NCBI GenBank assembly: GCA_919901915.1
Contig: CAKKQB010000013.1
Location: forward strand, 64,192-128,191
DNA: 64,000 bases
Source of the DNA: Omnitrophica bacterium GWA2_41_15
Lineage (GTDB): Bacteria > Omnitrophota > Gorgyraeia > Gygaellales > Profunditerraquicolaceae
Reading direction: 5' to 3'
Positions within the stretch are counted from its first letter, which is position 1; every line of letters begins with the position of its first letter. Position numbers and translations under genes: made by a program. The notes below the pieces were generated by a model that saw only the letters and a list, made by a program, of their open reading frames with translations, made no database searches and was not told the origin of the DNA. Below are positions 1 through 64,000 of the stretch, piece by piece.

Positions 1-1933
1 CTTTCGCTTTTTCTCTTATCTGCTTGTTCCAGAAAAATCTTTTTTTGCTTAAAAGAGTTAGGTAAGGAGAGGCCTCTTTGAAACAAACTTCTTCTATAAG
101 AGACATGTTCTCTAAAAGCGCGTTATTTTCCTTAACAGAAAAAAGCAATTCAACCGCCTCTTTTCTTGCCCCCTCACTTTTAGACAAAGCTTCTAACGCC
201 TGCCTCTTCAACAAAGGTGTACCTTTCTCTAAGGAAAGAATCGTAAATTTTTCATCAATCGCGCTTAATTTCTGCATCGCCTTCAATACTTCTATCTTTA
301 TAAACTCATTAGAAAACGAAAAAATATTCTTAAGCGCTTCTATGGCCAAGGCCAAATCAACTGTTTTCAAGCCATCTATAATCCCTAGCATAAATCCTAC
401 ATCAGTATTCTTTTTCTCTAAATTCCCATAAAAAATGTCCTTATGCCCGGGAAAAAACTTAAAAAATAATTTCAAGGCATAAGCGCTAACCTTACCTTCA
501 TTAAATATTTTATCCAGATAAAATTCAACCCCCATAGAGGATTTTTCCAGGGTATCCGCGAAATACTCCAAGTCAGAAGACAGTGGTTCGGCCTCCCCTT
601 GCCGAAGCCGCAAGTCAGAGGACAGTGGTTCGGCCGGCTCCCAAAACAGATTTTCTATTATTTTTGTAACGCGCGTATCCAAGACATCAAGAAAACGGCT
701 TAAATACGGTTTTTGTTTTCTTCCGTCTTTCAAAGCGCCACACAGATATTTAAGATATTGATAATCCTTTACCTTAACTATCTCGGGGAGCTCTTGAGAA
801 ATTTTTTCTATAATCTGCTCGGCCTTTTCAGAGTTTTCCTCTTGCGCGAACATACTCAACAAAATCAAACGGTAATTTTTTTGCAAAATTCCACGGTCAA
901 AAGAAAAAGCTCCCCCGGAAGAAATATCATTAAGCATAGCGCTAATCCTGCCGCGATAAACCTCTGAATCAAGAGAGGCATTGGGTTGGGCCAATAATTC
1001 CTGTATCTTTTTTATTGCTTTAGGATTCTGTTTTAAAGAATCTTTATTGAATGAATCTGTTAAAAAAAGTGAAGCGATGCCCTCCTGCATTTTTTCATCC
1101 GTGAAACGGGAAAATAACTCCAAACTTAAATTATCAAAATTTTCATCTTTTAATATTCCGCTCCAAAGCGCTCCCGCGAAGTCCTCTTCGCTCAAATGTC
1201 TAAAGAATACCTTAATTTTATCTATATTTTCTCCCCCTAAAACATCTTTATGCCTTAAAACTGACCTGAACATCGCGCTAATACAGGTTCTAAATCTTTC
1301 CTGATCATGTTTTTTAAGATAATCTAAAAAGGCCGTCACGCTCTGCCTTAGCTCTTCGTCATTAAGTAAATCATCCGCCTTAAACCTTAGAGCTATCTTT
1401 TCAAAATTATCCGCGAACACGCTTACCTTCTCTGAATCGCCCGAGCCTATTGCCTGAGCGACTAAATATTCCCATACATCCCTAATTTCTTCTCCCTCAT
1501 CTTTTAAAAATTGCGAATAATCCAACTCTTCAATAGATACATGCGCGATATTCTCCTTTTTTAGAATGCCCCCAAGGCCGCCTTGTTTAAAAACTTCTCG
1601 AACAGGTAAAGCTAAGCCGGCAAGAAAATATCTCAATTCCTCAACCGTAGCGCCTTGTTCTATCTGAATACTTCTCAATTTACGACGGTGAAAAATCATG
1701 GCTAATTCAACGCAAAACCCCATTTTCTGCCAATACCTTGAGTCCAAAAACAAAGAATTGGGAGTAACGCCTATTTTTATCGGGTTTAAAAAACCAAACA
1801 CCAAATCAGCGTTTTTTTTAAATTTTTCCACGGAATCTATAAAATAGGGGTGTGTTCCAGAATAAGAGGAGGCATTGTTTATAGCTATACGCAGGCTTTT
1901 AAGAAAATCATTTAAGACTTCTTCTTTATTCAT
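1..1933 (-). CDS. hypothetical protein, partial (C-terminus lies beyond window start); helical HEAT-like repeats in distal part
   Basis: Absent from ORF track because no stop falls in the window. Manual translation from ATG 1933..1931 (MNKEEVLNDFLKSLRIAINNASSYSGTHPYFIDSVEKF...) stays open for 644 codons to base 2. Only short low-complexity + ORFs oppose it. Confidence 0.6.
   Translation of the reverse strand, partial: MNKEEVLNDFLKSLRIAINNASSYSGTHPYFIDSVEKFKKNADLVFGFLNPIKIGVTPNSLFLDSRYWQKMGFCVELAMIFHRRKLRSIQIEQGATVEELRYFLAGLALPVREVFKQGGLGGILKKENIAHVSIEELDYSQFLKDEGEEIRDVWEYLVAQAIGSGDSEKVSVFADNFEKIALRFKADDLLNDEELRQSVTAFLDYLKKHDQERFRTCISAMFRSVLRHKDVLGGENIDKIKVFFRHLSEEDFAGALWSGILKDENFDNLSLELFSRFTDEKMQEGIASLFLTDSFNKDSLKQNPKAIKKIQELLAQPNASLDSEVYRGRISAMLNDISSGGAFSFDRGILQKNYRLILLSMFAQEENSEKAEQIIEKISQELPEIVKVKDYQYLKYLCGALKDGRKQKPYLSRFLDVLDTRVTKIIENLFWEPAEPLSSDLRLRQGEAEPLSSDLEYFADTLEKSSMGVEFYLDKIFNEGKVSAYALKLFFKFFPGHKDIFYGNLEKKNTDVGFMLGIIDGLKTVDLALAIEALKNIFSFSNEFIKIEVLKAMQKLSAIDEKFTILSLEKGTPLLKRQALEALSKSEGARKEAVELLFSVKENNALLENMSLIEEVCFKEASPYLTLLSKKRFFWNKQIREKAK
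570..635. repeat. intragenic palindromic element (E-type), two half-sites AAGTCAGARGACAGTGGTTCGGCC flanking TTGCCGAAGCCGC
   Basis: Direct 24-nt repeat at 570-593 and 612-635, in frame (AEPLSSDL twice). Its reverse complement closely matches 9768-9810, and the same modules recur more loosely at 35597-35658. Confidence 0.8.
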
Positions 1934-2066
1934 CGTACATTAGCAACTTGAACCCGGATTTTGCAATAGAAACGACATTCGCCGGCAAATCGGTTTCGGC
2001 TATAGGAAGCCGAACCATAGCCTTGTGGCTAAAAGAGCGCATCTTCATCATTTTAACAGGAACCGG

Positions 2067-2109
2067 AATAAGTGTAGAAACGAGGCACTGCCTCGTCTCT
2101 ACACTTATT
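2067..2109. repeat. GC-rich palindromic hairpin (GTAGAGACG type)
   Basis: aataagtgtagaaacgaggca / c / tgcctcgtctctacacttatt, 21-nt arms with 1 mismatch. Related cores at 10019-10046 and 22869-22897. Confidence 0.8.
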
Positions 2110-2145
2110 TCTGGCGCACCCTTCACATTATTTACAAAAGAACCA

Positions 2146-2376
2146 TTATTTTTGGGCTTTAATTTTCTCGATATTTATATCTTTACCTCTTAAATACTCA
2201 AAGGCCTTAGCTACTTCCTCTTCATCTCCCTCTAAGCCAAGTATAGCCCAACCGGAATACATAGAGAATGACGCCTCAAATATATTCAAGTTAATATTAA
2301 AACTTTTACACAAATAACAAATTATAGACTCATCCTTTAAATTGCCGGGAAAGGTTAACCCAATCAATACTTTCAT
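2146..2376 (-). CDS. small NIL/ACT-like domain protein
   Basis: 76 aa. The pattern LTFPGNLKDESIICYLCKSFNINLNIFEASF...GWAILGLEGDEEEV resembles NIL-domain proteins. RBS GGAG lies in gattacggagatttttagATG. Confidence 0.5.
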   Translation of the reverse strand: MKVLIGLTFPGNLKDESIICYLCKSFNINLNIFEASFSMYSGWAILGLEGDEEEVAKAFEYLRGKDINIEKIKAQK

Positions 2377-2401
2377 CTAAAAATCTCCGTAATCGATTCC
2401 A

Positions 2402-4114
2402 CTAAGCCTCCTCTGTTACCCGCAATACTTCATCTGGCGTCGTAGAGCCATTCTTGATTTTCTCTATGCCATCTTCGTATATGGTACGCGAACCTAAGAT
2501 TATCGCCTTTTTCTGAATTTCACGGCCAGGCATTTTAGCAACAACCATACTCTTAAGTTCATCATTCATCACCAGAAACTCAAAAATACCGATACGGCCA
2601 AAATATCCAGTATTCTTACAATTCTGACAGCCCTTTCCGCGATAAAATTCACCCTTATAATCTAATTTTAAATCACGCAACATCTCGTCAGAAGGCATAT
2701 AGCTTTCCTTACATTTAGGACAAATTACCCGCACTAACCTCTGCGCTAATATTCCAGTAACAGAAGTGGCAATTAAAAATGGCTCAATGCCCATATCCAA
2801 GAGCCGGGTCAGAGAACTAACGGCATCATTGGTATGCAGTGTAGAAAGCACTAAGTGCCCTGTTAAAGATGCCTGGATAGCAATCTCGGCAGTCTCTTTG
2901 TCGCGAATTTCACCTACCATTATTATATCCGGGTCCTGGCGCAAAATATTACGCAACCCATTAGCAAAAGTCAGGCCCGCAAGGGGATTAACCTGCGTTT
3001 GACGAATAAGAGGAACATCATATTCTACGGGATCCTCAATGGTAATGATATTTTTTTCTATGCTATTTATTACAGATAAGGCGGCGTAGAGGGTCGTGGT
3101 CTTACCTGAGCCAGTCGGCCCGGTAACTAAAATTATTCCATTGGGCCTTGTGATTAACTTTTCAAAGCCCTTTAGGTCTTTATCGGAAAAACCCAATTGG
3201 CTTAAACCTAAAATCACGTTGGATTTATCCAAAATTCTTAAAACTATATTTTCTCCGTTAATCGTAGGAAAAGAAGAAACCCTTAAATCAAGATTCTTGT
3301 TTTCCATCTTAATCTGAATCCGGCCATCTTGGGGCCTGCGCGTCTCAGCTATATCCATTCTCGCCATCACCTTAACACGCGAAACAAAAGCGCCCTGAAG
3401 GTATTTGGGAAGCTGCTGGGCCTCATGCAAAATTCCGTCAATGCGATAACGAATAAGTATCTTGCCTTGGGCTGGTTCAATATGGATATCGCTGGCGCGG
3501 TCTTTAACTGCCTGCATAATAATTAAATTTACTAATTTTATAACCGGCGCCTCCTCGGTAATATCAACTAATCCCTCGGGAACAAGCTTCTCTGCGCCTG
3601 TTGAAAAAGGAGACAAACCTTTAGGGCCTTTCGCCTGAACAGATAATTTTTCTTCGGTTAAATCTTCTATTAATTTTTTGACATCCCCTGCTGCCCCATA
3701 ATACTGGTCAATCATTTTTTCGATTGCCCCGGGTGAAGCCAGCATCGGCTCAATTACGTCTATACCGCTACTTTTTCTTATTTCATCTAACACCATAATG
3801 TTATGAGGATCTGCCATTGCCACTGTAAGAGAATTACCGATTTTAAATAAAGGCATGGCCTTGAATCTTTTTGCCATTGCCTCCGGAATAAATTTTATTA
3901 TCGCGGAATCAATCAAATAATCCGCCAAATCTATAAATGGAACACCTATTGAACCAGCCCATGCCTTCAAAATATCCACTTCGGAAATAAATCCCAGGCG
4001 TTCCAGGGCCTTCTCTAAAAGAAGACCTGTTTTTGCCGCCTCTTCCTGACCCTGGACAAGCTGCTCTCGCGTAATTATGCCTTCCTGAATAAGAAAATCA
4101 ACGCTTGCGCTCAT
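2402..4114 (-). CDS. pilB: type IV pilus assembly ATPase PilB (GspE family)
   Basis: 570 aa. N-terminal T2SSE_N-like domain, Walker A GPTGSGKTTT, Asp/His boxes, C-terminal CxxC...CxxC zinc motif (CPKCK...CQNCKNTG). RBS AAGGAG before the ATG. Confidence 0.92.
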   Translation of the reverse strand: MSASVDFLIQEGIITREQLVQGQEEAAKTGLLLEKALERLGFISEVDILKAWAGSIGVPFIDLADYLIDSAIIKFIPEAMAKRFKAMPLFKIGNSLTVAMADPHNIMVLDEIRKSSGIDVIEPMLASPGAIEKMIDQYYGAAGDVKKLIEDLTEEKLSVQAKGPKGLSPFSTGAEKLVPEGLVDITEEAPVIKLVNLIIMQAVKDRASDIHIEPAQGKILIRYRIDGILHEAQQLPKYLQGAFVSRVKVMARMDIAETRRPQDGRIQIKMENKNLDLRVSSFPTINGENIVLRILDKSNVILGLSQLGFSDKDLKGFEKLITRPNGIILVTGPTGSGKTTTLYAALSVINSIEKNIITIEDPVEYDVPLIRQTQVNPLAGLTFANGLRNILRQDPDIIMVGEIRDKETAEIAIQASLTGHLVLSTLHTNDAVSSLTRLLDMGIEPFLIATSVTGILAQRLVRVICPKCKESYMPSDEMLRDLKLDYKGEFYRGKGCQNCKNTGYFGRIGIFEFLVMNDELKSMVVAKMPGREIQKKAIILGSRTIYEDGIEKIKNGSTTPDEVLRVTEEA

Positions 4115-4132
4115 AACTGATACTCCTTCATT

Positions 4133-6085
4133 TTAAAGACGCGAACGTACAAATTTTGAGATAATTTTTTTATCTTTAGTTTTTAAATTTATAAATTCAA
4201 GGCCCAGCTTATATTCTTTAACGCCAATTCCCGGTGCCTCTTCTATATATTTTATCCAGGCCACATCCGCCATAACACAAAAAGGCTTTACTTTAGGAAA
4301 TTTCAATTTAACCTGTATCCGGCTGTCTGTTTCTATCTTTCTCTTAGCTATAAAACAAATTCCGCCTTCAGAGATATCAATAGTTTGAGAAGATTCTATC
4401 TCTTCCCCGGGCAATAAAATCTCAATATCCGCTTTATAAAAAATCCTGCGAAAACGCCTCTTTTCTAAGCCAACGCGTATCTTCTTAATATTGATACTGC
4501 TTATAAGCCGCGAAGCAGGAAGAGATTGAGATTTAGAATCATACGGCAATACTCCTAAATTTATAAAAACATTCTCTAAATTCTGTGCCGCGAAATATTT
4601 TCTTATTCTATTCTTGAGTAAATCGCAAAATTTTACGGCCACCTCTTCTCCTGCCTTTAAAAGCAGGATACCAATTTCTCCTTCTTTATAATTCTCTAAG
4701 CATACCCGCGGGGAACAGGCAGATATATCCCCCGCGCCTAATTTCTCAAATGTTTCCTCAAAAAATACCTTTAAATTACCAAGTAACCCTATGGAGTCAA
4801 TATTGAATTCTTTCTGGAATTGCGCGTAATTAACAATCAGCAAATTAACCAAATAAACAGGCAGGCTTTCTTCCGCTAAATTATTAATCTTATCCCTGAT
4901 ATCCTTGCTTAATATTTTATCCGTATAAAATCTGGGCAGGGTAAAATAAAATTTACTGCCCACGCCCAATTCAGATTCAACCCAAATCTCTCCACCGTGT
5001 TTTTCTATCAATTCTTTCGTGATAAAAAGCCCCAACCCGACTCCTTTTCTCTTTACTTGAGATTCACTGGCAAGCTGAATAAACTTATTAAATATTTTAG
5101 GTAAATCTTGTTTGGCTATCCCAATACCCGTGTCCATAACAACTACTCTAACCTTATCCTCCAAAATTCTGACTTCAATCCTAATCTTTCCGTTTTGTTC
5201 GGTAAACTTTATAGCGTTATTAACTAAGTTCGCGATAACCTGATTTATTCTTCCGGCATCTATAAATATATTTATTTCTTGGCCCTGAGGCAAATCATAC
5301 TCCAAACCTACGCCCTTTTGCTCTGCCAATTTTTTAAAAAACGCGAAAGAATCCATTAGTAAATCGCTAAGATTAACTAACGAATAACGCATTTTAATCT
5401 TACCTCTTTCAAATCTAGAAATATCAAGCAGTTCTTCTATTATATCATTTAGGCGCGCTATATTATTTTTTGCCTTCGTAAGTATTTCTTTCTGCTTAGA
5501 AATTAATGGGCCCGCAACCTCATCGATAAGAAGCATTACCGCGTCTTTAATAATCGCTAGTGGTGTCCTAATCTCATGAGAAACAACAGAAACAAATTCA
5601 GACTTCATTCTATTTAATTCTTCCAATCCTTCTATTTTTTTGCAAATCAACGCCTTTTCTTCTCTCAAGCGCTCAAATTGCATGCGCTGGGTAATATCCC
5701 TGGTAATACCAATAAGGCCGACAATCTTACCTTTATTGTCGTATCTGGGTATCTTGGTTGTTGACGCGTAATTATCAACGCCGTCTACCCGTGTAGCCCT
5801 TTCAATTTTATCAATTATAGGCTTACCGGTCGTCATAACATGCAAATCATCCTTAGCCATTTCCCGCGCCCGTTCCCGGGGAAAAATATCAAAATCCGTT
5901 TTCCCAACTACCTCTTCGGGCTTAAGGCCCAAGCCCTTAGCATGGGTCTGATTAACCATAATCAGCCTCCCCCGGGTATCTTTAAAGTAAATAACATCCG
6001 GCACCATATCCATAAGATCGGAAAGAAGTTTATACTTATTCTCTAACTCTTTATATTTCTTTTGTAACTCTTTAAAATTATTCAT
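4133..6085 (-). CDS. sensor histidine kinase: PAS - HisKA - HATPase_c - degenerate GGDEF-like region - PilZ
   Basis: 650 aa. H-box SHEIRTPL; G-boxes DTGIGI and GVGLGL; C-terminal PilZ motifs RRFRR and DISEGG. The intervening about 130 aa are GGDEF-like, with KEGEIG in place of GGDEF. Confidence 0.85.
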   Translation of the reverse strand: MNNFKELQKKYKELENKYKLLSDLMDMVPDVIYFKDTRGRLIMVNQTHAKGLGLKPEEVVGKTDFDIFPRERAREMAKDDLHVMTTGKPIIDKIERATRVDGVDNYASTTKIPRYDNKGKIVGLIGITRDITQRMQFERLREEKALICKKIEGLEELNRMKSEFVSVVSHEIRTPLAIIKDAVMLLIDEVAGPLISKQKEILTKAKNNIARLNDIIEELLDISRFERGKIKMRYSLVNLSDLLMDSFAFFKKLAEQKGVGLEYDLPQGQEINIFIDAGRINQVIANLVNNAIKFTEQNGKIRIEVRILEDKVRVVVMDTGIGIAKQDLPKIFNKFIQLASESQVKRKGVGLGLFITKELIEKHGGEIWVESELGVGSKFYFTLPRFYTDKILSKDIRDKINNLAEESLPVYLVNLLIVNYAQFQKEFNIDSIGLLGNLKVFFEETFEKLGAGDISACSPRVCLENYKEGEIGILLLKAGEEVAVKFCDLLKNRIRKYFAAQNLENVFINLGVLPYDSKSQSLPASRLISSINIKKIRVGLEKRRFRRIFYKADIEILLPGEEIESSQTIDISEGGICFIAKRKIETDSRIQVKLKFPKVKPFCVMADVAWIKYIEEAPGIGVKEYKLGLEFINLKTKDKKIISKFVRSRL

Positions 6086-6122
6086 AAAAAAGATTTTTCC
6101 GTAAATAGGGACTGCCCGACTG

Positions 6123-6215
6123 GACCCCGGCTTCCGCCGGGGTGACGAGCTAACATTGTCATTCCCTCGGTCAGCCTCATTACCATCGTCGTCATTCCGG
6201 CGAAAGCCGGAATCC
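6123..6215. repeat. cluster of GC-rich capped hairpins (GACCCCGGCTTCCGCCGGGGTGAC and GTCATTCCGGCGAAAGCCGGAATCC)
   Basis: Hairpins at 6123-6146 and 6191-6215. The same two modules recur together at 56161-56218. Confidence 0.8.
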
Positions 6216-6298
6216 AGAAAGAAATCTTGTCCACCTCGTAGGCGCGCGCTTATCTTTACTCGTATTCACCTACCAGGTGGACTCTGGTTCCCTAAATG

Positions 6299-6670
6299 CT
6301 AACCAAGTAACTGGCGAATCTTCTCTAATAACACGTGGGCATCAAAAGGTTTAGTAATATAAACGTCGGCGCGCACATCTTTAGCTATTTCTTTATCAGA
6401 TTCATCAGCGCGCGCGGTAAAAATAATAATTGGAATATTTTTATATTTCTCGTCAAACTTTAGCAACCGGCATACTTTATAACCGTCCATTTTAGGAAGC
6501 ATTAAATCTAATATAATAAGGTCTGGATTCTCTTTTTTCGCTTTCTCTAAACCCTCCAGGCCATCCCCCGCGGAAATAACCTCATAATCATTAGCCTCTA
6601 ACCGCAGGCTGACAGTTTCAACCAAATCACTCTCATCTTCAATAATCAATATTCTCTTTTTACTCATCAC
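6299..6670 (-). CDS. stand-alone response regulator receiver (CheY-like)
   Basis: 123 aa. Acidic pocket IIEDE, phospho-acceptor in LIILDLMLP, conserved T (FTA) and K (TKPF). Confidence 0.9.
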   Translation of the reverse strand: MMSKKRILIIEDESDLVETVSLRLEANDYEVISAGDGLEGLEKAKKENPDLIILDLMLPKMDGYKVCRLLKFDEKYKNIPIIIFTARADESDKEIAKDVRADVYITKPFDAHVLLEKIRQLLG

Positions 6671-6691
6671 ACGATACCTCCCTTAAAAATT

Positions 6692-6768
6692 TGGTGACGG
6701 CGGGTGGATTTGGACCACCGACTTAACGGGTATGAGCCGTTTGCTCTACCAGACTGAGCTACGCCGCC
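6692..6768 (-). tRNA. tRNA with CAU anticodon (elongator Met, or Ile2 if lysidine-modified)
   Basis: 77 nt: GGCGGCG TA GCTC AGTCTGGTA GAGC A AACGG CTCATAC CCGTT AAGTC GGTGG TCCAAAT CCACC CGCCGTC A CCA. The cloverleaf folds by hand and CCA is encoded. The anticodon stem lacks the three G-C pairs of an initiator. Confidence 0.85.
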
Positions 6769-6775
6769 TTAATCC

Positions 6776-7264
6776 TTACTGTTCCAAGATAAGTTCAATA
6801 TTTCTAGAGCCGTTATTCAAAATAACCCTGTCAAGCTTTATATCAACTACAGTATGGACGCCAATCTTATCTCCCACTTTTACAATATTATCATTTATTA
6901 TCGCCAAAGAAGCTTTTTTATCACAAATTATACCCATAAGTTTTAAGCCAATTATTTCTTCGTCGCAAAAATAAGTCTTACCGCTAAAAGGGCATCTTCC
7001 CTGAACATGTCCTTTGTCCGGCGGCGATTGCCTCGCGGTCCGTGGCTCCTCCGAGAAGCGGGTAAAACTAGGAACCTGCTTGTCTAACGGGTTAATTATC
7101 GCGGATACACCAGGATTTGTTCCGTTAAGAGGTTCTTTTCTCATGGAAGGAACGGCATTGGTCAAGGACCTTTTCTTAATCACCTTTAGGGTATTTCCCC
7201 AGGCAAAAATAAAAACCAGAATTAACACTCCTGTAATAATTATTTTTACGCGTTCCTTATCCAT
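6776..7264 (-). CDS. membrane-anchored PilP/GspC-like pilus assembly protein (putative)
   Basis: 162 aa. N-terminal TM segment, proline-rich linker, C-terminal beta-domain pattern LKLMGII...ASLAIINDNIVKVGDKIGVHTVVDIKLDRVIL. Positioned after pilO. Confidence 0.4.
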   Translation of the reverse strand: MDKERVKIIITGVLILVFIFAWGNTLKVIKKRSLTNAVPSMRKEPLNGTNPGVSAIINPLDKQVPSFTRFSEEPRTARQSPPDKGHVQGRCPFSGKTYFCDEEIIGLKLMGIICDKKASLAIINDNIVKVGDKIGVHTVVDIKLDRVILNNGSRNIELILEQ

Positions 7265-7284
7265 ATTGTCACAAAAAGAGTATT

Positions 7285-7429
7285 ATAGTTTCCACTGAAA
7301 AAGTGGAAACTATATGATTACAACGATTAAAAAATAGATTACAGTGATTAATGTCCGACGAGAAAAAATCTCCGTAATCTTTTTAAAATCTCCGTAATCA
7401 AGTTACTGCTGGGTTTTTCAGCAGTAACT
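7285..7429. repeat. intergenic region with two perfect hairpins and duplicated SD-like 15-mer
   Basis: Hairpins tatagtttccac/gtggaaactata (7285-7314) and agttactgctg/cagcagtaact (7401-7429). AAAATCTCCGTAATC occurs at 7365-7379 and 7385-7399, and again at 2380-2394. Confidence 0.7.
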
Positions 7430-7430
7430 A

Positions 7431-7991
7431 TTATGGAACCTTTTTAAACAAATAAACAGAAATTTGCAAAACAGCTTCTAAACAAATTTGACCTTCCCCC
7501 GCGCCCTGAATCTTAAGCTCTCTTATCCTTACAAGAAACACGGGATTATTCCTTAAAATATCTAAATATCTATTTATGGCTATAAATTCACCTGCCAAAT
7601 TAAAAGTTATAGGCAACTCTTCTATATCATAACCCGAAACAGGAGTTTCTATTGGGCGCCTGCTCGAACTGCTAAGATTTTTAATTTCGATATTTAAATT
7701 CTTTGCTGTCTCGGATAGATTATTTATTACTATTTCTTCCTTATTAAGCAGTTGGCTTTCAATTTTATTCAGTTGCGCTCCCATACCATTTAATGCTTCC
7801 CCTACATCCTTGCCCTGAAGAATACCTTTTATTTCTAAAATCTGGCTATCAGCATCCTTCAATTGATTCTTTATCAAAGCAAACCTCCGTATCTGGGGAG
7901 AATAAACAAACTGCCAGAACAAAAACAAAAACACCGCCGCGGCTACAGCAAAATAAATAATTTTCCTCTGTTCTTTGTTTAACACTATCAT
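7431..7991 (-). CDS. pilO: type IV pilus assembly protein PilO-like
   Basis: 186 aa. One N-terminal TM segment, a coiled coil, a C-terminal alpha/beta domain. Positioned after the pilM-pilN fusion. Confidence 0.6.
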   Translation of the reverse strand: MIVLNKEQRKIIYFAVAAAVFLFLFWQFVYSPQIRRFALIKNQLKDADSQILEIKGILQGKDVGEALNGMGAQLNKIESQLLNKEEIVINNLSETAKNLNIEIKNLSSSSRRPIETPVSGYDIEELPITFNLAGEFIAINRYLDILRNNPVFLVRIRELKIQGAGEGQICLEAVLQISVYLFKKVP

Positions 7992-8024
7992 AGCAATATT
8001 AATTTAACACGAATTCTCATGGGG

Positions 8025-8197
8025 CTGTTGCGAAATGCCATTTTTCGTCATTCCGGCGAAAACCGGAATCCAGAACTCTTTGATTTTAATAGACTTATGG
8101 ATACCGGCGACCGAGGGCGAAATGACCGAGGAAGTGTCGGAGCCTAACTGGGCTCGACCTTTCGCCAATATGACGATTTTAATGTATTTTGCAACAG
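8025..8197. mobile_element. MITE-like element, copy 1 (173 bp, inverted ends CTGTTGCGAAAT...ATTTTGCAACAG)
   Basis: Near-identical to 51992-52164 along its full length. It has an internal GTCATTCCGGCGAAAACCGGAATCC hairpin. The + ORF 8035..8259 (MPFFVIPAKTGIQ...) is its translation. Confidence 0.75.
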
Positions 8198-8207
8198 CCC
8201 CCTCATG

Positions 8208-8255
8208 GATTTATCCGTGTTTATCCGTGTTCTTTTATCCGTGTCAATCCGTGTT
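8208..8255. repeat. B-type array: four TATCCGTGT motifs
   Basis: ggatttatccgtgtttatccgtgttcttttatccgtgtcaatccgtgtt lies directly 3' of the pilM-pilN stop. Same unit order as 14690-14736. Confidence 0.85.
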
Positions 8256-15815: not shown

Positions 15816-16057
15816 TATTTTTTCTTATAAAGTGCTGCTAACTCTAGCGGATACCTCGCGTTAACAATATGATAATATTCCACAGCCATACGTATATTCA
15901 TTAGTTCATCTTTCAAAGCTGTTTTTCTGGCTGCGGCTAAGGTAATATTAACATATACCACGAAACTGCCAATCAATACAAATATCAGACAAATAACCGC
16001 CAAAAACTCAATAAGCGTAAATCCCATTAGGGCTTTTTTATCAGAATAATTTTTCAT
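15812..16057 (-). CDS. short pilin-like protein with canonical prepilin cleavage site
   Basis: 81 aa, MKNYSDKKALMG|FTLIEFLAVICLIFVLIG. Confidence 0.7.
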   Translation of the reverse strand: MKNYSDKKALMGFTLIEFLAVICLIFVLIGSFVVYVNITLAAARKTALKDELMNIRMAVEYYHIVNARYPLELAALYKKKY

Positions 16058-16071
16058 TTTTCATTTTCTAA

Positions 16072-17286
16072 CTACCCCGGCCTAAACAATTTAATCAAAT
16101 TCCACATCGGCAGGAATATAGCCAAAGCCATAATTAAAACCATAATCCCTAAAACAAAAATTAATATAGGCTCAATATAAGTAGTCAAATTCCTGATCAT
16201 ATAAGCTGTTTCCCTGTCATAATAATCCGCCACATTTATAAGCAATTCGCCCATCCTGCCTGTTTGTTCTCCGGTTGAGACCATCTGAACTACAACAATA
16301 GGAAACAAATTGCTTACCTTCATCGGTTCAGACATACCCTTGCCCTGGTTAACATTTTCCTTGATATGCCCGATTGCCCGCGCGACAATAATATTTCCGG
16401 ACGTGTTTGCCGTTAAATCCAACACCTCTAAAATAGACACGCCGCTTTCCATTAATATGGCGGTAACACGCGCGAAACGCGACATAATAAGCAAGGTTAT
16501 CAACGGCCCCAAAACCGGAATCTTTAATTTAAGATTATCAAAAATAGGCCTGCCTATTTTTGAATTAATGAAACTCCTTAAACCAAAAATACCTGCTCCT
16601 GTCAACAAAATAAATAAATACCAAAATTTCTTGATACTAATACTAAGGGCGATTAAAATCCTTGTCGGAAGAGGCAATAACGTATTAAACTGGCTGTAAA
16701 TAACCGCAAAACGCGGAATGACAAAGGTAATCACAATAAGAAAAGCTACACATAAAGCAGAAAATGCCAACATCGGATAACGCGTGGCCGCGTTTATGCG
16801 GCTGGAAGTATCAATCTCCTGCTCTAATAACCCCGAGAGCCTTTCCAAAACACCCACTATATTACCGCTGGTCTCCGCGACCTTAATCATCGCGACGTAG
16901 ATACCATTAAAAATTTGGGATTGCTCTTTTAAGCTATCAGAGAAACTTAAGCCTCCTTTAATATTGAGGGCAATTTTTTCAATAACAGATTTAAAATATC
17001 TATTTTTTGTTTGTTGTGCCAGCGTCTCTAAGTTTGATAACAAAGGAAGCCCCGCCTTTTGCATAGAATAAAGCTGGCGCGTAAAAACATCCAACTCTTG
17101 AAGCCCCACGCGCTTAAACCGCTTAAGAATCTTTCCAACGCCCAAATCACGCGCTTCAATAATGGATATGGGAATATAGCCCATATCCGCCAGTTCTTTC
17201 GCGGCAAAATCGCTGGTTTCAGCGACAATCGTGCCTATAGCAAGCTTAGAAAATTTATCACGCGCCTTATATTTAAAATTAGCCAT
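16072..17286 (-). CDS. pilC: type IV pilus platform protein PilC (GspF family)
   Basis: Two T2SSF repeats and three TM segments. Start preferred at ATG 17286 ([10 protein letters not shown]), which overlaps the carB stop by 8 nt. The track start at 17331 is GTG. Confidence 0.9.
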
Positions 17287-18916
17287 ACGTAGAATAATAA
17301 TAAGGTGTAGCGGCATGGAACTCCGCGGCACAGGTATCTACAAGTTTATACACGGGAAAAATATTAAATGATTCGCGTAATTTATACATGTCTTCTTCAT
17401 TTTTACCTAGTAAACGACTCAACTGCCTATCGCTAAAACCAAATTCCTTCGCTTGAGTAAGGAGCTCTTTTGTAATATTATTCTTGTTTTTTATAATCTC
17501 TTTCTCTAAATCAATTATTTCTTTTATATTTGCCAAAAACCAACGGTCAATCTTGGTTAATTCATTAATTTTTTCTATATCCACCCCTATCCTTAAGGCA
17601 TCGCCAATATAAAAGATCCTTTCAGCGTTAGGTATTCTTAACTTTTGCTCAATCTTTTCCCACGCGCCATTATCCAATTCGCCTAAACTTTCTAAACCAT
17701 ACTTTTTAATCTCCAGAGAACGCAGGCCCTTCTGCAAAGCCTCCTTAAAAGTCCTCCCTATCGCCATTACCTCACCAACGGACTTCATAGAAACTGTAAG
17801 CGTGGGATCAGCGGATGGAAATTTTTCAAAAGTAAAGCGGGGAATTTTTACCACGCAATAATCTATTGCCGGTTCAAAACAAGCGGGCGTTTCTTTGGTA
17901 ATATCATTAGGGATCTCATCTAAGGTATAACCCACGGCTAACTTCGCGGCAATTTTCGCGATGGGAAAACCAGTCGCCTTAGACGCCAGAGCAGAGCTTC
18001 TTGAAACCCTTGGATTCATCTCAATAATAACCATGCGCCCGGTTTCAGGATTAATCGCGAATTGAATATTAGAGCCTCCTGTACTAACGCCTATCTCTCT
18101 TATGCAGGCAATTGAGGCGTCGCGCATTTTTTGATATTCTTTATCAGTTAACGTTTGAATAGGCGCGACAGTAATACTATCTCCTGTATGTACGCCCATC
18201 GGATCAAAATTTTCAATGGAACAAACTATTACCACATTATCCATTGAATCCCGCATTACCTCTAATTCAAACTCCTTCCAGCCAATTACCGATTCCTCAA
18301 TAAGAATTTCGCTGTTCATGCTGGACTCAAGGCCATACTTTGCCAAATCCTTAAATTCTTCTATATTATAAGCAACACTTCCGCCTGTTCCGCCTAATGT
18401 AAAACTCGGCCGAATAATCACCGGAAAACCTATCTCTTTAACCGCCTCTATGGCCTCATTTAAATTATAGGCCTTTTTACTTTTAGGCAGGTCCAGGCCA
18501 ATTTTTTGCATCGCCTTTTTAAAAAGCTGCCTGTCTTCGCCTTTTTTGATTGCCTTTATATCTACGCCAATGGTTTCTACCTTATATTTTTTAAGGATTC
18601 CTTTTTCCGCTAAATCTATAGATATATTTAAAGCGGTCTGCCCTCCCAATGTAGGCAATAACGCGTCCGGCCTTTCTCTGGCGATAATCTTTTCTATGAC
18701 CTCTACGGTCATTGGCTCAATATATGTCGCGTCTGCCATTTGAGGGTCGGTCATAATAGTAGCAGGATTTGAATTTATTAAAACTACTTTATAACCTTCC
18801 TGCCTTAAAACCTTGCAGGCTTGAGTTCCGGAATAATCAAATTCACAACCCTGGCTGATAATAATCGGGCCTGAACCAATAATTAGAATCTTCTTTATGT
18901 CAGTACGTTTAGGCAT
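17279..18916 (-). CDS. carB: carbamoyl-phosphate synthase large subunit, N-terminal half only (split CarB)
   Basis: Start at [18 protein letters not shown]. The first ATP-grasp domain is present. It ends ...[19 protein letters not shown], exactly where the second half of a full-length (about 1070 aa) CarB begins. Confidence 0.9.
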
Positions 18917-18922
18917 AATAAT

Positions 18923-19029
18923 TAGCGTAGAGCGTAGAGCGGATAGTAAAATTAGCATTTAGCGTAGAGCGTAGAGCGTTTAATAAAAGTCTTTTGCCTT
19001 TTCTCTACGCTCTACGCTATACGCTATCC
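18923..19029. repeat. A-type heptamer-array hairpin (AGCGKAK)n ... (MTMCGCT)n
   Basis: tagcgtagagcgtagagcggatag...agcgtagagcgtagagcg-loop-ctctacgctctacgctatacgctatcc. The right arm contains the carA stop. Confidence 0.85.
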
Positions 19030-20102
19030 TTCATCATCTCTATAAATTTCCCAAATAGGTATTTCGTATCATGCGGACCAGGAGATGCCTCGGGATGAAA
19101 CTGAACAGAAAAAACAGGCAATTTCTTATGCCGCATTCCTTCCAGGGTATCGTCATTTAAATTTATATGCGTAAGCTCTATATCTTTCTTATCCAAAGAA
19201 TCTATGTCCACGCAAAAACCGTGATTTTGCGCTGTTATACAAACTTTTCCTGTCTTTAAGTCCTTAACCGGATGATTCGCGCCATGGTGGCCGAATTTAA
19301 GTTTATAGGTTTTACCGCCAAAAGCAAGCCCTAACATCTGATGGCCAAGGCAGATTCCGAATATCGGCAATTTACCAATTAAGCCTCTTGTTGTTTCTAC
19401 AACATATTTTACTGCTGATGGATCTCCCGGGCCGTTAGAAAGCAAAACCCCGTCAGGTTTAAGCTCTAAAATATCCTCTGCTCTTGTTTCAGCCGGCACA
19501 ACTACTGCTTCGCAATTATGCTCAACGAGCTCTCTTAAAATATTATATTTTACCCCGCAATCAATCACTACAACCTTATATTTAGCTTTCTTTAAACTAG
19601 GCCAGATATATTTTTTGGCACAACTTACCTCTTTAACTAAGTCTATTCCCGTCAGTCCCAATGACTTTTTTACTTTTTCCACTAAACTCTTTTCATCCAA
19701 ATCTCGCGTAGATAAAACTGCCTTCATCGCGCCTTTTTCTCTGACATGCAAGGTTAGCGCTCTTGTATCTATCCCTTCAATACCCATGATATTATTTTCT
19801 TCTAAGTATTCTCCTAATGACTGCTCCTTGCGCCAATTACTGGCAATTTTACTATATTCTTTTACCGCGAATCCTTCCAGAAACAACCCTGCTGACTCTG
19901 TATCAAGCCTGTTTACGCCATAATTACCAATTAAAGGATACGTCATCGTAACAATCTGGCCTTTATAAGAAGGGTCTGTCAAGATCTCCTGATACCCTGC
20001 CATACTGGTATTAAAAACTATCTCGCCATAGCTTTCGCCAGAAGCGCCAAAAGATTTACCCCTAAATATCATTCCGTCTTCTAATACAAGAATTGCTTCC
20101 AT
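19017..20102 (-). CDS. carA: carbamoyl-phosphate synthase small (glutaminase) subunit
   Basis: 361 aa. CPSase_sm N-domain plus class I GATase triad (GICLGHQ, HPE). Confidence 0.95.
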   Translation of the reverse strand: MEAILVLEDGMIFRGKSFGASGESYGEIVFNTSMAGYQEILTDPSYKGQIVTMTYPLIGNYGVNRLDTESAGLFLEGFAVKEYSKIASNWRKEQSLGEYLEENNIMGIEGIDTRALTLHVREKGAMKAVLSTRDLDEKSLVEKVKKSLGLTGIDLVKEVSCAKKYIWPSLKKAKYKVVVIDCGVKYNILRELVEHNCEAVVVPAETRAEDILELKPDGVLLSNGPGDPSAVKYVVETTRGLIGKLPIFGICLGHQMLGLAFGGKTYKLKFGHHGANHPVKDLKTGKVCITAQNHGFCVDIDSLDKKDIELTHINLNDDTLEGMRHKKLPVFSVQFHPEASPGPHDTKYLFGKFIEMMKDSV

Positions 20103-20107
20103 ATTTT

Positions 20108-20137
20108 TAGCGTATAGCGGATAGCGTAGAGCGTATA
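20108..20137. repeat. A-type heptamer array, single arm
   Basis: tagcgtatagcggatagcgtagagcgtata; no complementary arm seen nearby. Confidence 0.75.
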
Positions 20138-20157
20138 ATAGTATAAATTATTATCTT

Positions 20158-21525
20158 TTACTCCAATATGTACTTTGATATTTTTTTCGGCGGCTCTATG
20201 AGGTATTTTCCATCAAAACAAGCAGTGCAAAATTTATCTTTTGGTAAAGGCATAGCTTCCAGCATCCCTTCTTTGCTTAAATATTCAAGGCTATCCGCGC
20301 CGATAAAATCACGTATCCAATCAATGCTATGCTTAGCGGCAATAAGTTCTTTCTTGGTGGGAAAATCAATGCCATAAAAACAAGGGCTGATAAGCGGCGG
20401 GCAGCTTACCCGCATATGCACCTCTTTTGCTCCTGCCTCACGAATAGTTTTAATCCTGACCTTTGAGGTTGTGCCGCGCACAATTGAATCCTCAATAACC
20501 ACAACCTTTTTATCTTTTAAAATCGGCTTCACCGGATTAAGTTTTACCTTCACCCGGAAATCCCTCTGGGCCTGATCTGGCTGAATAAAAGTCCTGCCAA
20601 TATAATGATTACGCATCATTCCCATTTCATAAGAAATGCCTAAATGCTGCGCGTAACCTAACGCGGCGCAAGTACCGGAATCAGGGACAGGCATAACAAT
20701 ATCAGCCTTAACAGGAAATTCCCGCGCAAGCTGTTGGCCTAATTTTTTTCTTGTCTGATAAACATTCTCTTCAAAAATATTGCTGTCCGGCCGCGCGAAA
20801 TAAATGTATTCAAAAATACAAAACCCACAATCTTTTTTTATAACCGGCCTAATCGAATCTATTTTATCCTTTTGAATAAAGACAGTCTCCCCCGGCAAGA
20901 TATCCCGGACATATTGAGCGCCGATTAAATCAAATACACAGGTTTCACTGGCTAGGACATACGCCGCGCCTAATTTTCCTAAACAAAGCGGACGAAATCC
21001 TAAAGGGTCTCGTGAACCAATTAGAATATTATTAAACATTAAAACTAAGGAATACGCGCCTTTTAACTGCGCAAGCGCCCACGGGATTGCCTCTTGATAA
21101 TCTCTCTTAGGGCTATGGGCGATAAGATGCGCGATCACCTCTGAATCCATAGTCGTCTGAAACAACGCGCCCTTATCTTCTAATTGCCGCTGTAATTGAA
21201 ACGCGTTGACAATATTTCCATTATGGGCTATAGCAATATGACAGTTTTTAGTTTTTACATAAAACGGCTGGGCATTTTTTAAGGTACTGCTTCCTGTTGT
21301 GGAATAGCGCACATGACCAATCGCTAAATCGCCTTTGAGGCTAGAAATAGCTTTCTTATCAAATACCTCACTAACCAGGCCAAGGGCTTTATGGATATGG
21401 GGCTTCGAGCCATTGTGGGTAACTATGCCGGCAGATTCTTCGCCACGATGCTGAAGCGCGTATAATCCAAGGTAAGTAATTTTTGCGGCTTCTTTATGCG
21501 GATAAATCCCAAATATTCCACACAT
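20158..21525 (-). CDS. purF: amidophosphoribosyltransferase
   Basis: 455 aa. MCGIFGI Ntn start, PRTase motif VVVIEDSIVRGTT. Confidence 0.95.
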   Translation of the reverse strand: MCGIFGIYPHKEAAKITYLGLYALQHRGEESAGIVTHNGSKPHIHKALGLVSEVFDKKAISSLKGDLAIGHVRYSTTGSSTLKNAQPFYVKTKNCHIAIAHNGNIVNAFQLQRQLEDKGALFQTTMDSEVIAHLIAHSPKRDYQEAIPWALAQLKGAYSLVLMFNNILIGSRDPLGFRPLCLGKLGAAYVLASETCVFDLIGAQYVRDILPGETVFIQKDKIDSIRPVIKKDCGFCIFEYIYFARPDSNIFEENVYQTRKKLGQQLAREFPVKADIVMPVPDSGTCAALGYAQHLGISYEMGMMRNHYIGRTFIQPDQAQRDFRVKVKLNPVKPILKDKKVVVIEDSIVRGTTSKVRIKTIREAGAKEVHMRVSCPPLISPCFYGIDFPTKKELIAAKHSIDWIRDFIGADSLEYLSKEGMLEAMPLPKDKFCTACFDGKYLIEPPKKISKYILE

Positions 21526-21612
21526 CTTCTATTTATAGTATAAAAAGTTATGCCTAAGCATCTCTATTATTATCTCTTTATAAATAAAAATTAAGTAGTT
21601 AATACTAAAAAA

Positions 21613-21775
21613 GTGGCATTCAGGCTGTCTCGCAATCCTTATCGTGTCATTGCGAGGGCTGATTTATCAGCCCGTGGCAATCTTTTTACGACGAAGAATG
21701 TTAAAAAGATTGCTTCGCTTCGCTCGCTCTTGACACGCATTTTATTATTGTGATACAGTCTCAATGACACGAAAA
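21613..21775. mobile_element. MITE-like nested palindrome (ends CATTCAGGCTGT... / ...ACAGTCTCAATG; GTCATTGCGAG core)
   Basis: Imperfect inverted ends. The core gtcattgcgag...gcaatct...agattgcttcg is related to 23072-23177 and 29190-29262. A solo end is at 12397-12420. Confidence 0.6.
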
Positions 21776-21802
21776 TGAGGACTTTTCAGCGCTAACTAAC
21801 TA

Positions 21803-21830
21803 AGTATAACATATTCCTTTAGTCCGTCAA
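21803..21830 (-). promoter_or_regulatory. candidate sigma70 promoter upstream of purF (TTGACG-16-TATACT)
   Basis: Minus strand reads ttgacggactaaaggaatatgttatact. The MITE-like element lies between it and purF. Confidence 0.35.
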
Positions 21831-21898
21831 CATAAAACGCAACTTAATTTGGGAATGATACCATAAAAGCGATAAAAAGGGGAAAAGTTAAAGTAGTT

Positions 21899-22276
21899 TC
21901 AGGCAGTTTCGATAGCTCTTGTAGGCCGAGTAATATGAACTTTGTCTTTTTTTACAATTACCATGGCATTTTCAAAGGAAGCAAACATCTTTTTTTCTAC
22001 TAAGGGGTTCAAGATGTTAAGAAGGGCATCGGGAGCGAAAGGGTTAATTCTAAAAAATACAATTCCTTTATGGGTTCCTAAGGGGAATCTATAAAGACTG
22101 GTGAAATCATTATCTAAGGTAAGAATAATTCTATTTTCTTTTCTGCAAAACGAAACTATCTCTTCATCACTAGCCTTTTGCAATCCCACATCTAAGGCTT
22201 TAATAATATCGTAGCCATTCTTACGCAAGAGTTCTACGCCACAGCTAAAGAAACAATGGTCAGCAAATAACTTCAT
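21899..22276 (-). CDS. DUF5615 (PIN-like) putative toxin
   Basis: 125 aa. Has LFADHCF...ASDEEI...RIILTLDNDF, typical of DUF5615. Its start abuts the DUF433 stop. Confidence 0.7.
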   Translation of the reverse strand: MKLFADHCFFSCGVELLRKNGYDIIKALDVGLQKASDEEIVSFCRKENRIILTLDNDFTSLYRFPLGTHKGIVFFRINPFAPDALLNILNPLVEKKMFASFENAMVIVKKDKVHITRPTRAIETA

Positions 22277-22522
22277 TTAGTTAACCTCTTGGACAAAAAC
22301 TTCTTCGTTTTTAAAGATACAGGCAGCGTAATGAATGCAGGCTTTAATATCTTCGGGGGTAATATCAGGATAGCATTGTTTAATAATTTCCTCTATAGCC
22401 AGCCCTTGTTCAATAAGTTCCAGAACCATATAAACAGGAATTCTGGTTTCTTTAATACAGGGTTTTCCAAAGCAGATGTTGGGGTTAATAGAAATTCTAT
22501 CTTCCAGAGAATTATTTGCCAT
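22277..22522 (-). CDS. DUF433 putative antitoxin
   Basis: Start at ATG 22522 (MANNSLEDRISINPNICFGKPCIKETRIPV) with strong RBS GGAGGTGG. The track start at 22552 is an extension. Confidence 0.75.
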   Translation of the reverse strand: MANNSLEDRISINPNICFGKPCIKETRIPVYMVLELIEQGLAIEEIIKQCYPDITPEDIKACIHYAACIFKNEEVFVQEVN

Positions 22523-22613
22523 TGTTTCCACCTCCTGGCTGAAATATAACACGAACTTATATAAGCGTCAAGTTTTATCTCACAAAAATCAGGCCAGCCC
22601 ATATAAGTATAGA

Positions 22614-22704
22614 TGGAAATTAGGGGAAATTAGGGACAGCGACCGTTTTTCTGTAATAAAATAGTCGCTGACCCTATTTTCCGCAATTTCGCAATTTCGA
22701 AATT
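22614..22704. repeat. hairpin with decamer-repeat arms (GGAAATTAGG x2 ... CGCAATTTCG x2) around TAGGGACAGCGAC/GTCGCTGACCCTA
   Basis: Read directly from the sequence. Confidence 0.7.
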
Positions 22705-22847
22705 ATTATGAATAATATTGCCCCAAAGCAACCGCTTTCTTTTTTACCCCTTTTGGTATAGAAATCCCATAATTTATAGTGTATACTTTATTACAAAAAT
22801 ACATATCAGCTATCAGCTGTTGATGAACCGCGGTTCGTGGGATTATT

Positions 22848-23213
22848 ATGATTAACAAAAATAACAACATAGAGACGCCCCAGTGGGGCGTCTCTACAAA
22901 ATTCTTATCTTTAATTCTCTGCTTCTCTCTCCTACTTCAGCAGACAGGCTTGGCTCAGGCTCTGCCTTCTCTTTCTCAGCCTCAACCTCAGCCTTTGCTC
23001 CGCTATCTCTCCGTCAACTCCGCCAATCCCAATAATTATTTTAATTTCCTGATGGATAAGGGTAGTAACGTGTCATTGCGAAGAGGAGCGCTTTTTAGCG
23101 ACGACGAAGCAATCTTTTTACGAAGTAACTCTTTAAAAGATTGCTTCACCCTCGCTAACGCTCGGGTTCGCAATGACACATTACTTTCCACAATAATTAC
23201 GAATGACTCCTAA
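22848..23213 (+). CDS. doubtful ORF / gene remnant; signal-peptide-like segment flanked by repeat-derived sequence
   Basis: 121 aa. Residues ETPQWGVST derive from hairpin 22869-22897. The C-terminal 45 aa derive from palindrome 23072-23177. Only plus-strand candidate; weak RBS. Confidence 0.2.
   Translation: MINKNNNIETPQWGVSTKFLSLILCFSLLLQQTGLAQALPSLSQPQPQPLLRYLSVNSANPNNYFNFLMDKGSNVSLRRGALFSDDEAIFLRSNSLKDCFTLANARVRNDTLLSTIITNDS
23072..23177. repeat. GTCATTGCGA...TCGCAATGAC nested palindrome (core III)
   Basis: gtcattgcgaagagg...gaagcaatct...agattgcttc...gggttcgcaatgac. Confidence 0.8.
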
Positions 23214-23227
23214 TTTGTGCTATTTAC

Positions 23228-23517
23228 TTAGGTAACCTCTTCTATCGGCAGGAGAAAGGCTTTTACGCCTTCCTTATTTAAGGTTTCTCTCAATTTTCTT
23301 ACGCGGGATAAAAGTTTCTTAGCCAAATCATCCTCGCAAGCCACCGCTAAAACATTATTTAGGCCCGGCCATACGTTACTATCTAAATGCGGCTCACTTA
23401 CTTTGCCTTTACCTAAAACACGCTGCCATTTAGTAAAATGTTAATACCGCAGGCCTCTAAGGCATCCATAACCTCTATGTCAATTGCTTCATTATAAGTA
23501 ATCAAAACTAGCTTCAT
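23228..23517 (-). pseudogene. small P-II-like transporter-associated protein, disrupted by a 1-nt frameshift
   Basis: ATG 23517 overlaps the RND stop (ATGA). Frame 1 reads MKLVLITYNEAIDIEVMDALEACGINI, then stops. The adjacent frame continues FTKWQRVLGKGKVSEPHLDSNVWPGLNNVLAVACEDD...EEVT*. The span is 290 nt (3n+2). The shift is at the A4 run 23435-23438. Confidence 0.65.
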
Positions 23518-26500
23518 TGTTTATGCCTCCTGCCTTTAATAAGCGCGTAAATAACCGGGACTAAAACTAATGTAATGAGAGTAGAAATACTTAGGCCTCC
23601 GATCATGCTGATACCTATGGGCCTCCAAGTTTCCGAGCCTTCCCCGCGGCTAAAGGCAAGCGGAATCATCCCGAACAAGGTAGTGATGGTAGTCATTAAA
23701 ACCGGCCGCAAGCGGTTTGCGCCGCCGGTAACCACCGCGTCAGCAATAGAGAGCCCGCGGGAACGCAATATATTTATATAATCAACTAAAACAATCGCGT
23801 TATTTACGACGATACCGACGAGCATAATCAGGCCGATAAAAGAAGCAATATTTAAGGTTGTCCCTGTAACAAAAAGGCTAAAAGCCACGCCCGTAAAAGC
23901 AAAAGGCACGGAAAACATAATAATAAACGGGTCAATTAGGGAGCCGAATTGGCTGGCCATTACCATGTAAACCAAAAGCGCCCCCAGTAAAAATAAAAGA
24001 AATAAATCCCGGAAGGATTTTGCCTGTTCTTCCACATCTGCGCCCAGATTTACTGTTATGCCCTGCGGGATATTTTCCGTCTCAATTATTTTGCGCACAT
24101 CTTTAGCCACCTCACCTAAGGAACGCCGGAAAACATTCGCCTCTACCTTAATAATGCGCTCTTGATTCTGGCGTTCAATCTGTATGGGTCCGGTCTTATA
24201 AACTACTGCCGCTATACTGCTTAAACGGATAACCTTGCCCGCGGAATTCAGCAAAGAAATATTTTCTATATCACTTATACTGGCGCGGTCCTCGTCTTTA
24301 AGCCGCACAAAAACATCATATTCTTCTCCTGCCTCGCGGTATTTGGTAGCAGCACTCCCGTAAAAATAAGTACGCAACGTATCTGTAATCTGGCGCATGC
24401 TTAGCCCTAATAAAGATGCCTTGGTACGGTCAACCTCAATTTGTAGCTCTGGTTTGCCTATGTCGCGCGAAATACTTGTATCAACCACGCCGGGGATACG
24501 TTCCATCTTATCTTTAATTTTATTAGCAAGTTGGCCTGTAATTGTAAAATCATTCCCAAGGATTTCTACAGAGACAGGTTTGCCTGCCCCGAACATCAAT
24601 CGGGAAATCGGACTAATGGAAGAAATATTTACTTTTTTTACCCCGAGGATAGTTTTAAGCTTTGGTCGCAGACTTTCTCCGATTTCCTTGGCAGAGCGGC
24701 TGCGCTGTGTTGTTTTGCTTAATTTAATCCCGACAGTCGCGACATTTGAGCCGCTTTTTGCGCTAAATACCGAACCGAACCGACCGCTTGTGGTTGATTG
24801 TCCGCTGCGCGAATATACCTGTTTAGCCTCCGGAACTTCTCCATAGATAATTTTTTCCATTGCCCTTGCCGCGCGGTCAGTCTCTTCTACGCGCGTACCA
24901 ACCGGCATCTCTACTGTAATGGTCAAATCGCCGGAGTCTTCTTCCGGAACAAATTCCGTTCCAACGCGGGAAATAAGAAAAATACTAAAGATAAATACGC
25001 CAATAGCAATAAAAATAGTTGCACCTTTAAATTTAAGCGCTTGAGTTAAAATTTTCGCGTAAGTATAATCAAAAAAAGAAAGTAGTTTTCCGCTTTTCTC
25101 ATAAAGAAACCGCCAAAGGTCTTTTTTGTCCTTTACAGGTTCTGCCGCGGGATTTTTTAACCATAAAGAAGAGAGCATCGGGCTGAAGGTGAGAGCAGTA
25201 AAAAGCGAAGCCAGAAGCGTAACCGTAATCATTACTGCTAATTGTCTAAAGAAAACCCCGACTATTCCGGTAATAAAAACCATCGGCAGAAAAACAACTA
25301 CAGTGGTAAAGGTTGAGGCGCTGACTGCCGAGCCTACTTCAGAAGAGCCAAAGATTGCCGCCTCTTTCGGTTTCTGGCCGCGTTCAAGTTTGCGCACGAT
25401 ATTATCCACAATTACTATCGCGTTGTCCACGACCATTCCGATGGCAATAGCCAGGCTGGAAAGGGAGATGATGTTAATTGTGTAACCGAAAAAATACATA
25501 AAGGTAAAAGCGATAATCAGGGAAAACGGGATAGTCAGGGTAATGATTAGGCTGGGTAAAAATTGGCGCAGGAAAAAGAAAACCACAATTACCACAAAAA
25601 TTCCCCCCCAGTAAATAGTCTGAGACAAATCATTAATTGACTGTTCAATATGTTCGGCATTATCCATAAGCACGGCAAACTTAATTCCTTCTGGTAGGAG
25701 AGGTTGGAGCCGCAATAGTTCCTTGCGCACACTCTTAACGATATCCACGGTATTGGCGCCGGAACGTTTCTGTATCATCATCATTACACTGGGGACATTA
25801 TTTGAGCGCACAAACATTGTCTCTTCCTTAAAAGAATCCGCTACACTGGCAACATCCTTAAGATAAACGGTTTTTTCAGCCTGCTGGGTGAGGATGATGT
25901 CTTTTATCTGTTCGGGATTGCTGAATTCTCCGGGCACGCGCAGGCTGTAATCGGTAAAACCAATTTTTAGGCCGCCGGCAGGAAGGGTGATATTTTCTTC
26001 AGAGAGCCTGTTGATTACCTGTTGGGGGGAGATGTTATATGCCTCTAGGCGGCCGCGGTCAAGGCTGACATTAATCTGGCGCTCTCTTCCGCCAGAAATC
26101 TGCACTGCCCCGACCCCGGGAAGCCGTTTAAGCGCCTCAGCCACATTTTTATCCATCAGATGGTATAATTGGGTATAGTATTTTTCGGAGCTGACAGAGA
26201 AATAAAGAATAGGGATCATTGAGGTGTTAAACTTAAAGACAATCGGCGTATCAATTTCCTCAGGGAGGAGTCGTTTGGCAAATTCTAATTTATCGCGGAT
26301 ATCATTTGAGGCCTCATCAAGATTAACCCCCCATTTAAAACGGCAGGAGACTACGGATGTTCCCTCCATAGAACGCGAGGTAAGCTTGTCTAAGTTAGCA
26401 ACAGTGGCAAGGTTATTTTCTATAACCTCGGTAACCTTACTTTCTACATCTTCCGCGGAAGCCCCTTCATAAACAGTAATAACAGAAATTGAAGGCGGTT

Positions 26501-26621
26501 CAATTTCAGGCATCAAATCAAGAGGAAGCCGAAAAAAAGAAACTATCCCCCAGACTAGGACCGCGAAAAAAATCATCAGATTTGCTACCGGGTATTTTAC
26601 GCCGAATTCAGGTAATTTCAT
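23514..26621 (-). CDS. RND efflux transporter permease (AcrB/HAE1-like)
   Basis: 1035 aa, 12 TM segments, two large periplasmic loops, typical ACR_tran sequence. Confidence 0.95.
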   Translation of the reverse strand: MKLPEFGVKYPVANLMIFFAVLVWGIVSFFRLPLDLMPEIEPPSISVITVYEGASAEDVESKVTEVIENNLATVANLDKLTSRSMEGTSVVSCRFKWGVNLDEASNDIRDKLEFAKRLLPEEIDTPIVFKFNTSMIPILYFSVSSEKYYTQLYHLMDKNVAEALKRLPGVGAVQISGGRERQINVSLDRGRLEAYNISPQQVINRLSEENITLPAGGLKIGFTDYSLRVPGEFSNPEQIKDIILTQQAEKTVYLKDVASVADSFKEETMFVRSNNVPSVMMMIQKRSGANTVDIVKSVRKELLRLQPLLPEGIKFAVLMDNAEHIEQSINDLSQTIYWGGIFVVIVVFFFLRQFLPSLIITLTIPFSLIIAFTFMYFFGYTINIISLSSLAIAIGMVVDNAIVIVDNIVRKLERGQKPKEAAIFGSSEVGSAVSASTFTTVVVFLPMVFITGIVGVFFRQLAVMITVTLLASLFTALTFSPMLSSLWLKNPAAEPVKDKKDLWRFLYEKSGKLLSFFDYTYAKILTQALKFKGATIFIAIGVFIFSIFLISRVGTEFVPEEDSGDLTITVEMPVGTRVEETDRAARAMEKIIYGEVPEAKQVYSRSGQSTTSGRFGSVFSAKSGSNVATVGIKLSKTTQRSRSAKEIGESLRPKLKTILGVKKVNISSISPISRLMFGAGKPVSVEILGNDFTITGQLANKIKDKMERIPGVVDTSISRDIGKPELQIEVDRTKASLLGLSMRQITDTLRTYFYGSAATKYREAGEEYDVFVRLKDEDRASISDIENISLLNSAGKVIRLSSIAAVVYKTGPIQIERQNQERIIKVEANVFRRSLGEVAKDVRKIIETENIPQGITVNLGADVEEQAKSFRDLFLLFLLGALLVYMVMASQFGSLIDPFIIMFSVPFAFTGVAFSLFVTGTTLNIASFIGLIMLVGIVVNNAIVLVDYINILRSRGLSIADAVVTGGANRLRPVLMTTITTLFGMIPLAFSRGEGSETWRPIGISMIGGLSISTLITLVLVPVIYALIKGRRHKQ

Positions 26622-27499
26622 TCTCCTCTTCCCTCTCTATCAACGATTATTGCCGCGCCGTCTTTTAGGTCCTGCTGGCCGAAAACAATCACTATATCTC
26701 CTTCTTTTATCCCGGTTAATATCTCAAGCCTGTTGTTATCGCGCCGGCCCGTAGTAACCTTAGTTTTATTAGCAATATTACCCTCTGCCAAAAAGACAAA
26801 TTTTTCTCCTCCATCCTGCACAACGGCGTCTTGAGGTAAAACCAAAACATCGCTTAAAACTGAGGCAATAATTTTAATCCGGCAAAACATCCCGGATTTT
26901 AAATGATGGCTGTTATTCGGGATAGAGATTTCTATTGGCAGGGTGCGGGTTTGCGAGTCAACCATCTCGCTGACGCGCCAAACCTCTCCGAAAAATTCTT
27001 CACGCGGATAAGCCTCTACCGCAATGACTGCTCTAAGACCGCGTTTCATATAAGGTATATCCTGCTCAGGGATATTCAGCTGGACAATTACCTCATCCAT
27101 ATTTACGACAATTGCTACCGCGCTTAAGCCGGGCGTAAGGCTAGCCCCTTTATCAAGAAGGATTCTTCCGACAATGCCGGAAATCGGAGACTCAACTTTG
27201 GCTAATTCAAATTTTAATCCGGTTTCATCGCGGTCAATATTTGCCAGCGCCTGGCCTTTTTGCACTACATCCCCCTCCTCAACCAAATATTCAAAAAGCT
27301 TCCCGGTAACTTTAGAAAAAACCTTTGCTTCGTCTTTTGCCTTAAGGCTACCGACATAATCAAAGGATAAAGTAAAATTTTCTTTTTTTACCGGCGCGGC
27401 CTTAACAACTTGTTTCGCTTGCTCTGCCATGGCAGGGCAGACGAACAATAGAATAAAAAGATAAAGACAAATTTGCATTCTATATTTTGCATTTTTCAT
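26618..27499 (-). CDS. efflux RND periplasmic adaptor subunit (HlyD/MFP family)
   Basis: 293 aa. Signal peptide, lipoyl-like and beta-barrel segments. 4-nt overlap with the RND gene. Confidence 0.85.
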   Translation of the reverse strand: MKNAKYRMQICLYLFILLFVCPAMAEQAKQVVKAAPVKKENFTLSFDYVGSLKAKDEAKVFSKVTGKLFEYLVEEGDVVQKGQALANIDRDETGLKFELAKVESPISGIVGRILLDKGASLTPGLSAVAIVVNMDEVIVQLNIPEQDIPYMKRGLRAVIAVEAYPREEFFGEVWRVSEMVDSQTRTLPIEISIPNNSHHLKSGMFCRIKIIASVLSDVLVLPQDAVVQDGGEKFVFLAEGNIANKTKVTTGRRDNNRLEILTGIKEGDIVIVFGQQDLKDGAAIIVDREGRGE

Positions 27500-27501
27500 T
27501 T

Positions 27502-28764
27502 TTATATCCCTCCTGTTGCCTGCTCAAACTTTGCCTTAGCGATAATGTAATCGTAAATTGCCTGCTTTTGATTAAACAAAGAAACCTCGTATTTTAGCCC
27601 GGCATCACCCAAATCAAGGGAACTGCTCTGGCCGGCTTTGTATTTTTCCTGTAATACTAAAAATGTATTTTTATAAAGGCCCTCCTCGGTTTGGCTGGCC
27701 TTTATTCTGGCAATAGCGTTCTTCAGCTCTAAATAAGTATTTTTTAATTCCAAAGCGATATCCTTAACGGTTTTTTCTTTAATAAGACGCGTTGCTTTTA
27801 AATCCACGATTGCCTGCTCAATCTTAGCCTTGGTCAACCAACCATCAAATATAGGCCCGGAGAAAGTCAGGCCAATCACATTATAATCATTCTGGTTTTT
27901 TTCCATAGCTGTACTTGCGCGCGAACGGCCGTAATAATCCCAAGAGGCATAAATATCCGGACGGTTACCCGCCTTGGCAATTTCAATTGACCTCTTATCC
28001 GCGTTCTCCTGCGCCTCATATTGCTTTATTTCCGGCCTATTACGCATCGCTTTTAAAAATGCTTCATCAAAAGCAATCACGCGCTCTTCATAATTAAACA
28101 CGCCCGTTAATTTTATCCGCGCGTCAAAACCTAAATATAATAAATTTCTCAAAAGCTCTTCGCCTGTTTCAACCTGATTTAAAGACGCGCTATAAGCCTC
28201 TTCTGTTACGGCAAGCGACAACTGAATACCTAAAATATCAGATTCAGAAACCTCTCCGTTTTTATAACGTAAAAGTAAAGAATTCAAATGTTCTCGCGCG
28301 TTTTCAAGTATCCCTCTATTTAACCGCGTAAATTCCTCACTGAGAAGTAAAGCATAAAATGCCTTTGTTACGTCTAAAACTAATTCTAATTTTGTCTTAT
28401 CCATAATAGCCCGCGCCACTTCAAATTTAGCGTTATTATACCGGATAGTATTAACAACCTCGCCACCTCTATAAAGGTATTGTTTTAAAGCGGCTCCAGC
28501 AGTAGTTTGCGCCAAGTCCTTCGCGTAATACCCCCGAGTATCTGTCAGGCTTCCAGTAAGATTTAGCGTCGGGAAAAAACTGGCTTTACTCTCAGAGATT
28601 TTCTCTTTCGCTTTTTTAACATCTTCTGCCTTAAGCAAAATGCCGCGGTTATCCCGCAAGGCAATAACTATCGCTTCATCAAGAGTCAAAGTTATCTCTT
28701 GCGCGTGGACAATAGACGGTAAAAAAAAAGTAAGTACGATTAACAAAAAAAATAGTCTTTTCAT
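27502..28764 (-). CDS. TolC family outer-membrane efflux protein
   Basis: 420 aa. Signal peptide and a duplicated OEP repeat. Confidence 0.9.
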   Translation of the reverse strand: MKRLFFLLIVLTFFLPSIVHAQEITLTLDEAIVIALRDNRGILLKAEDVKKAKEKISESKASFFPTLNLTGSLTDTRGYYAKDLAQTTAGAALKQYLYRGGEVVNTIRYNNAKFEVARAIMDKTKLELVLDVTKAFYALLLSEEFTRLNRGILENAREHLNSLLLRYKNGEVSESDILGIQLSLAVTEEAYSASLNQVETGEELLRNLLYLGFDARIKLTGVFNYEERVIAFDEAFLKAMRNRPEIKQYEAQENADKRSIEIAKAGNRPDIYASWDYYGRSRASTAMEKNQNDYNVIGLTFSGPIFDGWLTKAKIEQAIVDLKATRLIKEKTVKDIALELKNTYLELKNAIARIKASQTEEGLYKNTFLVLQEKYKAGQSSSLDLGDAGLKYEVSLFNQKQAIYDYIIAKAKFEQATGGI

Positions 28765-28766
28765 TT

Positions 28767-29117
28767 TTAAACGAAATTTTCTTGAACCAACATCTCCTTT
28801 ATTCGCGTCAGAATACGCAGGTAATCAAGCCGATCTTTTTCTGAAATCTTGCTAAAAATTTTAATAATCATCTCTCGCCGCTGGACATTGATCTTCTTAA
28901 CCAGCTTCGTACCGCGCAAGCTAAGTTTTACTTTAATAATCCGCCTGTCTTTAGAATCATCCTGTCTTAAACAATATCCGCCCCTAACCAGCCTATCCAC
29001 AGTGCCGGTCATCGCGGCGGTAGTCACGCGCATAAAACGCGCCAAAGCGCTCATCTTAGATTCGCCTACACGGTTTAAAGACTCCAAAATCAAAATTGTC
29101 AAGGAGTAACTACTCAA
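28767..29117 (-). CDS. MarR family regulator, apparently N-terminally short
   Basis: 116 aa with a TTG start. The wHTH is present (MSALARFMRVTTAAMTGTVDRLVRGGY...DRRIIKVKLSLRG), but about 30 aa of the usual N-terminal helix are missing. A terminator abuts the start. Confidence 0.7.
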   Translation of the reverse strand: MSSYSLTILILESLNRVGESKMSALARFMRVTTAAMTGTVDRLVRGGYCLRQDDSKDRRIIKVKLSLRGTKLVKKINVQRREMIIKIFSKISEKDRLDYLRILTRIKEMLVQENFV

Positions 29118-29118
29118 T

Positions 29119-29156
29119 AAAAAAAGCGCCTCTGCTTTCGCAGAGGCGCTTTTTTT
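29119..29156 (-). terminator. bidirectional rho-independent terminator
   Basis: aaaaaa-gcgcctctgc-tttc-gcagaggcgc-tttttt, a GC-rich stem flanked by A6 and T6. Confidence 0.75.
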
Positions 29157-29427
29157 GTAATAGTTCAGCTCTCGGAAGTACCCGTCGGTGTCATTGCGAG
29201 CCCGAAGGGCGAAGCAATCTCTTTAAAAAGATTGCTTCGTCGCTATCGCTCCTCGCAATGAGACTGCGTCATAATTCGGTTTTGGTGTCATTCCGGCGAA
29301 AGCCGGAATCCATTCTCCGGCAATAACACAACTCACTGGATTCCGGCTTTCGCCGGAATGACGAATTTTTAACGATTATGACACAGTCTGAATGACACAA
29401 GTACTTCCAAGAGCTGAACTATTACCT
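29155..29427. mobile_element. composite nested palindromic element with about 21-bp inverted ends TAGTTCAGCTCTYGGAAGTAC
   Basis: Ends at 29161-29181 and 29400-29420 with 1 mismatch. Inside are core III (29190-29262) and an inverted pair of core I hairpins (29287-29311, 29338-29362). Confidence 0.65.
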
Positions 29428-29466
29428 TTTTTTGTATTTCTTAAAACAGAAAACTCCTTAAGTCCA

Positions 29467-31110
29467 TTAGGCCGCCTTCATGATCTTCTTTGCCTTGGCA
29501 TCAGCCGCATCTGTAATAAACGCGATTCCGGTTTCCTTTTCAGTCTCACGGTTGGCAGAGAAAATATCATCCCGGGTAATTGTCTTGAGCGAAAATCTCC
29601 TCGCGCCAGCCATTAACTGCTGAACCCCTGCGGCTAATTTATCCGCCAATGTCCAAACAGCAACCGCGCCATACGGAATATTTTTCATTTCATCCTTGCC
29701 AACCTTTTTCTGCACATCATAGTATCCGGAAAATATCTCATCAACAGTAGCTCCGAATTCAGCAACCGAAGCAGGAAGCTTATCCCAATTGCCACAAACT
29801 TTTTCTTTTACTGCCGGATTCAATGCTCCCTCGATATTCGAGCCCAAAAATCCGGGAATCATCAACGAGCGGCCCATACAAACAAGTTTCGTATACGGAG
29901 CGCCTAAAGCCAACGCCTTAAAAATATGGTCTTCACGGGCTAGACCGCCAGCAAAAGCCATATCCACAACTTTCTTATCTTTTTTAGTAAGCATTTGCGC
30001 GTACTCATAAGCCTTAGCATGCAAAAGAAGAGAAGGAACTCCCCATGCCTCCATCATATTCCACGGGCTCATTCCAGTTCCGCCGCCTGAACCATCAATA
30101 GTAAGCAAGTCTAATTTCGCGTCAGTAGCGTATTTTATAGACATCGCCAAAGCTTCCATTCCGTAAGAACCGGTTTTTAAAGAAATGCGCTTATAACCGA
30201 TTTTACGCAAATATTTAACCGCCTTCATAAAATTTTCTCTCACAGCGTCAGAAGAAGATAGGCTTGTATAACCTAAACGGCTGTGGCGCGCGAATGACTT
30301 AATTGCTTTGTGTTTAAAAGCCTCTTGAACTTCCGGAATCGTAGGATCAGGGTCAACCACATAACCTCTTTTCTTTAAGAAAAGGGCGTAGTCAAGGCTA
30401 TTTACCTGAATTTCTCCACCGATACACTTTGCTCCCTGGCCCCACTTAAGTTCAATAATCGCCTTATCACCATATTTCTCAATCACGTATTCAGCAACGC
30501 CATTACGCGTATCTTCCACATTCATCTGCACGATAATCGCGCCATATCCGTCATAATAACGTAAAAATGTCTCAATCCTTCTATCTAATTCCGGCGCCTT
30601 CAAAATCCTGCCGTCTTTTATTTCCGCTTTCTGATCAATACCAACTACGTTTTCGCCAACTACAATTGGAAAACCTACTAGCGCCGCGCCTACAGCAAAA
30701 GATTCCCAATATTTAGCGGCAATAAATGTTGAGCCTAACGCGCCGGTCATCACAGGAATTTTAAACTTTGTCTTTACTTGCTGCCCAAATTCACCCTCAA
30801 GGCTTACATTCGGAAAAATACAATCATCTTCAGAATTGGATAACCCTTTTGGCAAACCAGTAACTCCGTAATTATATCCATTTATACGCAAAGAATTATA
30901 GCAAACACCCGTATGAGAGGTATTGGAACTGCCTGCTGTAGTAAAACTATAATCCCTGGGGTAGAGCATTTTTCTTCCCTTAAGGCTCGAAAGCCATGTT
31001 TCACATTTTCCCATACAATCAGCCCGGCACAAGGTGCATAAGCCTGATTCCGCGGGATTGCCTCTATTCACACTCCCTAAAGCATCATTTGTCTTTGGCC
31101 ATTGAATCAT
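29467..31110 (-). CDS. FMN-binding glutamate synthase family protein (GltB central-domain homologue) with N-terminal Cys cluster
   Basis: 547 aa. Has CTLCRADCMGKCE, DGSGGGTG and GG...ALALGA, typical of the Glu_synthase domain. Confidence 0.85.
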   Translation of the reverse strand: MIQWPKTNDALGSVNRGNPAESGLCTLCRADCMGKCETWLSSLKGRKMLYPRDYSFTTAGSSNTSHTGVCYNSLRINGYNYGVTGLPKGLSNSEDDCIFPNVSLEGEFGQQVKTKFKIPVMTGALGSTFIAAKYWESFAVGAALVGFPIVVGENVVGIDQKAEIKDGRILKAPELDRRIETFLRYYDGYGAIIVQMNVEDTRNGVAEYVIEKYGDKAIIELKWGQGAKCIGGEIQVNSLDYALFLKKRGYVVDPDPTIPEVQEAFKHKAIKSFARHSRLGYTSLSSSDAVRENFMKAVKYLRKIGYKRISLKTGSYGMEALAMSIKYATDAKLDLLTIDGSGGGTGMSPWNMMEAWGVPSLLLHAKAYEYAQMLTKKDKKVVDMAFAGGLAREDHIFKALALGAPYTKLVCMGRSLMIPGFLGSNIEGALNPAVKEKVCGNWDKLPASVAEFGATVDEIFSGYYDVQKKVGKDEMKNIPYGAVAVWTLADKLAAGVQQLMAGARRFSLKTITRDDIFSANRETEKETGIAFITDAADAKAKKIMKAA

Positions 31111-31291
31111 TTTAATTCTCCTTTTCTATTTGTTACACAATTTCTCTGCCTATAGCTTTGGCTATCGAAAGCCAAAGCTAAAAATTAAAAAGACACCTTA
31201 GAAAGTATTCAGAACGTCTTTGTTCTATACTTCTTTCGAAAAACCCAACCTGCTTCTTTGCAAGTTCCGGCTGTCTTAAATTATTGACAAA

Positions 31292-31319
31292 ATCTTAGCA
31301 CCGAAACAACTTTTGTCAA
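31292..31319 (-). promoter_or_regulatory. sigma70-type promoter (tttttcTTGACA-16-TAAGAT)
   Basis: Minus strand reads TTGACAaaagttgtttcggtgcTAAGAT, about 175 nt upstream of the 31110 start. Confidence 0.5.
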
Positions 31320-31402
31320 GAAAAATAAACACGAATTACCACGAATTTTCACCCCACACCAATACATTAGTAACCCGCTTTGTCGTATCGAGCGCTCTTT
31401 TT

Positions 31403-31468
31403 GGGCGAGCAAGCTCGCCCCTACGAATCGTCGTATACATCGCGTAGGGGTGGGCTTGCCCACCCTAT
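31403..31468. repeat. pair of GC-rich hairpins (GGGCGAGCAAGCTCGCCCCTACGA; GTAGGGGTGGGCTTGCCCACCCTAT)
   Basis: The first is repeated at 33208-33231 with the same T-rich 5' flank. Confidence 0.8.
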
Positions 31469-31527
31469 GTTGATTATTAAATTCGTAACTATGTTCACAA
31501 TAAATACAAAACAACGAAAATTTGCTA

Positions 31528-33186
<1,659 letters not shown>

Positions 33187-33207
33187 TCATCTTATAATTT
33201 CTGTTTT

Positions 33208-33231
33208 GGGCGAGCAAGCTCGCCCCTACGA
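33208..33231. repeat. GC-rich hairpin GGGCGAGCAAGCTCGCCCCTACGA, copy 2
   Basis: Identical to 31403-31426. Confidence 0.85.
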
Positions 33232-33322
33232 AAAATTATCATCGTCCGGTCAAACCCCGGAATCGTACGGGACAGGCATGGCTACCCCCTACACGAGCGA
33301 CAATCCCTATTATAGGATATTT

Positions 33323-34750
33323 TTAGATAATCGGCAAATTATTTTCTTGCGTCAAATACTTATCCATAAAATCAGCGCAGCGCCTTCCTTCTGAAATGGC
33401 CCAAACAATTAAAGACTGACCGCGACGCATATCTCCACAAGAAAAAACGCCTCGCCGAGAAGTCAGAAAACTTTCTTTTAACAAGTTGTTTCTCTCTGGG
33501 GGCAAAAAACCCAAGGCTAAAATTACCAAATCCCCATCGAGTTCAAATTCGCTTCCGGAAATTTCTTCCATTACAGAATGGCCTGATTCATTCTTCTTGA
33601 ATTCAACCCGGCAGCAAGAAAGCTTTTTTACGTGTCCATTCTCACCAATAAACTTTTTTGTGGAAACCGACCAATCGCGAATTCCAGCTTCTTGGTGGCT
33701 GGTAGTAGCCTTAAGAAGCAGCGGATACTTTGGCCAGGGATAATCACGCGTGCGGGATTCAGCCGGCCGCGGCATAATTTCAATCTGGGTGACGCTCTTC
33801 GCGCCTTGCCTATGCGCGACGCCGATACAATCCGCGCCGGTATCCCCGCCGCCAATCACCACAACTTTTTTATCTTTAGCATCAATAAGTTCATCCGAAG
33901 AAAATTTTACGCCTTGCGCTCTTTTATTTGATTGAATCAAATAATCCATCGCGAAATATATGCCTTTTAATTCCCTTCCTTCTATCTTTTCAGCCGCAGG
34001 CTGATCCGCCTTCGGCGGAAGATCCCGAGGAATACGAGAACCGCAAGCTAAACAAATCGCGTCAAACTCTTTTCTTGAATAAGGCGCCTTTAAATCCATA
34101 CCCACATTTATGCCCGGCATAAATTTTATTCCTTCCTTTTTCAAAATTTCTAAGCGCCGATCCAAAATCCTTTTTTCTAATTTAAAATCCGGGATCCCAT
34201 AGCGAAGAATACCGCCAATTTTATCATCCCGCTCAAACACCACTACATTATGCCCCGCCTTGTTTAATTGATCCGCGCAAGATAAGCCCGCAGGGCCAGA
34301 ACCAATAATTGCCACTTTTTTTCCGGTGCGCCTCTTAGGCGGATTAGGCTTAATAAATCCATGTTTAAACGCGTACTCAATTATTGCCAACTCATTCTCT
34401 CTTGTAGTTACCGCCTCATCATTAATCTCTAAAACACAGGCATATTCGCAAAGAGCCGGACAAATTCTGCCGGTAATCTCCGGAAAATTATTAGTAGCCG
34501 AAAGCAGCAAATAAGCCTTTTCCCACTTGCCGCGAAATAACAAATCATTCCATTCCGGGATATAATTACTAATGGGACAGCCCCAAAGACAAAACGGCGT
34601 CCCACAATCCATGCAGCGCGAAGCCTGCTCCATAGAATGTTCGACTGCAGGTAATATGCCCACTTCGCGATAATCTTGGACGCGTTCACAAACAGGCCTG
34701 CATTTAGATACTTGCCTTTTAACTTTTAAGAAACCTTTAATATCACCCAT
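33323..34750 (-). CDS. gltD: glutamate synthase small subunit (NAD(P)H)
   Basis: 475 aa. Fe-S Cys motifs, GSGPAGL and GGGDTG dinucleotide folds. 8-nt overlap with gltB. Confidence 0.9.
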   Translation of the reverse strand: MGDIKGFLKVKRQVSKCRPVCERVQDYREVGILPAVEHSMEQASRCMDCGTPFCLWGCPISNYIPEWNDLLFRGKWEKAYLLLSATNNFPEITGRICPALCEYACVLEINDEAVTTRENELAIIEYAFKHGFIKPNPPKRRTGKKVAIIGSGPAGLSCADQLNKAGHNVVVFERDDKIGGILRYGIPDFKLEKRILDRRLEILKKEGIKFMPGINVGMDLKAPYSRKEFDAICLACGSRIPRDLPPKADQPAAEKIEGRELKGIYFAMDYLIQSNKRAQGVKFSSDELIDAKDKKVVVIGGGDTGADCIGVAHRQGAKSVTQIEIMPRPAESRTRDYPWPKYPLLLKATTSHQEAGIRDWSVSTKKFIGENGHVKKLSCCRVEFKKNESGHSVMEEISGSEFELDGDLVILALGFLPPERNNLLKESFLTSRRGVFSCGDMRRGQSLIVWAISEGRRCADFMDKYLTQENNLPII

Positions 34751-37700
34751 CTGATGCCTCCACCAACTCTATTTTCTCTTCTGTTTTTCTGCCTCCTAAT
34801 ACACGTTTATATTCAATGGGCATAACTTTTACAAATTTTTTTAATTCAGGAGTAAAATTATCTAAGATATTTTTCGCGCTGGAACTGCGCGTATAATGAT
34901 AGTGATTAGAAAGCAACTTCTCGATTGTTCGCGCGTCTTCTTCGGCCACGGCCTCAAGTATTACCATTTCCATATTGCACTTATTCTTAAAATCTCCGTC
35001 CTTATCCCAAACATAGGCGATACCGCCTGACATACCCGCGGCAAAATTTCTTCCGGTTCTGCCGATAACCACAACTCTGCCTCCGGTCATATATTCGCAA
35101 GCGTGATCTCCTACGCCCTCAACCACCGCGTAAAGGCCGGAATTCCTGATACAAAATCTCTCACCGGCAATCCCGCGGATATAGGCAGAGCCTAAAATTG
35201 CTCCGTAAAAAGTAGTATTGCCAATAATAATATTTTCTTCTACTTTGTAATTTGATTGCCTATCCGGATAGATGATAATTTTCCCTCCGGACATACCTTT
35301 ACCTACATAATCATTCGTCAGGCCTTCTAACTCAAGAGTAACTCCTTTGGCAAGCCAAGCGCCAAAACTTTGACCTGCCACACCCTTAAATTTAAAGTGT
35401 ATCGTATTCGCGGGTAAACCATCCTCCCCAAAAATACGACAAACTTCGCCGCTTAACATCGTGCCGACACTACGATTATGATTTCTAATGGATAGCTCTA
35501 TTTTAATTGGCTTCCTATTTTCCAAGGCGCCCCGAGCCAATTCGATAAGTTTTCTATCTAGAATATTGTCAATTCCGTAATCCTGTTTATAAGGAGCCAA
35601 ACCACTGCCCTCTGGCTTGCGGCTCGGGCTATGGGAAGCCCGACCATTGCCCTTTGGCTGATATAAAATCCGGGAAAAATCTATTTTCTTTGCTTTCCAG
35701 GGAAGAATCTTGCTATTTACTTCCAACAAATCAGCGCGGCCAATCAGATCATCTATTTTAACAATACCTAAACTACTCATAATCTGACGCAATTCCTGGG
35801 CAATGAAACGAAAATAATTTTCTACATATTCCGGCTTCCCGCTAAAGCGTTTCTCTAAAAGTTCATCCTGCGTAGCCACGCCAAGAGAACAGTTATTTAA
35901 GTGGCAATGTCTAAGCATAACACATCCCAAAACAACTAAGACTGAAGTACAAAATCCAAACTCCTCCGCGCCCAAAAGCGCGGCCACAGCCACATCCCTG
36001 CCGGTGCGCATTCCTCCGTCAACCTGAAGCCTCACCCTGCTTCTTAAATCATTTAAAACCAGGGTCTGATGTGTTTCGGCAATACCTAATTCCCAGGGAA
36101 GCCCGGCATGCTTAATGGAACTTAAGGGGGATGCCCCGGTGCCGCCATCTCCGCCGGAAATCAAAATCATATCCGCGTGCCCCTTAGCCACTCCCGTGGC
36201 AATAGTTCCTACTCCAATTTCAGAAACAAGTTTTACACTAACGCGCGCGCGCGGATTAACATTTTTTAAATCAAAAATTAGCTGGGCTAAATCTTCAATA
36301 GAATAAATATCATGATGCGGCGGCGGAGAAATCAAAGTTACGCCGGGAGTTGTATAACGAATCTTAGCGATAGCCGCGCTTACTTTGTGGCCGGGAAGCT
36401 GGCCGCCTTCCCCGGGCTTAGCGCCTTGCGCGATTTTAATCTGCAATTCATCAGCATTTACTAAGTAATTCGTAATAACGCCAAAACGCCCGGAAGCAAC
36501 CTGCTTTATAGCGCTGCGCTTAGAATCTCCGTTTGGGAACGCGACAAAACGCGCTGGATCCTCTCCTCCTTCGCCGGTATTAGACCTACCCCCCAATCTA
36601 TTCATCGCGATAGCTATTGTTTCATGGCAAGCCTTACTAATTGAGCCAAAACTCATCGCGCCGGTAACAAAACGCCGGACGATTTCGCTAACCGGCTCTA
36701 CTTCTTCAATGGGAATAGGCTTAACTTCTTTAAATTTAAAAAGGCTTCTTAAAGTAGCAGGATTACTTGATTGATCATTAATGAGTTTCGCAAACTCCTG
36801 GTATTTTTTAGAATCATTATTTCTTACCGCACCCTGCAAAGCGGCAATACTATCCGGATTCCAAAGATGAAATTCACCGTCTTTCTTCCACTGATACAGG
36901 CCGCCAGTTGCTAAAAATGGCCTTTGTAAACCATCGACCGCGAATGCCTCTTTGTGCCTTAGAAGCGCTTCCTTCTCAATAATTCCTAAATCAATACCTC
37001 CAATACGGGAAACTGTTCCGGTGAAATATTTATCAATTACCTCTGAACTTAGGCCCAATGCCTCGAATATCTGCGCGCCCCGATAACTTTGTAAAGTAGA
37101 AATTCCCATTCTTGAGAGTATCTTTAGAATGCCTTTATCCACTGCCTTAATATAATGCTTTATCGCGGACTCTAAATCTAAGTCAACTTCCTTATCTCTA
37201 ATTAAAAAGGCGGCCGCTTCATAGGCAAGATACGGATTAATACAATCCGCGCCATACCCAAACAAGAGCGCGAAATGATGCACCTCGCGCGGAGAAGCGC
37301 TTTGAACAATAATACTTACCTGGGTACGCAGCGCCTTTCTTACCAAATCCTGATGCACACAAGCCGTTGCCAATAACGCGCTAAGGCAGGCCTTATCTTT
37401 ATTTATACCCTGATCACTTAAAATAACAAAAGTAAAACCCTCTTTTATCGCGGCTTCTGTTTCTTTGCAAATCCTGTCTAATGCTTTTTTAAAATTGTTT
37501 TTTTCTGAAATATTAAACAGAAGAGAAATTGTTTTTGTTTTAAAACCGTTCTTTTTTATATCGTGAATCTTTTTCAGATCTTCATTTGTCAAAATAGGAT
37601 TTTTTACTAATAACTTATGGCAATGCCGCGGCTGCTCATCCAAAATATTTTTTTGCGGCCCTAAATACGTATCAAGGCTCATCACCAGCTCTTCCCTGAT

Positions 37701-39386
37701 TGGGTCAATTGCCGGATTAGTAACCTGCGCGAATAACTGTTTAAAATAACTATAAAGCAACTGCGGCTTATCAGATAAAACCGCATGCGGGGTATCATTA
37801 CCCATTGAGCCATTCGGTTCATGAGAATCTTCCACCATAGGTTTAATGATAAATTTAAAATCCTCGCGGGTGTAACCGAAAGCTTTGAATAGAGTTAACG
37901 GATCTACTTTATTAGCGGATAGCGGATAGCTTTTATTAGCGTAGAGCGTAGAGCGTAAAGCGTAGAGCGTTTTGCTTTTCCTATCCGCTATACGCTCTAC
38001 GCTATCCGCTGATAATTTATCCAACTCTAACATATTTTTTTTAAGCCATTCTCCATACGGCTTAGAGCTTGCCATTGTTTCTTTTATTTCCTTATCTTCA
38101 ATTATGCGGCCTTCTTCTGTATCAACAAAAAGCATCTTTCCCGGTTCAAGCCTTCCTGAGATAGAAATATCATCCGGCGCGATATCTAAAACCCCTGCCT
38201 CTGAAGCCATAACTACCAAATTCTTTTTGGTCACAATATAGCGGCTAGGCCTTAAACCATTTCTGTCTAAAACCGCGCCAATCCTTACGCCATCAGTAAA
38301 GGCAATGGCTGCCGGTCCATCCCAGGACTCAATAAGACAAGTGTGGTATTTATAAAAATCTCTTACATTTTGACTCAAAAGATTATTCTGCTCCCAAGCG
38401 CTGGGTATTAACATCATCATCGCGTGAGACAAAGATCTACCCGATAAAACTAAAAGTTCAAAAACATTATCAATAGCCGCGGAATCGCTTCCCCCGGGAA
38501 CAATCACCGGAAAAATTTCCTTTAAATCCTTACCAAATAATTTACTTTTTAGTAAACCTTGGCGGGCAGTCATCCAATTTATATTCCCTTTTAAGGTATT
38601 TATCTCTCCATTATGCGCCAAGAACCGAAAAGGCTGCGCCAGATCCCAAGTGGGAAAAGTATTGGTACTATAACGGGAATGCACTAAACAAATCGCGCTT
38701 TGAAGAGCGCTGTCTTTTAAATCCAAAAAGAATTTCTCCAACTGCTCAGGCATAAGCAGGCCTTTATAAGAAAGCGTGCGGCAAGAAAGATTAGTAATAT
38801 AAAAAAATGATTTTTGTTTTAAGAATAAAGAGCGGATTTCGTTTTCTATTTTCTTGCGGATAATATAAAGCCTGCGCTCAAAATCAAGGCCATCCTTACC
38901 TATACTTAGACCTTTACCTTTACCTATAAAAACCTGCTCAATCACCGGTTGAGTAAGCTTTGCGGTTTTGCCAATCGCGGAATTATCAACCGGGACAATC
39001 CGCCAACCAAGCAAGGCCTGGCCCTCTTCTTTAATAATTCTAGCAAAGATACCCTTACATAACGCGCGCTCTTTTTTGTTAGTGGGAAGAAATACCATGC
39101 CTATCCCATAATCGCCAGAGGACGGTAAAATAAAATTTTCCTTCGCGCAGGCTTTTGCCAAAAATTCATGTGGCGCCTGAATAAGTATGCCTGCGCCATC
39201 CCCGGTCTCTGGGTCGGCGCCAGTTGCCCCGCGATGAGAAAGACGGCCTAAAACCTCCATGCCCTGTTTAATAATTTCATAAGATTTTTTGCCTTTGACA
39301 TCGCAAACAAATCCTACGCCGCAGGAATCATGTTCAAAACGGGAATCATACAACCCGTATTTTTCTAATTTCTGACGATTATCCAT
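34743..39386 (-). CDS. gltB: glutamate synthase large subunit
   Basis: 1547 aa. Ntn Cys (DSCGVGF), central domain, FMN domain and GXGXG domain. Contains two repeat-derived inserts. Confidence 0.95.
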   Translation of the reverse strand: MDNRQKLEKYGLYDSRFEHDSCGVGFVCDVKGKKSYEIIKQGMEVLGRLSHRGATGADPETGDGAGILIQAPHEFLAKACAKENFILPSSGDYGIGMVFLPTNKKERALCKGIFARIIKEEGQALLGWRIVPVDNSAIGKTAKLTQPVIEQVFIGKGKGLSIGKDGLDFERRLYIIRKKIENEIRSLFLKQKSFFYITNLSCRTLSYKGLLMPEQLEKFFLDLKDSALQSAICLVHSRYSTNTFPTWDLAQPFRFLAHNGEINTLKGNINWMTARQGLLKSKLFGKDLKEIFPVIVPGGSDSAAIDNVFELLVLSGRSLSHAMMMLIPSAWEQNNLLSQNVRDFYKYHTCLIESWDGPAAIAFTDGVRIGAVLDRNGLRPSRYIVTKKNLVVMASEAGVLDIAPDDISISGRLEPGKMLFVDTEEGRIIEDKEIKETMASSKPYGEWLKKNMLELDKLSADSVERIADRKSKTLYALRSTLYANKSYPLSANKVDPLTLFKAFGYTREDFKFIIKPMVEDSHEPNGSMGNDTPHAVLSDKPQLLYSYFKQLFAQVTNPAIDPIREELVMSLDTYLGPQKNILDEQPRHCHKLLVKNPILTNEDLKKIHDIKKNGFKTKTISLLFNISEKNNFKKALDRICKETEAAIKEGFTFVILSDQGINKDKACLSALLATACVHQDLVRKALRTQVSIIVQSASPREVHHFALLFGYGADCINPYLAYEAAAFLIRDKEVDLDLESAIKHYIKAVDKGILKILSRMGISTLQSYRGAQIFEALGLSSEVIDKYFTGTVSRIGGIDLGIIEKEALLRHKEAFAVDGLQRPFLATGGLYQWKKDGEFHLWNPDSIAALQGAVRNNDSKKYQEFAKLINDQSSNPATLRSLFKFKEVKPIPIEEVEPVSEIVRRFVTGAMSFGSISKACHETIAIAMNRLGGRSNTGEGGEDPARFVAFPNGDSKRSAIKQVASGRFGVITNYLVNADELQIKIAQGAKPGEGGQLPGHKVSAAIAKIRYTTPGVTLISPPPHHDIYSIEDLAQLIFDLKNVNPRARVSVKLVSEIGVGTIATGVAKGHADMILISGGDGGTGASPLSSIKHAGLPWELGIAETHQTLVLNDLRSRVRLQVDGGMRTGRDVAVAALLGAEEFGFCTSVLVVLGCVMLRHCHLNNCSLGVATQDELLEKRFSGKPEYVENYFRFIAQELRQIMSSLGIVKIDDLIGRADLLEVNSKILPWKAKKIDFSRILYQPKGNGRASHSPSRKPEGSGLAPYKQDYGIDNILDRKLIELARGALENRKPIKIELSIRNHNRSVGTMLSGEVCRIFGEDGLPANTIHFKFKGVAGQSFGAWLAKGVTLELEGLTNDYVGKGMSGGKIIIYPDRQSNYKVEENIIIGNTTFYGAILGSAYIRGIAGERFCIRNSGLYAVVEGVGDHACEYMTGGRVVVIGRTGRNFAAGMSGGIAYVWDKDGDFKNKCNMEMVILEAVAEEDARTIEKLLSNHYHYTRSSSAKNILDNFTPELKKFVKVMPIEYKRVLGGRKTEEKIELVEASDG
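35597..35658. repeat. E-type palindromic element inside gltB (in frame, linker between FMN and C-terminal domains)
   Basis: ccaaaccactgccctctggcttgcggctcgggctatgggaagcccgaccattgccctttggc encodes QPKGNGRASHSPSRKPEGSGL. Confidence 0.7.
37911..38010. repeat. A-type heptamer-array hairpin inside gltB (in frame)
   Basis: attagcggatagcggatagc...tagcgtagagcgtagagcgtaaagcgtagagcg-loop-ctatccgctatacgctctacgctatccgct encodes SADSVERIADRKSKTLYALRSTLYANKSYPLSAN. Confidence 0.85.
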
Positions 39387-39389
39387 ATT

Positions 39390-39558
39390 TTTAGCGTATA
39401 GCGTATAGCGTAGAGCGTAGAGCGTATAGCGTATAGCGTAGAACGTAGAGCGTAGAGCGGATAGCGGATAGTAAAAATCTATGTTTTAACTATATGTTAT
39501 CCGCTATTCCTACACGCTTTCTTTCCTATCCGCTAAACGCTATACGCTCTACGCTAAT
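39390..39558. repeat. A-type heptamer-array hairpin, largest copy (left arm about 11 units)
   Basis: tagcgtatagcgtatagcgtagagcgtagagcgtatagcgtatagcgtagaacgtagagcgtagagcggatagcggatag, then a loop, then a degenerate complementary arm. Confidence 0.85.
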
Positions 39559-39589
39559 ATAAAATACCTCATAGACCTACGAGGCATAT

Positions 39590-41785
39590 TTAGTTTATAA
39601 ATAACATCTCCCTATATTTGGGAAGATCCCAGGTATCATCCGGAACAACAGATTCCAATGAGTCCACGTGCCTGCGGATATGCTCCATTAACGGCTTAAG
39701 CTCCTCAAAATAAATCTGCGCGCGTTTTTCGCTGCCTACCTGTTTAGCCCTATCAAGCAGTTTAACCATCGCCAGAGAATTTTTACGCACATAATAAATC
39801 TTTGAAACTACCTCACAAAGATGCTCTTTTTTATCATTTAATACCGCCTCATTTATTTTTAGGCCCGCGCTTTTCTTAAGCTTAACTAATTCATCCAAAG
39901 TAGAAGCCAGTAATTTCTCATACTTATAACCCGCTGGCACCACCGAAGCATTAACCATCTCATTTAAAGTATTAGCTTCGATTTCCAGAATGAGATTATA
40001 CATATGGATCCAAATGTGATACCGCGCAGCCAACTCCTCTTTAGAAAAAACCTTATATTTTTCAAAAAGAGCGACATTTTCTTTTTTATTTAAAGCTTCC
40101 AGCGACTCATAAGTAGCAGCGACATTCGCTAAACCGCGTTTTTTAGCTTCCTTGACCCACTCCTCTGAATAGTTATTTCCTTCAAAACGAATATACTTAG
40201 TTTCTTTAACGATTTTAGAGATCACCTGCAAAACGCCAGCGTTAAAATCCTTTCCCGCGGAAACAGCTCCCTTAATCTGCTCAGCAACATAGTCTAAGCT
40301 TTCAGCAATTATCGTGTTGATTACCGTAATCGACGTAGAGATATTCTGCGATGAACCTACAGCGCGGAATTCGAATTTAGCCCCGGTAAAAGCAAACGGT
40401 GAAGTACGATTCCTATCCGTTGAATCCTTGCTAAACTTAGGCAGACGAGCGATACCAAAATCCATAATATCAGCTTTAGAAACTTTTGACTTAACCCCTT
40501 TTTCAATCATATCCAAAATATTAGTCAATTGCTCGCCCAGAAACACACTAATGATCGCCGGAGGCGCTTCATTTGCCCCTAAACGATGCTCATTGCCGGC
40601 TAATGCCACAGAGGCGCGCAAAAGATCGCCATGCGAATAGACTGCTCTTAAAACCGCGGCTAAAACCGCTAAAAATTGCAGATTATCTTCCGGAGTCTGG
40701 CCGGGATTAAGCAAATTATTACCTTGATCATCCGCTAGCGACCAGTTCAGGTGTTTTCCGCTTCCGTTTATACCGGCAAATGGTTTCTCATGCAAAAGGC
40801 AAACCAGATTATGCTTTAAGGCAACCTTCTTCATCAACTCCATAAGTAATTGGTTATGATCAGCGGCAATATTTGATTCCTCAAACATTGGAGCAAATTC
40901 ATACTGATGCGGAGCAACTTCATTATGACGGGTTATTACCGGTATGCCCAACTTATAAGCCTCTTGAGCCACCTCAAACATAAAATTAACTACGCGCTCT
41001 TTAATCGTTCCGAAATACTGATCTTCTAATTGCTGGCCTTTAGGGCTTGGCGCGCCAATCAAAGTGCGGCCGGTCATAATTAAATCCTGGCGTAAATTAT
41101 AATAGTTTTTATCAATCAAAAAGTATTCCTGCTCCGCCCCGCAAGTTGAAAAAACTTTTTTGATCTGCTGATGGCCAAAAAGCTTAAGCAATTCCAATGC
41201 GGATTTATTTAAAGCTTCATCAGAACGCAGAAGCGGAAGCTTCTTATCCAATGCCTCACCATGATAAGAAATAAATATCGTCGGAATACAGAGAGTCTTA
41301 CCCAGCGCGCTTTCAATAATAAAAGCGGGGCTGGAAGGATCCCATGCGGTGTAACCTCTGGCTTCAAAAGTCGCGCGAATGCCGCCTGAAGGAAAACTCG
41401 ACGCATCAGGCTCGCCTTGAATCAGTTTATTCCCGGAAAATTTCTCAATAACTTTACCCGGGCCAATAATCGAAATAAAACTATCATGTTTTTCCGCGGT
41501 AAGCCCGGTCATCGGCTGAAACCAATGCGTATAATAGGTAGCGCCCAAATCAGTCGCCCAATTTTTTATAGCATCAGCAATCTCATCAGCTTGAACCAAA
41601 CTTATAATCTTACCCGCAGACATCCATGTCTTAAACGCCTCAAAAGTATCCTTAGAAATATGTTTCTGCATAGTTTCAAGGCTAAAAGTATTCTGCCCGA
41701 AATACGTAGAAACTTTATCCGGCGCCTCCACCTTATCTAATTCTAAACTTTTAATCCTAAACAAAACTTTCTGTCTTATACTCAT
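39590..41785 (-). CDS. glnN: glutamine synthetase type III
   Basis: 731 aa. Length and sequence typical of GSIII (GEPDASSFPSGG, NGSGKHLNWS). Confidence 0.9.
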   Translation of the reverse strand: MSIRQKVLFRIKSLELDKVEAPDKVSTYFGQNTFSLETMQKHISKDTFEAFKTWMSAGKIISLVQADEIADAIKNWATDLGATYYTHWFQPMTGLTAEKHDSFISIIGPGKVIEKFSGNKLIQGEPDASSFPSGGIRATFEARGYTAWDPSSPAFIIESALGKTLCIPTIFISYHGEALDKKLPLLRSDEALNKSALELLKLFGHQQIKKVFSTCGAEQEYFLIDKNYYNLRQDLIMTGRTLIGAPSPKGQQLEDQYFGTIKERVVNFMFEVAQEAYKLGIPVITRHNEVAPHQYEFAPMFEESNIAADHNQLLMELMKKVALKHNLVCLLHEKPFAGINGSGKHLNWSLADDQGNNLLNPGQTPEDNLQFLAVLAAVLRAVYSHGDLLRASVALAGNEHRLGANEAPPAIISVFLGEQLTNILDMIEKGVKSKVSKADIMDFGIARLPKFSKDSTDRNRTSPFAFTGAKFEFRAVGSSQNISTSITVINTIIAESLDYVAEQIKGAVSAGKDFNAGVLQVISKIVKETKYIRFEGNNYSEEWVKEAKKRGLANVAATYESLEALNKKENVALFEKYKVFSKEELAARYHIWIHMYNLILEIEANTLNEMVNASVVPAGYKYEKLLASTLDELVKLKKSAGLKINEAVLNDKKEHLCEVVSKIYYVRKNSLAMVKLLDRAKQVGSEKRAQIYFEELKPLMEHIRRHVDSLESVVPDDTWDLPKYREMLFIN

Positions 41786-41803
41786 GTGTTCCTCCTTTTA
41801 ATA

Positions 41804-41840
41804 GTGTATAGCGGATAGTTTTACTTTTTTTTATCCACTA
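41804..41840. repeat. short degenerate A-type hairpin
   Basis: gtgtatagcggatag-ttttactttttt-ttatccacta. Confidence 0.5.
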
Positions 41841-41865
41841 ACCTACCCTTTATAACTAACAATTA

Positions 41866-43023
41866 CTAAGCATCAAGAAATTCTTCAGCATCCGCGTAGG
41901 CCTCTGCTCTTCTGCCAAAAAGCGAAAGTATTAATCCCGAGATATACCCACTAACAAAAGCTAGTACAACAGCAATAACAATACCTGTCCACTGCTTTCT
42001 GCAATCTAATCCGCTTACAACAAACATCGCGGCAATACCGCCCATTAAACCGGGTAGCCCATGTAAACACATAACACCGCAAGTATCTACTTTCTTAATT
42101 TTATTCTGCAACCATGGGAGAATAACAGCAAAACCAAATACCGACAAGGCTCCGGCTAATAATCCGATTACCATTGAACTAACTGGGTTCGCGTAATCAC
42201 AAGTAGAACCAATAGCCACGCCGCCAGCCAATGACGCGTTCGCGATATCACTAATTGAAATCTTGCGCCTCAAAACACAAGAAGTAATATAGGTAGCTAA
42301 CGTCGCGCCGCAAAGAGCAATAACCACATTAATTACCGTTTGTGGCACCTTTGCCGTTGGCACAAGCGCCGCGCAAAAACTTGGCCAAAAAAACCACAAG
42401 ACCATACTCCCCAACATTGAGAATCTGTCGCTTACAACATCCGTTTCTATGGGTGTATCAAATTCTTTTTTTGTGGTCAAATTCATTATCAGGCCAAACC
42501 CAAAAATAGCTCCGAAGGCATGGATTATTATAGAACCTCCAGTATCCGCGAAACCGCCATTAGGCAACAATCCAAAGCCGCCTGAAAGAATTATCCATTC
42601 ATTCAACATATAACAAGGAACAAAAAGCAACCCTAATATAATATATTGAATCATTTTTAATCTGCCTAACACCGCGCCGGCACAGATCAAAAGGCCTGCT
42701 CCCGCGAACTCTGCCAAAATCAAGCCGTCTATACCTGTCTGAACATTTCCAAATAAACCTAAACTATTGAGACAAATATATAACGGTACTGCCACGCTTA
42801 CCAGCAAGAATGTCGCTGTCAACGCGGAGCGCCCATACTTTTTAACAAAAACCATCAAAAAACCAAACCCAACTAAAAGCATTGCCATTATATGTATTGC
42901 CCGATCACATTTTTGAACATCTGTAACTGGGCCTAAAAAATCCTCTGCCGAACTAACACGCAGAAAAATTAACGACGCAGCCAACACCAACAACAATATT
43001 AACATCCAACGATTTTTTTTCAT
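41866..43023 (-). CDS. ammonium channel, Rh-type (Rh50-like) rather than AmtB-type
   Basis: 385 aa, about 11 TM segments. Has LVGFGFLMVFVKKYGRSA and IIHAFGAIFGFG, which resemble Rh-family signatures. Confidence 0.75.
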   Translation of the reverse strand: MKKNRWMLILLLVLAASLIFLRVSSAEDFLGPVTDVQKCDRAIHIMAMLLVGFGFLMVFVKKYGRSALTATFLLVSVAVPLYICLNSLGLFGNVQTGIDGLILAEFAGAGLLICAGAVLGRLKMIQYIILGLLFVPCYMLNEWIILSGGFGLLPNGGFADTGGSIIIHAFGAIFGFGLIMNLTTKKEFDTPIETDVVSDRFSMLGSMVLWFFWPSFCAALVPTAKVPQTVINVVIALCGATLATYITSCVLRRKISISDIANASLAGGVAIGSTCDYANPVSSMVIGLLAGALSVFGFAVILPWLQNKIKKVDTCGVMCLHGLPGLMGGIAAMFVVSGLDCRKQWTGIVIAVVLAFVSGYISGLILSLFGRRAEAYADAEEFLDA

Positions 43024-43083
43024 TTTATCCTTTCTTTGCCTAAAAAAGTAACTTCCCTTAATAAGCTGAAGACGTCCCTGTCC

Positions 43084-43121
43084 TTAAAAACAAGAAGCCC
43101 CAAAACATTTTGGGGCTTCTT
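43084..43121 (-). terminator. intrinsic-terminator-like hairpin + U tract located inside the predicted leader of the Rh-type channel gene
   Basis: Minus strand reads aagaagccccaaaatgttttggggcttctt followed by gttttt. Confidence 0.6.
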
Positions 43122-43147
43122 TGCCTTTGACTTAATTGTCAATTAAG

Positions 43148-43175
43148 ATCATAGCATATTTCATATTCTTGTCAA
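43148..43175 (-). promoter_or_regulatory. sigma70-type promoter (tttttcTTGACA-16-TATGAT) upstream of the Rh-type channel gene
   Basis: Minus strand reads TTGACAagaatatgaaatatgcTATGAT, followed by palindrome cttaattgacaattaag. Confidence 0.5.
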
Positions 43176-43201
43176 GAAAAAAAATGCAAGGGGAGGGGAA
43201 T

Positions 43202-44635
43202 TTAGGTTCTTTCGTCTTTAAGGTAGTTAATTATTGAAAAAGCGGCTTTCTTAGCCATGCCCATTGCCTCAATAACCGTGCCTTCTCCACCCACGATATC
43301 TCCGCCGGCAAAAACGCCTTTAATAGATGTCTCCATAGTTTGGGGGTTTACGATAACATCTTTGTATTTATCGGTTTTTAACTCCGATGTAACATTAGTT
43401 AAAACCTGATTTGCCTGCAAACCCACGGCAATAATCGCTATATCGCAATCTATTCCAAAATCGCTTCCCTCTACAGCAACCGGCCTTCTTCTCCCGGATT
43501 CATCCGGCTCTCCCAAGCGGCACCTAAGACACCTTAACTTTTGCACCTTTCCTTCCTCATCGCCGATAAACTCTACTGGCTGAACCAAAAATTCAATTTT
43601 TATTCCCTCTTCCTTAGCATGTTCGATTTCCAATCTTCTTGCCGGCATCTCAACTTCAGTCCTACGATAAAGAATTGTGGTGTTAGGGCTAAACCCATTT
43701 ATTATTTGCAATCTTAACGCGGCTCGAGCAGCATCCAAAGCTGTATTGCCTCCGCCAACAACTAAGACCTGCTTACCTATATTAATAGGGGTGTGAAACT
43801 GAGGAAACTTGTCAGCTAACATCAAATTAACCCGAGTTAAGAATTCATTGGCTGAATAAACATTGCCTAAATTCTCGCCTTTTATTTCTAAAAATGACGG
43901 CACACCCGCGCCCAACCCCAGAAATATAGCAGAATATCCTTCGCTAAAAAGCTCATCTAACGCCTTAACTTTTCCCACAATAAAATTAGGGATGAGTTGA
44001 ACCCCCAATTTCTTTAACTCATTTATTTCATAATCAAGAACATCGCGCGGCATCCTAAAAGGGGGTATCCCATACCTTAAAACTCCGCCCGGTTTATGCA
44101 AACTCTCAAAGATATCCACCTTTACTCCCTGCCTTGCCAATTCACCGGCGCAAGCCAAACCAGCCGGACCAGAACCCACAACCGCGACTTTAAACCCAAA
44201 CTTAACAAATTTCTGATCCTTGCCTGCTGGCGCCTCCAAATTATTCTTTACCCCATAATCACCGACAAATCTTTCCAAAAAATGAATATTGATTGCCTGC
44301 TCTGAAGCAAAAGAGGCGGTCTTTTTTGTCAAAACACAAGCCCTGCGGCACTGATATTCCGCGGGACAAACCCTTCCGCAAATAGAGGGAAAATCATTCT
44401 TTTCCCGAAGAATAAAATAAGCCGCCCTATAATCTTTTTTGGTAATCCAAGAGATAAACTCCTTTATATTTATTCCTACGGGACAACCGAATTGACAAAT
44501 AGGGTTCGGACACTGCAGACAGCGGTTAGCCTCAATAAGCGCCTCTTCTTCTGTGTATCCTAAAACTACCTCATCAAAATTCTTTATTCTTTCTGAAGGA
44601 TTTAATTCTCTTACTTTTACTGCTTCTTTTTTCAT
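43202..44635 (-). CDS. nfnB: NfnB/SudA-like NADPH-dependent glutamate-synthase-beta-type oxidoreductase
   Basis: 477 aa. Two Fe-S Cys clusters, GSGPAGL and GGGNTA folds. Paired with the NfnA-like gene. Confidence 0.75.
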   Translation of the reverse strand: MKKEAVKVRELNPSERIKNFDEVVLGYTEEEALIEANRCLQCPNPICQFGCPVGINIKEFISWITKKDYRAAYFILREKNDFPSICGRVCPAEYQCRRACVLTKKTASFASEQAINIHFLERFVGDYGVKNNLEAPAGKDQKFVKFGFKVAVVGSGPAGLACAGELARQGVKVDIFESLHKPGGVLRYGIPPFRMPRDVLDYEINELKKLGVQLIPNFIVGKVKALDELFSEGYSAIFLGLGAGVPSFLEIKGENLGNVYSANEFLTRVNLMLADKFPQFHTPINIGKQVLVVGGGNTALDAARAALRLQIINGFSPNTTILYRRTEVEMPARRLEIEHAKEEGIKIEFLVQPVEFIGDEEGKVQKLRCLRCRLGEPDESGRRRPVAVEGSDFGIDCDIAIIAVGLQANQVLTNVTSELKTDKYKDVIVNPQTMETSIKGVFAGGDIVGGEGTVIEAMGMAKKAAFSIINYLKDERT

Positions 44636-44659
44636 CCTCTTATTTTTAATGTTTTAGTA

Positions 44660-44732
44660 TTTAGCGGATAGCGTATAGCGTATATATAGGTTTTACTATC
44701 CGCTATACGCTCTACGCTATACGCTATACGCT
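44660..44732. repeat. A-type heptamer-array hairpin
   Basis: tttagcggatagcgtatagcgtata-loop-tatccgctatacgctctacgctatacgctatacgct. The right arm contains the nfnA stop. Confidence 0.85.
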
Positions 44733-45569
44733 TGATATTTTAAGATTACAGATATGCTTTTCTTTATCTAAATAAACACTGTTCCTCTTTGTCAATTCAT
44801 CCCAATTTACTTGAGTTCCGTCAAATTCCGGGCCATCAACGCAAGCAAATTTCGTCTTACCTGCCACAGTTACACGGCAACAGCCGCACATTCCAGTAGC
44901 ATCTACCATCAAAGGATTCAAAGAAACAATGGTTTTAACTTTAAAATCGCTAGCAACCTCGCAAACTCTTCTCATCATCGGTATCGGGCCGACTGCGTAA
45001 ATTAGCGAATAGCGGATAGCGGATAGTGAATAGCTTAATACCTCCTGCAAAATATCAGTAACAAAGCCTTTCCTGCCGCAAGAACCGTCATCAGTGGTTA
45101 TATAAAGCTCATCGCAAAACACCTTTAGCTCCTGCTCCAAAATCAATAAATCATTGTTTCTTGCGCCCAGTATAGTAGTAGTATGGTTTCCCGCTTCTTT
45201 CAAAGCCTTGGCAACCGGATAAATCTCCGCAATTCCTACGCCTCCGCCTACAAGAATTAAATTTCCAAAATTTTTAATCTCAGTAGCATGCCCCAGGGGC
45301 CCGGCCAAAGCGTATAATGAATCACCAACCTCCATCTTGCCCAGCAACTTAGTAGTTAAGCCAACCTCTTGAAAGATCAAGGTAATTGTGCCTATGTCAG
45401 AATTTTTATCTACTATAGTTAGAGGTATCCTTTCGCCTTCCTCGCATACCATAAGAACAACAAATTGGCCCGGTCTTACTTTCCTGGCAATAAGCGGGCT
45501 TAAGATTTCAAAGCGCTTAATTGTTACGTCTTGCGTTTGTGCTAAAATTTCTTTTTTGATTATCCGCAT
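44724..45569 (-). CDS. nfnA: NfnA/SudB-like FAD/NAD-binding ferredoxin-reductase-type subunit (PyrK family)
   Basis: 281 aa. Has RPGQFV, GGGVGIA and a C-terminal 2Fe-2S Cys cluster (GMCGCCRV...CVDGPEF). Confidence 0.75.
   Translation of the reverse strand: MRIIKKEILAQTQDVTIKRFEILSPLIARKVRPGQFVVLMVCEEGERIPLTIVDKNSDIGTITLIFQEVGLTTKLLGKMEVGDSLYALAGPLGHATEIKNFGNLILVGGGVGIAEIYPVAKALKEAGNHTTTILGARNNDLLILEQELKVFCDELYITTDDGSCGRKGFVTDILQEVLSYSLSAIRYSLIYAVGPIPMMRRVCEVASDFKVKTIVSLNPLMVDATGMCGCCRVTVAGKTKFACVDGPEFDGTQVNWDELTKRNSVYLDKEKHICNLKISSV
45001..45035. repeat. A-type heptamer array (single arm) inside nfnA, in frame
   Basis: agcgaatagcggatagcggatagtgaatagc encodes SYSLSAIRYSLIY. Confidence 0.7.
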
Positions 45570-45607
45570 AGAAAAAATTGATTACCGAAAGAAAAGGATT
45601 CGTTGAT

Positions 45608-45728
45608 GGGACTGTTGTGAAATACCAAACCTTGCGTCATTCTGAGGCCGAAAGCCGAAGAATCTCGACGCTGATAAGATCCTTCGCTTCGCTCAGGATG
45701 ACGAAAAAGGGTATTTCGCAACGGTCCC
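45608..45728. mobile_element. MITE-like element, short variant (ends GGGACTGTTGTGAAATACC / GGTATTTCGCAACGGTCCC)
   Basis: Same end family as 8025-8197 and 51992-52164, but with core II inside (gtcattctgaggccgaaagccgaagaatc...gctcaggatgac). Confidence 0.75.
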
Positions 45729-45740
45729 TTGATCGGAATC

Positions 45741-46478
45741 TTACTTTACATCACTGTAATCATTCTTATTTTTTAATTCGGCAGTTAAAATAATTGCTTC
45801 GGCGATTTCGCGCATGGACTTACGTTTATCCATACTCTGTTTTTGAATTAATCTGTAGGCCTCGGATGGTTTTACATCTGCCTCCTGGGAAAGTATATCC
45901 TTTGCCCGTTCAATCAGCTTGCGGGTAACTAAGGCTTCTTCAGCGCTATGCGCCCGCAAAGATAATTCAGCATTTTCAATGGCCATAGCCGTCTGATTGG
46001 CCAAAGTTGTAAGAAGACTTATCTCGGATTTTGTAAACTTATGTCTTTTTGAGGTATAACAATTAAGCACGCCGATTACTGTCCCTCTTACTGCCAAAGG
46101 GACACTAGCCAAAGAACAAAGCCCTTCTTTTTTAGCGATGTCCCTATTTAAGTAATCCGCGTCTTCCCTGACATCCAAAACAACCATTGATTTATTATCC
46201 CGCGCAACCGCTCCCGCAATCCCCTCTCCTAATTTTATATTGGGTTTTTTATTGTAGCTTTGAGAAATAGACTGGGTCGCGCGTACAACTAATTCTTTCC
46301 TCTCGGAATCAAGAAGCATCAAAGAAGAGATTTTTAAATTCATCACCTGGGCAGTAACCTCAACAACTAAACGAAGAAGCTCGTCCAGATACAAGCCTGA
46401 AGTAATCAGGTTCGCGACCTTAGAAATCGCCTCAATCTGCTTTGTATAAACCTGATAACCCTTTACCTTTTTAATCAT
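45741..46478 (-). CDS. GAF + ANTAR domain RNA-binding antitermination regulator
   Basis: 245 aa. A GAF domain, then an ANTAR-like C-terminus (LVTRKLIERAKDILSQEADVKPSEAYRLIQKQSMDKRKSMREIAEAII). Confidence 0.85.
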   Translation of the reverse strand: MIKKVKGYQVYTKQIEAISKVANLITSGLYLDELLRLVVEVTAQVMNLKISSLMLLDSERKELVVRATQSISQSYNKKPNIKLGEGIAGAVARDNKSMVVLDVREDADYLNRDIAKKEGLCSLASVPLAVRGTVIGVLNCYTSKRHKFTKSEISLLTTLANQTAMAIENAELSLRAHSAEEALVTRKLIERAKDILSQEADVKPSEAYRLIQKQSMDKRKSMREIAEAIILTAELKNKNDYSDVK

Positions 46479-46484
46479 AATTAG

Positions 46485-47642
46485 TTAACGATTCCTCTTC
46501 AAAAAACTTTCTATTCTACTTAACGCCTCTTTCAAATTATCAAAACTTGCGGCATAGGATATGCGAATATTGTCCGCGAACTGAGCGCCAAAAGCTGTGC
46601 CCGGAATAACCGCGACCTTTTCCTCCTTTAAAAGCTGTTGGCAAAAATCCATCGCCTTAAGACCGCTGCTTTTTATGCTGGGAAAAGCATAGAAAGCACC
46701 CTGCGGCTTTGAACACTCAAGGCCGATGCGATTCAGCTCACTAACCACAAACTCTCTTCTTCGTTTATATTCACGCTTCATCTCTTCCACTGATTTTCTG
46801 CCTGAATGCATCGCTTCAGAAGCAGCTATTTGAGAAGTAATAGACACGCACATAATGGTATACTGATGAATCTTAGTCATAGCCGCGATAATCTCTTTTG
46901 GGCCGCAAGCAAAGCCCACACGCCAGCCAGTCATCGCGTAACTTTTGGAAAAACCATCAAGATAAACAGTCGAATTTTTTGCTTGAGGCAATGTCGCGAA
47001 AGGCGTATGAGTAAAATCATACGTCAAATCTCCATAAACCTCATCGCTGATACAAAGCAGATTATACTTCAACGCGATCTTCTTAATTTCCTCTAATTCT
47101 TTTTTAGTATAAGATACGCCCGTAGGATTAGTAGGGTAGTTCAATATAATTGCTTTAGCTTTCTTGTCTATGCTCTTCTCCAAGCTTTCCGGTGTAAGCT
47201 TAAAATTGTTTTTACTTGTATCGATATAAACAGGTATACCGCCGGCTAATTCACTAACCGGGCCGTAAGAAACATAACATGGCTCGGGTATAATTATTTT
47301 ATCACCCGGATTTATAATGGAACGCAAAACTAAATCCAAAGCCTCGCTTACCCCAACAGTAATCAAAATCTCTTCATCCGGACAATAATCCAAACCGTAT
47401 TTATTTTTTAGGTATTGTGAAATGGTCAGCCTTAATTTATACAAGCCCTTATTTGAGGTGTAAGAGGTAAAACCCTCTTCTAATGAAGCTATCCCTGCTT
47501 CGCGTATCTGCCAAGGCGTAACAAAATCCGGCTCACCCACGCCAAGGGAAATTACATCCTTCATGCCTAATACTAAATCAAAAAACGCGCGAATTCCGGA
47601 GGGATGCATTTGCTTAACTTTTTCGGAAACCAAATCTTTCAT
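46485..47642 (-). CDS. class I/II PLP-dependent aminotransferase (AspC-like)
   Basis: 385 aa. Has NPTG and the PLP lysine motif SKSYAMTGWRVG. Confidence 0.9.
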   Translation of the reverse strand: MKDLVSEKVKQMHPSGIRAFFDLVLGMKDVISLGVGEPDFVTPWQIREAGIASLEEGFTSYTSNKGLYKLRLTISQYLKNKYGLDYCPDEEILITVGVSEALDLVLRSIINPGDKIIIPEPCYVSYGPVSELAGGIPVYIDTSKNNFKLTPESLEKSIDKKAKAIILNYPTNPTGVSYTKKELEEIKKIALKYNLLCISDEVYGDLTYDFTHTPFATLPQAKNSTVYLDGFSKSYAMTGWRVGFACGPKEIIAAMTKIHQYTIMCVSITSQIAASEAMHSGRKSVEEMKREYKRRREFVVSELNRIGLECSKPQGAFYAFPSIKSSGLKAMDFCQQLLKEEKVAVIPGTAFGAQFADNIRISYAASFDNLKEALSRIESFLKRNR

Positions 47643-47649
47643 CGTTTTC

Positions 47650-47716
47650 AGCGTTTAGCGGATAGCGTTTAGCGTATAGTTTTTTTTATCCGCTATACGC
47701 TCTACGCTATACGCTA
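47650..47716. repeat. A-type heptamer-array hairpin
   Basis: cagcgtttagcggatagcgtttagcgtatag-ttttttt-tatccgctatacgctctacgctatacgcta. Confidence 0.85.
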
Positions 47717-48202
47717 TTAATACGATATAGCTATCCTCTTATTCTCTTCCCTGTGCTTCAAAATCACTCCATCTTCCTTATATTTTTTTAATAAAAAGTG
47801 CGTGACTATGCCGCGGATATTCTCGAGGCAAGAAAGTTTCTCCGCTACAAATTGTGAAACTTTTTGTAAATTCTTGCCCTCAACTATAACCAAAAGGTCA
47901 TACGTGCCGGAAATCAAGCAACAGTCAGTTACCTCCGGAAACGAATAAATACGCTCAGCAATTTTATCAAAACCAATATCCTTTTGCGGAGCAATATTAA
48001 CCTCTATCAAAGCCCTGACGGAAGGCTCTTCGGTTTTAATTAAATCCTTATTTATTACTGTTTTATATTTTAAAATTATCCCCTCTTTTTCATACTTTTT
48101 TATCGCCTCTTTTATTGCCTCCGGCTTTTTCTTTAACATTTTCGCGATCTCTTCCGGAGTTACAAGCGCGTTCTTTTCTAATATCTCTAATATTTCGTCC
48201 AT
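47717..48202 (-). CDS. Lrp/AsnC family transcriptional regulator
   Basis: 161 aa. An HTH, then a RAM/AsnC_trans_reg domain. Confidence 0.85.
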   Translation of the reverse strand: MDEILEILEKNALVTPEEIAKMLKKKPEAIKEAIKKYEKEGIILKYKTVINKDLIKTEEPSVRALIEVNIAPQKDIGFDKIAERIYSFPEVTDCCLISGTYDLLVIVEGKNLQKVSQFVAEKLSCLENIRGIVTHFLLKKYKEDGVILKHREENKRIAISY

Positions 48203-48225
48203 TACCTCGCTCCTTTCAGTCGCTC

Positions 48226-48287
48226 GGAGAGAACAGATTACAGAGTACGGATTACTGAAAGATTTTTCTGTGCTCTGTTCTCTGTGC
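48226..48287. repeat. C-type heptamer hairpin (CAGAGMA units), overlapping the nadE 3' end
   Basis: ggagagaacagattacagagtac...ctgtgctctgttctctgtgc. Related to 61007-61095. Confidence 0.7.
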
Positions 48288-49008
48288 TTTCTTTAATATA
48301 GCATATTTTCGGCCCTTCCCTCTTATGCTCTGATTTCTTTACCATATTTTTTACTTTATTTACTTTCTCTTTTGATAAGACCTGTTTCTTCTTGTTTTCC
48401 AAACGCTCCAATATGTCATCTAACTCGTTATAGGTAAGCCCCATTTCTCCTTCATCGGTCTGGCCTGGCCAGAGTCCGGCAGTAGGCGGCTTAGTAACAA
48501 TGGATTCGGGAATCTTTAATTCTTTAGCCAATGCCCTTACCTGTTTTTTTAATAAACCGCCGATTGGCAAAATATCCGTTGCCCCGTCGCCATACTTGGT
48601 AAAATAACCGACTTCAATTTCAGATCTATTTCCTGTGCCGCAGACAAGATAATTAAGTTTATTGGCAAAATAATATAAAACTAACATCCTTAAGCGCGGT
48701 TTTAAATTTGCCAAAGCTAACGGCCCCGCTTTGGGTAAAATTTTCATGACATTGTCGTAAATATCAGCCAAATCAATTAATTTTATTTTTATCCCAAATT
48801 TCCTTGCCACTAACTTTGCGTCATCTAAATCCTGTTTTTGACTATGACAGCCAAGAAACAAAACCAAAAGTTTTTGTTTACCCAGCGCTTCCCTGGCTAA
48901 AACAGCTACCACCGCGGAATCTATCCCCCCGCTTAAACCCATAACAATACCCTTTGCCTTAGCCGCTTTGACCTGCTGCCTAATCCAAGAAATAATTTTC
49001 TTTTTCAT
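48238..49008 (-). CDS. nadE: NH3-dependent NAD+ synthetase
   Basis: 256 aa with the SGGIDS PP-loop. The last about 16 aa (STENRAQKNLSVIRTL) are repeat-derived. Confidence 0.9.
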   Translation of the reverse strand: MKKKIISWIRQQVKAAKAKGIVMGLSGGIDSAVVAVLAREALGKQKLLVLFLGCHSQKQDLDDAKLVARKFGIKIKLIDLADIYDNVMKILPKAGPLALANLKPRLRMLVLYYFANKLNYLVCGTGNRSEIEVGYFTKYGDGATDILPIGGLLKKQVRALAKELKIPESIVTKPPTAGLWPGQTDEGEMGLTYNELDDILERLENKKKQVLSKEKVNKVKNMVKKSEHKREGPKICYIKESTENRAQKNLSVIRTL

Positions 49009-49107
49009 ATTTTATTTAAAAATATCACCTAAATAAACCGGGACCGAGAACCGCCCCTGTTTCTTGCCCCTGCTTCTCACAATATTGCACTTTTAAGCAA
49101 TGCTCGT

Positions 49108-49815
49108 TTACGCGGCTTCGCGCAAAAAATTTGTACCCCTGCAGGCGCCGACGCAAACTCCGCAAACATATTGATCTGCTAATCTCTGCTTTTGAAACTC
49201 CTTTAACTTCTCAAAACACTTGATATGATCAAATTCTGTTGCTTCCTCTTTTATTGCTCCAGAGGGACATATTTTAGCACAAAGCATACAACTACCGCAA
49301 TCTTTTTTTACCGGCTTATCTATTTTCAAAGGCATATTGGTAAGTATGGTAACTAAGCGAAATTGACTTCCTAAGGTTTCGTTAACCAATAAATTATTCC
49401 TGCCAATCCAGCCTAAACCAGCTAAGACACCTATCTTTTTATGCGAAAGATGCGCCTTTTGGTTCTGCCAATCTAAAATTATTGAAGCAGGAATTGGCAA
49501 GGCAAGAAAACTTTTTTTCTGTATGTAATTACATATTTTAAGGCTACTCTGATCCAAAAACGCGTTGACTACGCGATAATGATGAAAATAAAGACGGGTA
49601 GGACTATCAACAATTTCTTCTAAAATACTCCCGGATAACCTTACGCCCAGGCAAACCGCGCTATCTAATTTATCAATGGCCTTGCCAGATAAAAGAAAAT
49701 CCTTTTTTATCTCTTTGATATCCGCGACACCAAATAAATCTATACCTAAATCCTGACAGAATTTCTTTAATTGCGAATAATTTTTATTTTTGCTTACACT
49801 CTCTTGCATATACAA
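49108..49815 (-). CDS. 4Fe-4S protein, short QueG (epoxyqueuosine reductase)-like
   Basis: 235 aa. Has AGLGWIGRNNLLVNETLGSQFRLVTILTN and CGSCMLCAKICPSGAI. Confidence 0.5.
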   Translation of the reverse strand: MYMQESVSKNKNYSQLKKFCQDLGIDLFGVADIKEIKKDFLLSGKAIDKLDSAVCLGVRLSGSILEEIVDSPTRLYFHHYRVVNAFLDQSSLKICNYIQKKSFLALPIPASIILDWQNQKAHLSHKKIGVLAGLGWIGRNNLLVNETLGSQFRLVTILTNMPLKIDKPVKKDCGSCMLCAKICPSGAIKEEATEFDHIKCFEKLKEFQKQRLADQYVCGVCVGACRGTNFLREAA

Positions 49816-49832
49816 TTATCAAAAACCACCCT

Positions 49833-49903
49833 GTCATTCTGAGGCCCTGAAGGGGCCGAAGAATCTCGACGCTAATAAGATCCTTCGCTTCGCTCAGGAT
49901 GAC
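49833..49903. repeat. core II capped hairpin without MITE ends, overlapping the mnmG 3' end
   Basis: gtcattctgaggccctgaaggggccgaagaatctcgacgctaataagatccttcgcttcgctcaggatgac; compare 45636-45702. Confidence 0.8.
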
Positions 49904-51773
49904 AAAAATGAGATATTTTCTTCAAATACACCATTAAAATAGAAATGGCCGCGGGCGTTACTCCGGAAATTCGCGAAGCCTGGCCCAGATTTAATGGCCT
50001 AAACTTACTTAGCTTTTCTTTAACCTCTCTCGAAAGGCTATTGATAGCAGTATAATCCAACCCCTCCGGAAGCCTGATTTTTTCTAAATTTTTAAATCTC
50101 TCCACATCCTTTAATTGCCTCCGGATAAATCCCGCGTATTTTACCTCAATTTCAATCTGACGTAAAGCTAATTCCGGAAAATTATTGAAAAAATCCTCCT
50201 GGCACAAGTTTTTTAATTTCTCGATGTCAATCTGCGGCCTTTTTAAGAGCTCCTCAAGAGTTACGGATTTCTTTAAAGGAGAACTACTATATTGGGTCAG
50301 CTTATCATTGACCTCCCGCGTTGGCTTAAGACGCGTATTTCTTATACAATTAAAACCTTCGGTTATCGCGTCTTTTTTCCTTTGTAATTTTTCATAATCC
50401 TTGCTATTTACCAATCCTAAATCATACCCTATTTTTCCAAGGCGTAAATCCGCGTTATCTTCGCGCAAGATCAAGCGATATTCCACGCGCGAAGTAAACA
50501 TCCGGTATGGCTCAAGAGTTCCCTTAATAGTTAAATCATCTATCAATACGCCAATATAGCTGGTCGCGCGATCCAAAATCAATGCCTCCTTAGATTTTAC
50601 TCTTAAGGCCGCGTTTATTCCCGCGATTAAACCCTGGGCTGCTGCTTCCTCATAACCGGTAGTGCCATTAATTTGTCCGGCAAAATATAAATTCTTAATC
50701 AATTTTGTTTCTAAAGAAAGCTTTAGCTGGGTAGGCTCTGCCACAGTATGCTCTATTCCATAACCAAAACGAATAATTTTAGCATTCTCTAATCCTTCAA
50801 TTGAATGTATTAAGTCCGATTGCGCGTCTTCAGGCAAACTTGTGGACAGGCCATTCGGATACACCTCATCCGTAGACAAACCTTCTAGCTCCAGAAACAC
50901 CTGGTGCCTTTCTTTATCAGAAAATTTAACAATTTTGTCTTCAACTGACGGACAATAGCGGACTCCCGTTGCCTTGATAAGGCCGGTATAGAGCGGAGAA
51001 CGGCATAAATTATCAAGAATAATTTTATGAGTTCTTTTATTTGTATAGGTTATATGGCAGGGAACTTGTTTTTGTATTAACTTTTCACTTGAAAAAGAAA
51101 ACGCTCGCGCCGGATTATCCCCTTCCTGAACTATAAGCTTAGAAAAATCTATTGTATTCTTATCTAAGCGGCTGCAGGTCCCGGTTTTAAATCTAAGCAA
51201 ATAGAAACCTAACTCCTTTAGGTTATTTGTCAGGCCTATCGCCGCTGGCTCATTGATGCGCCCCGCGCTAAAAGACTTAAGGCCAACATAGATTAAGCCA
51301 TCTAAAAACGTGCCCGGACAGATAACCACGGTTTTGGATAAAATCTCCTCGTCCTTACTCGTAACCACCCCCATCACTATATTATCAGAAACTACCAATC
51401 TTTTTACCTCCGCCTCTTTGATAAAAAGATTTTCCTGTTTCTCCAATATTTCCTTCATATACTGGCTGTATATTTCCATATCCACCTGCGCGCGGGATGA
51501 TTGCACAGCCGGCCCCTTAGAGGCATTAAGAATTCTAAACTGAATTCCGCTAAAATCAGCGGCCTTCGCCATTTGCCCGCCCAAGGCATCAATCTCTTTT
51601 ACAAGCTGGCCCTTGCCTACTCCGCCAATCGCCGGATTACAGCTCATCAAGCCTATTGTTTTCACGCTCAAAGTAATAATAAGCGTCTTGCAGCCCATCC
51701 GCGCTGAAGCCAACCCTGCCTCAATTCCAGCATGGCCGGCGCCAATAATTATAACGTCGTAATTTTGAGTCAT
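49872..51773 (-). CDS. mnmG: tRNA uridine-5-carboxymethylaminomethyl modification enzyme MnmG (GidA)
   Basis: 633 aa, YDVIIIGAGHAGIEA. The tail CHPERSEGSY is encoded by repeat 49833-49903. Confidence 0.95.
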   Translation of the reverse strand: MTQNYDVIIIGAGHAGIEAGLASARMGCKTLIITLSVKTIGLMSCNPAIGGVGKGQLVKEIDALGGQMAKAADFSGIQFRILNASKGPAVQSSRAQVDMEIYSQYMKEILEKQENLFIKEAEVKRLVVSDNIVMGVVTSKDEEILSKTVVICPGTFLDGLIYVGLKSFSAGRINEPAAIGLTNNLKELGFYLLRFKTGTCSRLDKNTIDFSKLIVQEGDNPARAFSFSSEKLIQKQVPCHITYTNKRTHKIILDNLCRSPLYTGLIKATGVRYCPSVEDKIVKFSDKERHQVFLELEGLSTDEVYPNGLSTSLPEDAQSDLIHSIEGLENAKIIRFGYGIEHTVAEPTQLKLSLETKLIKNLYFAGQINGTTGYEEAAAQGLIAGINAALRVKSKEALILDRATSYIGVLIDDLTIKGTLEPYRMFTSRVEYRLILREDNADLRLGKIGYDLGLVNSKDYEKLQRKKDAITEGFNCIRNTRLKPTREVNDKLTQYSSSPLKKSVTLEELLKRPQIDIEKLKNLCQEDFFNNFPELALRQIEIEVKYAGFIRRQLKDVERFKNLEKIRLPEGLDYTAINSLSREVKEKLSKFRPLNLGQASRISGVTPAAISILMVYLKKISHFCHPERSEGSY

Positions 51774-51823
51774 TCGTAAATATTATGAAGTAATTATCGT
51801 AAATATTTAATAGACAACCTGAT

Positions 51824-51987
51824 AACGAAAGTTCCTGTTTGCGCACGAAATTTTTTGCCATGCGCTACGGTTTACTCCTCGTTTCCGCAGTGACTTACCA
51901 AAAAAAACAAGTGCTCCAACTCGTCGTAAATCCTTGCGCACATTTGGCAAAAAAATTTCTAATTGTGCGCAAACAGGAACTTTCGTT
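51824..51987. mobile_element. 164-bp MITE-like element with perfect 23-bp terminal inverted repeats
   Basis: AACGAAAGTTCCTGTTTGCGCAC (51824-51846) and GTGCGCAAACAGGAACTTTCGTT (51965-51987). Further imperfect internal complementarity. Confidence 0.7.
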
Positions 51988-51991
51988 GAGT

Positions 51992-52164
51992 CTGTTGCGA
52001 AATGCCATTTTTCGTCATTCCGGCGAAAGCCGGAATCCAGAACTCTTTGATTTCAATAGGCTTATGGATACCGGCGACCGAGGGCGAAATGCCCGAGGAA
52101 GTGTCAGAGCCCAACTGGGCTCGACCTTTCGCCGGTATGACGGTTTTAATGTATTTCGCAACAG
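51992..52164. mobile_element. MITE-like element, copy 2 (173 bp)
   Basis: Collinear with 8025-8197, differing by a few substitutions. It starts 4 nt after the 51824-51987 element. Confidence 0.75.
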
Positions 52165-52280
52165 TCCCTCGTTATCTGACAACCATCATTTTTTATCACA
52201 TTATTTACGAAAGAACCATAATTTTCCATATAAATTAAAAAAAATGCTATAATTTAGATTCTTTCGTATTTAAAATAATC

Positions 52281-52310
52281 CGTAGGGGCGGTTCGTGAAC
52301 CGCCCTTACG
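52281..52310. repeat. GC-rich hairpin CGTAGGGGCGGTTCGTGAACCGCCCTTACG
   Basis: Related copy at 59738-59761 (GTAGGGGCGGTTCGCGAACCGCCC). Confidence 0.8.
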
Positions 52311-52353
52311 ACGAAACATAAATCATTGAAACGGTTGATTGGCGCGTTTAATA

Positions 52354-53637
52354 TTATTCTCTCGCGCTTTTCACGAGGAGAGGCATGATATCCCGGCCAA
52401 GAAGCTCGCCAAGCGAACCAAGCGATGCCGCTTTTTCAGAAAAACTTAAAGAACCGTCGGGCTTAATGTTTCCACCCGAGATAAGCAAAGGAACGGGGTC
52501 AGAGGAATGGGCTTTTATGACGCAAACAGTAGAATGATCCGCGGTTACAGCAATAATCGTATTGTTTATATCTATTTTTGGCAAAAAGCTTGAAAAAAAA
52601 TACTTATCTATCGCTTCAATAATGTCTTTCTTTTTATTAAAATCTCCGTCGTGCGCTGGCTCATCAGGGCCTTTGATATGCACATAAATACCATCATATT
52701 TCTTCATTGATTCCAAAGCCACCTTAGCCCAAACAGGATAATCCACATCTAAATGCCCGCTTGCATCAGGAACATCAATTATATCCATACCTGTTAATAA
52801 GGCAATCCCTTTTTCTACAGGCATCTGCACAAATGAACCAAACTTTACATCGTAAAAACTCTGAATAGGGGGAAATTTAGGGATGTGGTCCCCCGCGTCA
52901 CGCGATAAAATCACATTGCCGGGCATCTTATTTTCAGAAATCCTCTTTTTATTAACTAAGGAATCATTTAAAACTTTATGGGATTTCTGGGTAAATTCAT
53001 TTAAAAGCGCGGCCGCCTCCTTTGACTCGGGTGAATTCTCGTATCCGGGCATAGGAATTGACTCAACCACAAAATTCTCAAATTTCTCCTTGGCAACACC
53101 AAACACACCCTCCCTGTCATACGCGGGATCAGTATTAGTAATCCATCCGGATAATCTAGAGCGAACCCCTCTTATCACCAAAATTCCGCGATGCCCAATA
53201 GTACTTTTAAATTCAAAAGTCGCGCTTGAAAGCGTAACCTTTGAATTAATTTCTTTTGATAAAGCGACAGCCTCTTCAGTGGTAAGATTTCTTCCCACGC
53301 GCCTATCCTTAATTGTCAAGCCATCTGGCGCCACTGTGGCAAAATTAACCCGGAAAGCCACATCACCATCATTTACAACCAACCCTTCCGCGAAAGATTC
53401 TAAGGGCCCTCTGCCTGTATAATATTTGTGCGCGTCATAGCCTAAAAGACTGATTACCGCGATATCCGACTCCGGAGCAATTCCCTTAGCAACAGGATAA
53501 ACAATACCGGTTCTGCCTTTTTGAGCAAGACGATCAAGATTAGGCGTTAAAGCCGCCTCTAAAGGAGTTTTATTACCTAATTCCTTAACCGGTAAATCAC
53601 CTAAACCATCGAGAACTATATAAATAATTTTTTTCAT
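52354..53637 (-). CDS. apgM: cofactor-independent phosphoglycerate mutase, archaeal-type
   Basis: 427 aa, alkaline-phosphatase-superfamily pattern (ILDGLGD...ADHS). Confidence 0.85.
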   Translation of the reverse strand: MKKIIYIVLDGLGDLPVKELGNKTPLEAALTPNLDRLAQKGRTGIVYPVAKGIAPESDIAVISLLGYDAHKYYTGRGPLESFAEGLVVNDGDVAFRVNFATVAPDGLTIKDRRVGRNLTTEEAVALSKEINSKVTLSSATFEFKSTIGHRGILVIRGVRSRLSGWITNTDPAYDREGVFGVAKEKFENFVVESIPMPGYENSPESKEAAALLNEFTQKSHKVLNDSLVNKKRISENKMPGNVILSRDAGDHIPKFPPIQSFYDVKFGSFVQMPVEKGIALLTGMDIIDVPDASGHLDVDYPVWAKVALESMKKYDGIYVHIKGPDEPAHDGDFNKKKDIIEAIDKYFFSSFLPKIDINNTIIAVTADHSTVCVIKAHSSDPVPLLISGGNIKPDGSLSFSEKAASLGSLGELLGRDIMPLLVKSARE

Positions 53638-53642
53638 ATTTT

Positions 53643-53700
53643 ATTAGCGCGGATAGCGTTTAATTTTTTCTATACGCTATACGCTCTACGCTATACGCTA
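53643..53700. repeat. A-type heptamer-array hairpin
   Basis: ttagcgcggatagcgttta-atttttt-ctatacgctatacgctctacgctatacgcta. Confidence 0.85.
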
Positions 53701-53710
53701 AAACTTTTAT

Positions 53711-56068
53711 TTAACATTTACTAAATCCGCACCCCTGACATTTGACACAACCCTCTTCGTGACGCAATGTTCCTCCGCAATCAGGACAAACACCCATAAT
53801 CTCCCCATGCAATTTAGCGTTAAAAATAACAGCTTCATCACTAGAAGAGTGCTTCATAGCCATATCTACGGATTCTAAAGAAGCTACAGCCGAGGCGCCA
53901 TTTATCAACCTTTTCTCAATCACACGGGCAATAGCATCAGCGCAAGAAAATATTCGCTGCCCCTTTTCCCATGATGGACTGGGACAACGGATATTGCGCA
54001 ATTGCTCAATAATGGATTTTACCTCAATGCCTGAACGAAAAGCCAGAGAAACCAACCGGCCAATAGCTTCGAGCTGAGAAGCAGCGCAACCACCGGCTTT
54101 ACCCATCTGAGTAAAAAGCTCAAAAGGCATACCTCCTTCATCACTATTGGTTGTTATATATAAGTTACCGCATCCTGTAGCGACTTTGGTCGTTGTGCCG
54201 CTAATTACTTCCGGCCGCGGCTGCGGAGCAATTTCTTTCTTAGTCTCTGGAGTTTTTGTATCCTGTTTTTGCTCATTATGCGCGATATTTAAAACCTGTT
54301 CTTCACGGCTCCTATCACGATATATGGTAATACCCTTACAACCCAATTCATAAGCCAGCTCATAAGCGCGCTCGACATCTTCTATTGTTGCCTCATGAGG
54401 AAAATTAATAGTTTTGGATACAGCGTTATGTGTATATTTCTGAAAGACAGCCTGCATACGCACATGCCACTCAGGCGAAATATCGTGCGAAGTAACAAAT
54501 ACCCTCCTTATGTCTCCGGGAATATCCTTAAAATCATGAATAGAACCTTTTTCAGTAATTCTTTGTATCAACTCGCGGCTATAAAAACCTCTTTCACGCG
54601 CCACCTTTTCAAATAACGGCTCAACCTCCATCAATTTATTATTATCCATTACATTACGATAATAGGATAAAGCGAATAACGGCTCTATCCCTGAAGAACA
54701 GGGCCCGGCAATAATACTAATTGTTCCGGTAGGAGCAATAGTAGTTAAAGTGGCATTGCGCAGACGCAACCCCTTAGAACCTTCTTTTTTATCATAAATA
54801 CTGCCTTCAAAAACAGGAAATAATCCTTTCGTCTTGCCTAATTCCTGCGACTTCTTAATTGCCTCATTTAACACAAAAGACATCACCTTATCGGCAAGGT
54901 TAACCGCTTCATCGCTATTGTAAGGAATATTAAGCTGTATTAATAAACTTGCCCAACCCATAACGCCTAAACCGATTTTACGCGTTAATTTTGTGGCTTT
55001 TTCTATAGCAGGTAATGGAAATTTATTTACATCAATAAGATTGTCCAGAAAATACACGGCTAAATGCGTTACGCTTCTTAATTTATCCCAATCAATCCGT
55101 TCGGCGCACTTTGTTTGCTCAGGATTGATGGTGAGCGTAGTCGAACCATCAATTTCACAGCCTCCTGCTCCTTTTTCCTTAATCATCCGCGCCAAATTTA
55201 CAGAACCTAAATCACAACTTTCATAAGGCAAAAGTACTTGCTCACCACACGGATTTGTTGATTCATATCTTCCCAATTTCGGCGTGGGATTAAAATCATT
55301 CATCCTATCAATAAAAATAAGTCCTGGTTCGCCATTCTTATGCGCCTGTTTTACGATTAAATCAAATACTTTTTTCGCGCTAAGCTGCCGGACGGCTTTA
55401 TTTGTATGGGGGTCAATCAAATCATACTCTTGTCCATTTTGTAATTTCCGCATAAAATCATGAGTTATGGCAACCGAAATATTGAAATTAGTAATCTCTT
55501 TATTACTGTTCTTACAAGTAATAAATTCCAATATATCCGGATGGTCTACACGCAAAATACCCATGTTAGCGCCTCTGCGGCAACCGCCCTGCTTTACCGC
55601 CTCTGTTGCCGCATCATAAACTCTCATAAAAGAAATCGGGCCTGAGGCAACCCCTCCAGTGGTTCTAACCATAGAGTTTTTAGGGCGCAGGCGAGAAAAA
55701 GAAAACCCTGTACCTCCACCGGATTGATGAATCAGAGATGTTGCTTTTAATGTTTCAAATATCGACTCCATAGAATCTTCAATGGGAAGTGTAAAACAAG
55801 CGCTCAATTGAGCAAGCTCTTTTCCCGCGTTCATAAGGCAAGGCGAATTCGGCATAAATTCCAAGGCAGTCATAATACGATAAAAAGCCTCTTCTAATTG
55901 AGCTATCTCTTCTTCTGTCTTACCATAAAGTTTATCCGCGCTGGCAATCGCTTTTGCTACACGGCGAAATAACTCTTGCGGCTTTTCGACAACACAACCC
56001 GTCTCATCCTTGCTCAAATATCTTTTTTCTAATACCTTTAAAGCATTCTCAGAAAGTTTTAATGTCAT
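53711..56068 (-). CDS. nrdJ: class II (adenosylcobalamin-dependent) ribonucleotide reductase
   Basis: 785 aa. Has TNPCGEQ and a C-terminal Cys-rich tail CPDCGG...CVKCQGCGFSKC. Confidence 0.9.
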   Translation of the reverse strand: MTLKLSENALKVLEKRYLSKDETGCVVEKPQELFRRVAKAIASADKLYGKTEEEIAQLEEAFYRIMTALEFMPNSPCLMNAGKELAQLSACFTLPIEDSMESIFETLKATSLIHQSGGGTGFSFSRLRPKNSMVRTTGGVASGPISFMRVYDAATEAVKQGGCRRGANMGILRVDHPDILEFITCKNSNKEITNFNISVAITHDFMRKLQNGQEYDLIDPHTNKAVRQLSAKKVFDLIVKQAHKNGEPGLIFIDRMNDFNPTPKLGRYESTNPCGEQVLLPYESCDLGSVNLARMIKEKGAGGCEIDGSTTLTINPEQTKCAERIDWDKLRSVTHLAVYFLDNLIDVNKFPLPAIEKATKLTRKIGLGVMGWASLLIQLNIPYNSDEAVNLADKVMSFVLNEAIKKSQELGKTKGLFPVFEGSIYDKKEGSKGLRLRNATLTTIAPTGTISIIAGPCSSGIEPLFALSYYRNVMDNNKLMEVEPLFEKVARERGFYSRELIQRITEKGSIHDFKDIPGDIRRVFVTSHDISPEWHVRMQAVFQKYTHNAVSKTINFPHEATIEDVERAYELAYELGCKGITIYRDRSREEQVLNIAHNEQKQDTKTPETKKEIAPQPRPEVISGTTTKVATGCGNLYITTNSDEGGMPFELFTQMGKAGGCAASQLEAIGRLVSLAFRSGIEVKSIIEQLRNIRCPSPSWEKGQRIFSCADAIARVIEKRLINGASAVASLESVDMAMKHSSSDEAVIFNAKLHGEIMGVCPDCGGTLRHEEGCVKCQGCGFSKC

Positions 56069-56160
56069 TTTTTTTCTCCCTATCGTATTACATTTGACAC
56101 TATCATATTACACGTATTGTCAAAAGTATTTAGTTAATTCTTTTATATCTGCTGGCTCTT

Positions 56161-56218
56161 GTCATTCCGGCGAAAGCCGGAATCCAGTCTTCTGGACCCC
56201 GGCTTTCGCCGGGGTGAC
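56161..56218. repeat. core I hairpin + GACCCCGGCTTTCGCCGGGGTGAC hairpin in the nrdJ leader
   Basis: Same module pair as 6123-6215. Confidence 0.8.
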
Positions 56219-56238
56219 ATCTTAAATTTTCTATAATA

Positions 56239-56267
56239 AGTATAACCTATACAAAAATTTTTGTCAA
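56239..56267 (-). promoter_or_regulatory. sigma70-type promoter (tttttcTTGACA-17-TATACT) for nrdJ
   Basis: Minus strand reads TTGACAaaaatttttgtataggtTATACT. Confidence 0.5.
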
Positions 56268-56274
56268 GAAAAAA

Positions 56275-56320
56275 ACACAATCTATAGTATTATATTAAAT
56301 TAAGTATACAATATGCTGTA
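56275..56320. promoter_or_regulatory. candidate tandem NrdR boxes
   Basis: 56275-56290 read on the minus strand gives ATACTATAGATTGTGT, matching 14 of 16 positions of the remembered consensus acaCwAtATaTwGtgt. 56305-56320 (atacaatatgctgtat) matches 12 of 16. Centres are 30 bp apart. Confidence 0.4.
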
Positions 56321-56338
56321 TTTTACCTCGAGTGGGGT

Positions 56339-57367
56339 TTAACCGGGATTTAAAGGTTGACAGGATTCCCTGATAATTAATTCTGATGGCAAAATTATTT
56401 TTTCTATTTTCTCATTATTCCCCGGACGCATAAGCAAGTTTATTTTTTTTACGCTTTCCTCGCCCATCTTAATCAGGGGCTGCCGGACTGTAGTTAAAGC
56501 TACCGGGCCATAAAGACCGGATGGATTATCATCAAAACCTACGATAGACAAATCAGCAGGTATCTTTTTGCCCAATTCTCTGGCTACGCTCATTACCTCC
56601 AAAGCCATAGCATCCGAAGAAACAAATACAGCAGAAGGCCCGTCTTGCATCTTAAGCAAATTTTCCGCGGCACTCCTGGCCTGGCCGCGAGAATAATCCG
56701 TTCTAAATATATATTTTTCGTCTAACGTGATATTGTTCTTCTCTAAAATATGCTTATACCCCTCAAAACGCTGAGTTGCCGCTTGCGTAGCCAAATCGCC
56801 CGTAATATGCGCTACTTTTCTATGCCCCAAACTAATTAAATAATTAACTGCTACCTCCGCTCCGCCTGTATTATCAACAGCAATACAATTAACATTTAAG
56901 TCTTCAATGAAATTATTAATTACCACGCAAGGAATATTATTATCCAGCACGTCTAAAAGCTGTTGGCGATTACCGATAATATCAGCAAAAATTATGCCGC
57001 CTAAACCGCTTAAATTTAAAAATGCCTGCCTATTAGTAAGATGTAACAATAAATCTAATTTTAACGCGTCGCAAAGCGTGCCGATACCGCGTATCAACTC
57101 CAGCGCGTAAAATGAATAAAAAATCCCTTCATATTGCGGCATAACCAAAGTTACTACATTGCTTTTTCCTGTGGCAAGCCTTTGCGCGAATATTGATGGT
57201 TTAAATTTAAGCTCCTCAATTACCTCCAATACCTTAGCGCGATTCTTTTCTCCTACTGTGGGAATTTTATTTATCACACGCGAAACTGTAGTAATAGATA
57301 CCCGGGCTTTACGGGCAACATCCTCTATGGAAATAGTCTTGGAAGGAGTTTTTCTAATGCGGCTCAT
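56339..57367 (-). CDS. LacI family transcriptional regulator
   Basis: 342 aa. An HTH (IEDVARKARVSITTVSRVIN) and a periplasmic-binding-fold sugar sensor. Confidence 0.9.
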   Translation of the reverse strand: MSRIRKTPSKTISIEDVARKARVSITTVSRVINKIPTVGEKNRAKVLEVIEELKFKPSIFAQRLATGKSNVVTLVMPQYEGIFYSFYALELIRGIGTLCDALKLDLLLHLTNRQAFLNLSGLGGIIFADIIGNRQQLLDVLDNNIPCVVINNFIEDLNVNCIAVDNTGGAEVAVNYLISLGHRKVAHITGDLATQAATQRFEGYKHILEKNNITLDEKYIFRTDYSRGQARSAAENLLKMQDGPSAVFVSSDAMALEVMSVARELGKKIPADLSIVGFDDNPSGLYGPVALTTVRQPLIKMGEESVKKINLLMRPGNNEKIEKIILPSELIIRESCQPLNPG

Positions 57368-57381
57368 TCATTAAATCACAA

Positions 57382-57456
57382 ATATACACGAATTTTTTAA
57401 CACGGATTTTCACGGATCTATCCGTGCCCATCCGTATCTTATTTATTCGTGTATAT
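57382..57456. repeat. nested inverted repeat with CACGGAT/ATCCGTG core (B-type) and ATATACACGAAT/ATTCGTGTATAT outer arms
   Basis: cacggattttcacggatctatccgtgcccatccgta, flanked by the outer arms. Confidence 0.75.
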
Positions 57457-57462
57457 CAAGTG

Positions 57463-58326
57463 CTATCTAACAACATCCCCGATCTTAACGGGAAACATTT
57501 CTCTCTTTATATCACAAGCCGCGATATTGCTGCGAGTCTGAATCACTTCAAGAGAAGCGATAAGTTGATCTTCTCTATAAACCCGAAAGATATCACCTAC
57601 CTTGGCGCCCGCGTCAAACCCTAAATTTATAATCACGAAATTACTCTCTTTATTTATTGCTAATACTTTGCCCCTAACGGGCACGACAGGTATTTCCCGC
57701 GCTTCGGGTTCTGCCGATGGACGCACCACAATGGGAGATAGCTCTATGGCTTTTATACCATCCCTTACCTCTTCGGCCTTAGGTATCCGCGGCCCGGGCG
57801 CGCTTTGAATAACATCCGGCTGTTCTTTAAGGTTATCTACCTGCGCTACAGGGCTTGGTATTATCTGCTCTTCTCCTTCAAAACTTTGTTCAACCTTTAT
57901 CTTCTCTTTTTGTGAATCCTGAAATTTTTTCTCCAGATCATTCTTTTGCTCGTTCAACTTACTTAATTGCCGCGTTAGAATCTTATTATCATTTTTTAAT
58001 ACCTCAAATCTCTGCTCTAATAGAGCCTTGGCATTCTTCTCTTCCTCTAATTCACTCGTTATACTATCTATTGCTTTTTGAAGGCCATCCTTTTCCGAAG
58101 AAATCTCATCCATCCCAGCGCTTAAAGAATTAAGCTTTTTTTCATAATCATGCGCGTCGCTTTTAAGCTTATTAATACCATTCTCTAATGTTACCTTTTC
58201 CTCTTTTAAAACTTCTTTATCTCTTATTAATTGCTGCTTAACGCCTTGGGCTTGTATAAAAAGAAGAAAAAAAACTATCGCGAAACCCGCAAGACCTATT
58301 ATAATAAATTTTGTTTTTTGCTCCAT
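57463..58326 (-). CDS. membrane-anchored coiled-coil protein with C-terminal beta-rich domain (hypothetical)
   Basis: 287 aa. An N-terminal TM segment, about 130 aa of heptad-rich sequence, a Pro-rich linker and a C-terminal domain. No family recognised. Confidence 0.6.
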   Translation of the reverse strand: MEQKTKFIIIGLAGFAIVFFLLFIQAQGVKQQLIRDKEVLKEEKVTLENGINKLKSDAHDYEKKLNSLSAGMDEISSEKDGLQKAIDSITSELEEEKNAKALLEQRFEVLKNDNKILTRQLSKLNEQKNDLEKKFQDSQKEKIKVEQSFEGEEQIIPSPVAQVDNLKEQPDVIQSAPGPRIPKAEEVRDGIKAIELSPIVVRPSAEPEAREIPVVPVRGKVLAINKESNFVIINLGFDAGAKVGDIFRVYREDQLIASLEVIQTRSNIAACDIKREMFPVKIGDVVR

Positions 58327-58364
58327 CAGTTCTCCTCAGAAAAGAAAACTTATACTTACTCTAA

Positions 58365-59591
58365 TCAAACAAATGTTTTCTGCATAACAAGGCTTGCCGC
58401 GCCTAATGCTACCGCGTTTTCTCTTAGCTGGGAATAAACTATCCTTAAATCATCGGTTGCCTCCCTAAAAGCCCAAGACTTAACCGTAAAATTAACCTTA
58501 CTTAAAAAATCATCTCCTGCTTCTTCAAGCCCGCCTCCGATAACAACAGTCTGGGGATTAAGCAAATTCACAAGATGCGCGATTTTTATACCTAACCTTC
58601 TGGCTGCCACTTCTAAAACTGAAAGCGCGATTTCATCCCTTGAGCGCACAGCTATAAATACACTTTTTAAATCCACATTATCTATATTACTTGAGGTAAG
58701 CTTAAAAAACTTTTCCGCCTTCTCCTTATCCTTAGCCAGCATTAACTTCACATCGCTGACAATACCCATATCCATTTCCCAATGCTTTATAAAACAACTG
58801 TTGCCGAGAGAACAATTAAAATCATCCTGCTCCTTATAATTAGAAATTGAAACTTCTCCGGCGTAACCTTGAGACCCGCGGTAACAATCGCCATTAATCA
58901 TAATTCCGCACCCCACACCTGAGAACATAAATATAGCATTACTAATATCACGGTTTAGAACAAACCATTTCTCGCCGAAACAAGCGGCGGTCGCGTCATT
59001 TTCAATTAATACTGGTAAATTAAATTCTTTTCCTAATAGATCGCCTAAAGGAAAATCTGCCGAAGCATACGTATAACAATGATCCATCTTTTGAGGCCAG
59101 TGTATGGAACCATTTTTTTTGTTAATCAAACCGGCAATACCTACACCAATGCCTCTTATTTTAGGAGTATACTCCTTTGAGCGCCTGAAAATCTCCCGAA
59201 CAATCTCAAGCAGGCATTCAGCAATATCTTTAACAGAAGGCCTTGGACGGACAATCTGTGTTTTGGTAATGATGTTGCCTTTTAAATCTATCAAAAGGCC
59301 AACCATGTTCATAAGATTTAATCCTACCCCGATAACATAACCGGCTTGAGAATTTAAATCCAAAAGAACAGGCCTTCTTCCGCCTTCCGAAGTATCTAAT
59401 TCTTTCTCGTAAATTAAATCCTGTTTTATAAACTCATCGATATAACTAGAGATAGTTACTACATTTACGCCCATCTCTTTAGATATATCCGGACGGCTTA
59501 TAGGCCCATGCCTTCTTAATATTTCCAATATATCAATATTGCGTTTCTCTTTTTCTGATAAAATTTCTTTTTGAAGGTTTAATGAAGACAT
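58365..59591 (-). CDS. ROK family transcriptional regulator (NagC/XylR-like)
   Basis: 408 aa. An N-terminal wHTH and a ROK sugar-kinase fold (GVGIAGLI, CGCG-type region). Confidence 0.85.
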   Translation of the reverse strand: MSSLNLQKEILSEKEKRNIDILEILRRHGPISRPDISKEMGVNVVTISSYIDEFIKQDLIYEKELDTSEGGRRPVLLDLNSQAGYVIGVGLNLMNMVGLLIDLKGNIITKTQIVRPRPSVKDIAECLLEIVREIFRRSKEYTPKIRGIGVGIAGLINKKNGSIHWPQKMDHCYTYASADFPLGDLLGKEFNLPVLIENDATAACFGEKWFVLNRDISNAIFMFSGVGCGIMINGDCYRGSQGYAGEVSISNYKEQDDFNCSLGNSCFIKHWEMDMGIVSDVKLMLAKDKEKAEKFFKLTSSNIDNVDLKSVFIAVRSRDEIALSVLEVAARRLGIKIAHLVNLLNPQTVVIGGGLEEAGDDFLSKVNFTVKSWAFREATDDLRIVYSQLRENAVALGAASLVMQKTFV

Positions 59592-59644
59592 CTAGCGCAC
59601 CATAAGTATAATTTTTATAAAATTTTCGTACCCGCCATTAACTA

Positions 59645-59673
59645 TTTATACTACTAAAAATAGGGCAAGTCAA
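59645..59673 (-). promoter_or_regulatory. sigma70-type promoter (tttttcTTGACT-17-TATAAA) for the ROK gene
   Basis: Minus strand reads TTGACTtgccctatttttagtagTATAAA. Confidence 0.45.
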
Positions 59674-59775
59674 GAAAAATCGTAGAGATTATTTCGTGTT
59701 TAAGGTAATAAACGTAGATTAAATATAAAAGATATTTGTAGGGGCGGTTCGCGAACCGCCCAAATAATAGAATTA

Positions 59776-61116
59776 TTAATGAAATTTTTTCTTGGCTTTT
59801 TTTGAGATACACAAGGCGGGATTTTTCCAAAACTCTTTGAGCGTATAATAAGCTTTGCGGGGAGAGCGTTTATTCAACCTTTGTCCTGCCGGGTCTTTAC
59901 TGCCTAATAAGGCATCCTCAGGCTCTTGCGACAATGCCACAATACCAAACCACTCTTCATTCATATTTTTATTGCCTTCTACCTTTATATCAAAATAATA
60001 GTTTCCGTTAGACCAATTCGAACCAGTATCATGCTCGAGCCACGTATCAGAGGCATGCTCATCATACTTCCACCATTCATCTGACCACTCAAAAATAACG
60101 CCGCCTAAACAATTGCCCGCGCCTTTCTTATTACCCGCCAGATTCCCATAAATCTGACACCATTGAGATTCCAGGAAAAATGCCTGCATATCCTGATCTT
60201 CCTTTTTTAAATAGGCATCATAACAATCAGCACCAATTTCTACCAAAAGAATTGGCTTGTCAAAAGTTAATTTTAAAGATTTAAAAAGGTTTCCAAAGGT
60301 CTTACCTCTATAGATAATGCAAGCAATCAAATCTACGTCAGGACAATATTCCTTCGCGTATTCCAACCCTGTCAACTCGCCATTCCCCAATGCCACAGGA
60401 TGTTGAGGGTCGAGTTCATGGACAGCTTTCGTCAAATCATTTACATAAGAATAATAAATCCTGGAACGTATGGCTCCTTGTTTCTGGGGATCTGGTTCTT
60501 TTTCTGCTTCTTCGCAGGCCCAAGGATTAACACGGCCTAAACAAGAATAGTTATTTTCATTGCCCATAATCCACATAAGCAATCCGGGCTCGTCCTTATA
60601 TAAGCTGACCATATCCAGGACATCTTTCTTTATTCTTTCCTGAAAACCCTTATCTCCATAGAATGGGCCGGGATACTCCCAAAAAGATAACCAATGGCCT
60701 AAAATTGTGCGTATTCCGTAAAGCTGATAAAGCTCGCTAATTACTTTTTTTACCGCTTCTGGATTATCTCCCGGCTGATAAATTCTTATGGTATTAACCC
60801 CCATCTCATGCATCAGTTTTCCGTCTACAATCCAAGGTTTATTGGGGTCAGACCACCAGTCATATTCGTGATTCTTACCAATAGGAACAGGATTATAACA
60901 AACCCCTTTTACGATGTAAGGTTTTTTATCTACTATCAACTGGTAGTAATTATTTTTAAGTTTTTTAATATAAACTCCGGGCTTTGGCTTTGAGGCCATA
61001 CCCATTAAAAACAGAACACAGAGCACAGAAAACAGAGAACAGAATATTTTTCTCTGTGCTCTGCGCTCTGTTCTCTGTGCTCTATTTTCCGTTCTCTTAT
61101 TCATACTTAATTTCAT
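59776..61116 (-). CDS. clan GH-A (beta/alpha)8 glycoside hydrolase (GH2/GH72-like motifs), paralogue 1
   Basis: 446 aa. Has VKGVCYNP, GVNTIRIY, WIMGNENNY (acid/base) and LLVEIG (nucleophile region). The N-terminal 40 aa are encoded by repeat 61007-61095. Confidence 0.7.
   Translation of the reverse strand: MKLSMNKRTENRAQRTERRAQRKIFCSLFSVLCVLFLMGMASKPKPGVYIKKLKNNYYQLIVDKKPYIVKGVCYNPVPIGKNHEYDWWSDPNKPWIVDGKLMHEMGVNTIRIYQPGDNPEAVKKVISELYQLYGIRTILGHWLSFWEYPGPFYGDKGFQERIKKDVLDMVSLYKDEPGLLMWIMGNENNYSCLGRVNPWACEEAEKEPDPQKQGAIRSRIYYSYVNDLTKAVHELDPQHPVALGNGELTGLEYAKEYCPDVDLIACIIYRGKTFGNLFKSLKLTFDKPILLVEIGADCYDAYLKKEDQDMQAFFLESQWCQIYGNLAGNKKGAGNCLGGVIFEWSDEWWKYDEHASDTWLEHDTGSNWSNGNYYFDIKVEGNKNMNEEWFGIVALSQEPEDALLGSKDPAGQRLNKRSPRKAYYTLKEFWKNPALCISKKAKKKFH
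61007..61095. repeat. C-type heptamer-array hairpin (CAGAGMA)n / (TKCTCTG)n inside the 5' end of the hydrolase ORF
   Basis: acagaacacagagcacagaaaacagagaacagaa-tattttt-ctctgtgctctgcgctctgttctctgtgctc. Confidence 0.8.
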
Positions 61117-62290
61117 CTAAATAAAATGTTACTCCTTGCGGATTATTGTCAAGATTAGCCGCCCAGCAGAAACCACCGATAATATAGGACATATCCTTGC
61201 CCTTTAAATCAATAGAATACTGTGTCCATTCTTTGTTCAGGATAACCGGGCCAATATTAGCTGAATCAGAATCAGAATATTCCCCCATTATTCCGCCAAC
61301 CTTAAATTCCTCGATACGCTCTCCTCCATTTTCTCCGTGCGCCCAAAAGGATAATTTAACAGCCTTGGACAGATCATAACCCGCGTCTATTGTTCCCCAG
61401 TTATTAGCCGGCTCCTGCCAAAACATCCCCGCCCAACGACTGCCTTGAGAAGCCTTATTACCATAAATAATTTTAATACAAGTATCTCCTAAATAAGGGT
61501 TCTCCTTCGACGTTCCATTAAATTTCAAATCACTGTAATCACCCATCCAACCCGAAGAAATAAAGTGGTTTATGGAAGACCTATCAGCATAAACATAGAA
61601 AGGCATCTCCTTTTGTTTTTTGCCTTCCGGTTTCATAGCTGAATCAACCTCAAACTTTATATCGTCAATAAAAAATTTGGCTCCTTCGAGATTCAAATCA
61701 GCGGTAGTAATCCACGAGAAACCACCGCTTACACAAGATAAGTCTTTCCCCGCAAGATTAATTGTATATTGCTTCCATACATCAGTAAGTTCGATCGGCC
61801 CCATTTGCGCGTCTACTGAATCTGGATATGTATTTTTTGGCTCAATACCAATTCCGCCGACCTTTACCTTCTCTATCACTTCCCCGCCTTTAGCGCCTCT
61901 TGCCCAAAAAGTTAACTTAGTCATCCCGGTTAAATCATACCCGCCTTTTTTGCTTCCCCAATTATTAGCCGGATTCTGCCAATAAACACCTACCCATTCC
62001 TTGCCTTGCGATCTCTTGGCGGTATATTCAAATTCAATGCAAGTACTTCCTGAATGAGGGTCTTCCGTAGACTGATCATTCATCTTAACATCGCCATAAT
62101 CACCCATCCATCCGGAAGGGGCATAATGATTTTCACGGCTATTTCTATCCGCGTAAACCACGAATTCCTTAGTGCCCGCGACACTCTCAACAACTTGAGT
62201 TGTTTCTCCGGTTTCCCCTGCTTCCTGCGCCATTACGCAAAAAGGCAACGCCAAAATCGCTGCTACTAACACCACTAACAACTTCTTCAT
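61097..62290 (-). CDS. secreted protein with two tandem carbohydrate-binding-module-like domains
   Basis: 397 aa with a signal peptide. Internal duplication: YADRNSRENHYAPSGWMGDYGDVKMN...YWQNPANNWG versus YADRSSINHFISSGWMGDYSDLKFN...FWQEPANNWG. Confidence 0.65.
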   Translation of the reverse strand: MKKLLVVLVAAILALPFCVMAQEAGETGETTQVVESVAGTKEFVVYADRNSRENHYAPSGWMGDYGDVKMNDQSTEDPHSGSTCIEFEYTAKRSQGKEWVGVYWQNPANNWGSKKGGYDLTGMTKLTFWARGAKGGEVIEKVKVGGIGIEPKNTYPDSVDAQMGPIELTDVWKQYTINLAGKDLSCVSGGFSWITTADLNLEGAKFFIDDIKFEVDSAMKPEGKKQKEMPFYVYADRSSINHFISSGWMGDYSDLKFNGTSKENPYLGDTCIKIIYGNKASQGSRWAGMFWQEPANNWGTIDAGYDLSKAVKLSFWAHGENGGERIEEFKVGGIMGEYSDSDSANIGPVILNKEWTQYSIDLKGKDMSYIIGGFCWAANLDNNPQGVTFYLDEIKYE

Positions 62291-62307
62291 TTTACCCCTC
62301 CCATTTT

Positions 62308-62379
62308 TCGTATTACGTGATGCGTGACGCGTATCGCGTTAAAATTTTCGCAATACGCACAACGCACGACGCAATACGA
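62308..62379. repeat. D-type heptamer hairpin (CGTNNNN units)
   Basis: tcgtatta cgtgatg cgtgacg cgtatcg cg-ttaaaatttt-cg caatacg cacaacg cacgacg caatacga. The arms are only partly complementary. Confidence 0.65.
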
Positions 62380-62380
62380 A

Positions 62381-64000: not shown

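What the first reader, a model, noticed from the sequence alone, without database searches (positions are those of the whole stretch)
61007..61095. A heptamer hairpin (CAGAGMA type) encodes the putative signal peptide of a glycoside hydrolase and the tail of NadE
The first 40 codons of ORF 59776..61116 (MKLSMNKRTENRAQRTERRAQRKIFCSLFSVLCVLFLMGMA|S) are written entirely by the two arms of a C-type hairpin. One arm gives a basic n-region. The complementary arm gives a hydrophobic h-region followed by an A-x-A-like site.

The same repeat type overlaps the nadE 3' end (48226-48287, tail STENRAQKNLSVIRTL).

Two readings are possible. A repeat may have been exapted as an export signal. Alternatively the real start is the internal Met (MGMASKPKPG) and the enzyme is cytoplasmic. 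The two give very different biology for the glycan locus.
Basis: partly seen in the sequence, partly recalled or inferred. Interest (0 to 1): 0.55.

Follow-up and report, generated by a model that had tools for sequence, protein, structure and literature searches.

The report
Operon hairpin translated into a signal peptide
A very stable RNA hairpin built from 7-base repeats sits between two genes of a sugar-degrading operon in an Omnitrophota bacterium, and it is almost certainly also translated: one arm gives the charged part and the other the greasy part of the export signal of the downstream enzyme.

Summary
Window 61007-61096 (- strand) folds into a 36-pair stem-loop of CAGAGMA/TKCTCTG heptamers (-56.5 kcal/mol, z -7.8). 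It starts on the base after the stop codon of a secreted tandem-CBM protein gene.

The downstream GH158-like glycoside hydrolase ORF starts at an ATG inside the last six codons of that gene and reads through the hairpin.

- **Translation:** 79 orthologous Omnitrophota loci support the long start. In 60 loci the frame is open back to this start region (57 ATG) and the spacer (100-184 nt) is always 1 mod 3. The other two frames are stop-free in only 4/60. The other 19 loci have their own short "MKK" signal peptide, with random frames.
- **Export:** every orthologue has a hydrophobic core. Eighteen have a lipobox, and several lack the internal Met.
- **Hairpin:** a strong fold (MFE <= -40) follows the upstream stop in 87% of loci, against 7% at control gene ends. 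It shows compensatory changes and a G·U bias, so it looks RNA-selected.
- **NadE:** the tail is a repeat-derived 18-aa extension.

The internal-Met, cytoplasmic reading is very unlikely. What the hairpin does as RNA is inferred, not shown.

The parts
61097..62290 (-). Upstream gene. It encodes a secreted protein of two tandem CBM-like beta-sandwiches (397 aa) with the classic signal peptide MKKLLVVLVAAILALPFCVMAQE. Its C-terminus is FYLDEIKYE*.
   Evidence: ORF. AF2 model with Foldseek hits to tandem CBM22, CBM11, CBM30 and SGBP-B. The same gene, ending FYLDEIK[YF]E*, lies upstream of the GH in 78/80 orthologous loci.
61114..61116 (-). Proposed start codon (ATG) of the glycoside hydrolase. It is embedded in GAT GAA of the upstream gene, 17 nt before that gene's TAA (61097-61099).
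   Evidence: The same position holds ATG in 57/60 architecture-A loci. Two have ACG with a TTG one codon upstream, and one has the overlapping ATG one codon further upstream because its upstream gene is one codon longer. A TAG lies immediately 5' in this frame, so the ORF cannot start further upstream.
61059..61096 (-). 5' arm of the stem-loop (GAGAACGGAAAATAGAGCACAGAGAACAGAGCGCAGAG). It is read as RTENRAQRTERR..., the basic n-region.
   Evidence: Fold. Translation (frame f1). Arm peptide mean Kyte-Doolittle hydropathy is -3.0.
61045..61058 (-). Loop (CACAGAGAAAAATA), read as ..AQRK(I). This is the n/h boundary.
61007..61044 (-). 3' arm (TTCTGTTCTCTGTTTTCTGTGCTCTGTGTTCTGTTTTT). It is read as FCSLFSVLCVLFL, the hydrophobic h-region, and ends in a run of 5 U.
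   Evidence: Arm peptide mean hydropathy is +2.6.
60994..61006 (-). c-region (L)MGMA. The rule-based cleavage site is GMA|SKPKPG, between 60994 and 60993. This stretch includes the two internal Met codons (61003-61005 and 60997-60999) that form the rival start.
   Evidence: It aligns with ...LAMGMA|SKPLPKVFIK of orthologue L010, which has its own classic signal peptide MKKYPQILAVLFIFLAMGMAS. There is no Shine-Dalgarno motif 5' of these Mets, whereas the neighbouring gene has GGGAGGGG.
59776..60993 (-). Mature GH158-like clan GH-A TIM-barrel glycoside hydrolase.
   Evidence: In the AF2 model, residues 6-40 form one long helix and the fold starts at about residue 48. The best Foldseek hits are GH158 endo-beta-1,3-glucanases 9p26 and 6pal (E 1e-14 to 1e-12). 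Homology to the paralogue begins at residue 58.
48227..48283 (-). Decayed copy of the same C-type heptamer hairpin, at the nadE 3' end. It supplies the nadE stop codon (48238-48240).
48241..48294 (-). 18-codon C-terminal extension of NadE (KESTENRAQKNLSVIRTL), beyond the canonical end ...GPKICYI.
   Evidence: 76/120 closest orthologues are exactly 238 aa and end GPKICY[IVL]*. The window protein is 256 aa. The Pfam NAD_synthase profile is complete at residue 233.
62307..62380 (-). Second intercistronic heptamer hairpin of the same operon (YGTGCGT/ACGCAYC type). It is untranslated. It starts directly after the paralogue's stop and is followed by SD GGGAGGGG and the ATG of the tandem-CBM gene.
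   Evidence: -41.1 kcal/mol, z -4.3.

Best explanation
**What it is.** The element is an intercistronic mRNA stem-loop that is also translated. It lies in an operon: GH paralogue, then tandem-CBM glycan-binding protein, then a GH158-like hydrolase. It begins on the first base after the stop codon of the binding-protein gene.

**Where translation starts.** In this genome, as in about three quarters of related Omnitrophota species, the hydrolase has no start codon of its own after the hairpin. Translation starts at an ATG inside the last six codons of the upstream gene. This probably happens by termination-reinitiation coupling. Ribosomes then read through the hairpin.

**Why it looks like a signal peptide.** Complementary codons encode residues of opposite hydropathy.
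- The A/G-rich 5' arm gives a long basic n-region (23 aa, net +7).
- The U/C-rich 3' arm gives the hydrophobic core (IFCSLFSVLCVLFL).
- The conserved c-region MGMA|SKPKPG follows just after the hairpin.

Together these make a Sec-type signal peptide or signal anchor, so the enzyme is exported like its orthologues.

**What the RNA does.** A hairpin is selected at this junction independently of its sequence. Most likely it sets the ratio of binding protein to enzyme. It could do this by protecting the 3' end of the upstream cistron, or by attenuating or processing the read-through transcript.

**This genome's version.** Here the role is filled by the genome's own expandable heptamer repeats. The same repeats also extended NadE by 18 aa and inserted in frame into GltB.

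**Shown:** the structure, the open frame, the comparative frame conservation, the conservation of the hairpin at this position with covariation, and the hydropathy polarity.

**Inferred:** the actual start codon used, cleavage and export, coupling, and the RNA-level function.
For: **Structure.**

**Synteny.** 78/80 loci have the same upstream gene.

**Two architectures.**
- In 60 loci the GH frame is open back to the overlapping start region (ATG at the same position in 57). Spacers of 100-184 nt are all 1 mod 3.
- In 19 loci the GH has its own MKK-type signal peptide, and the frames are 7/7/5.

**Reading frame.**
- In the 60 loci the GH frame has no stop (by definition), while the other two frames are stop-free in only 4/60 each.
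- About 2 of 79 loci would be open and in frame by chance; 60 are.
- The frame constraint also holds upstream of the hairpin. ATG-to-hairpin distances are 40, 43, 46, 52, 58, 112, 115 and 124, all 1 mod 3.

**Export.**
- All orthologues have an h-region, and 18 of the 79 loci have a lipobox.
- Several lack the internal Met.
- The closest solved folds are GH158 endo-glucanases.
- AF2 models residues 6-40 as a single helix preceding the fold.

**Hairpin specific to this junction.** MFE <= -40 kcal/mol in the 130 nt after the stop occurs in 87% of junctions, 6.8% after other ORF stops and 7.1% inside ORFs.

**RNA-level selection.**
- In 20 species, 95% of cells are paired and 8/19 pairs show compensatory changes. 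0/500 shuffles reach the observed pairing or covariation score (4/500 reach 8 such pairs). Some columns hold fixed G·U pairs.
- There are 125 internal G·U pairs against 9 A·C mismatches.
- The sense strand is more stable than the antisense in 51/60 loci (p 3e-9).

**Polarity.** The 5'-arm peptide is more hydrophilic than the 3'-arm peptide in 56/57 translated hairpins, against 21/51 frame readings of untranslated ones.

**Turnover.** At least 15 architecture switches and at least 22 hairpin-family switches are needed on a GH tree.

**Reproducibility.** The sequence is identical in 3 other assemblies.
Against: - There is no experimental evidence: no proteomics, ribosome profiling or transcript mapping.
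- SignalP was not available. The signal-peptide call rests on simple rules and homology.
- The n-region is unusually long and highly charged.
- The h-region contains three Cys but no lipobox.
- A 36-bp stem starting 21 nt after the start codon should impede translation.
- The only SD-like motif (AAGGAG) is 15 nt from the ATG.
- The nearest orthologue is only 74% identical, so the inference for this particular genome is by family-level homology.
- The C-type arms lack T and A respectively, so they are intrinsically stop-free. Openness in this one genome proves nothing on its own.
- Defining architecture A by openness is partly circular. The complementary distribution with own-start loci and the mod-3 statistics are the non-circular parts.
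- The RNA function is unproven. A canonical U-tract is common after translated hairpins (58%), but this is partly explained by Phe/Leu codons, and it is rare in untranslated ones (17%).
Confidence: 0.72

Rival explanations
1. The hairpin is purely intergenic. The hydrolase starts at the internal Met (MGMASKPKPG... or MASKPKPG...) and is cytoplasmic. The long ORF is a mechanical artefact of a stop-free repeat.
For: - The C-type arms cannot contain stop codons on this strand: one arm has almost no T and the other no A.
- Most other heptamer hairpins in the window are untranslated intercistronic elements.
- The conserved MKLSxNK motif is only the shadow of the upstream C-terminus.
- Some database orthologues are annotated as starting at MAS....
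Against: - This start would leave the enzyme without the signal peptide that every orthologue has. That includes the 19 loci with a classic short signal peptide and the 18 with a lipobox.
- Several orthologues have no Met at this position.
- Frame and stop-codon statistics across 60 species, including upstream of the hairpin, show that the region is translated.
- There is no SD before the internal Mets, although this genome uses strong SDs elsewhere.
Confidence: 0.07
2. The hairpin is a selfish or neutral repeat, comparable to a Rickettsia palindromic element. It landed in a permissive spot and has no RNA-level function. It persists only because its translation happens to be compatible with a signal peptide.
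For: - The same genome shows in-frame or read-through copies at other permissive sites: the GltB linker and the NadE tail.
- The 'family 2' palindrome found at this junction in other species is dispersed elsewhere too.
- The hairpin sequence turns over rapidly.
Against: - A strong fold is present at this junction in 87% of species, against 7% at other gene ends.
- The 'family 1' hairpin is found only at this junction: 0 other sites in about 620 kb.
- It shows compensatory changes and fixed G·U pairs.
- The stability bias is specific to the sense strand.
- The hairpin is kept even where it is untranslated (19 loci).
Confidence: 0.15
3. The heptamer array is a contingency locus. Slipped-strand gain or loss of one 7-nt unit in one arm would shift the frame and switch the exported enzyme off and on. 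Neisseria opa does this with CTCTT repeats in its leader-peptide region.
For: - There are five tandem 7-nt units per arm, and 7 is not a multiple of 3.
- They lie in the leader-peptide coding region.
- The opa precedent is described in PMC3960869.
Against: - The repeat number is identical in 4 assemblies from at least 3 samples.
- The 90%-identity protein cluster has a single member sequence, so no internal-Met or frameshifted variant was seen.
- None of the 79 species is in an 'off' frame without a start of its own.
- Most orthologous hairpins are not long arrays.
- This reading would not explain the inverted-repeat arrangement.
Confidence: 0.08
4. The hairpin is primarily a Rho-independent terminator of the binding-protein gene. 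The hydrolase is expressed only from read-through, which is helped when a reinitiating ribosome follows RNA polymerase and prevents the hairpin from folding.
For: - The stem is followed by UUUUU in the window.
- 58% of translated hairpins have at least 6 T in the next 10 nt, against 34% background. Family 1 looks like a textbook terminator, with a 17-20 bp stem, a U5 loop and a U-rich tail.
Against: - The consensus terminator scan did not call it, because the loop is 14 nt and the stem exceeds 20 bp.
- Only 17% of the untranslated hairpins at the same junction have a U-tract.
- T-richness after the stem is expected anyway from Phe/Leu codons.
Confidence: 0.3

Closest known systems
Neisseria opa genes: CTCTT coding repeats in the leader-peptide region (PMC3960869)
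   Same: Short pyrimidine-rich tandem repeats, with a unit length that is not a multiple of 3, lie in the 5' coding region. They encode the hydrophobic part of an export signal.
   Different: - opa has a direct array only. It has no inverted copy and no hairpin.
- Its role is phase variation by slippage.
- Here the array is one arm of a conserved stem-loop, and no length variation was seen.
- Here the complementary arm encodes the n-region.
Rickettsia palindromic elements and other in-frame MITE insertions (PMC10969869)
   Same: Palindromic repeats are tolerated and translated inside ORFs at permissive positions. The window shows three such cases: the GH signal peptide, the GltB linker and the NadE tail.
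   Different: - RPEs are about 100-150 bp dispersed elements with a conserved peptide. They are not heptamer arrays.
- They sit in internal surface regions.
- They are not tied to one operon junction and are not known to supply a signal peptide.
- Here a hairpin at this junction is conserved across a phylum while its sequence changes.
REP/BIME intercistronic stem-loops such as malE-malF and hisJ-hisQ in enterobacteria (own knowledge: Newbury et al. 1987; Stern et al. 1988)
   Same: A stable stem-loop lies directly after a binding-protein gene in an operon. It is made from a repeat family dispersed through the genome's intercistronic gaps. Its presumed role is differential expression through protection of the 3' end.
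   Different: REPs are untranslated, while here the next gene starts upstream of the hairpin and reads through it. The repeat chemistry (heptamers) and the taxon are different. No expression data exist here.
Cyanobacterial STRR heptanucleotide repeats (own knowledge: Mazel et al. 1990)
   Same: Tandem 7-nt units form a family of dispersed, mostly intergenic repeats.
   Different: The sequences and the phylum differ. STRRs are not described as paired inverted arrays placed directly after stop codons, nor as coding.
Sense/antisense hydropathy complementarity of the genetic code (own knowledge: Blalock & Smith 1984)
   Same: It explains why the two arms give peptides of opposite hydropathy. In the untranslated hairpins, arm hydropathies are negatively correlated (r = -0.51).
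   Different: That idea concerns peptides encoded on opposite strands. Here both 'sense' and 'antisense' versions lie on one mRNA and are read consecutively, with a selected polarity (hydrophilic first in 56/57).

Membership tests
Sec-type (SPase I) signal peptide | Positively charged n-region at the N-terminus of the translated product | tested here: met
   Residues 1-23 have net charge +7. This is atypically long; the architecture-A median is 25 aa with charge +5.
Sec-type (SPase I) signal peptide | Hydrophobic h-region of about 7-15 or more residues | tested here: met
   IFCSLFSVLCVLFLMGMA. The best 12-residue Kyte-Doolittle mean is 2.78, the same range as orthologues with classic signal peptides (median 2.92).
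Sec-type (SPase I) signal peptide | Small neutral residues at positions -3 and -1 of the cleavage site | tested here: met
   G-M-A|S. It aligns with LGMA|S, LGA|S and the lipobox positions of orthologues. This was checked by rule only; no predictor was run.
Sec-type (SPase I) signal peptide | Recognised by a trained predictor, or shown to be cleaved and exported | not testable with these tools
   SignalP is not available and there are no proteomic data.
Lipoprotein (SPase II) signal peptide | Lipobox [LVI][ASTVI][GAS]C at the end of the h-region | tested here: not met
   The window protein has none (its Cys residues are in IFC and VLC contexts). It is present in 18 of the 79 orthologous loci (LSAC, LSGC and similar).
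Tat signal peptide | Twin-arginine motif S/T-R-R-x-F-L-K before the h-region | tested here: not met
   The window has ERRAQRKIF. Family-1 orthologues vary between GRR, GRK, GYR and GCR, and this variation follows the RNA pairing. The RR is therefore not conserved.
Intrinsic (Rho-independent) terminator | Stable stem-loop immediately followed by a U-tract | tested here: inconclusive
   The window has a 36-bp stem followed by U5, but the U5 pairs with an upstream A-run in the MFE structure. The consensus scan does not call it. A U-tract is present in 58% of translated and 17% of untranslated junction hairpins.
REP-like dispersed intercistronic palindromes | Many copies in intercistronic gaps of co-directional genes, forming stem-loops in the transcript | tested here: met
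   Three heptamer hairpin types occur at at least 8 junctions in 64 kb: 18924-19026, 39392-39556, 44655-44732, 47650-47717, 48227-48283, 53670-53700, 61007-61096 and 62307-62380.
REP-like dispersed intercistronic palindromes | Untranslated | tested here: not met
   This copy lies inside a conserved reading frame.
Phase-variable contingency locus (opa-like) | Repeat-number heterogeneity between cells or strains that switches the frame | tested here: not met
   The sequence is identical in 4 assemblies, the protein cluster has a single member sequence, and no out-of-frame orthologue exists. Read-level data were not examined.
Rfam-described RNA families | Match to a curated covariance model | tested here: not met
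   No hit in the window apart from one tRNA, and none in 6 orthologous loci.
GH158 (clan GH-A endo-beta-1,3-glucanase) | Fold and sequence membership | tested here: inconclusive
   GH158 gives the best Foldseek hits (E 1e-14, TM about 0.5, 19% identity). Pfam gives only sub-threshold GH2_C and GH72 matches. The catalytic residues were not checked.

The most novel reading that the evidence does not exclude
Across Omnitrophota, one operon junction carries a dual-coded element. It is an RNA stem-loop under structural selection whose two arms are also read as the n- and h-regions of a signal peptide.

RNA pairing and peptide hydropathy would then co-evolve. For example, Tyr/Val and Arg/Ala swaps in the peptide are compensatory base-pair changes in the stem.

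The arrangement may work as a translation-coupled attenuator. Only transcripts on which a ribosome reinitiates at the overlapping ATG and melts the hairpin would yield the enzyme. The rest would end at, or be cut in, the stem and yield only the binding protein.

More generally, translated palindromic repeats could be a ready route to the de novo birth of signal peptides.
Probability: 0.3. Interest if true: 0.8.

Novelty: new variant of a known kind. Interest (0 to 1): 0.66.

Why it matters
**For this locus.** The result settles the biology. The GH158-like enzyme is exported, like the tandem-CBM protein before it. This is therefore an extracellular or periplasmic glycan-capture and glycan-cleavage module, not a cytoplasmic one.

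**For annotation.** Neither the longest ORF nor the first Met after the repeat can be trusted in these genomes without comparative frames. Database entries for this family carry both kinds of start.

**More generally.**
- It is a clear natural case where a single sequence is constrained both as RNA secondary structure and as a signal peptide.
- The code's antisense hydropathy rule makes the two demands compatible.
- It suggests how intergenic palindromic repeats can be absorbed into genes: as a signal peptide, as a C-terminal tail on NadE, and as a linker insertion in GltB.
- It provides a testable system for translation-coupled control of cistron ratios in an uncultivated phylum.

Tried and rejected
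The paralogue ORF runs off the window. Its orthologues have about 270-330 further N-terminal residues, so it says nothing about this start.
- **Conserved MKLSxNK as evidence for the long start.** Rejected. It is the overlapping-frame image of the conserved upstream C-terminus DEIK[YF]E*.
- **Ile-codon ATA avoidance in the overlap (0/60 against 8/19).** Real, but partly circular given how the architectures were defined. It is reported only as supporting evidence.
- **Perfect Watson-Crick stems of at least 12 bp as a hairpin detector.** It found only 25/79 junction hairpins, because the stems contain G·U pairs. It was replaced by MFE-based measures, and this led to the G·U against A·C test.
- **'Helix of at least 14 pairs with bulges' as a control statistic.** Too lenient (about 30% everywhere). 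MFE <= -40 kcal/mol discriminates.
- **Consensus terminator scan.** It cannot see long stems or long loops.
- **Rfam.** No family matches.
- **Pfam on the GH and the upstream protein.** Nothing above threshold, so the folds were identified by AF2 and Foldseek instead.
- **Tat-signal idea for the GRR/GRK-x-F-L-L motif.** Rejected because the first Arg varies with the RNA pairing.
- **oriC idea for the TTTATCCGTG decamers.** Rejected. They lie in a type IV pilus locus.
- **Literature searches.** No description was found of Omnitrophota heptamer hairpins or of hairpin-encoded signal peptides. The library is limited to open-access papers.
Full report
**1. The observation**

On the - strand, the sequence from 61096 to 61007 folds into a single long stem-loop.
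- The 5' arm is 61096-61059, the 14-nt loop is 61058-61045 and the 3' arm is 61044-61007.
- There are 36 pairs. MFE is -56.5 kcal/mol for the 141-nt context, with z = -7.8 against dinucleotide shuffles.
- Both arms are tandem heptamers: CAGAGMA on the 5' side and its complement on the 3' side.
- The motif is far above chance in the window, at 11 matches against 0.17 expected.
- ORF 59776..61116(-) reads through the hairpin and gives MKLSMNKRTENRAQRTERRAQRKIFCSLFSVLCVLFLMGMA|SKPKPG.

The TAA of the upstream ORF (61097-61099) lies directly before the hairpin, and the ATG at 61116 is embedded in that gene's last codons: GAT GAA ATT AAG TAT GAA TAA, which is DEIKYE*. Codons 1-7 are therefore an overlap, codons 8-37 are the hairpin, and MGMA lies just outside it. 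The 151-nt region is identical in three other assemblies.

**2. Context**

The organism is a Candidatus Omnitrophota bacterium, according to the source names. All large ORFs in the window are on the - strand.

The local operon runs as follows.
- A GH2_C-like paralogue, which runs off the window end.
- A heptamer hairpin at 62307-62380, followed by SD GGGAGGGG.
- A secreted protein of two CBM22/CBM11-like beta-sandwiches.
- The hairpin in question.
- A hydrolase whose best structural matches are GH158 endo-beta-1,3-glucanases.
- A plain GC-rich hairpin after its stop, and then a ROK regulator.

The window holds at least eight heptamer-repeat hairpins of three sequence types. Nearly all sit in intercistronic gaps, directly after a stop codon. 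Examples are carA-carB and the gap before the Lrp-like gene.

**3. Which start? Comparative evidence**

A scan of GTDB species representatives returned 80 orthologous loci at 61-73% identity. In 78 of them the same upstream gene, ending FYLDEIK[YF]E*, precedes the hydrolase. With the window added, 79 loci had an identifiable upstream stop, and they fall into two architectures.

*Architecture A (60 loci, including the window).*
- The hydrolase frame is open back to the overlapping start region. The position 17 nt before the upstream stop holds ATG in 57.
- Two loci have ACG there, with a TTG one codon upstream.
- In one locus the upstream gene is one codon longer and the ATG lies one codon further upstream.

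*Architecture B (19 loci).*
- The hydrolase has its own classic signal peptide (MKK... followed by a hydrophobic core) after an untranslated spacer.

Four results show that the A-type extension is translated.
- **Spacer length.** In A loci the distance from the upstream stop to the mature domain ranges from 100 to 184 nt. It is 1 mod 3 in 60/60. In B loci the frames are 7/7/5.
- **Stop codons.** In A loci the two alternative frames are stop-free in only 4/60 each. By chance, about 79 x 1/3 x 0.07, or roughly 2 loci, would be both in frame and open. Sixty are.
- **Constraint upstream of the hairpin.** In the 22 loci that share the 'family-1' hairpin, ATG-to-hairpin distances are 40, 43, 46, 52, 58, 112, 115 and 124 nt. 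All are 1 mod 3. The single exception is a mis-anchored match shifted by one heptamer. A start in the loop or the 3' arm cannot explain this.
- **Independence.** On a neighbour-joining tree of the mature domain, A/B needs at least 15 changes and hairpin family at least 22. The observations are therefore not a few inherited states.

**4. Is it an export signal?**

- Every orthologue has a hydrophobic segment immediately before the conserved (K/R)P-x-PKVYIKKLKN.
- Eighteen of the 79 loci end it with a lipobox (LSAC, LSGC).
- Others end it with LGMA|S or LGA|S, and several of these have no Met at all.
- The window's LFLMGMA|SKPKPGVYIK aligns with L010's MKKYPQILAVLFIFLAMGMA|SKPLPKVFIK.
- Rule-based features are met: n-region charge +7, h-region best 12-residue Kyte-Doolittle mean 2.78, and G and A at positions -3 and -1.
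- AF2 models residues 6-40 as one helix, and the globular fold starts near residue 48.
- There is no SD before the internal Mets.

The internal-Met, cytoplasmic model would make this genome the only one in the family without an export signal. I consider it very unlikely.

**5. The hairpin as a conserved RNA feature**

- **Specific to the junction.** The 130 nt after the upstream stop reach MFE <= -40 kcal/mol in 87% of 71 loci. The figure is 6.8% after 365 other ORF stops and 7.1% inside ORFs.
- **Found in both architectures.** z < -3 holds in 93% of A loci and 79% of B loci. The hairpin is therefore kept whether or not it is translated.
- **Sequence not conserved.** There are three kinds.
  - A junction-specific two-heptamer stem, GCTRCAGGYYRCAGGC / GCYTGYRRCCTGYAGC ('family 1'). 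It has 0 other sites in about 620 kb.
  - A dispersed nested palindrome, GGGACGGTTCT...AGAACCGTCCC ('family 2').
  - Various heptamer arrays, including the window's CAGAGMA type and, in L039, the window's TAGCGTA type.
- **Covariation in family 1 (20 species).** 95% of cells are paired and 8/19 pairs show compensatory changes. 0/500 shuffles reach the observed pairing or covariation score, and 4/500 reach 8 such pairs. Two columns hold fixed G·U pairs. At the peptide level these changes appear as Tyr/Val against Arg/Ala swaps, which no peptide-level constraint would predict.
- **Strand bias.** Internal G·U pairs outnumber A·C mismatches 125 to 9. The sense strand folds better than the antisense in 51/60 A loci (p = 3e-9). 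Part of this bias can come from the G+U-rich composition of the sense strand. Even so, it points to selection on the transcript rather than on DNA.

**6. Why a translated hairpin looks like a signal peptide**

Codons with a central A (polar or charged residues) are complementary to codons with a central U (hydrophobic residues).
- In untranslated B hairpins read in all three frames, arm hydropathies are anticorrelated (r = -0.51) with no preferred order (21/51).
- In translated A hairpins the 5'-arm peptide is the hydrophilic one in 56/57. Mean hydropathy is -1.24 against +1.91.
- A-U pairs are strongly oriented with A on the 5' arm, 480 against 178, compared with 136 against 129 in B loci.

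**7. NadE and GltB**

- **NadE.** Orthologues end ...GPKICY[IVL]*, and 76/120 are exactly 238 aa. The window protein continues for 18 residues (KESTENRAQKNLSVIRTL) into a decayed C-type hairpin that supplies the stop.
- **GltB.** A T-type hairpin at 37938-38010 lies in frame in the GATase-to-central-domain linker. The window protein has 38 residues where the B. subtilis enzyme has 12.
- These look like tolerated by-products of repeat spread, comparable to Rickettsia palindromic elements (PMC10969869).

**8. Mechanism and its limits**

*Best-supported chain.* A ribosome finishing the binding-protein gene reinitiates at the ATG 17 nt upstream of the stop. It reads through the hairpin and makes a long-n-region Sec signal peptide, and the enzyme is exported.

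*The RNA role is inferred.*
- The placement is directly after a binding-protein gene, in a genome whose intercistronic gaps are full of similar hairpins. This resembles REP-type 3'-end protection and differential cistron expression.
- A terminator or attenuator role is possible for the U-tailed versions, but U-tracts are rare in the untranslated ones.
- Long perfect stems could also be RNase III substrates.
- Phase variation by heptamer slippage, as with the opa CTCTT repeats (PMC3960869), is conceivable for the window's long arrays. It is unsupported: the sequence is identical in four assemblies, no out-of-frame orthologue exists, and the protein cluster has a single member sequence.

**9. 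Verdict**

- The wider result is an intercistronic stem-loop conserved in position across Omnitrophota, which in most species doubles as the coding sequence of a signal peptide. I found no description of this in Rfam or in the searchable literature.
- It is best classed as a new variant that combines known phenomena: REP-like hairpins, in-frame palindromic repeats, repeat-encoded leader peptides and overlapping-gene coupling.

Noticed in passing
window 37938-38010 (-), inside ORF 34743..39386: A TAGCGTA/TACGCTA heptamer hairpin lies in frame within glutamate synthase large subunit (GltB), in the linker between the GATase_2 and central domains. It is read as ...LSADSVERIADRKSKTLYALRSTLYANKSYPLSANK.... 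The window protein has 38 residues where B. subtilis GltA (7mfm_G) has 12.
   Followed up: partly
window 62307-62380 (-): A third heptamer hairpin type (YGTGCGT / ACGCAYC; -41 kcal/mol, z -4.3) starts on the base after the paralogue's stop. It is followed by a strong SD (GGGAGGGG) and the ATG of the tandem-CBM gene. The same operon therefore has one untranslated and one translated heptamer hairpin.
   Followed up: partly
window 18924-19026, 39392-39556, 44655-44732, 47650-47717, 53670-53700 (-): TAGCGTA-type heptamer hairpins fill intercistronic gaps of co-directional genes (for example carA-carB). Typically they start at or right after a stop codon and end a few bases before the next start. 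The sequence ...TACGCTAAAAATATGGA recurs at two starts.
   Followed up: partly
window 20108-20137 and 45003-45034 (-): These are half elements: one-armed arrays of the 3'-arm unit (TAYMCGC) with no inverted partner. The second lies inside ORF 44724..45569 and is read in frame as ...YSLSAIRYSLIY....
   Followed up: no
window 14714-15598; decamers at 8210, 13986-14046, 14692, 15178: There is a perfect 464-bp tandem duplication (1.9 copies) containing a prepilin-type (N_methyl) gene. The decamer TTTATCCGTG recurs across a type IV pilus / T2SS-F / PilM locus. Its role is unknown, and it is not an origin of replication.
   Followed up: partly
window 29287-29362 and 56160-56219: There are two copies of another palindrome, GTCATTCCGGCGAAAGCCGGAATCCA. 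One has a perfect 26-bp inverted repeat. It is unrelated to the heptamer families.
   Followed up: no
window 62381-64000 (-): The paralogous GH2_C-like ORF is open to the window edge. Its orthologues have about 270-330 more N-terminal residues, and the full gene product is 777 aa in L081. The TTG start at 63961 in the mechanical ORF list is therefore not the real start.
   Followed up: partly
L034 4001-4180 and L062 2350-2540 (junction regions): These two species carry two different hairpins in tandem between the overlapping ATG and the mature hydrolase: dispersed family 2, then junction-specific family 1. Both are in frame and give 65-68-residue presequences.
   Followed up: partly
L013 about 5322 and 6810; L054 about 7005; protein P0161: The family-2 palindrome GGGACGGTTCT...AGAACCGTCCC is a dispersed repeat shared by several Omnitrophota species. 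One NadE orthologue (P0161) has a C-terminal extension, ...GTVLKVKQNCPYLGDTSRLS, that looks derived from it.
   Followed up: no
L039 (SBBM01000015.1) junction: Another species uses the window's TAGCGTA-type heptamer hairpin at the CBM-GH junction, translated in frame (...RLAFSVERLGNNL...YTLYAIRYTL...). The same heptamer family therefore exists in distant Omnitrophota genomes.
   Followed up: no

What the first reader, a model, noticed from the sequence alone, without database searches (positions are those of the whole stretch)
62308..62379. Third heptamer-periodic hairpin type (CGTNNNN) directly after a stop codon
Between the second hydrolase (stop at 62381) and the binding-protein gene lie four 7-nt units beginning CGT (CGTATTA CGTGATG CGTGACG CGTATCG). 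An AT loop follows, then four units ending ACG.

The arms are only partly complementary, so what is conserved is the 7-nt periodicity rather than the sequence. Together with the A and C types, this suggests a common generating mechanism: 7-nt slippage, or a protein that reads a 7-nt register. A single mobile sequence family explains it less well.
Basis: partly seen in the sequence, partly recalled or inferred. Interest (0 to 1): 0.5.

Follow-up and report, generated by a model that had tools for sequence, protein, structure and literature searches.

The report
Heptad-built RNA hairpin between operon genes
A 74-base hairpin made of 7-base steps fills the gap between two genes of a sugar-use operon in an uncultured Omnitrophota bacterium. 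It probably works as a structure in the messenger RNA and is one example of a lineage-wide habit of building sequence in 7-base units.

Summary
Window 62307..62380 holds four CGTNNNN units, an A/T loop, then four NNNNACG units. It starts 0 nt after the stop codon of a glycoside-hydrolase gene and ends 4 nt before the Shine-Dalgarno site of the next gene.

All genes lie on the minus strand. On that sense strand, 30 of 32 arm positions pair once G-U is allowed (-41.1 kcal/mol, against -32.4 for the antisense).

The only orthologue is in an Omnitrophota MAG whose neighbouring protein is 80% identical. It keeps a 4+4 heptad hairpin with 3 compensatory and 6 one-sided pair-keeping changes and no broken pair. 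The sense bias there is larger (-37.6 against -21.9).

The hairpin has no U tract, no Rfam match and no second copy.

The 7-nt periodicity is hugely enriched:
- 304 windows per 50 kb here, against 1 in E. coli and about 8 in shuffles.
- It recurs across 1.8 Mb of Omnitrophota DNA with 187 different unit sequences.
- Close relatives differ by clean 7-nt indels.

Best reading: an old, degenerate product of heptad slippage, retained as an intercistronic mRNA stem-loop that acts as a stability or processing element and is a likely RNase III substrate. It is a new variant of known heptamer-repeat phenomena. Function is inferred, not shown.

The parts
62381..62383 (-). Stop codon (UAA) of the upstream glycoside-hydrolase gene. 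The gene is 777 aa on the full contig; only its C-terminal part lies in the window.
   Evidence: ORF list. Pfam Glyco_hydro_2_C, E = 2.7e-14. Full gene on L001 at 4693-7026.
62349..62380 (-). 5' arm of the sense-strand hairpin: UUCGUAU UGCGUCG UGCGUUG UGCGUAU UGCG (four heptads plus 4 nt).
   Evidence: RNA fold. Lag-7 identity 0.76.
62339..62348 (-). Loop, AAAAUUUUAA.
   Evidence: RNA fold. The loop core AAUUUUAA is conserved in L003.
62307..62338 (-). 3' arm: CGCGAUA CGCGUCA CGCAUCA CGUAAUA CGAA.
   Evidence: RNA fold. Lag-7 identity 0.72. Pair table.
62295..62302 (-). Shine-Dalgarno sequence GGGAGGGG of the downstream gene. It lies 4 nt 3' of the stem and is unpaired in the minimum-free-energy structure.
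   Evidence: Sequence. Fold. The same position holds GGAGG-type sites in 144 orthologous spacers.
61097..62290 (-). Downstream gene. It encodes a 397-aa secreted protein (MKKLLVVL... signal peptide) that is conserved across Omnitrophota.
   Evidence: ORF. 473 relatives in GTDB species genomes. 853 proteins with E <= 1e-100. No Pfam family.

Best explanation
The element is an intercistronic RNA stem-loop on the sense (minus) strand. It has 30 pairs, a 10-nt A/U loop and a free energy of -41 kcal/mol. It fills the 90-nt spacer between the hydrolase gene and the next gene.

The operon has six genes: sugar-binding protein, two permeases, hydrolase, a 397-aa protein and a 446-aa protein. The organism is an uncultured Candidatus Omnitrophota bacterium.

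**Origin (inferred).** The arms grew in 7-nt steps by slipped-strand duplication. This is the dominant small-repeat process in this lineage. The units then diverged, which damps further slippage. Selection on the mRNA kept the two arms paired.

**Function (inferred, not shown).** The hairpin has no U tract, so it does not terminate transcription. It punctuates the polycistronic mRNA. It would act as a barrier to 3'->5' exonucleases that protects the upstream transporter/hydrolase segment. At about 30 bp of near-continuous duplex it is also a probable RNase III substrate, and cleavage there would separate the fates of the upstream and downstream segments.

The downstream Shine-Dalgarno site stays free, so translation of the 397-aa gene is not blocked.
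For: **Shown**
- Position between a stop codon and a Shine-Dalgarno site.
- All genes are co-directional. The operon ends only after the 446-aa gene, at a GC hairpin with a T-rich tail followed by a promoter-like TTGACT/TATAAA pair.
- The sense RNA folds better than the antisense: -41.1 against -32.4 kcal/mol in the window and -37.6 against -21.9 in the orthologue L003.
- G-U against A.C counts are 5:0 in the window and 5:1 in L003, mostly at different positions.
- The RNAalifold consensus has 24 pairs: 3 changed on both sides and kept, 6 changed on one side and kept, 0 broken.
- Both species have 4+4 heptads and the same AAUUUUAA loop core.
- There is no U tract and no terminator or promoter call at the site. 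Canonical terminators with U tracts do exist elsewhere on the contig (for example the spacers 28765-29466 and 43024-43201).
- The orthologous spacer in other Omnitrophota often carries some stable hairpin directly after the stop codon, heptadic or not.
- Slippage is supported by the lag-7 excess, by 187 different unit types and by 7-nt indels in L108, L115 and L126.

**Precedent**
- The H. influenzae hmw 5'-UTR heptamer repeat forms a long hairpin that RNase III cuts, which changes expression (PMC12721329).
Against: - No transcript data exist, so the function is inferred.
- Covariation rests on only two species. No closer relative exists in the collections searched.
- The G-U excess could partly come from strand-biased C->T mutation. 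It could also reflect selection on single-stranded DNA of the same strand, and all genes here share one strand, so transcription and replication direction cannot be separated.
- The spacer is dispensable. Many relatives have only 13-25 nt there.
- Across 83 oriented heptad hairpins, the sense strand is favoured only weakly: 49 against 33, Wilcoxon p = 0.06.
- Template-switch correction of quasi-palindromes could produce double changes without selection on the RNA.
Confidence: 0.5

Rival explanations
1. It is a neutral by-product. Heptad slippage plus intramolecular template switching at the DNA level built and keeps an inverted array, and it has no role in the RNA.
For: - The lineage-wide heptad excess uses arbitrary unit sequences.
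- The spacer is dispensable in many relatives.
- There is no consistent strand bias across the class.
- Some arrays are direct repeats only and form no hairpin, for example L035, L086 and L154.
Against: - Six one-sided changes all keep a pair through G-U on the sense strand, and none breaks a pair. Template switching would restore Watson-Crick pairs, not G-U pairs.
- The sense/antisense energy gap is 8.7 kcal/mol in the window and 15.7 kcal/mol in L003.
- The 4+4 architecture has stayed the same since the two species diverged to 80% protein identity.
Confidence: 0.2
2. It is a terminator or attenuator without a U tract that lowers read-through into the 397-aa and 446-aa genes.
For: It is a very stable stem placed directly after a stop codon. 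Hairpins of this kind recur after the same stop codon in relatives.
Against: - The 3' flank is AAAAAUGGGAGG, with no U run. The consensus scan finds nothing here.
- The same contig uses classical GC-stem terminators with U tracts.
- The downstream genes have no promoter-like site of their own in the spacer.
Confidence: 0.1
3. It is an array of binding sites for a protein that reads single-stranded RNA or DNA in a 7-nt register, such as a cold-shock, S1 or KH-type protein. This was proposed for the TAACTGA repeats.
For: The strict 7-nt phase is kept in both species even though the unit sequence drifts. Candidate heptamer binders of this kind were proposed for Beggiatoaceae (PMC4679880).
Against: - The arms are almost fully paired, which would hide single-stranded sites.
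- The 187 unit sequences in the lineage, and at least 7 unit types on this contig, argue against sequence-specific reading.
- Seven base pairs matches neither helical repeat.
Confidence: 0.08
4. It is a REP-like element. A single-stranded DNA hairpin would be recognised and spread by a RAYT (Y1/HUH) transposase.
For: - It is an extragenic palindrome.
- The strand-specific G-T pairing would also suit a single-stranded DNA hairpin on the lagging-strand template.
- The contig carries true REP-like families, and 'type A' units contain GTAG.
Against: - It is single-copy in 69 kb and absent from about 1.75 Mb of related DNA.
- It has no GTAG or CGTC head at its ends.
- The DNA-level energy gap between strands is small, 3.8 kcal/mol.
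- No Y1 transposase was found among ten small ORFs.
Confidence: 0.07

Closest known systems
Haemophilus influenzae hmw1A/hmw2A 5'-UTR heptamer repeat (ATCTTTC)n hairpin processed by RNase III (PMC12721329)
   Same: A 7-nt tandem repeat is transcribed just upstream of a gene for a secreted or surface protein. It forms a long hairpin rich in G-U pairs. The structure, not the sequence, carries the function.
   Different: - In hmw only the left arm is heptadic, and it is a perfect, hypervariable phase-variation tract of at least 11 units.
- Here both arms are heptadic, the units are degenerate, and the count (4+4) is the same in two species.
- Here the element is intercistronic, not a primary 5' UTR.
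- RNase III cleavage has not been tested here.
REP/BIME elements in intercistronic spacers, for example E. coli malE-malF
   Same: Both are stable stem-loops in the spacer of a sugar ABC-transporter operon and lack a U tract. In E. coli they act as a barrier to 3' exonucleases and set the ratio between cistrons (established knowledge). The malE-malF spacer was folded for comparison (-74 kcal/mol over 153 nt).
   Different: REPs are high-copy, near-identical, GC-rich, carry a GTAG or CGTC tag and are tied to RAYT transposases (PMC3333891, PMC3733652). This hairpin is single-copy, has moderate GC content, is heptad-periodic, and its sequence is private to the locus.
Over-represented heptameric simple-sequence repeats: cyanobacterial STRR, Xanthomonas GGGAATC, Nostoc GGGGAYT (PMC4692102) and Beggiatoaceae TAACTGA (PMC4679880)
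   Same: - There is an intergenic excess of tandem 7-nt units and of no other period.
- Length varies between relatives.
- Occasional inverted pairs can form stem-loops.
- Polymerase slippage has been proposed as the cause.
   Different: - Those genomes use one or a few unit sequences, mostly as direct repeats.
- Here one 69-kb contig holds at least 7 unit types, and the lineage holds 187.
- Many arrays here are arranged as matched inverted arrays at cistron junctions, and some lie inside signal-peptide coding regions.
Phage T7 intercistronic RNase III processing signals (for example R1.1)
   Same: Both are long, imperfect hairpins between cistrons with small internal mismatches and no terminator tail. 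In T7 the cleavage leaves a protective 3' hairpin on the upstream mRNA (established knowledge).
   Different: There is no sequence relation, no heptad periodicity in T7, and cleavage has not been tested here.

Membership tests
REP/BIME (RAYT-associated repetitive extragenic palindromes) | Many dispersed, near-identical copies in the genome | tested here: not met
   blastn of the 110-nt region against the contig and 160 related loci finds only itself and a weak match to the L003 orthologue. A regex for (KCGTNNK)x3 finds only this site and one unrelated array. Only 69 kb of this genome was available.
REP/BIME (RAYT-associated repetitive extragenic palindromes) | GTAG or CGTC tetranucleotide at one end of the palindrome | tested here: not met
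   On the sense strand the stem ends are UUCGUAUU... and ...AAUACGAA. CGUC occurs only inside the stem.
REP/BIME (RAYT-associated repetitive extragenic palindromes) | A RAYT (Y1 transposase, PF01797) gene in the genome | tested here: inconclusive
   None of ten small ORFs in the window matches a Y1 transposase. The other ORFs and the rest of the genome were not searched.
Intrinsic (Rho-independent) terminator | A GC-rich stem immediately followed by a U tract | tested here: not met
   The 3' flank is AAAAAUGGGAGG. The consensus scan reports no terminator at 62291-62380 on either strand.
Heptameric simple-sequence repeat / STRR-like array | Head-to-tail 7-nt units | tested here: met
   Lag-7 identity is 0.76 and 0.72 in the two arms, and 0.68 and 0.50 in L003. 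Shuffle p is <= 0.005 for all four arms. TRF reports a period-7 array at 62355-62373. The units are degenerate, about 70% alike.
Heptameric simple-sequence repeat / STRR-like array | Unit-length (7-nt) copy-number differences between relatives | tested here: not met
   At this locus the window and L003 both have 4+4 heptads and differ by a 5-nt gap next to the loop. For the class as a whole the feature is met: two clean 7-nt indels separate L108, L115 and L126.
Heptameric simple-sequence repeat / STRR-like array | Genome-level excess of period 7 over other periods, enriched outside genes | tested here: met
   About 40% of period-7 windows lie in the 16% of sequence outside crude ORF calls.
RNase III processing hairpin | A double-stranded RNA stem of about two helical turns (>= 20 bp) in a transcript | tested here: met
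   The stem has 30 pairs with two 1x1 mismatches on the sense strand. Transcription is inferred from the operon context, not observed.
RNase III processing hairpin | Cleavage by RNase III in vivo or in vitro | not testable with these tools
   No transcript-end or enzymatic data are available.
Any curated Rfam RNA family | A score at or above the family's gathering threshold | tested here: not met
   The only gathering-level hit in the window is a tRNA. In the permissive scan of 60900-62500 the hairpin gets only miRNA-precursor-like scores of about 16 bits against thresholds of 70 and 171 bits.

The most novel reading that the evidence does not exclude
Omnitrophota may have a lineage-wide way of making functional sequence in situ by 7-nt slippage, which has not been described.

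Matched inverted heptad arrays would be born locally at cistron junctions and serve as private RNA hairpins that punctuate operons, doing the job REPs do elsewhere but without a mobile element. The same process would write the charged and hydrophobic halves of signal peptides at gene 5' ends.

This hairpin would be an old, stabilised member. RNase III or transcription might feed back on repeat number, as reported for hmw in Haemophilus.
Probability: 0.25. Interest if true: 0.75.

Novelty: new variant of a known kind. Interest (0 to 1): 0.5.

Why it matters
If correct, operon-internal RNA hairpins can arise de novo by a simple mutational process, heptad slippage followed by compensatory drift, rather than by insertion of mobile REP-type elements.

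Omnitrophota would then be a natural system for watching such elements at every stage, from perfect arrays to degenerate but still paired stems.

It would also tie the long-noted but unexplained excess of heptameric repeats in bacteria to a concrete use in the mRNA.

For annotation, heptad arrays have a practical cost. They blur gene starts and can fuse ORFs in these genomes.

Tried and rejected
- **Rfam.** Neither the gathering scan nor the permissive scan found a family.
- **Terminator and promoter scan.** Nothing was reported at the site.
- **Search for other copies.** There are none, so a dispersed or mobile family was rejected for this type.
- **Search for closer relatives, to strengthen covariation.** The GTDB genome scan, the JGI metagenome scan and the 5.8-billion-protein search gave only one relative above 76% identity (L003/P0002). 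Covariation therefore rests on two species.
- **First automatic pairing of arrays.** It was too strict and missed this hairpin, so it was replaced.
- **Indel-length spectrum from blastn between 120 close locus pairs.** The result was too noisy inside the arrays to show a 7-nt peak. A hand-checked alignment of L108, L115 and L126 did show it.
- **RAYT search.** It was limited to ten small ORFs and found none.
- **Identity of the 397-aa protein.** There is no Pfam hit, no PDB relative, and only a sub-threshold choice-of-anchor-J match.
- **ANTAR target.** This idea was prompted by the GAF-ANTAR gene at 45741-46478. It was dismissed because the hairpin lacks the paired hexaloop architecture (own knowledge of ANTAR targets).

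Full report
**1. What is there**

The region lies between two minus-strand ORFs. The upstream ORF, 62381..63961, has its stop codon at 62381-62383. The downstream ORF, 61097..62290, starts at 62290.

There are four CGTNNNN units at 62309-62336, then an A/T-rich centre, then four NNNNACG units at 62351-62378.

Every ORF of 120 aa or more that looks like a gene in the window is on the minus strand. The biologically relevant strand is therefore the reverse complement:

UAA-UUCGUAU UGCGUCG UGCGUUG UGCGUAU UGCG-AAAAUUUUAA-CGCGAUA CGCGUCA CGCAUCA CGUAAUA CGAA-AAAU-GGGAGGGG-UAAA-AUG

**2. Is it more than chance?**

- As RNA the sense strand folds into one 30-pair hairpin of -41.1 kcal/mol. The z-score is -5.4, and 0 of 200 dinucleotide shuffles fold as well.
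- The antisense strand gives -32.4 kcal/mol with several internal loops.
- With DNA parameters the two strands give -23.7 and -19.9 kcal/mol.
- Pairing the arms position by position gives 25 Watson-Crick pairs, 5 G-U pairs, 0 A.C and 2 other mismatches in 32 positions.
- 'Only partly complementary' is therefore a result of reading the non-sense strand as DNA.
- The heptad phase is real. Lag-7 identity is 0.76 and 0.72 in the two arms, against 0.06-0.45 at all other lags. No shuffle out of 20000 reached it.

**3. Context**

- The exact downstream protein lies on a 95-kb ENA metagenome contig, which extends the window by 5.4 kb.
- A scan of GTDB species genomes returned 80 orthologous loci, nearly all named Candidatus Omnitrophota.
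- The gene order is PilZ, PilZ, then sugar-binding protein, two ABC permeases, a 777-aa glycoside hydrolase (GH2-like TIM barrel), this hairpin, a 397-aa secreted protein, a 446-aa protein, and then a ROK regulator.
- After the 446-aa gene come a GC-rich palindrome with a T-rich tail and a TTGACT...TATAAA promoter-like pair. The hairpin is therefore internal to a six-gene operon.
- The stem starts directly after the stop codon and ends 4 nt before the Shine-Dalgarno site, which stays unpaired.
- There is no U tract and no terminator or promoter call. Classical terminators with U tracts exist elsewhere on the contig.
- No Rfam family matches.

**4. Conservation**

- The sequence is unique. There is no second copy in the 69-kb contig or in about 1.75 Mb of related Omnitrophota DNA.
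- Only one orthologue exists, in MAG JASEHM01 (locus L003), whose neighbouring protein is 80% identical. Neither the JGI metagenomes nor the 5.8-billion-protein collection holds anything closer.
- L003 has a hairpin at the same place with 4+4 heptads and the same AAUUUUAA loop core.
- Its strand asymmetry is larger: -37.6 kcal/mol on the sense strand against -21.9 on the antisense.
- RNAalifold on the two sequences gives 24 consensus pairs. Three changed on both sides and remain paired (A-U to C-G, U-A to G-C, G-C to C-G). Six changed on one side and remain paired through G-U. None is broken (hand alignment).
- The G-U pairs of the two species are mostly at different positions, and A.C, which would be G-U on the other strand, occurs once in 61 positions.
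- This pattern is what selection on a single-stranded form of the sense strand would produce.
- It does not by itself separate RNA from single-stranded DNA of the same strand, nor fully exclude strand-biased C->T mutation.
- The much larger energy gap under RNA parameters than under DNA parameters, together with the operon position, favours RNA.

**5. The 7-nt periodicity is a property of the lineage**

- On this contig, 21-nt windows with at least 14 self-matches number 499 at lag 7 and 276 at lag 14. Every other lag from 2 to 15 gives 9-111.
- The first 50 kb holds 304 such windows. Fifty kb of E. coli K-12 holds 1, and mononucleotide shuffles hold about 8.
- The same excess appears in about half of 80 related species loci: 1615 windows at the stricter cut-off of at least 15 of 21, against at most 303 for any other period except 14.
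- About 40% of period-7 windows fall in the 16% of sequence outside crude ORF calls.
- The 441 arrays found use 187 different canonical units.
- Of 144 orthologous hydrolase-to-397-aa spacers, 43 carry a period-7 array. Unit sequences differ from species to species. Some are hairpins and some are direct repeats only.
- Spacer length ranges from 13 to 389 nt.
- Three near-identical spacers (L108, L115, L126) differ by two clean 7-nt indels. This shows directly that unit-length gain and loss occurs.
- The literature already records an unexplained over-representation of heptameric repeats in many bacteria, with polymerase slippage proposed as the cause, and occasional inverted pairs (PMC4692102). 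It also records TAACTGA arrays in Beggiatoaceae (PMC4679880).
- Full-text searches combining Omnitrophota with repeat, heptamer and hairpin terms returned no paper that mentions Omnitrophota; a second search on heptamer repeats and stem-loops also found nothing on this lineage.

**6. Interpretation**

- The process is best identified as heptad slippage.
- The alternative, a protein that reads a 7-nt register, is weakened by the diversity of units and by the arms being paired.
- I read it as an old heptad palindrome whose units have diverged. That would explain why its unit count is stable, unlike the perfect arrays. Selection on the mRNA would have retained it.
- Given its place and its lack of a U tract, the most likely action is punctuation of the operon mRNA. 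It would be a 3'-exonuclease barrier for the upstream segment, or an RNase III site, or both.
- This is comparable to REP hairpins in malE-malF, to T7 intercistronic signals, and most closely to the Haemophilus hmw 5'-UTR heptamer hairpin that RNase III cuts (PMC12721329).
- This step is inference. No transcript data were available.
- The class as a whole shows only a weak sense-strand bias: 49 against 33 hairpins, Wilcoxon p = 0.06. Not every heptad array need be functional.

**7. Relation to the other types**

- Two of the four sense heptads (UGCGUAU) differ at one base from the abundant 'type A' unit (AGCGUAU/G). Type A has 15 arms on this contig.
- The 'third type' may therefore be a diverged relative of type A rather than an independent invention. 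The L003 orthologue is less A-like, so this stays open.

**8. Verdict**

The feature is real and statistically solid. It is a new variant of known heptamer-repeat and intercistronic-hairpin phenomena, in a lineage where the phenomenon appears undescribed. On its own the single hairpin is of moderate interest. The lineage-wide pattern behind it is the more interesting lead.

Noticed in passing
window 61002-61096 (minus strand); L001 1542-1625; L001 4693-4815: Several heptad arrays lie inside the 5' ends of coding regions.

- The 'type C' hairpin reads in frame as NKRTENRAQRTERRAQRK-IFCSLFSVLCVLFLM. Its purine-rich 5' arm encodes a charged n-region, and its pyrimidine-rich 3' arm encodes the hydrophobic core of a signal peptide.
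- The sugar-binding protein's lipoprotein signal peptide is written by (TTCTGTT)x4.
- The hydrolase N-terminus is written by (CCGTCAG)x4 ... (ACCACTT)x4.
- In 151 orthologues of the 446-aa gene, most in-frame upstream peptides end in a hydrophobic segment, and in several species heptads encode it.

The true start codons were not determined.
   Followed up: partly
L092 1364-1477, L154 5140-5252, L087 3485-3603, L059 9004-9088 (junction between the 397-aa and 446-aa genes in relatives): Heptad hairpins at this junction show very large sense-strand bias, for example -66.2 against -22.4 kcal/mol in L092 and -61.3 against -28.3 in L154. The window's own type C hairpin gives -50.4 against -36.1.
   Followed up: partly
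L004, L008, L013, L024, L030, L083, L087, L109, L157 (spacer between the hydrolase and 397-aa genes): A conserved non-heptad hairpin, CCAATTCGCGCAATAACTTATG...CATAAGTTATGCGCTCATTGG, is followed by the motif GGAGGTAGAAAGGAGG. The motif also occurs alone in many other spacers. Both are absent from the window's genome. This could be an undescribed leader or structured RNA, or a duplicated ribosome-binding site.
   Followed up: no
window 18916-19038, 20103-20141, 37932-38014, 39384-39560, 44651-44743, 44996-45039, 47644-47723, 53658-53709: 'Type A' arrays, (AGCGTAK)n ... (MTACGCT)n, contribute 15 arms on the 69-kb contig, with unequal arms (for example about 4 against 11 units at 39384-39560).

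- The unit contains GTAG, the REP/RAYT tag.
- The same unit occurs once each in L024 and L028.
- Several arrays end directly at ...CGCTAAAAAT-ATG with no visible Shine-Dalgarno site.
   Followed up: partly
window 37913-38010, inside ORF 34743..39386: A type A hairpin sits inside a 1547-aa ORF call. Either the array is translated, or it has fused two genes because it lacks an in-frame stop codon.
   Followed up: no
window 14714-15598: TRF reports a perfect 464-bp tandem duplication (1.9 copies, 100% match). It covers two small genes with the N-terminal methylation (type IV pilin-like) motif. It could be a recent duplication or an assembly artefact.
   Followed up: no
window 8210-8255, 13986-14046, 14692-14734, 15178-15198, 57368-57462: A separate repeat family has a period of about 10 nt, CACGGATAAA / TTTATCCGTG, and occurs in short arrays in several spacers.
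   Followed up: no
window spacers 1-2401, 6086-6298, 7992-8255, 9981-10129, 22277-23513, 28765-29466, 31111-31527, 51774-52353, 56069-56338, 59592-59775: Several GC-rich REP-like palindrome families occur in these spacers:
- GTAGAGACG...CGTCTCTAC
- GTAGGGGCGAGCTTGCTCGCCC / GGGCGGTTCGCGAACCGCCC
- GTCATTCCGGCGAAAGCCGGAATCCAG
   Followed up: no
window 45741-46478: A GAF-ANTAR protein, an RNA-binding antiterminator type, is encoded among the type A hairpins. No link to the heptad hairpins was tested.
   Followed up: no
L008, L022, L030, L036, L064, L077: Some related species show a secondary excess of period-8 arrays, up to 84 windows in L064. The preferred slippage unit is therefore not strictly 7 nt in every genome.
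   Followed up: no
L040/L151, L057, L103, L157 (spacer between the hydrolase and 397-aa genes): Hairpins have 5' units GCATATR or ATCGCAW and 3' units CNATAAG. They would carry a regular A.A mismatch in every heptad and fold slightly better on the antisense strand, for example -29.8 against -33.7 kcal/mol in L103. The regular mismatch is unexplained.
   Followed up: no
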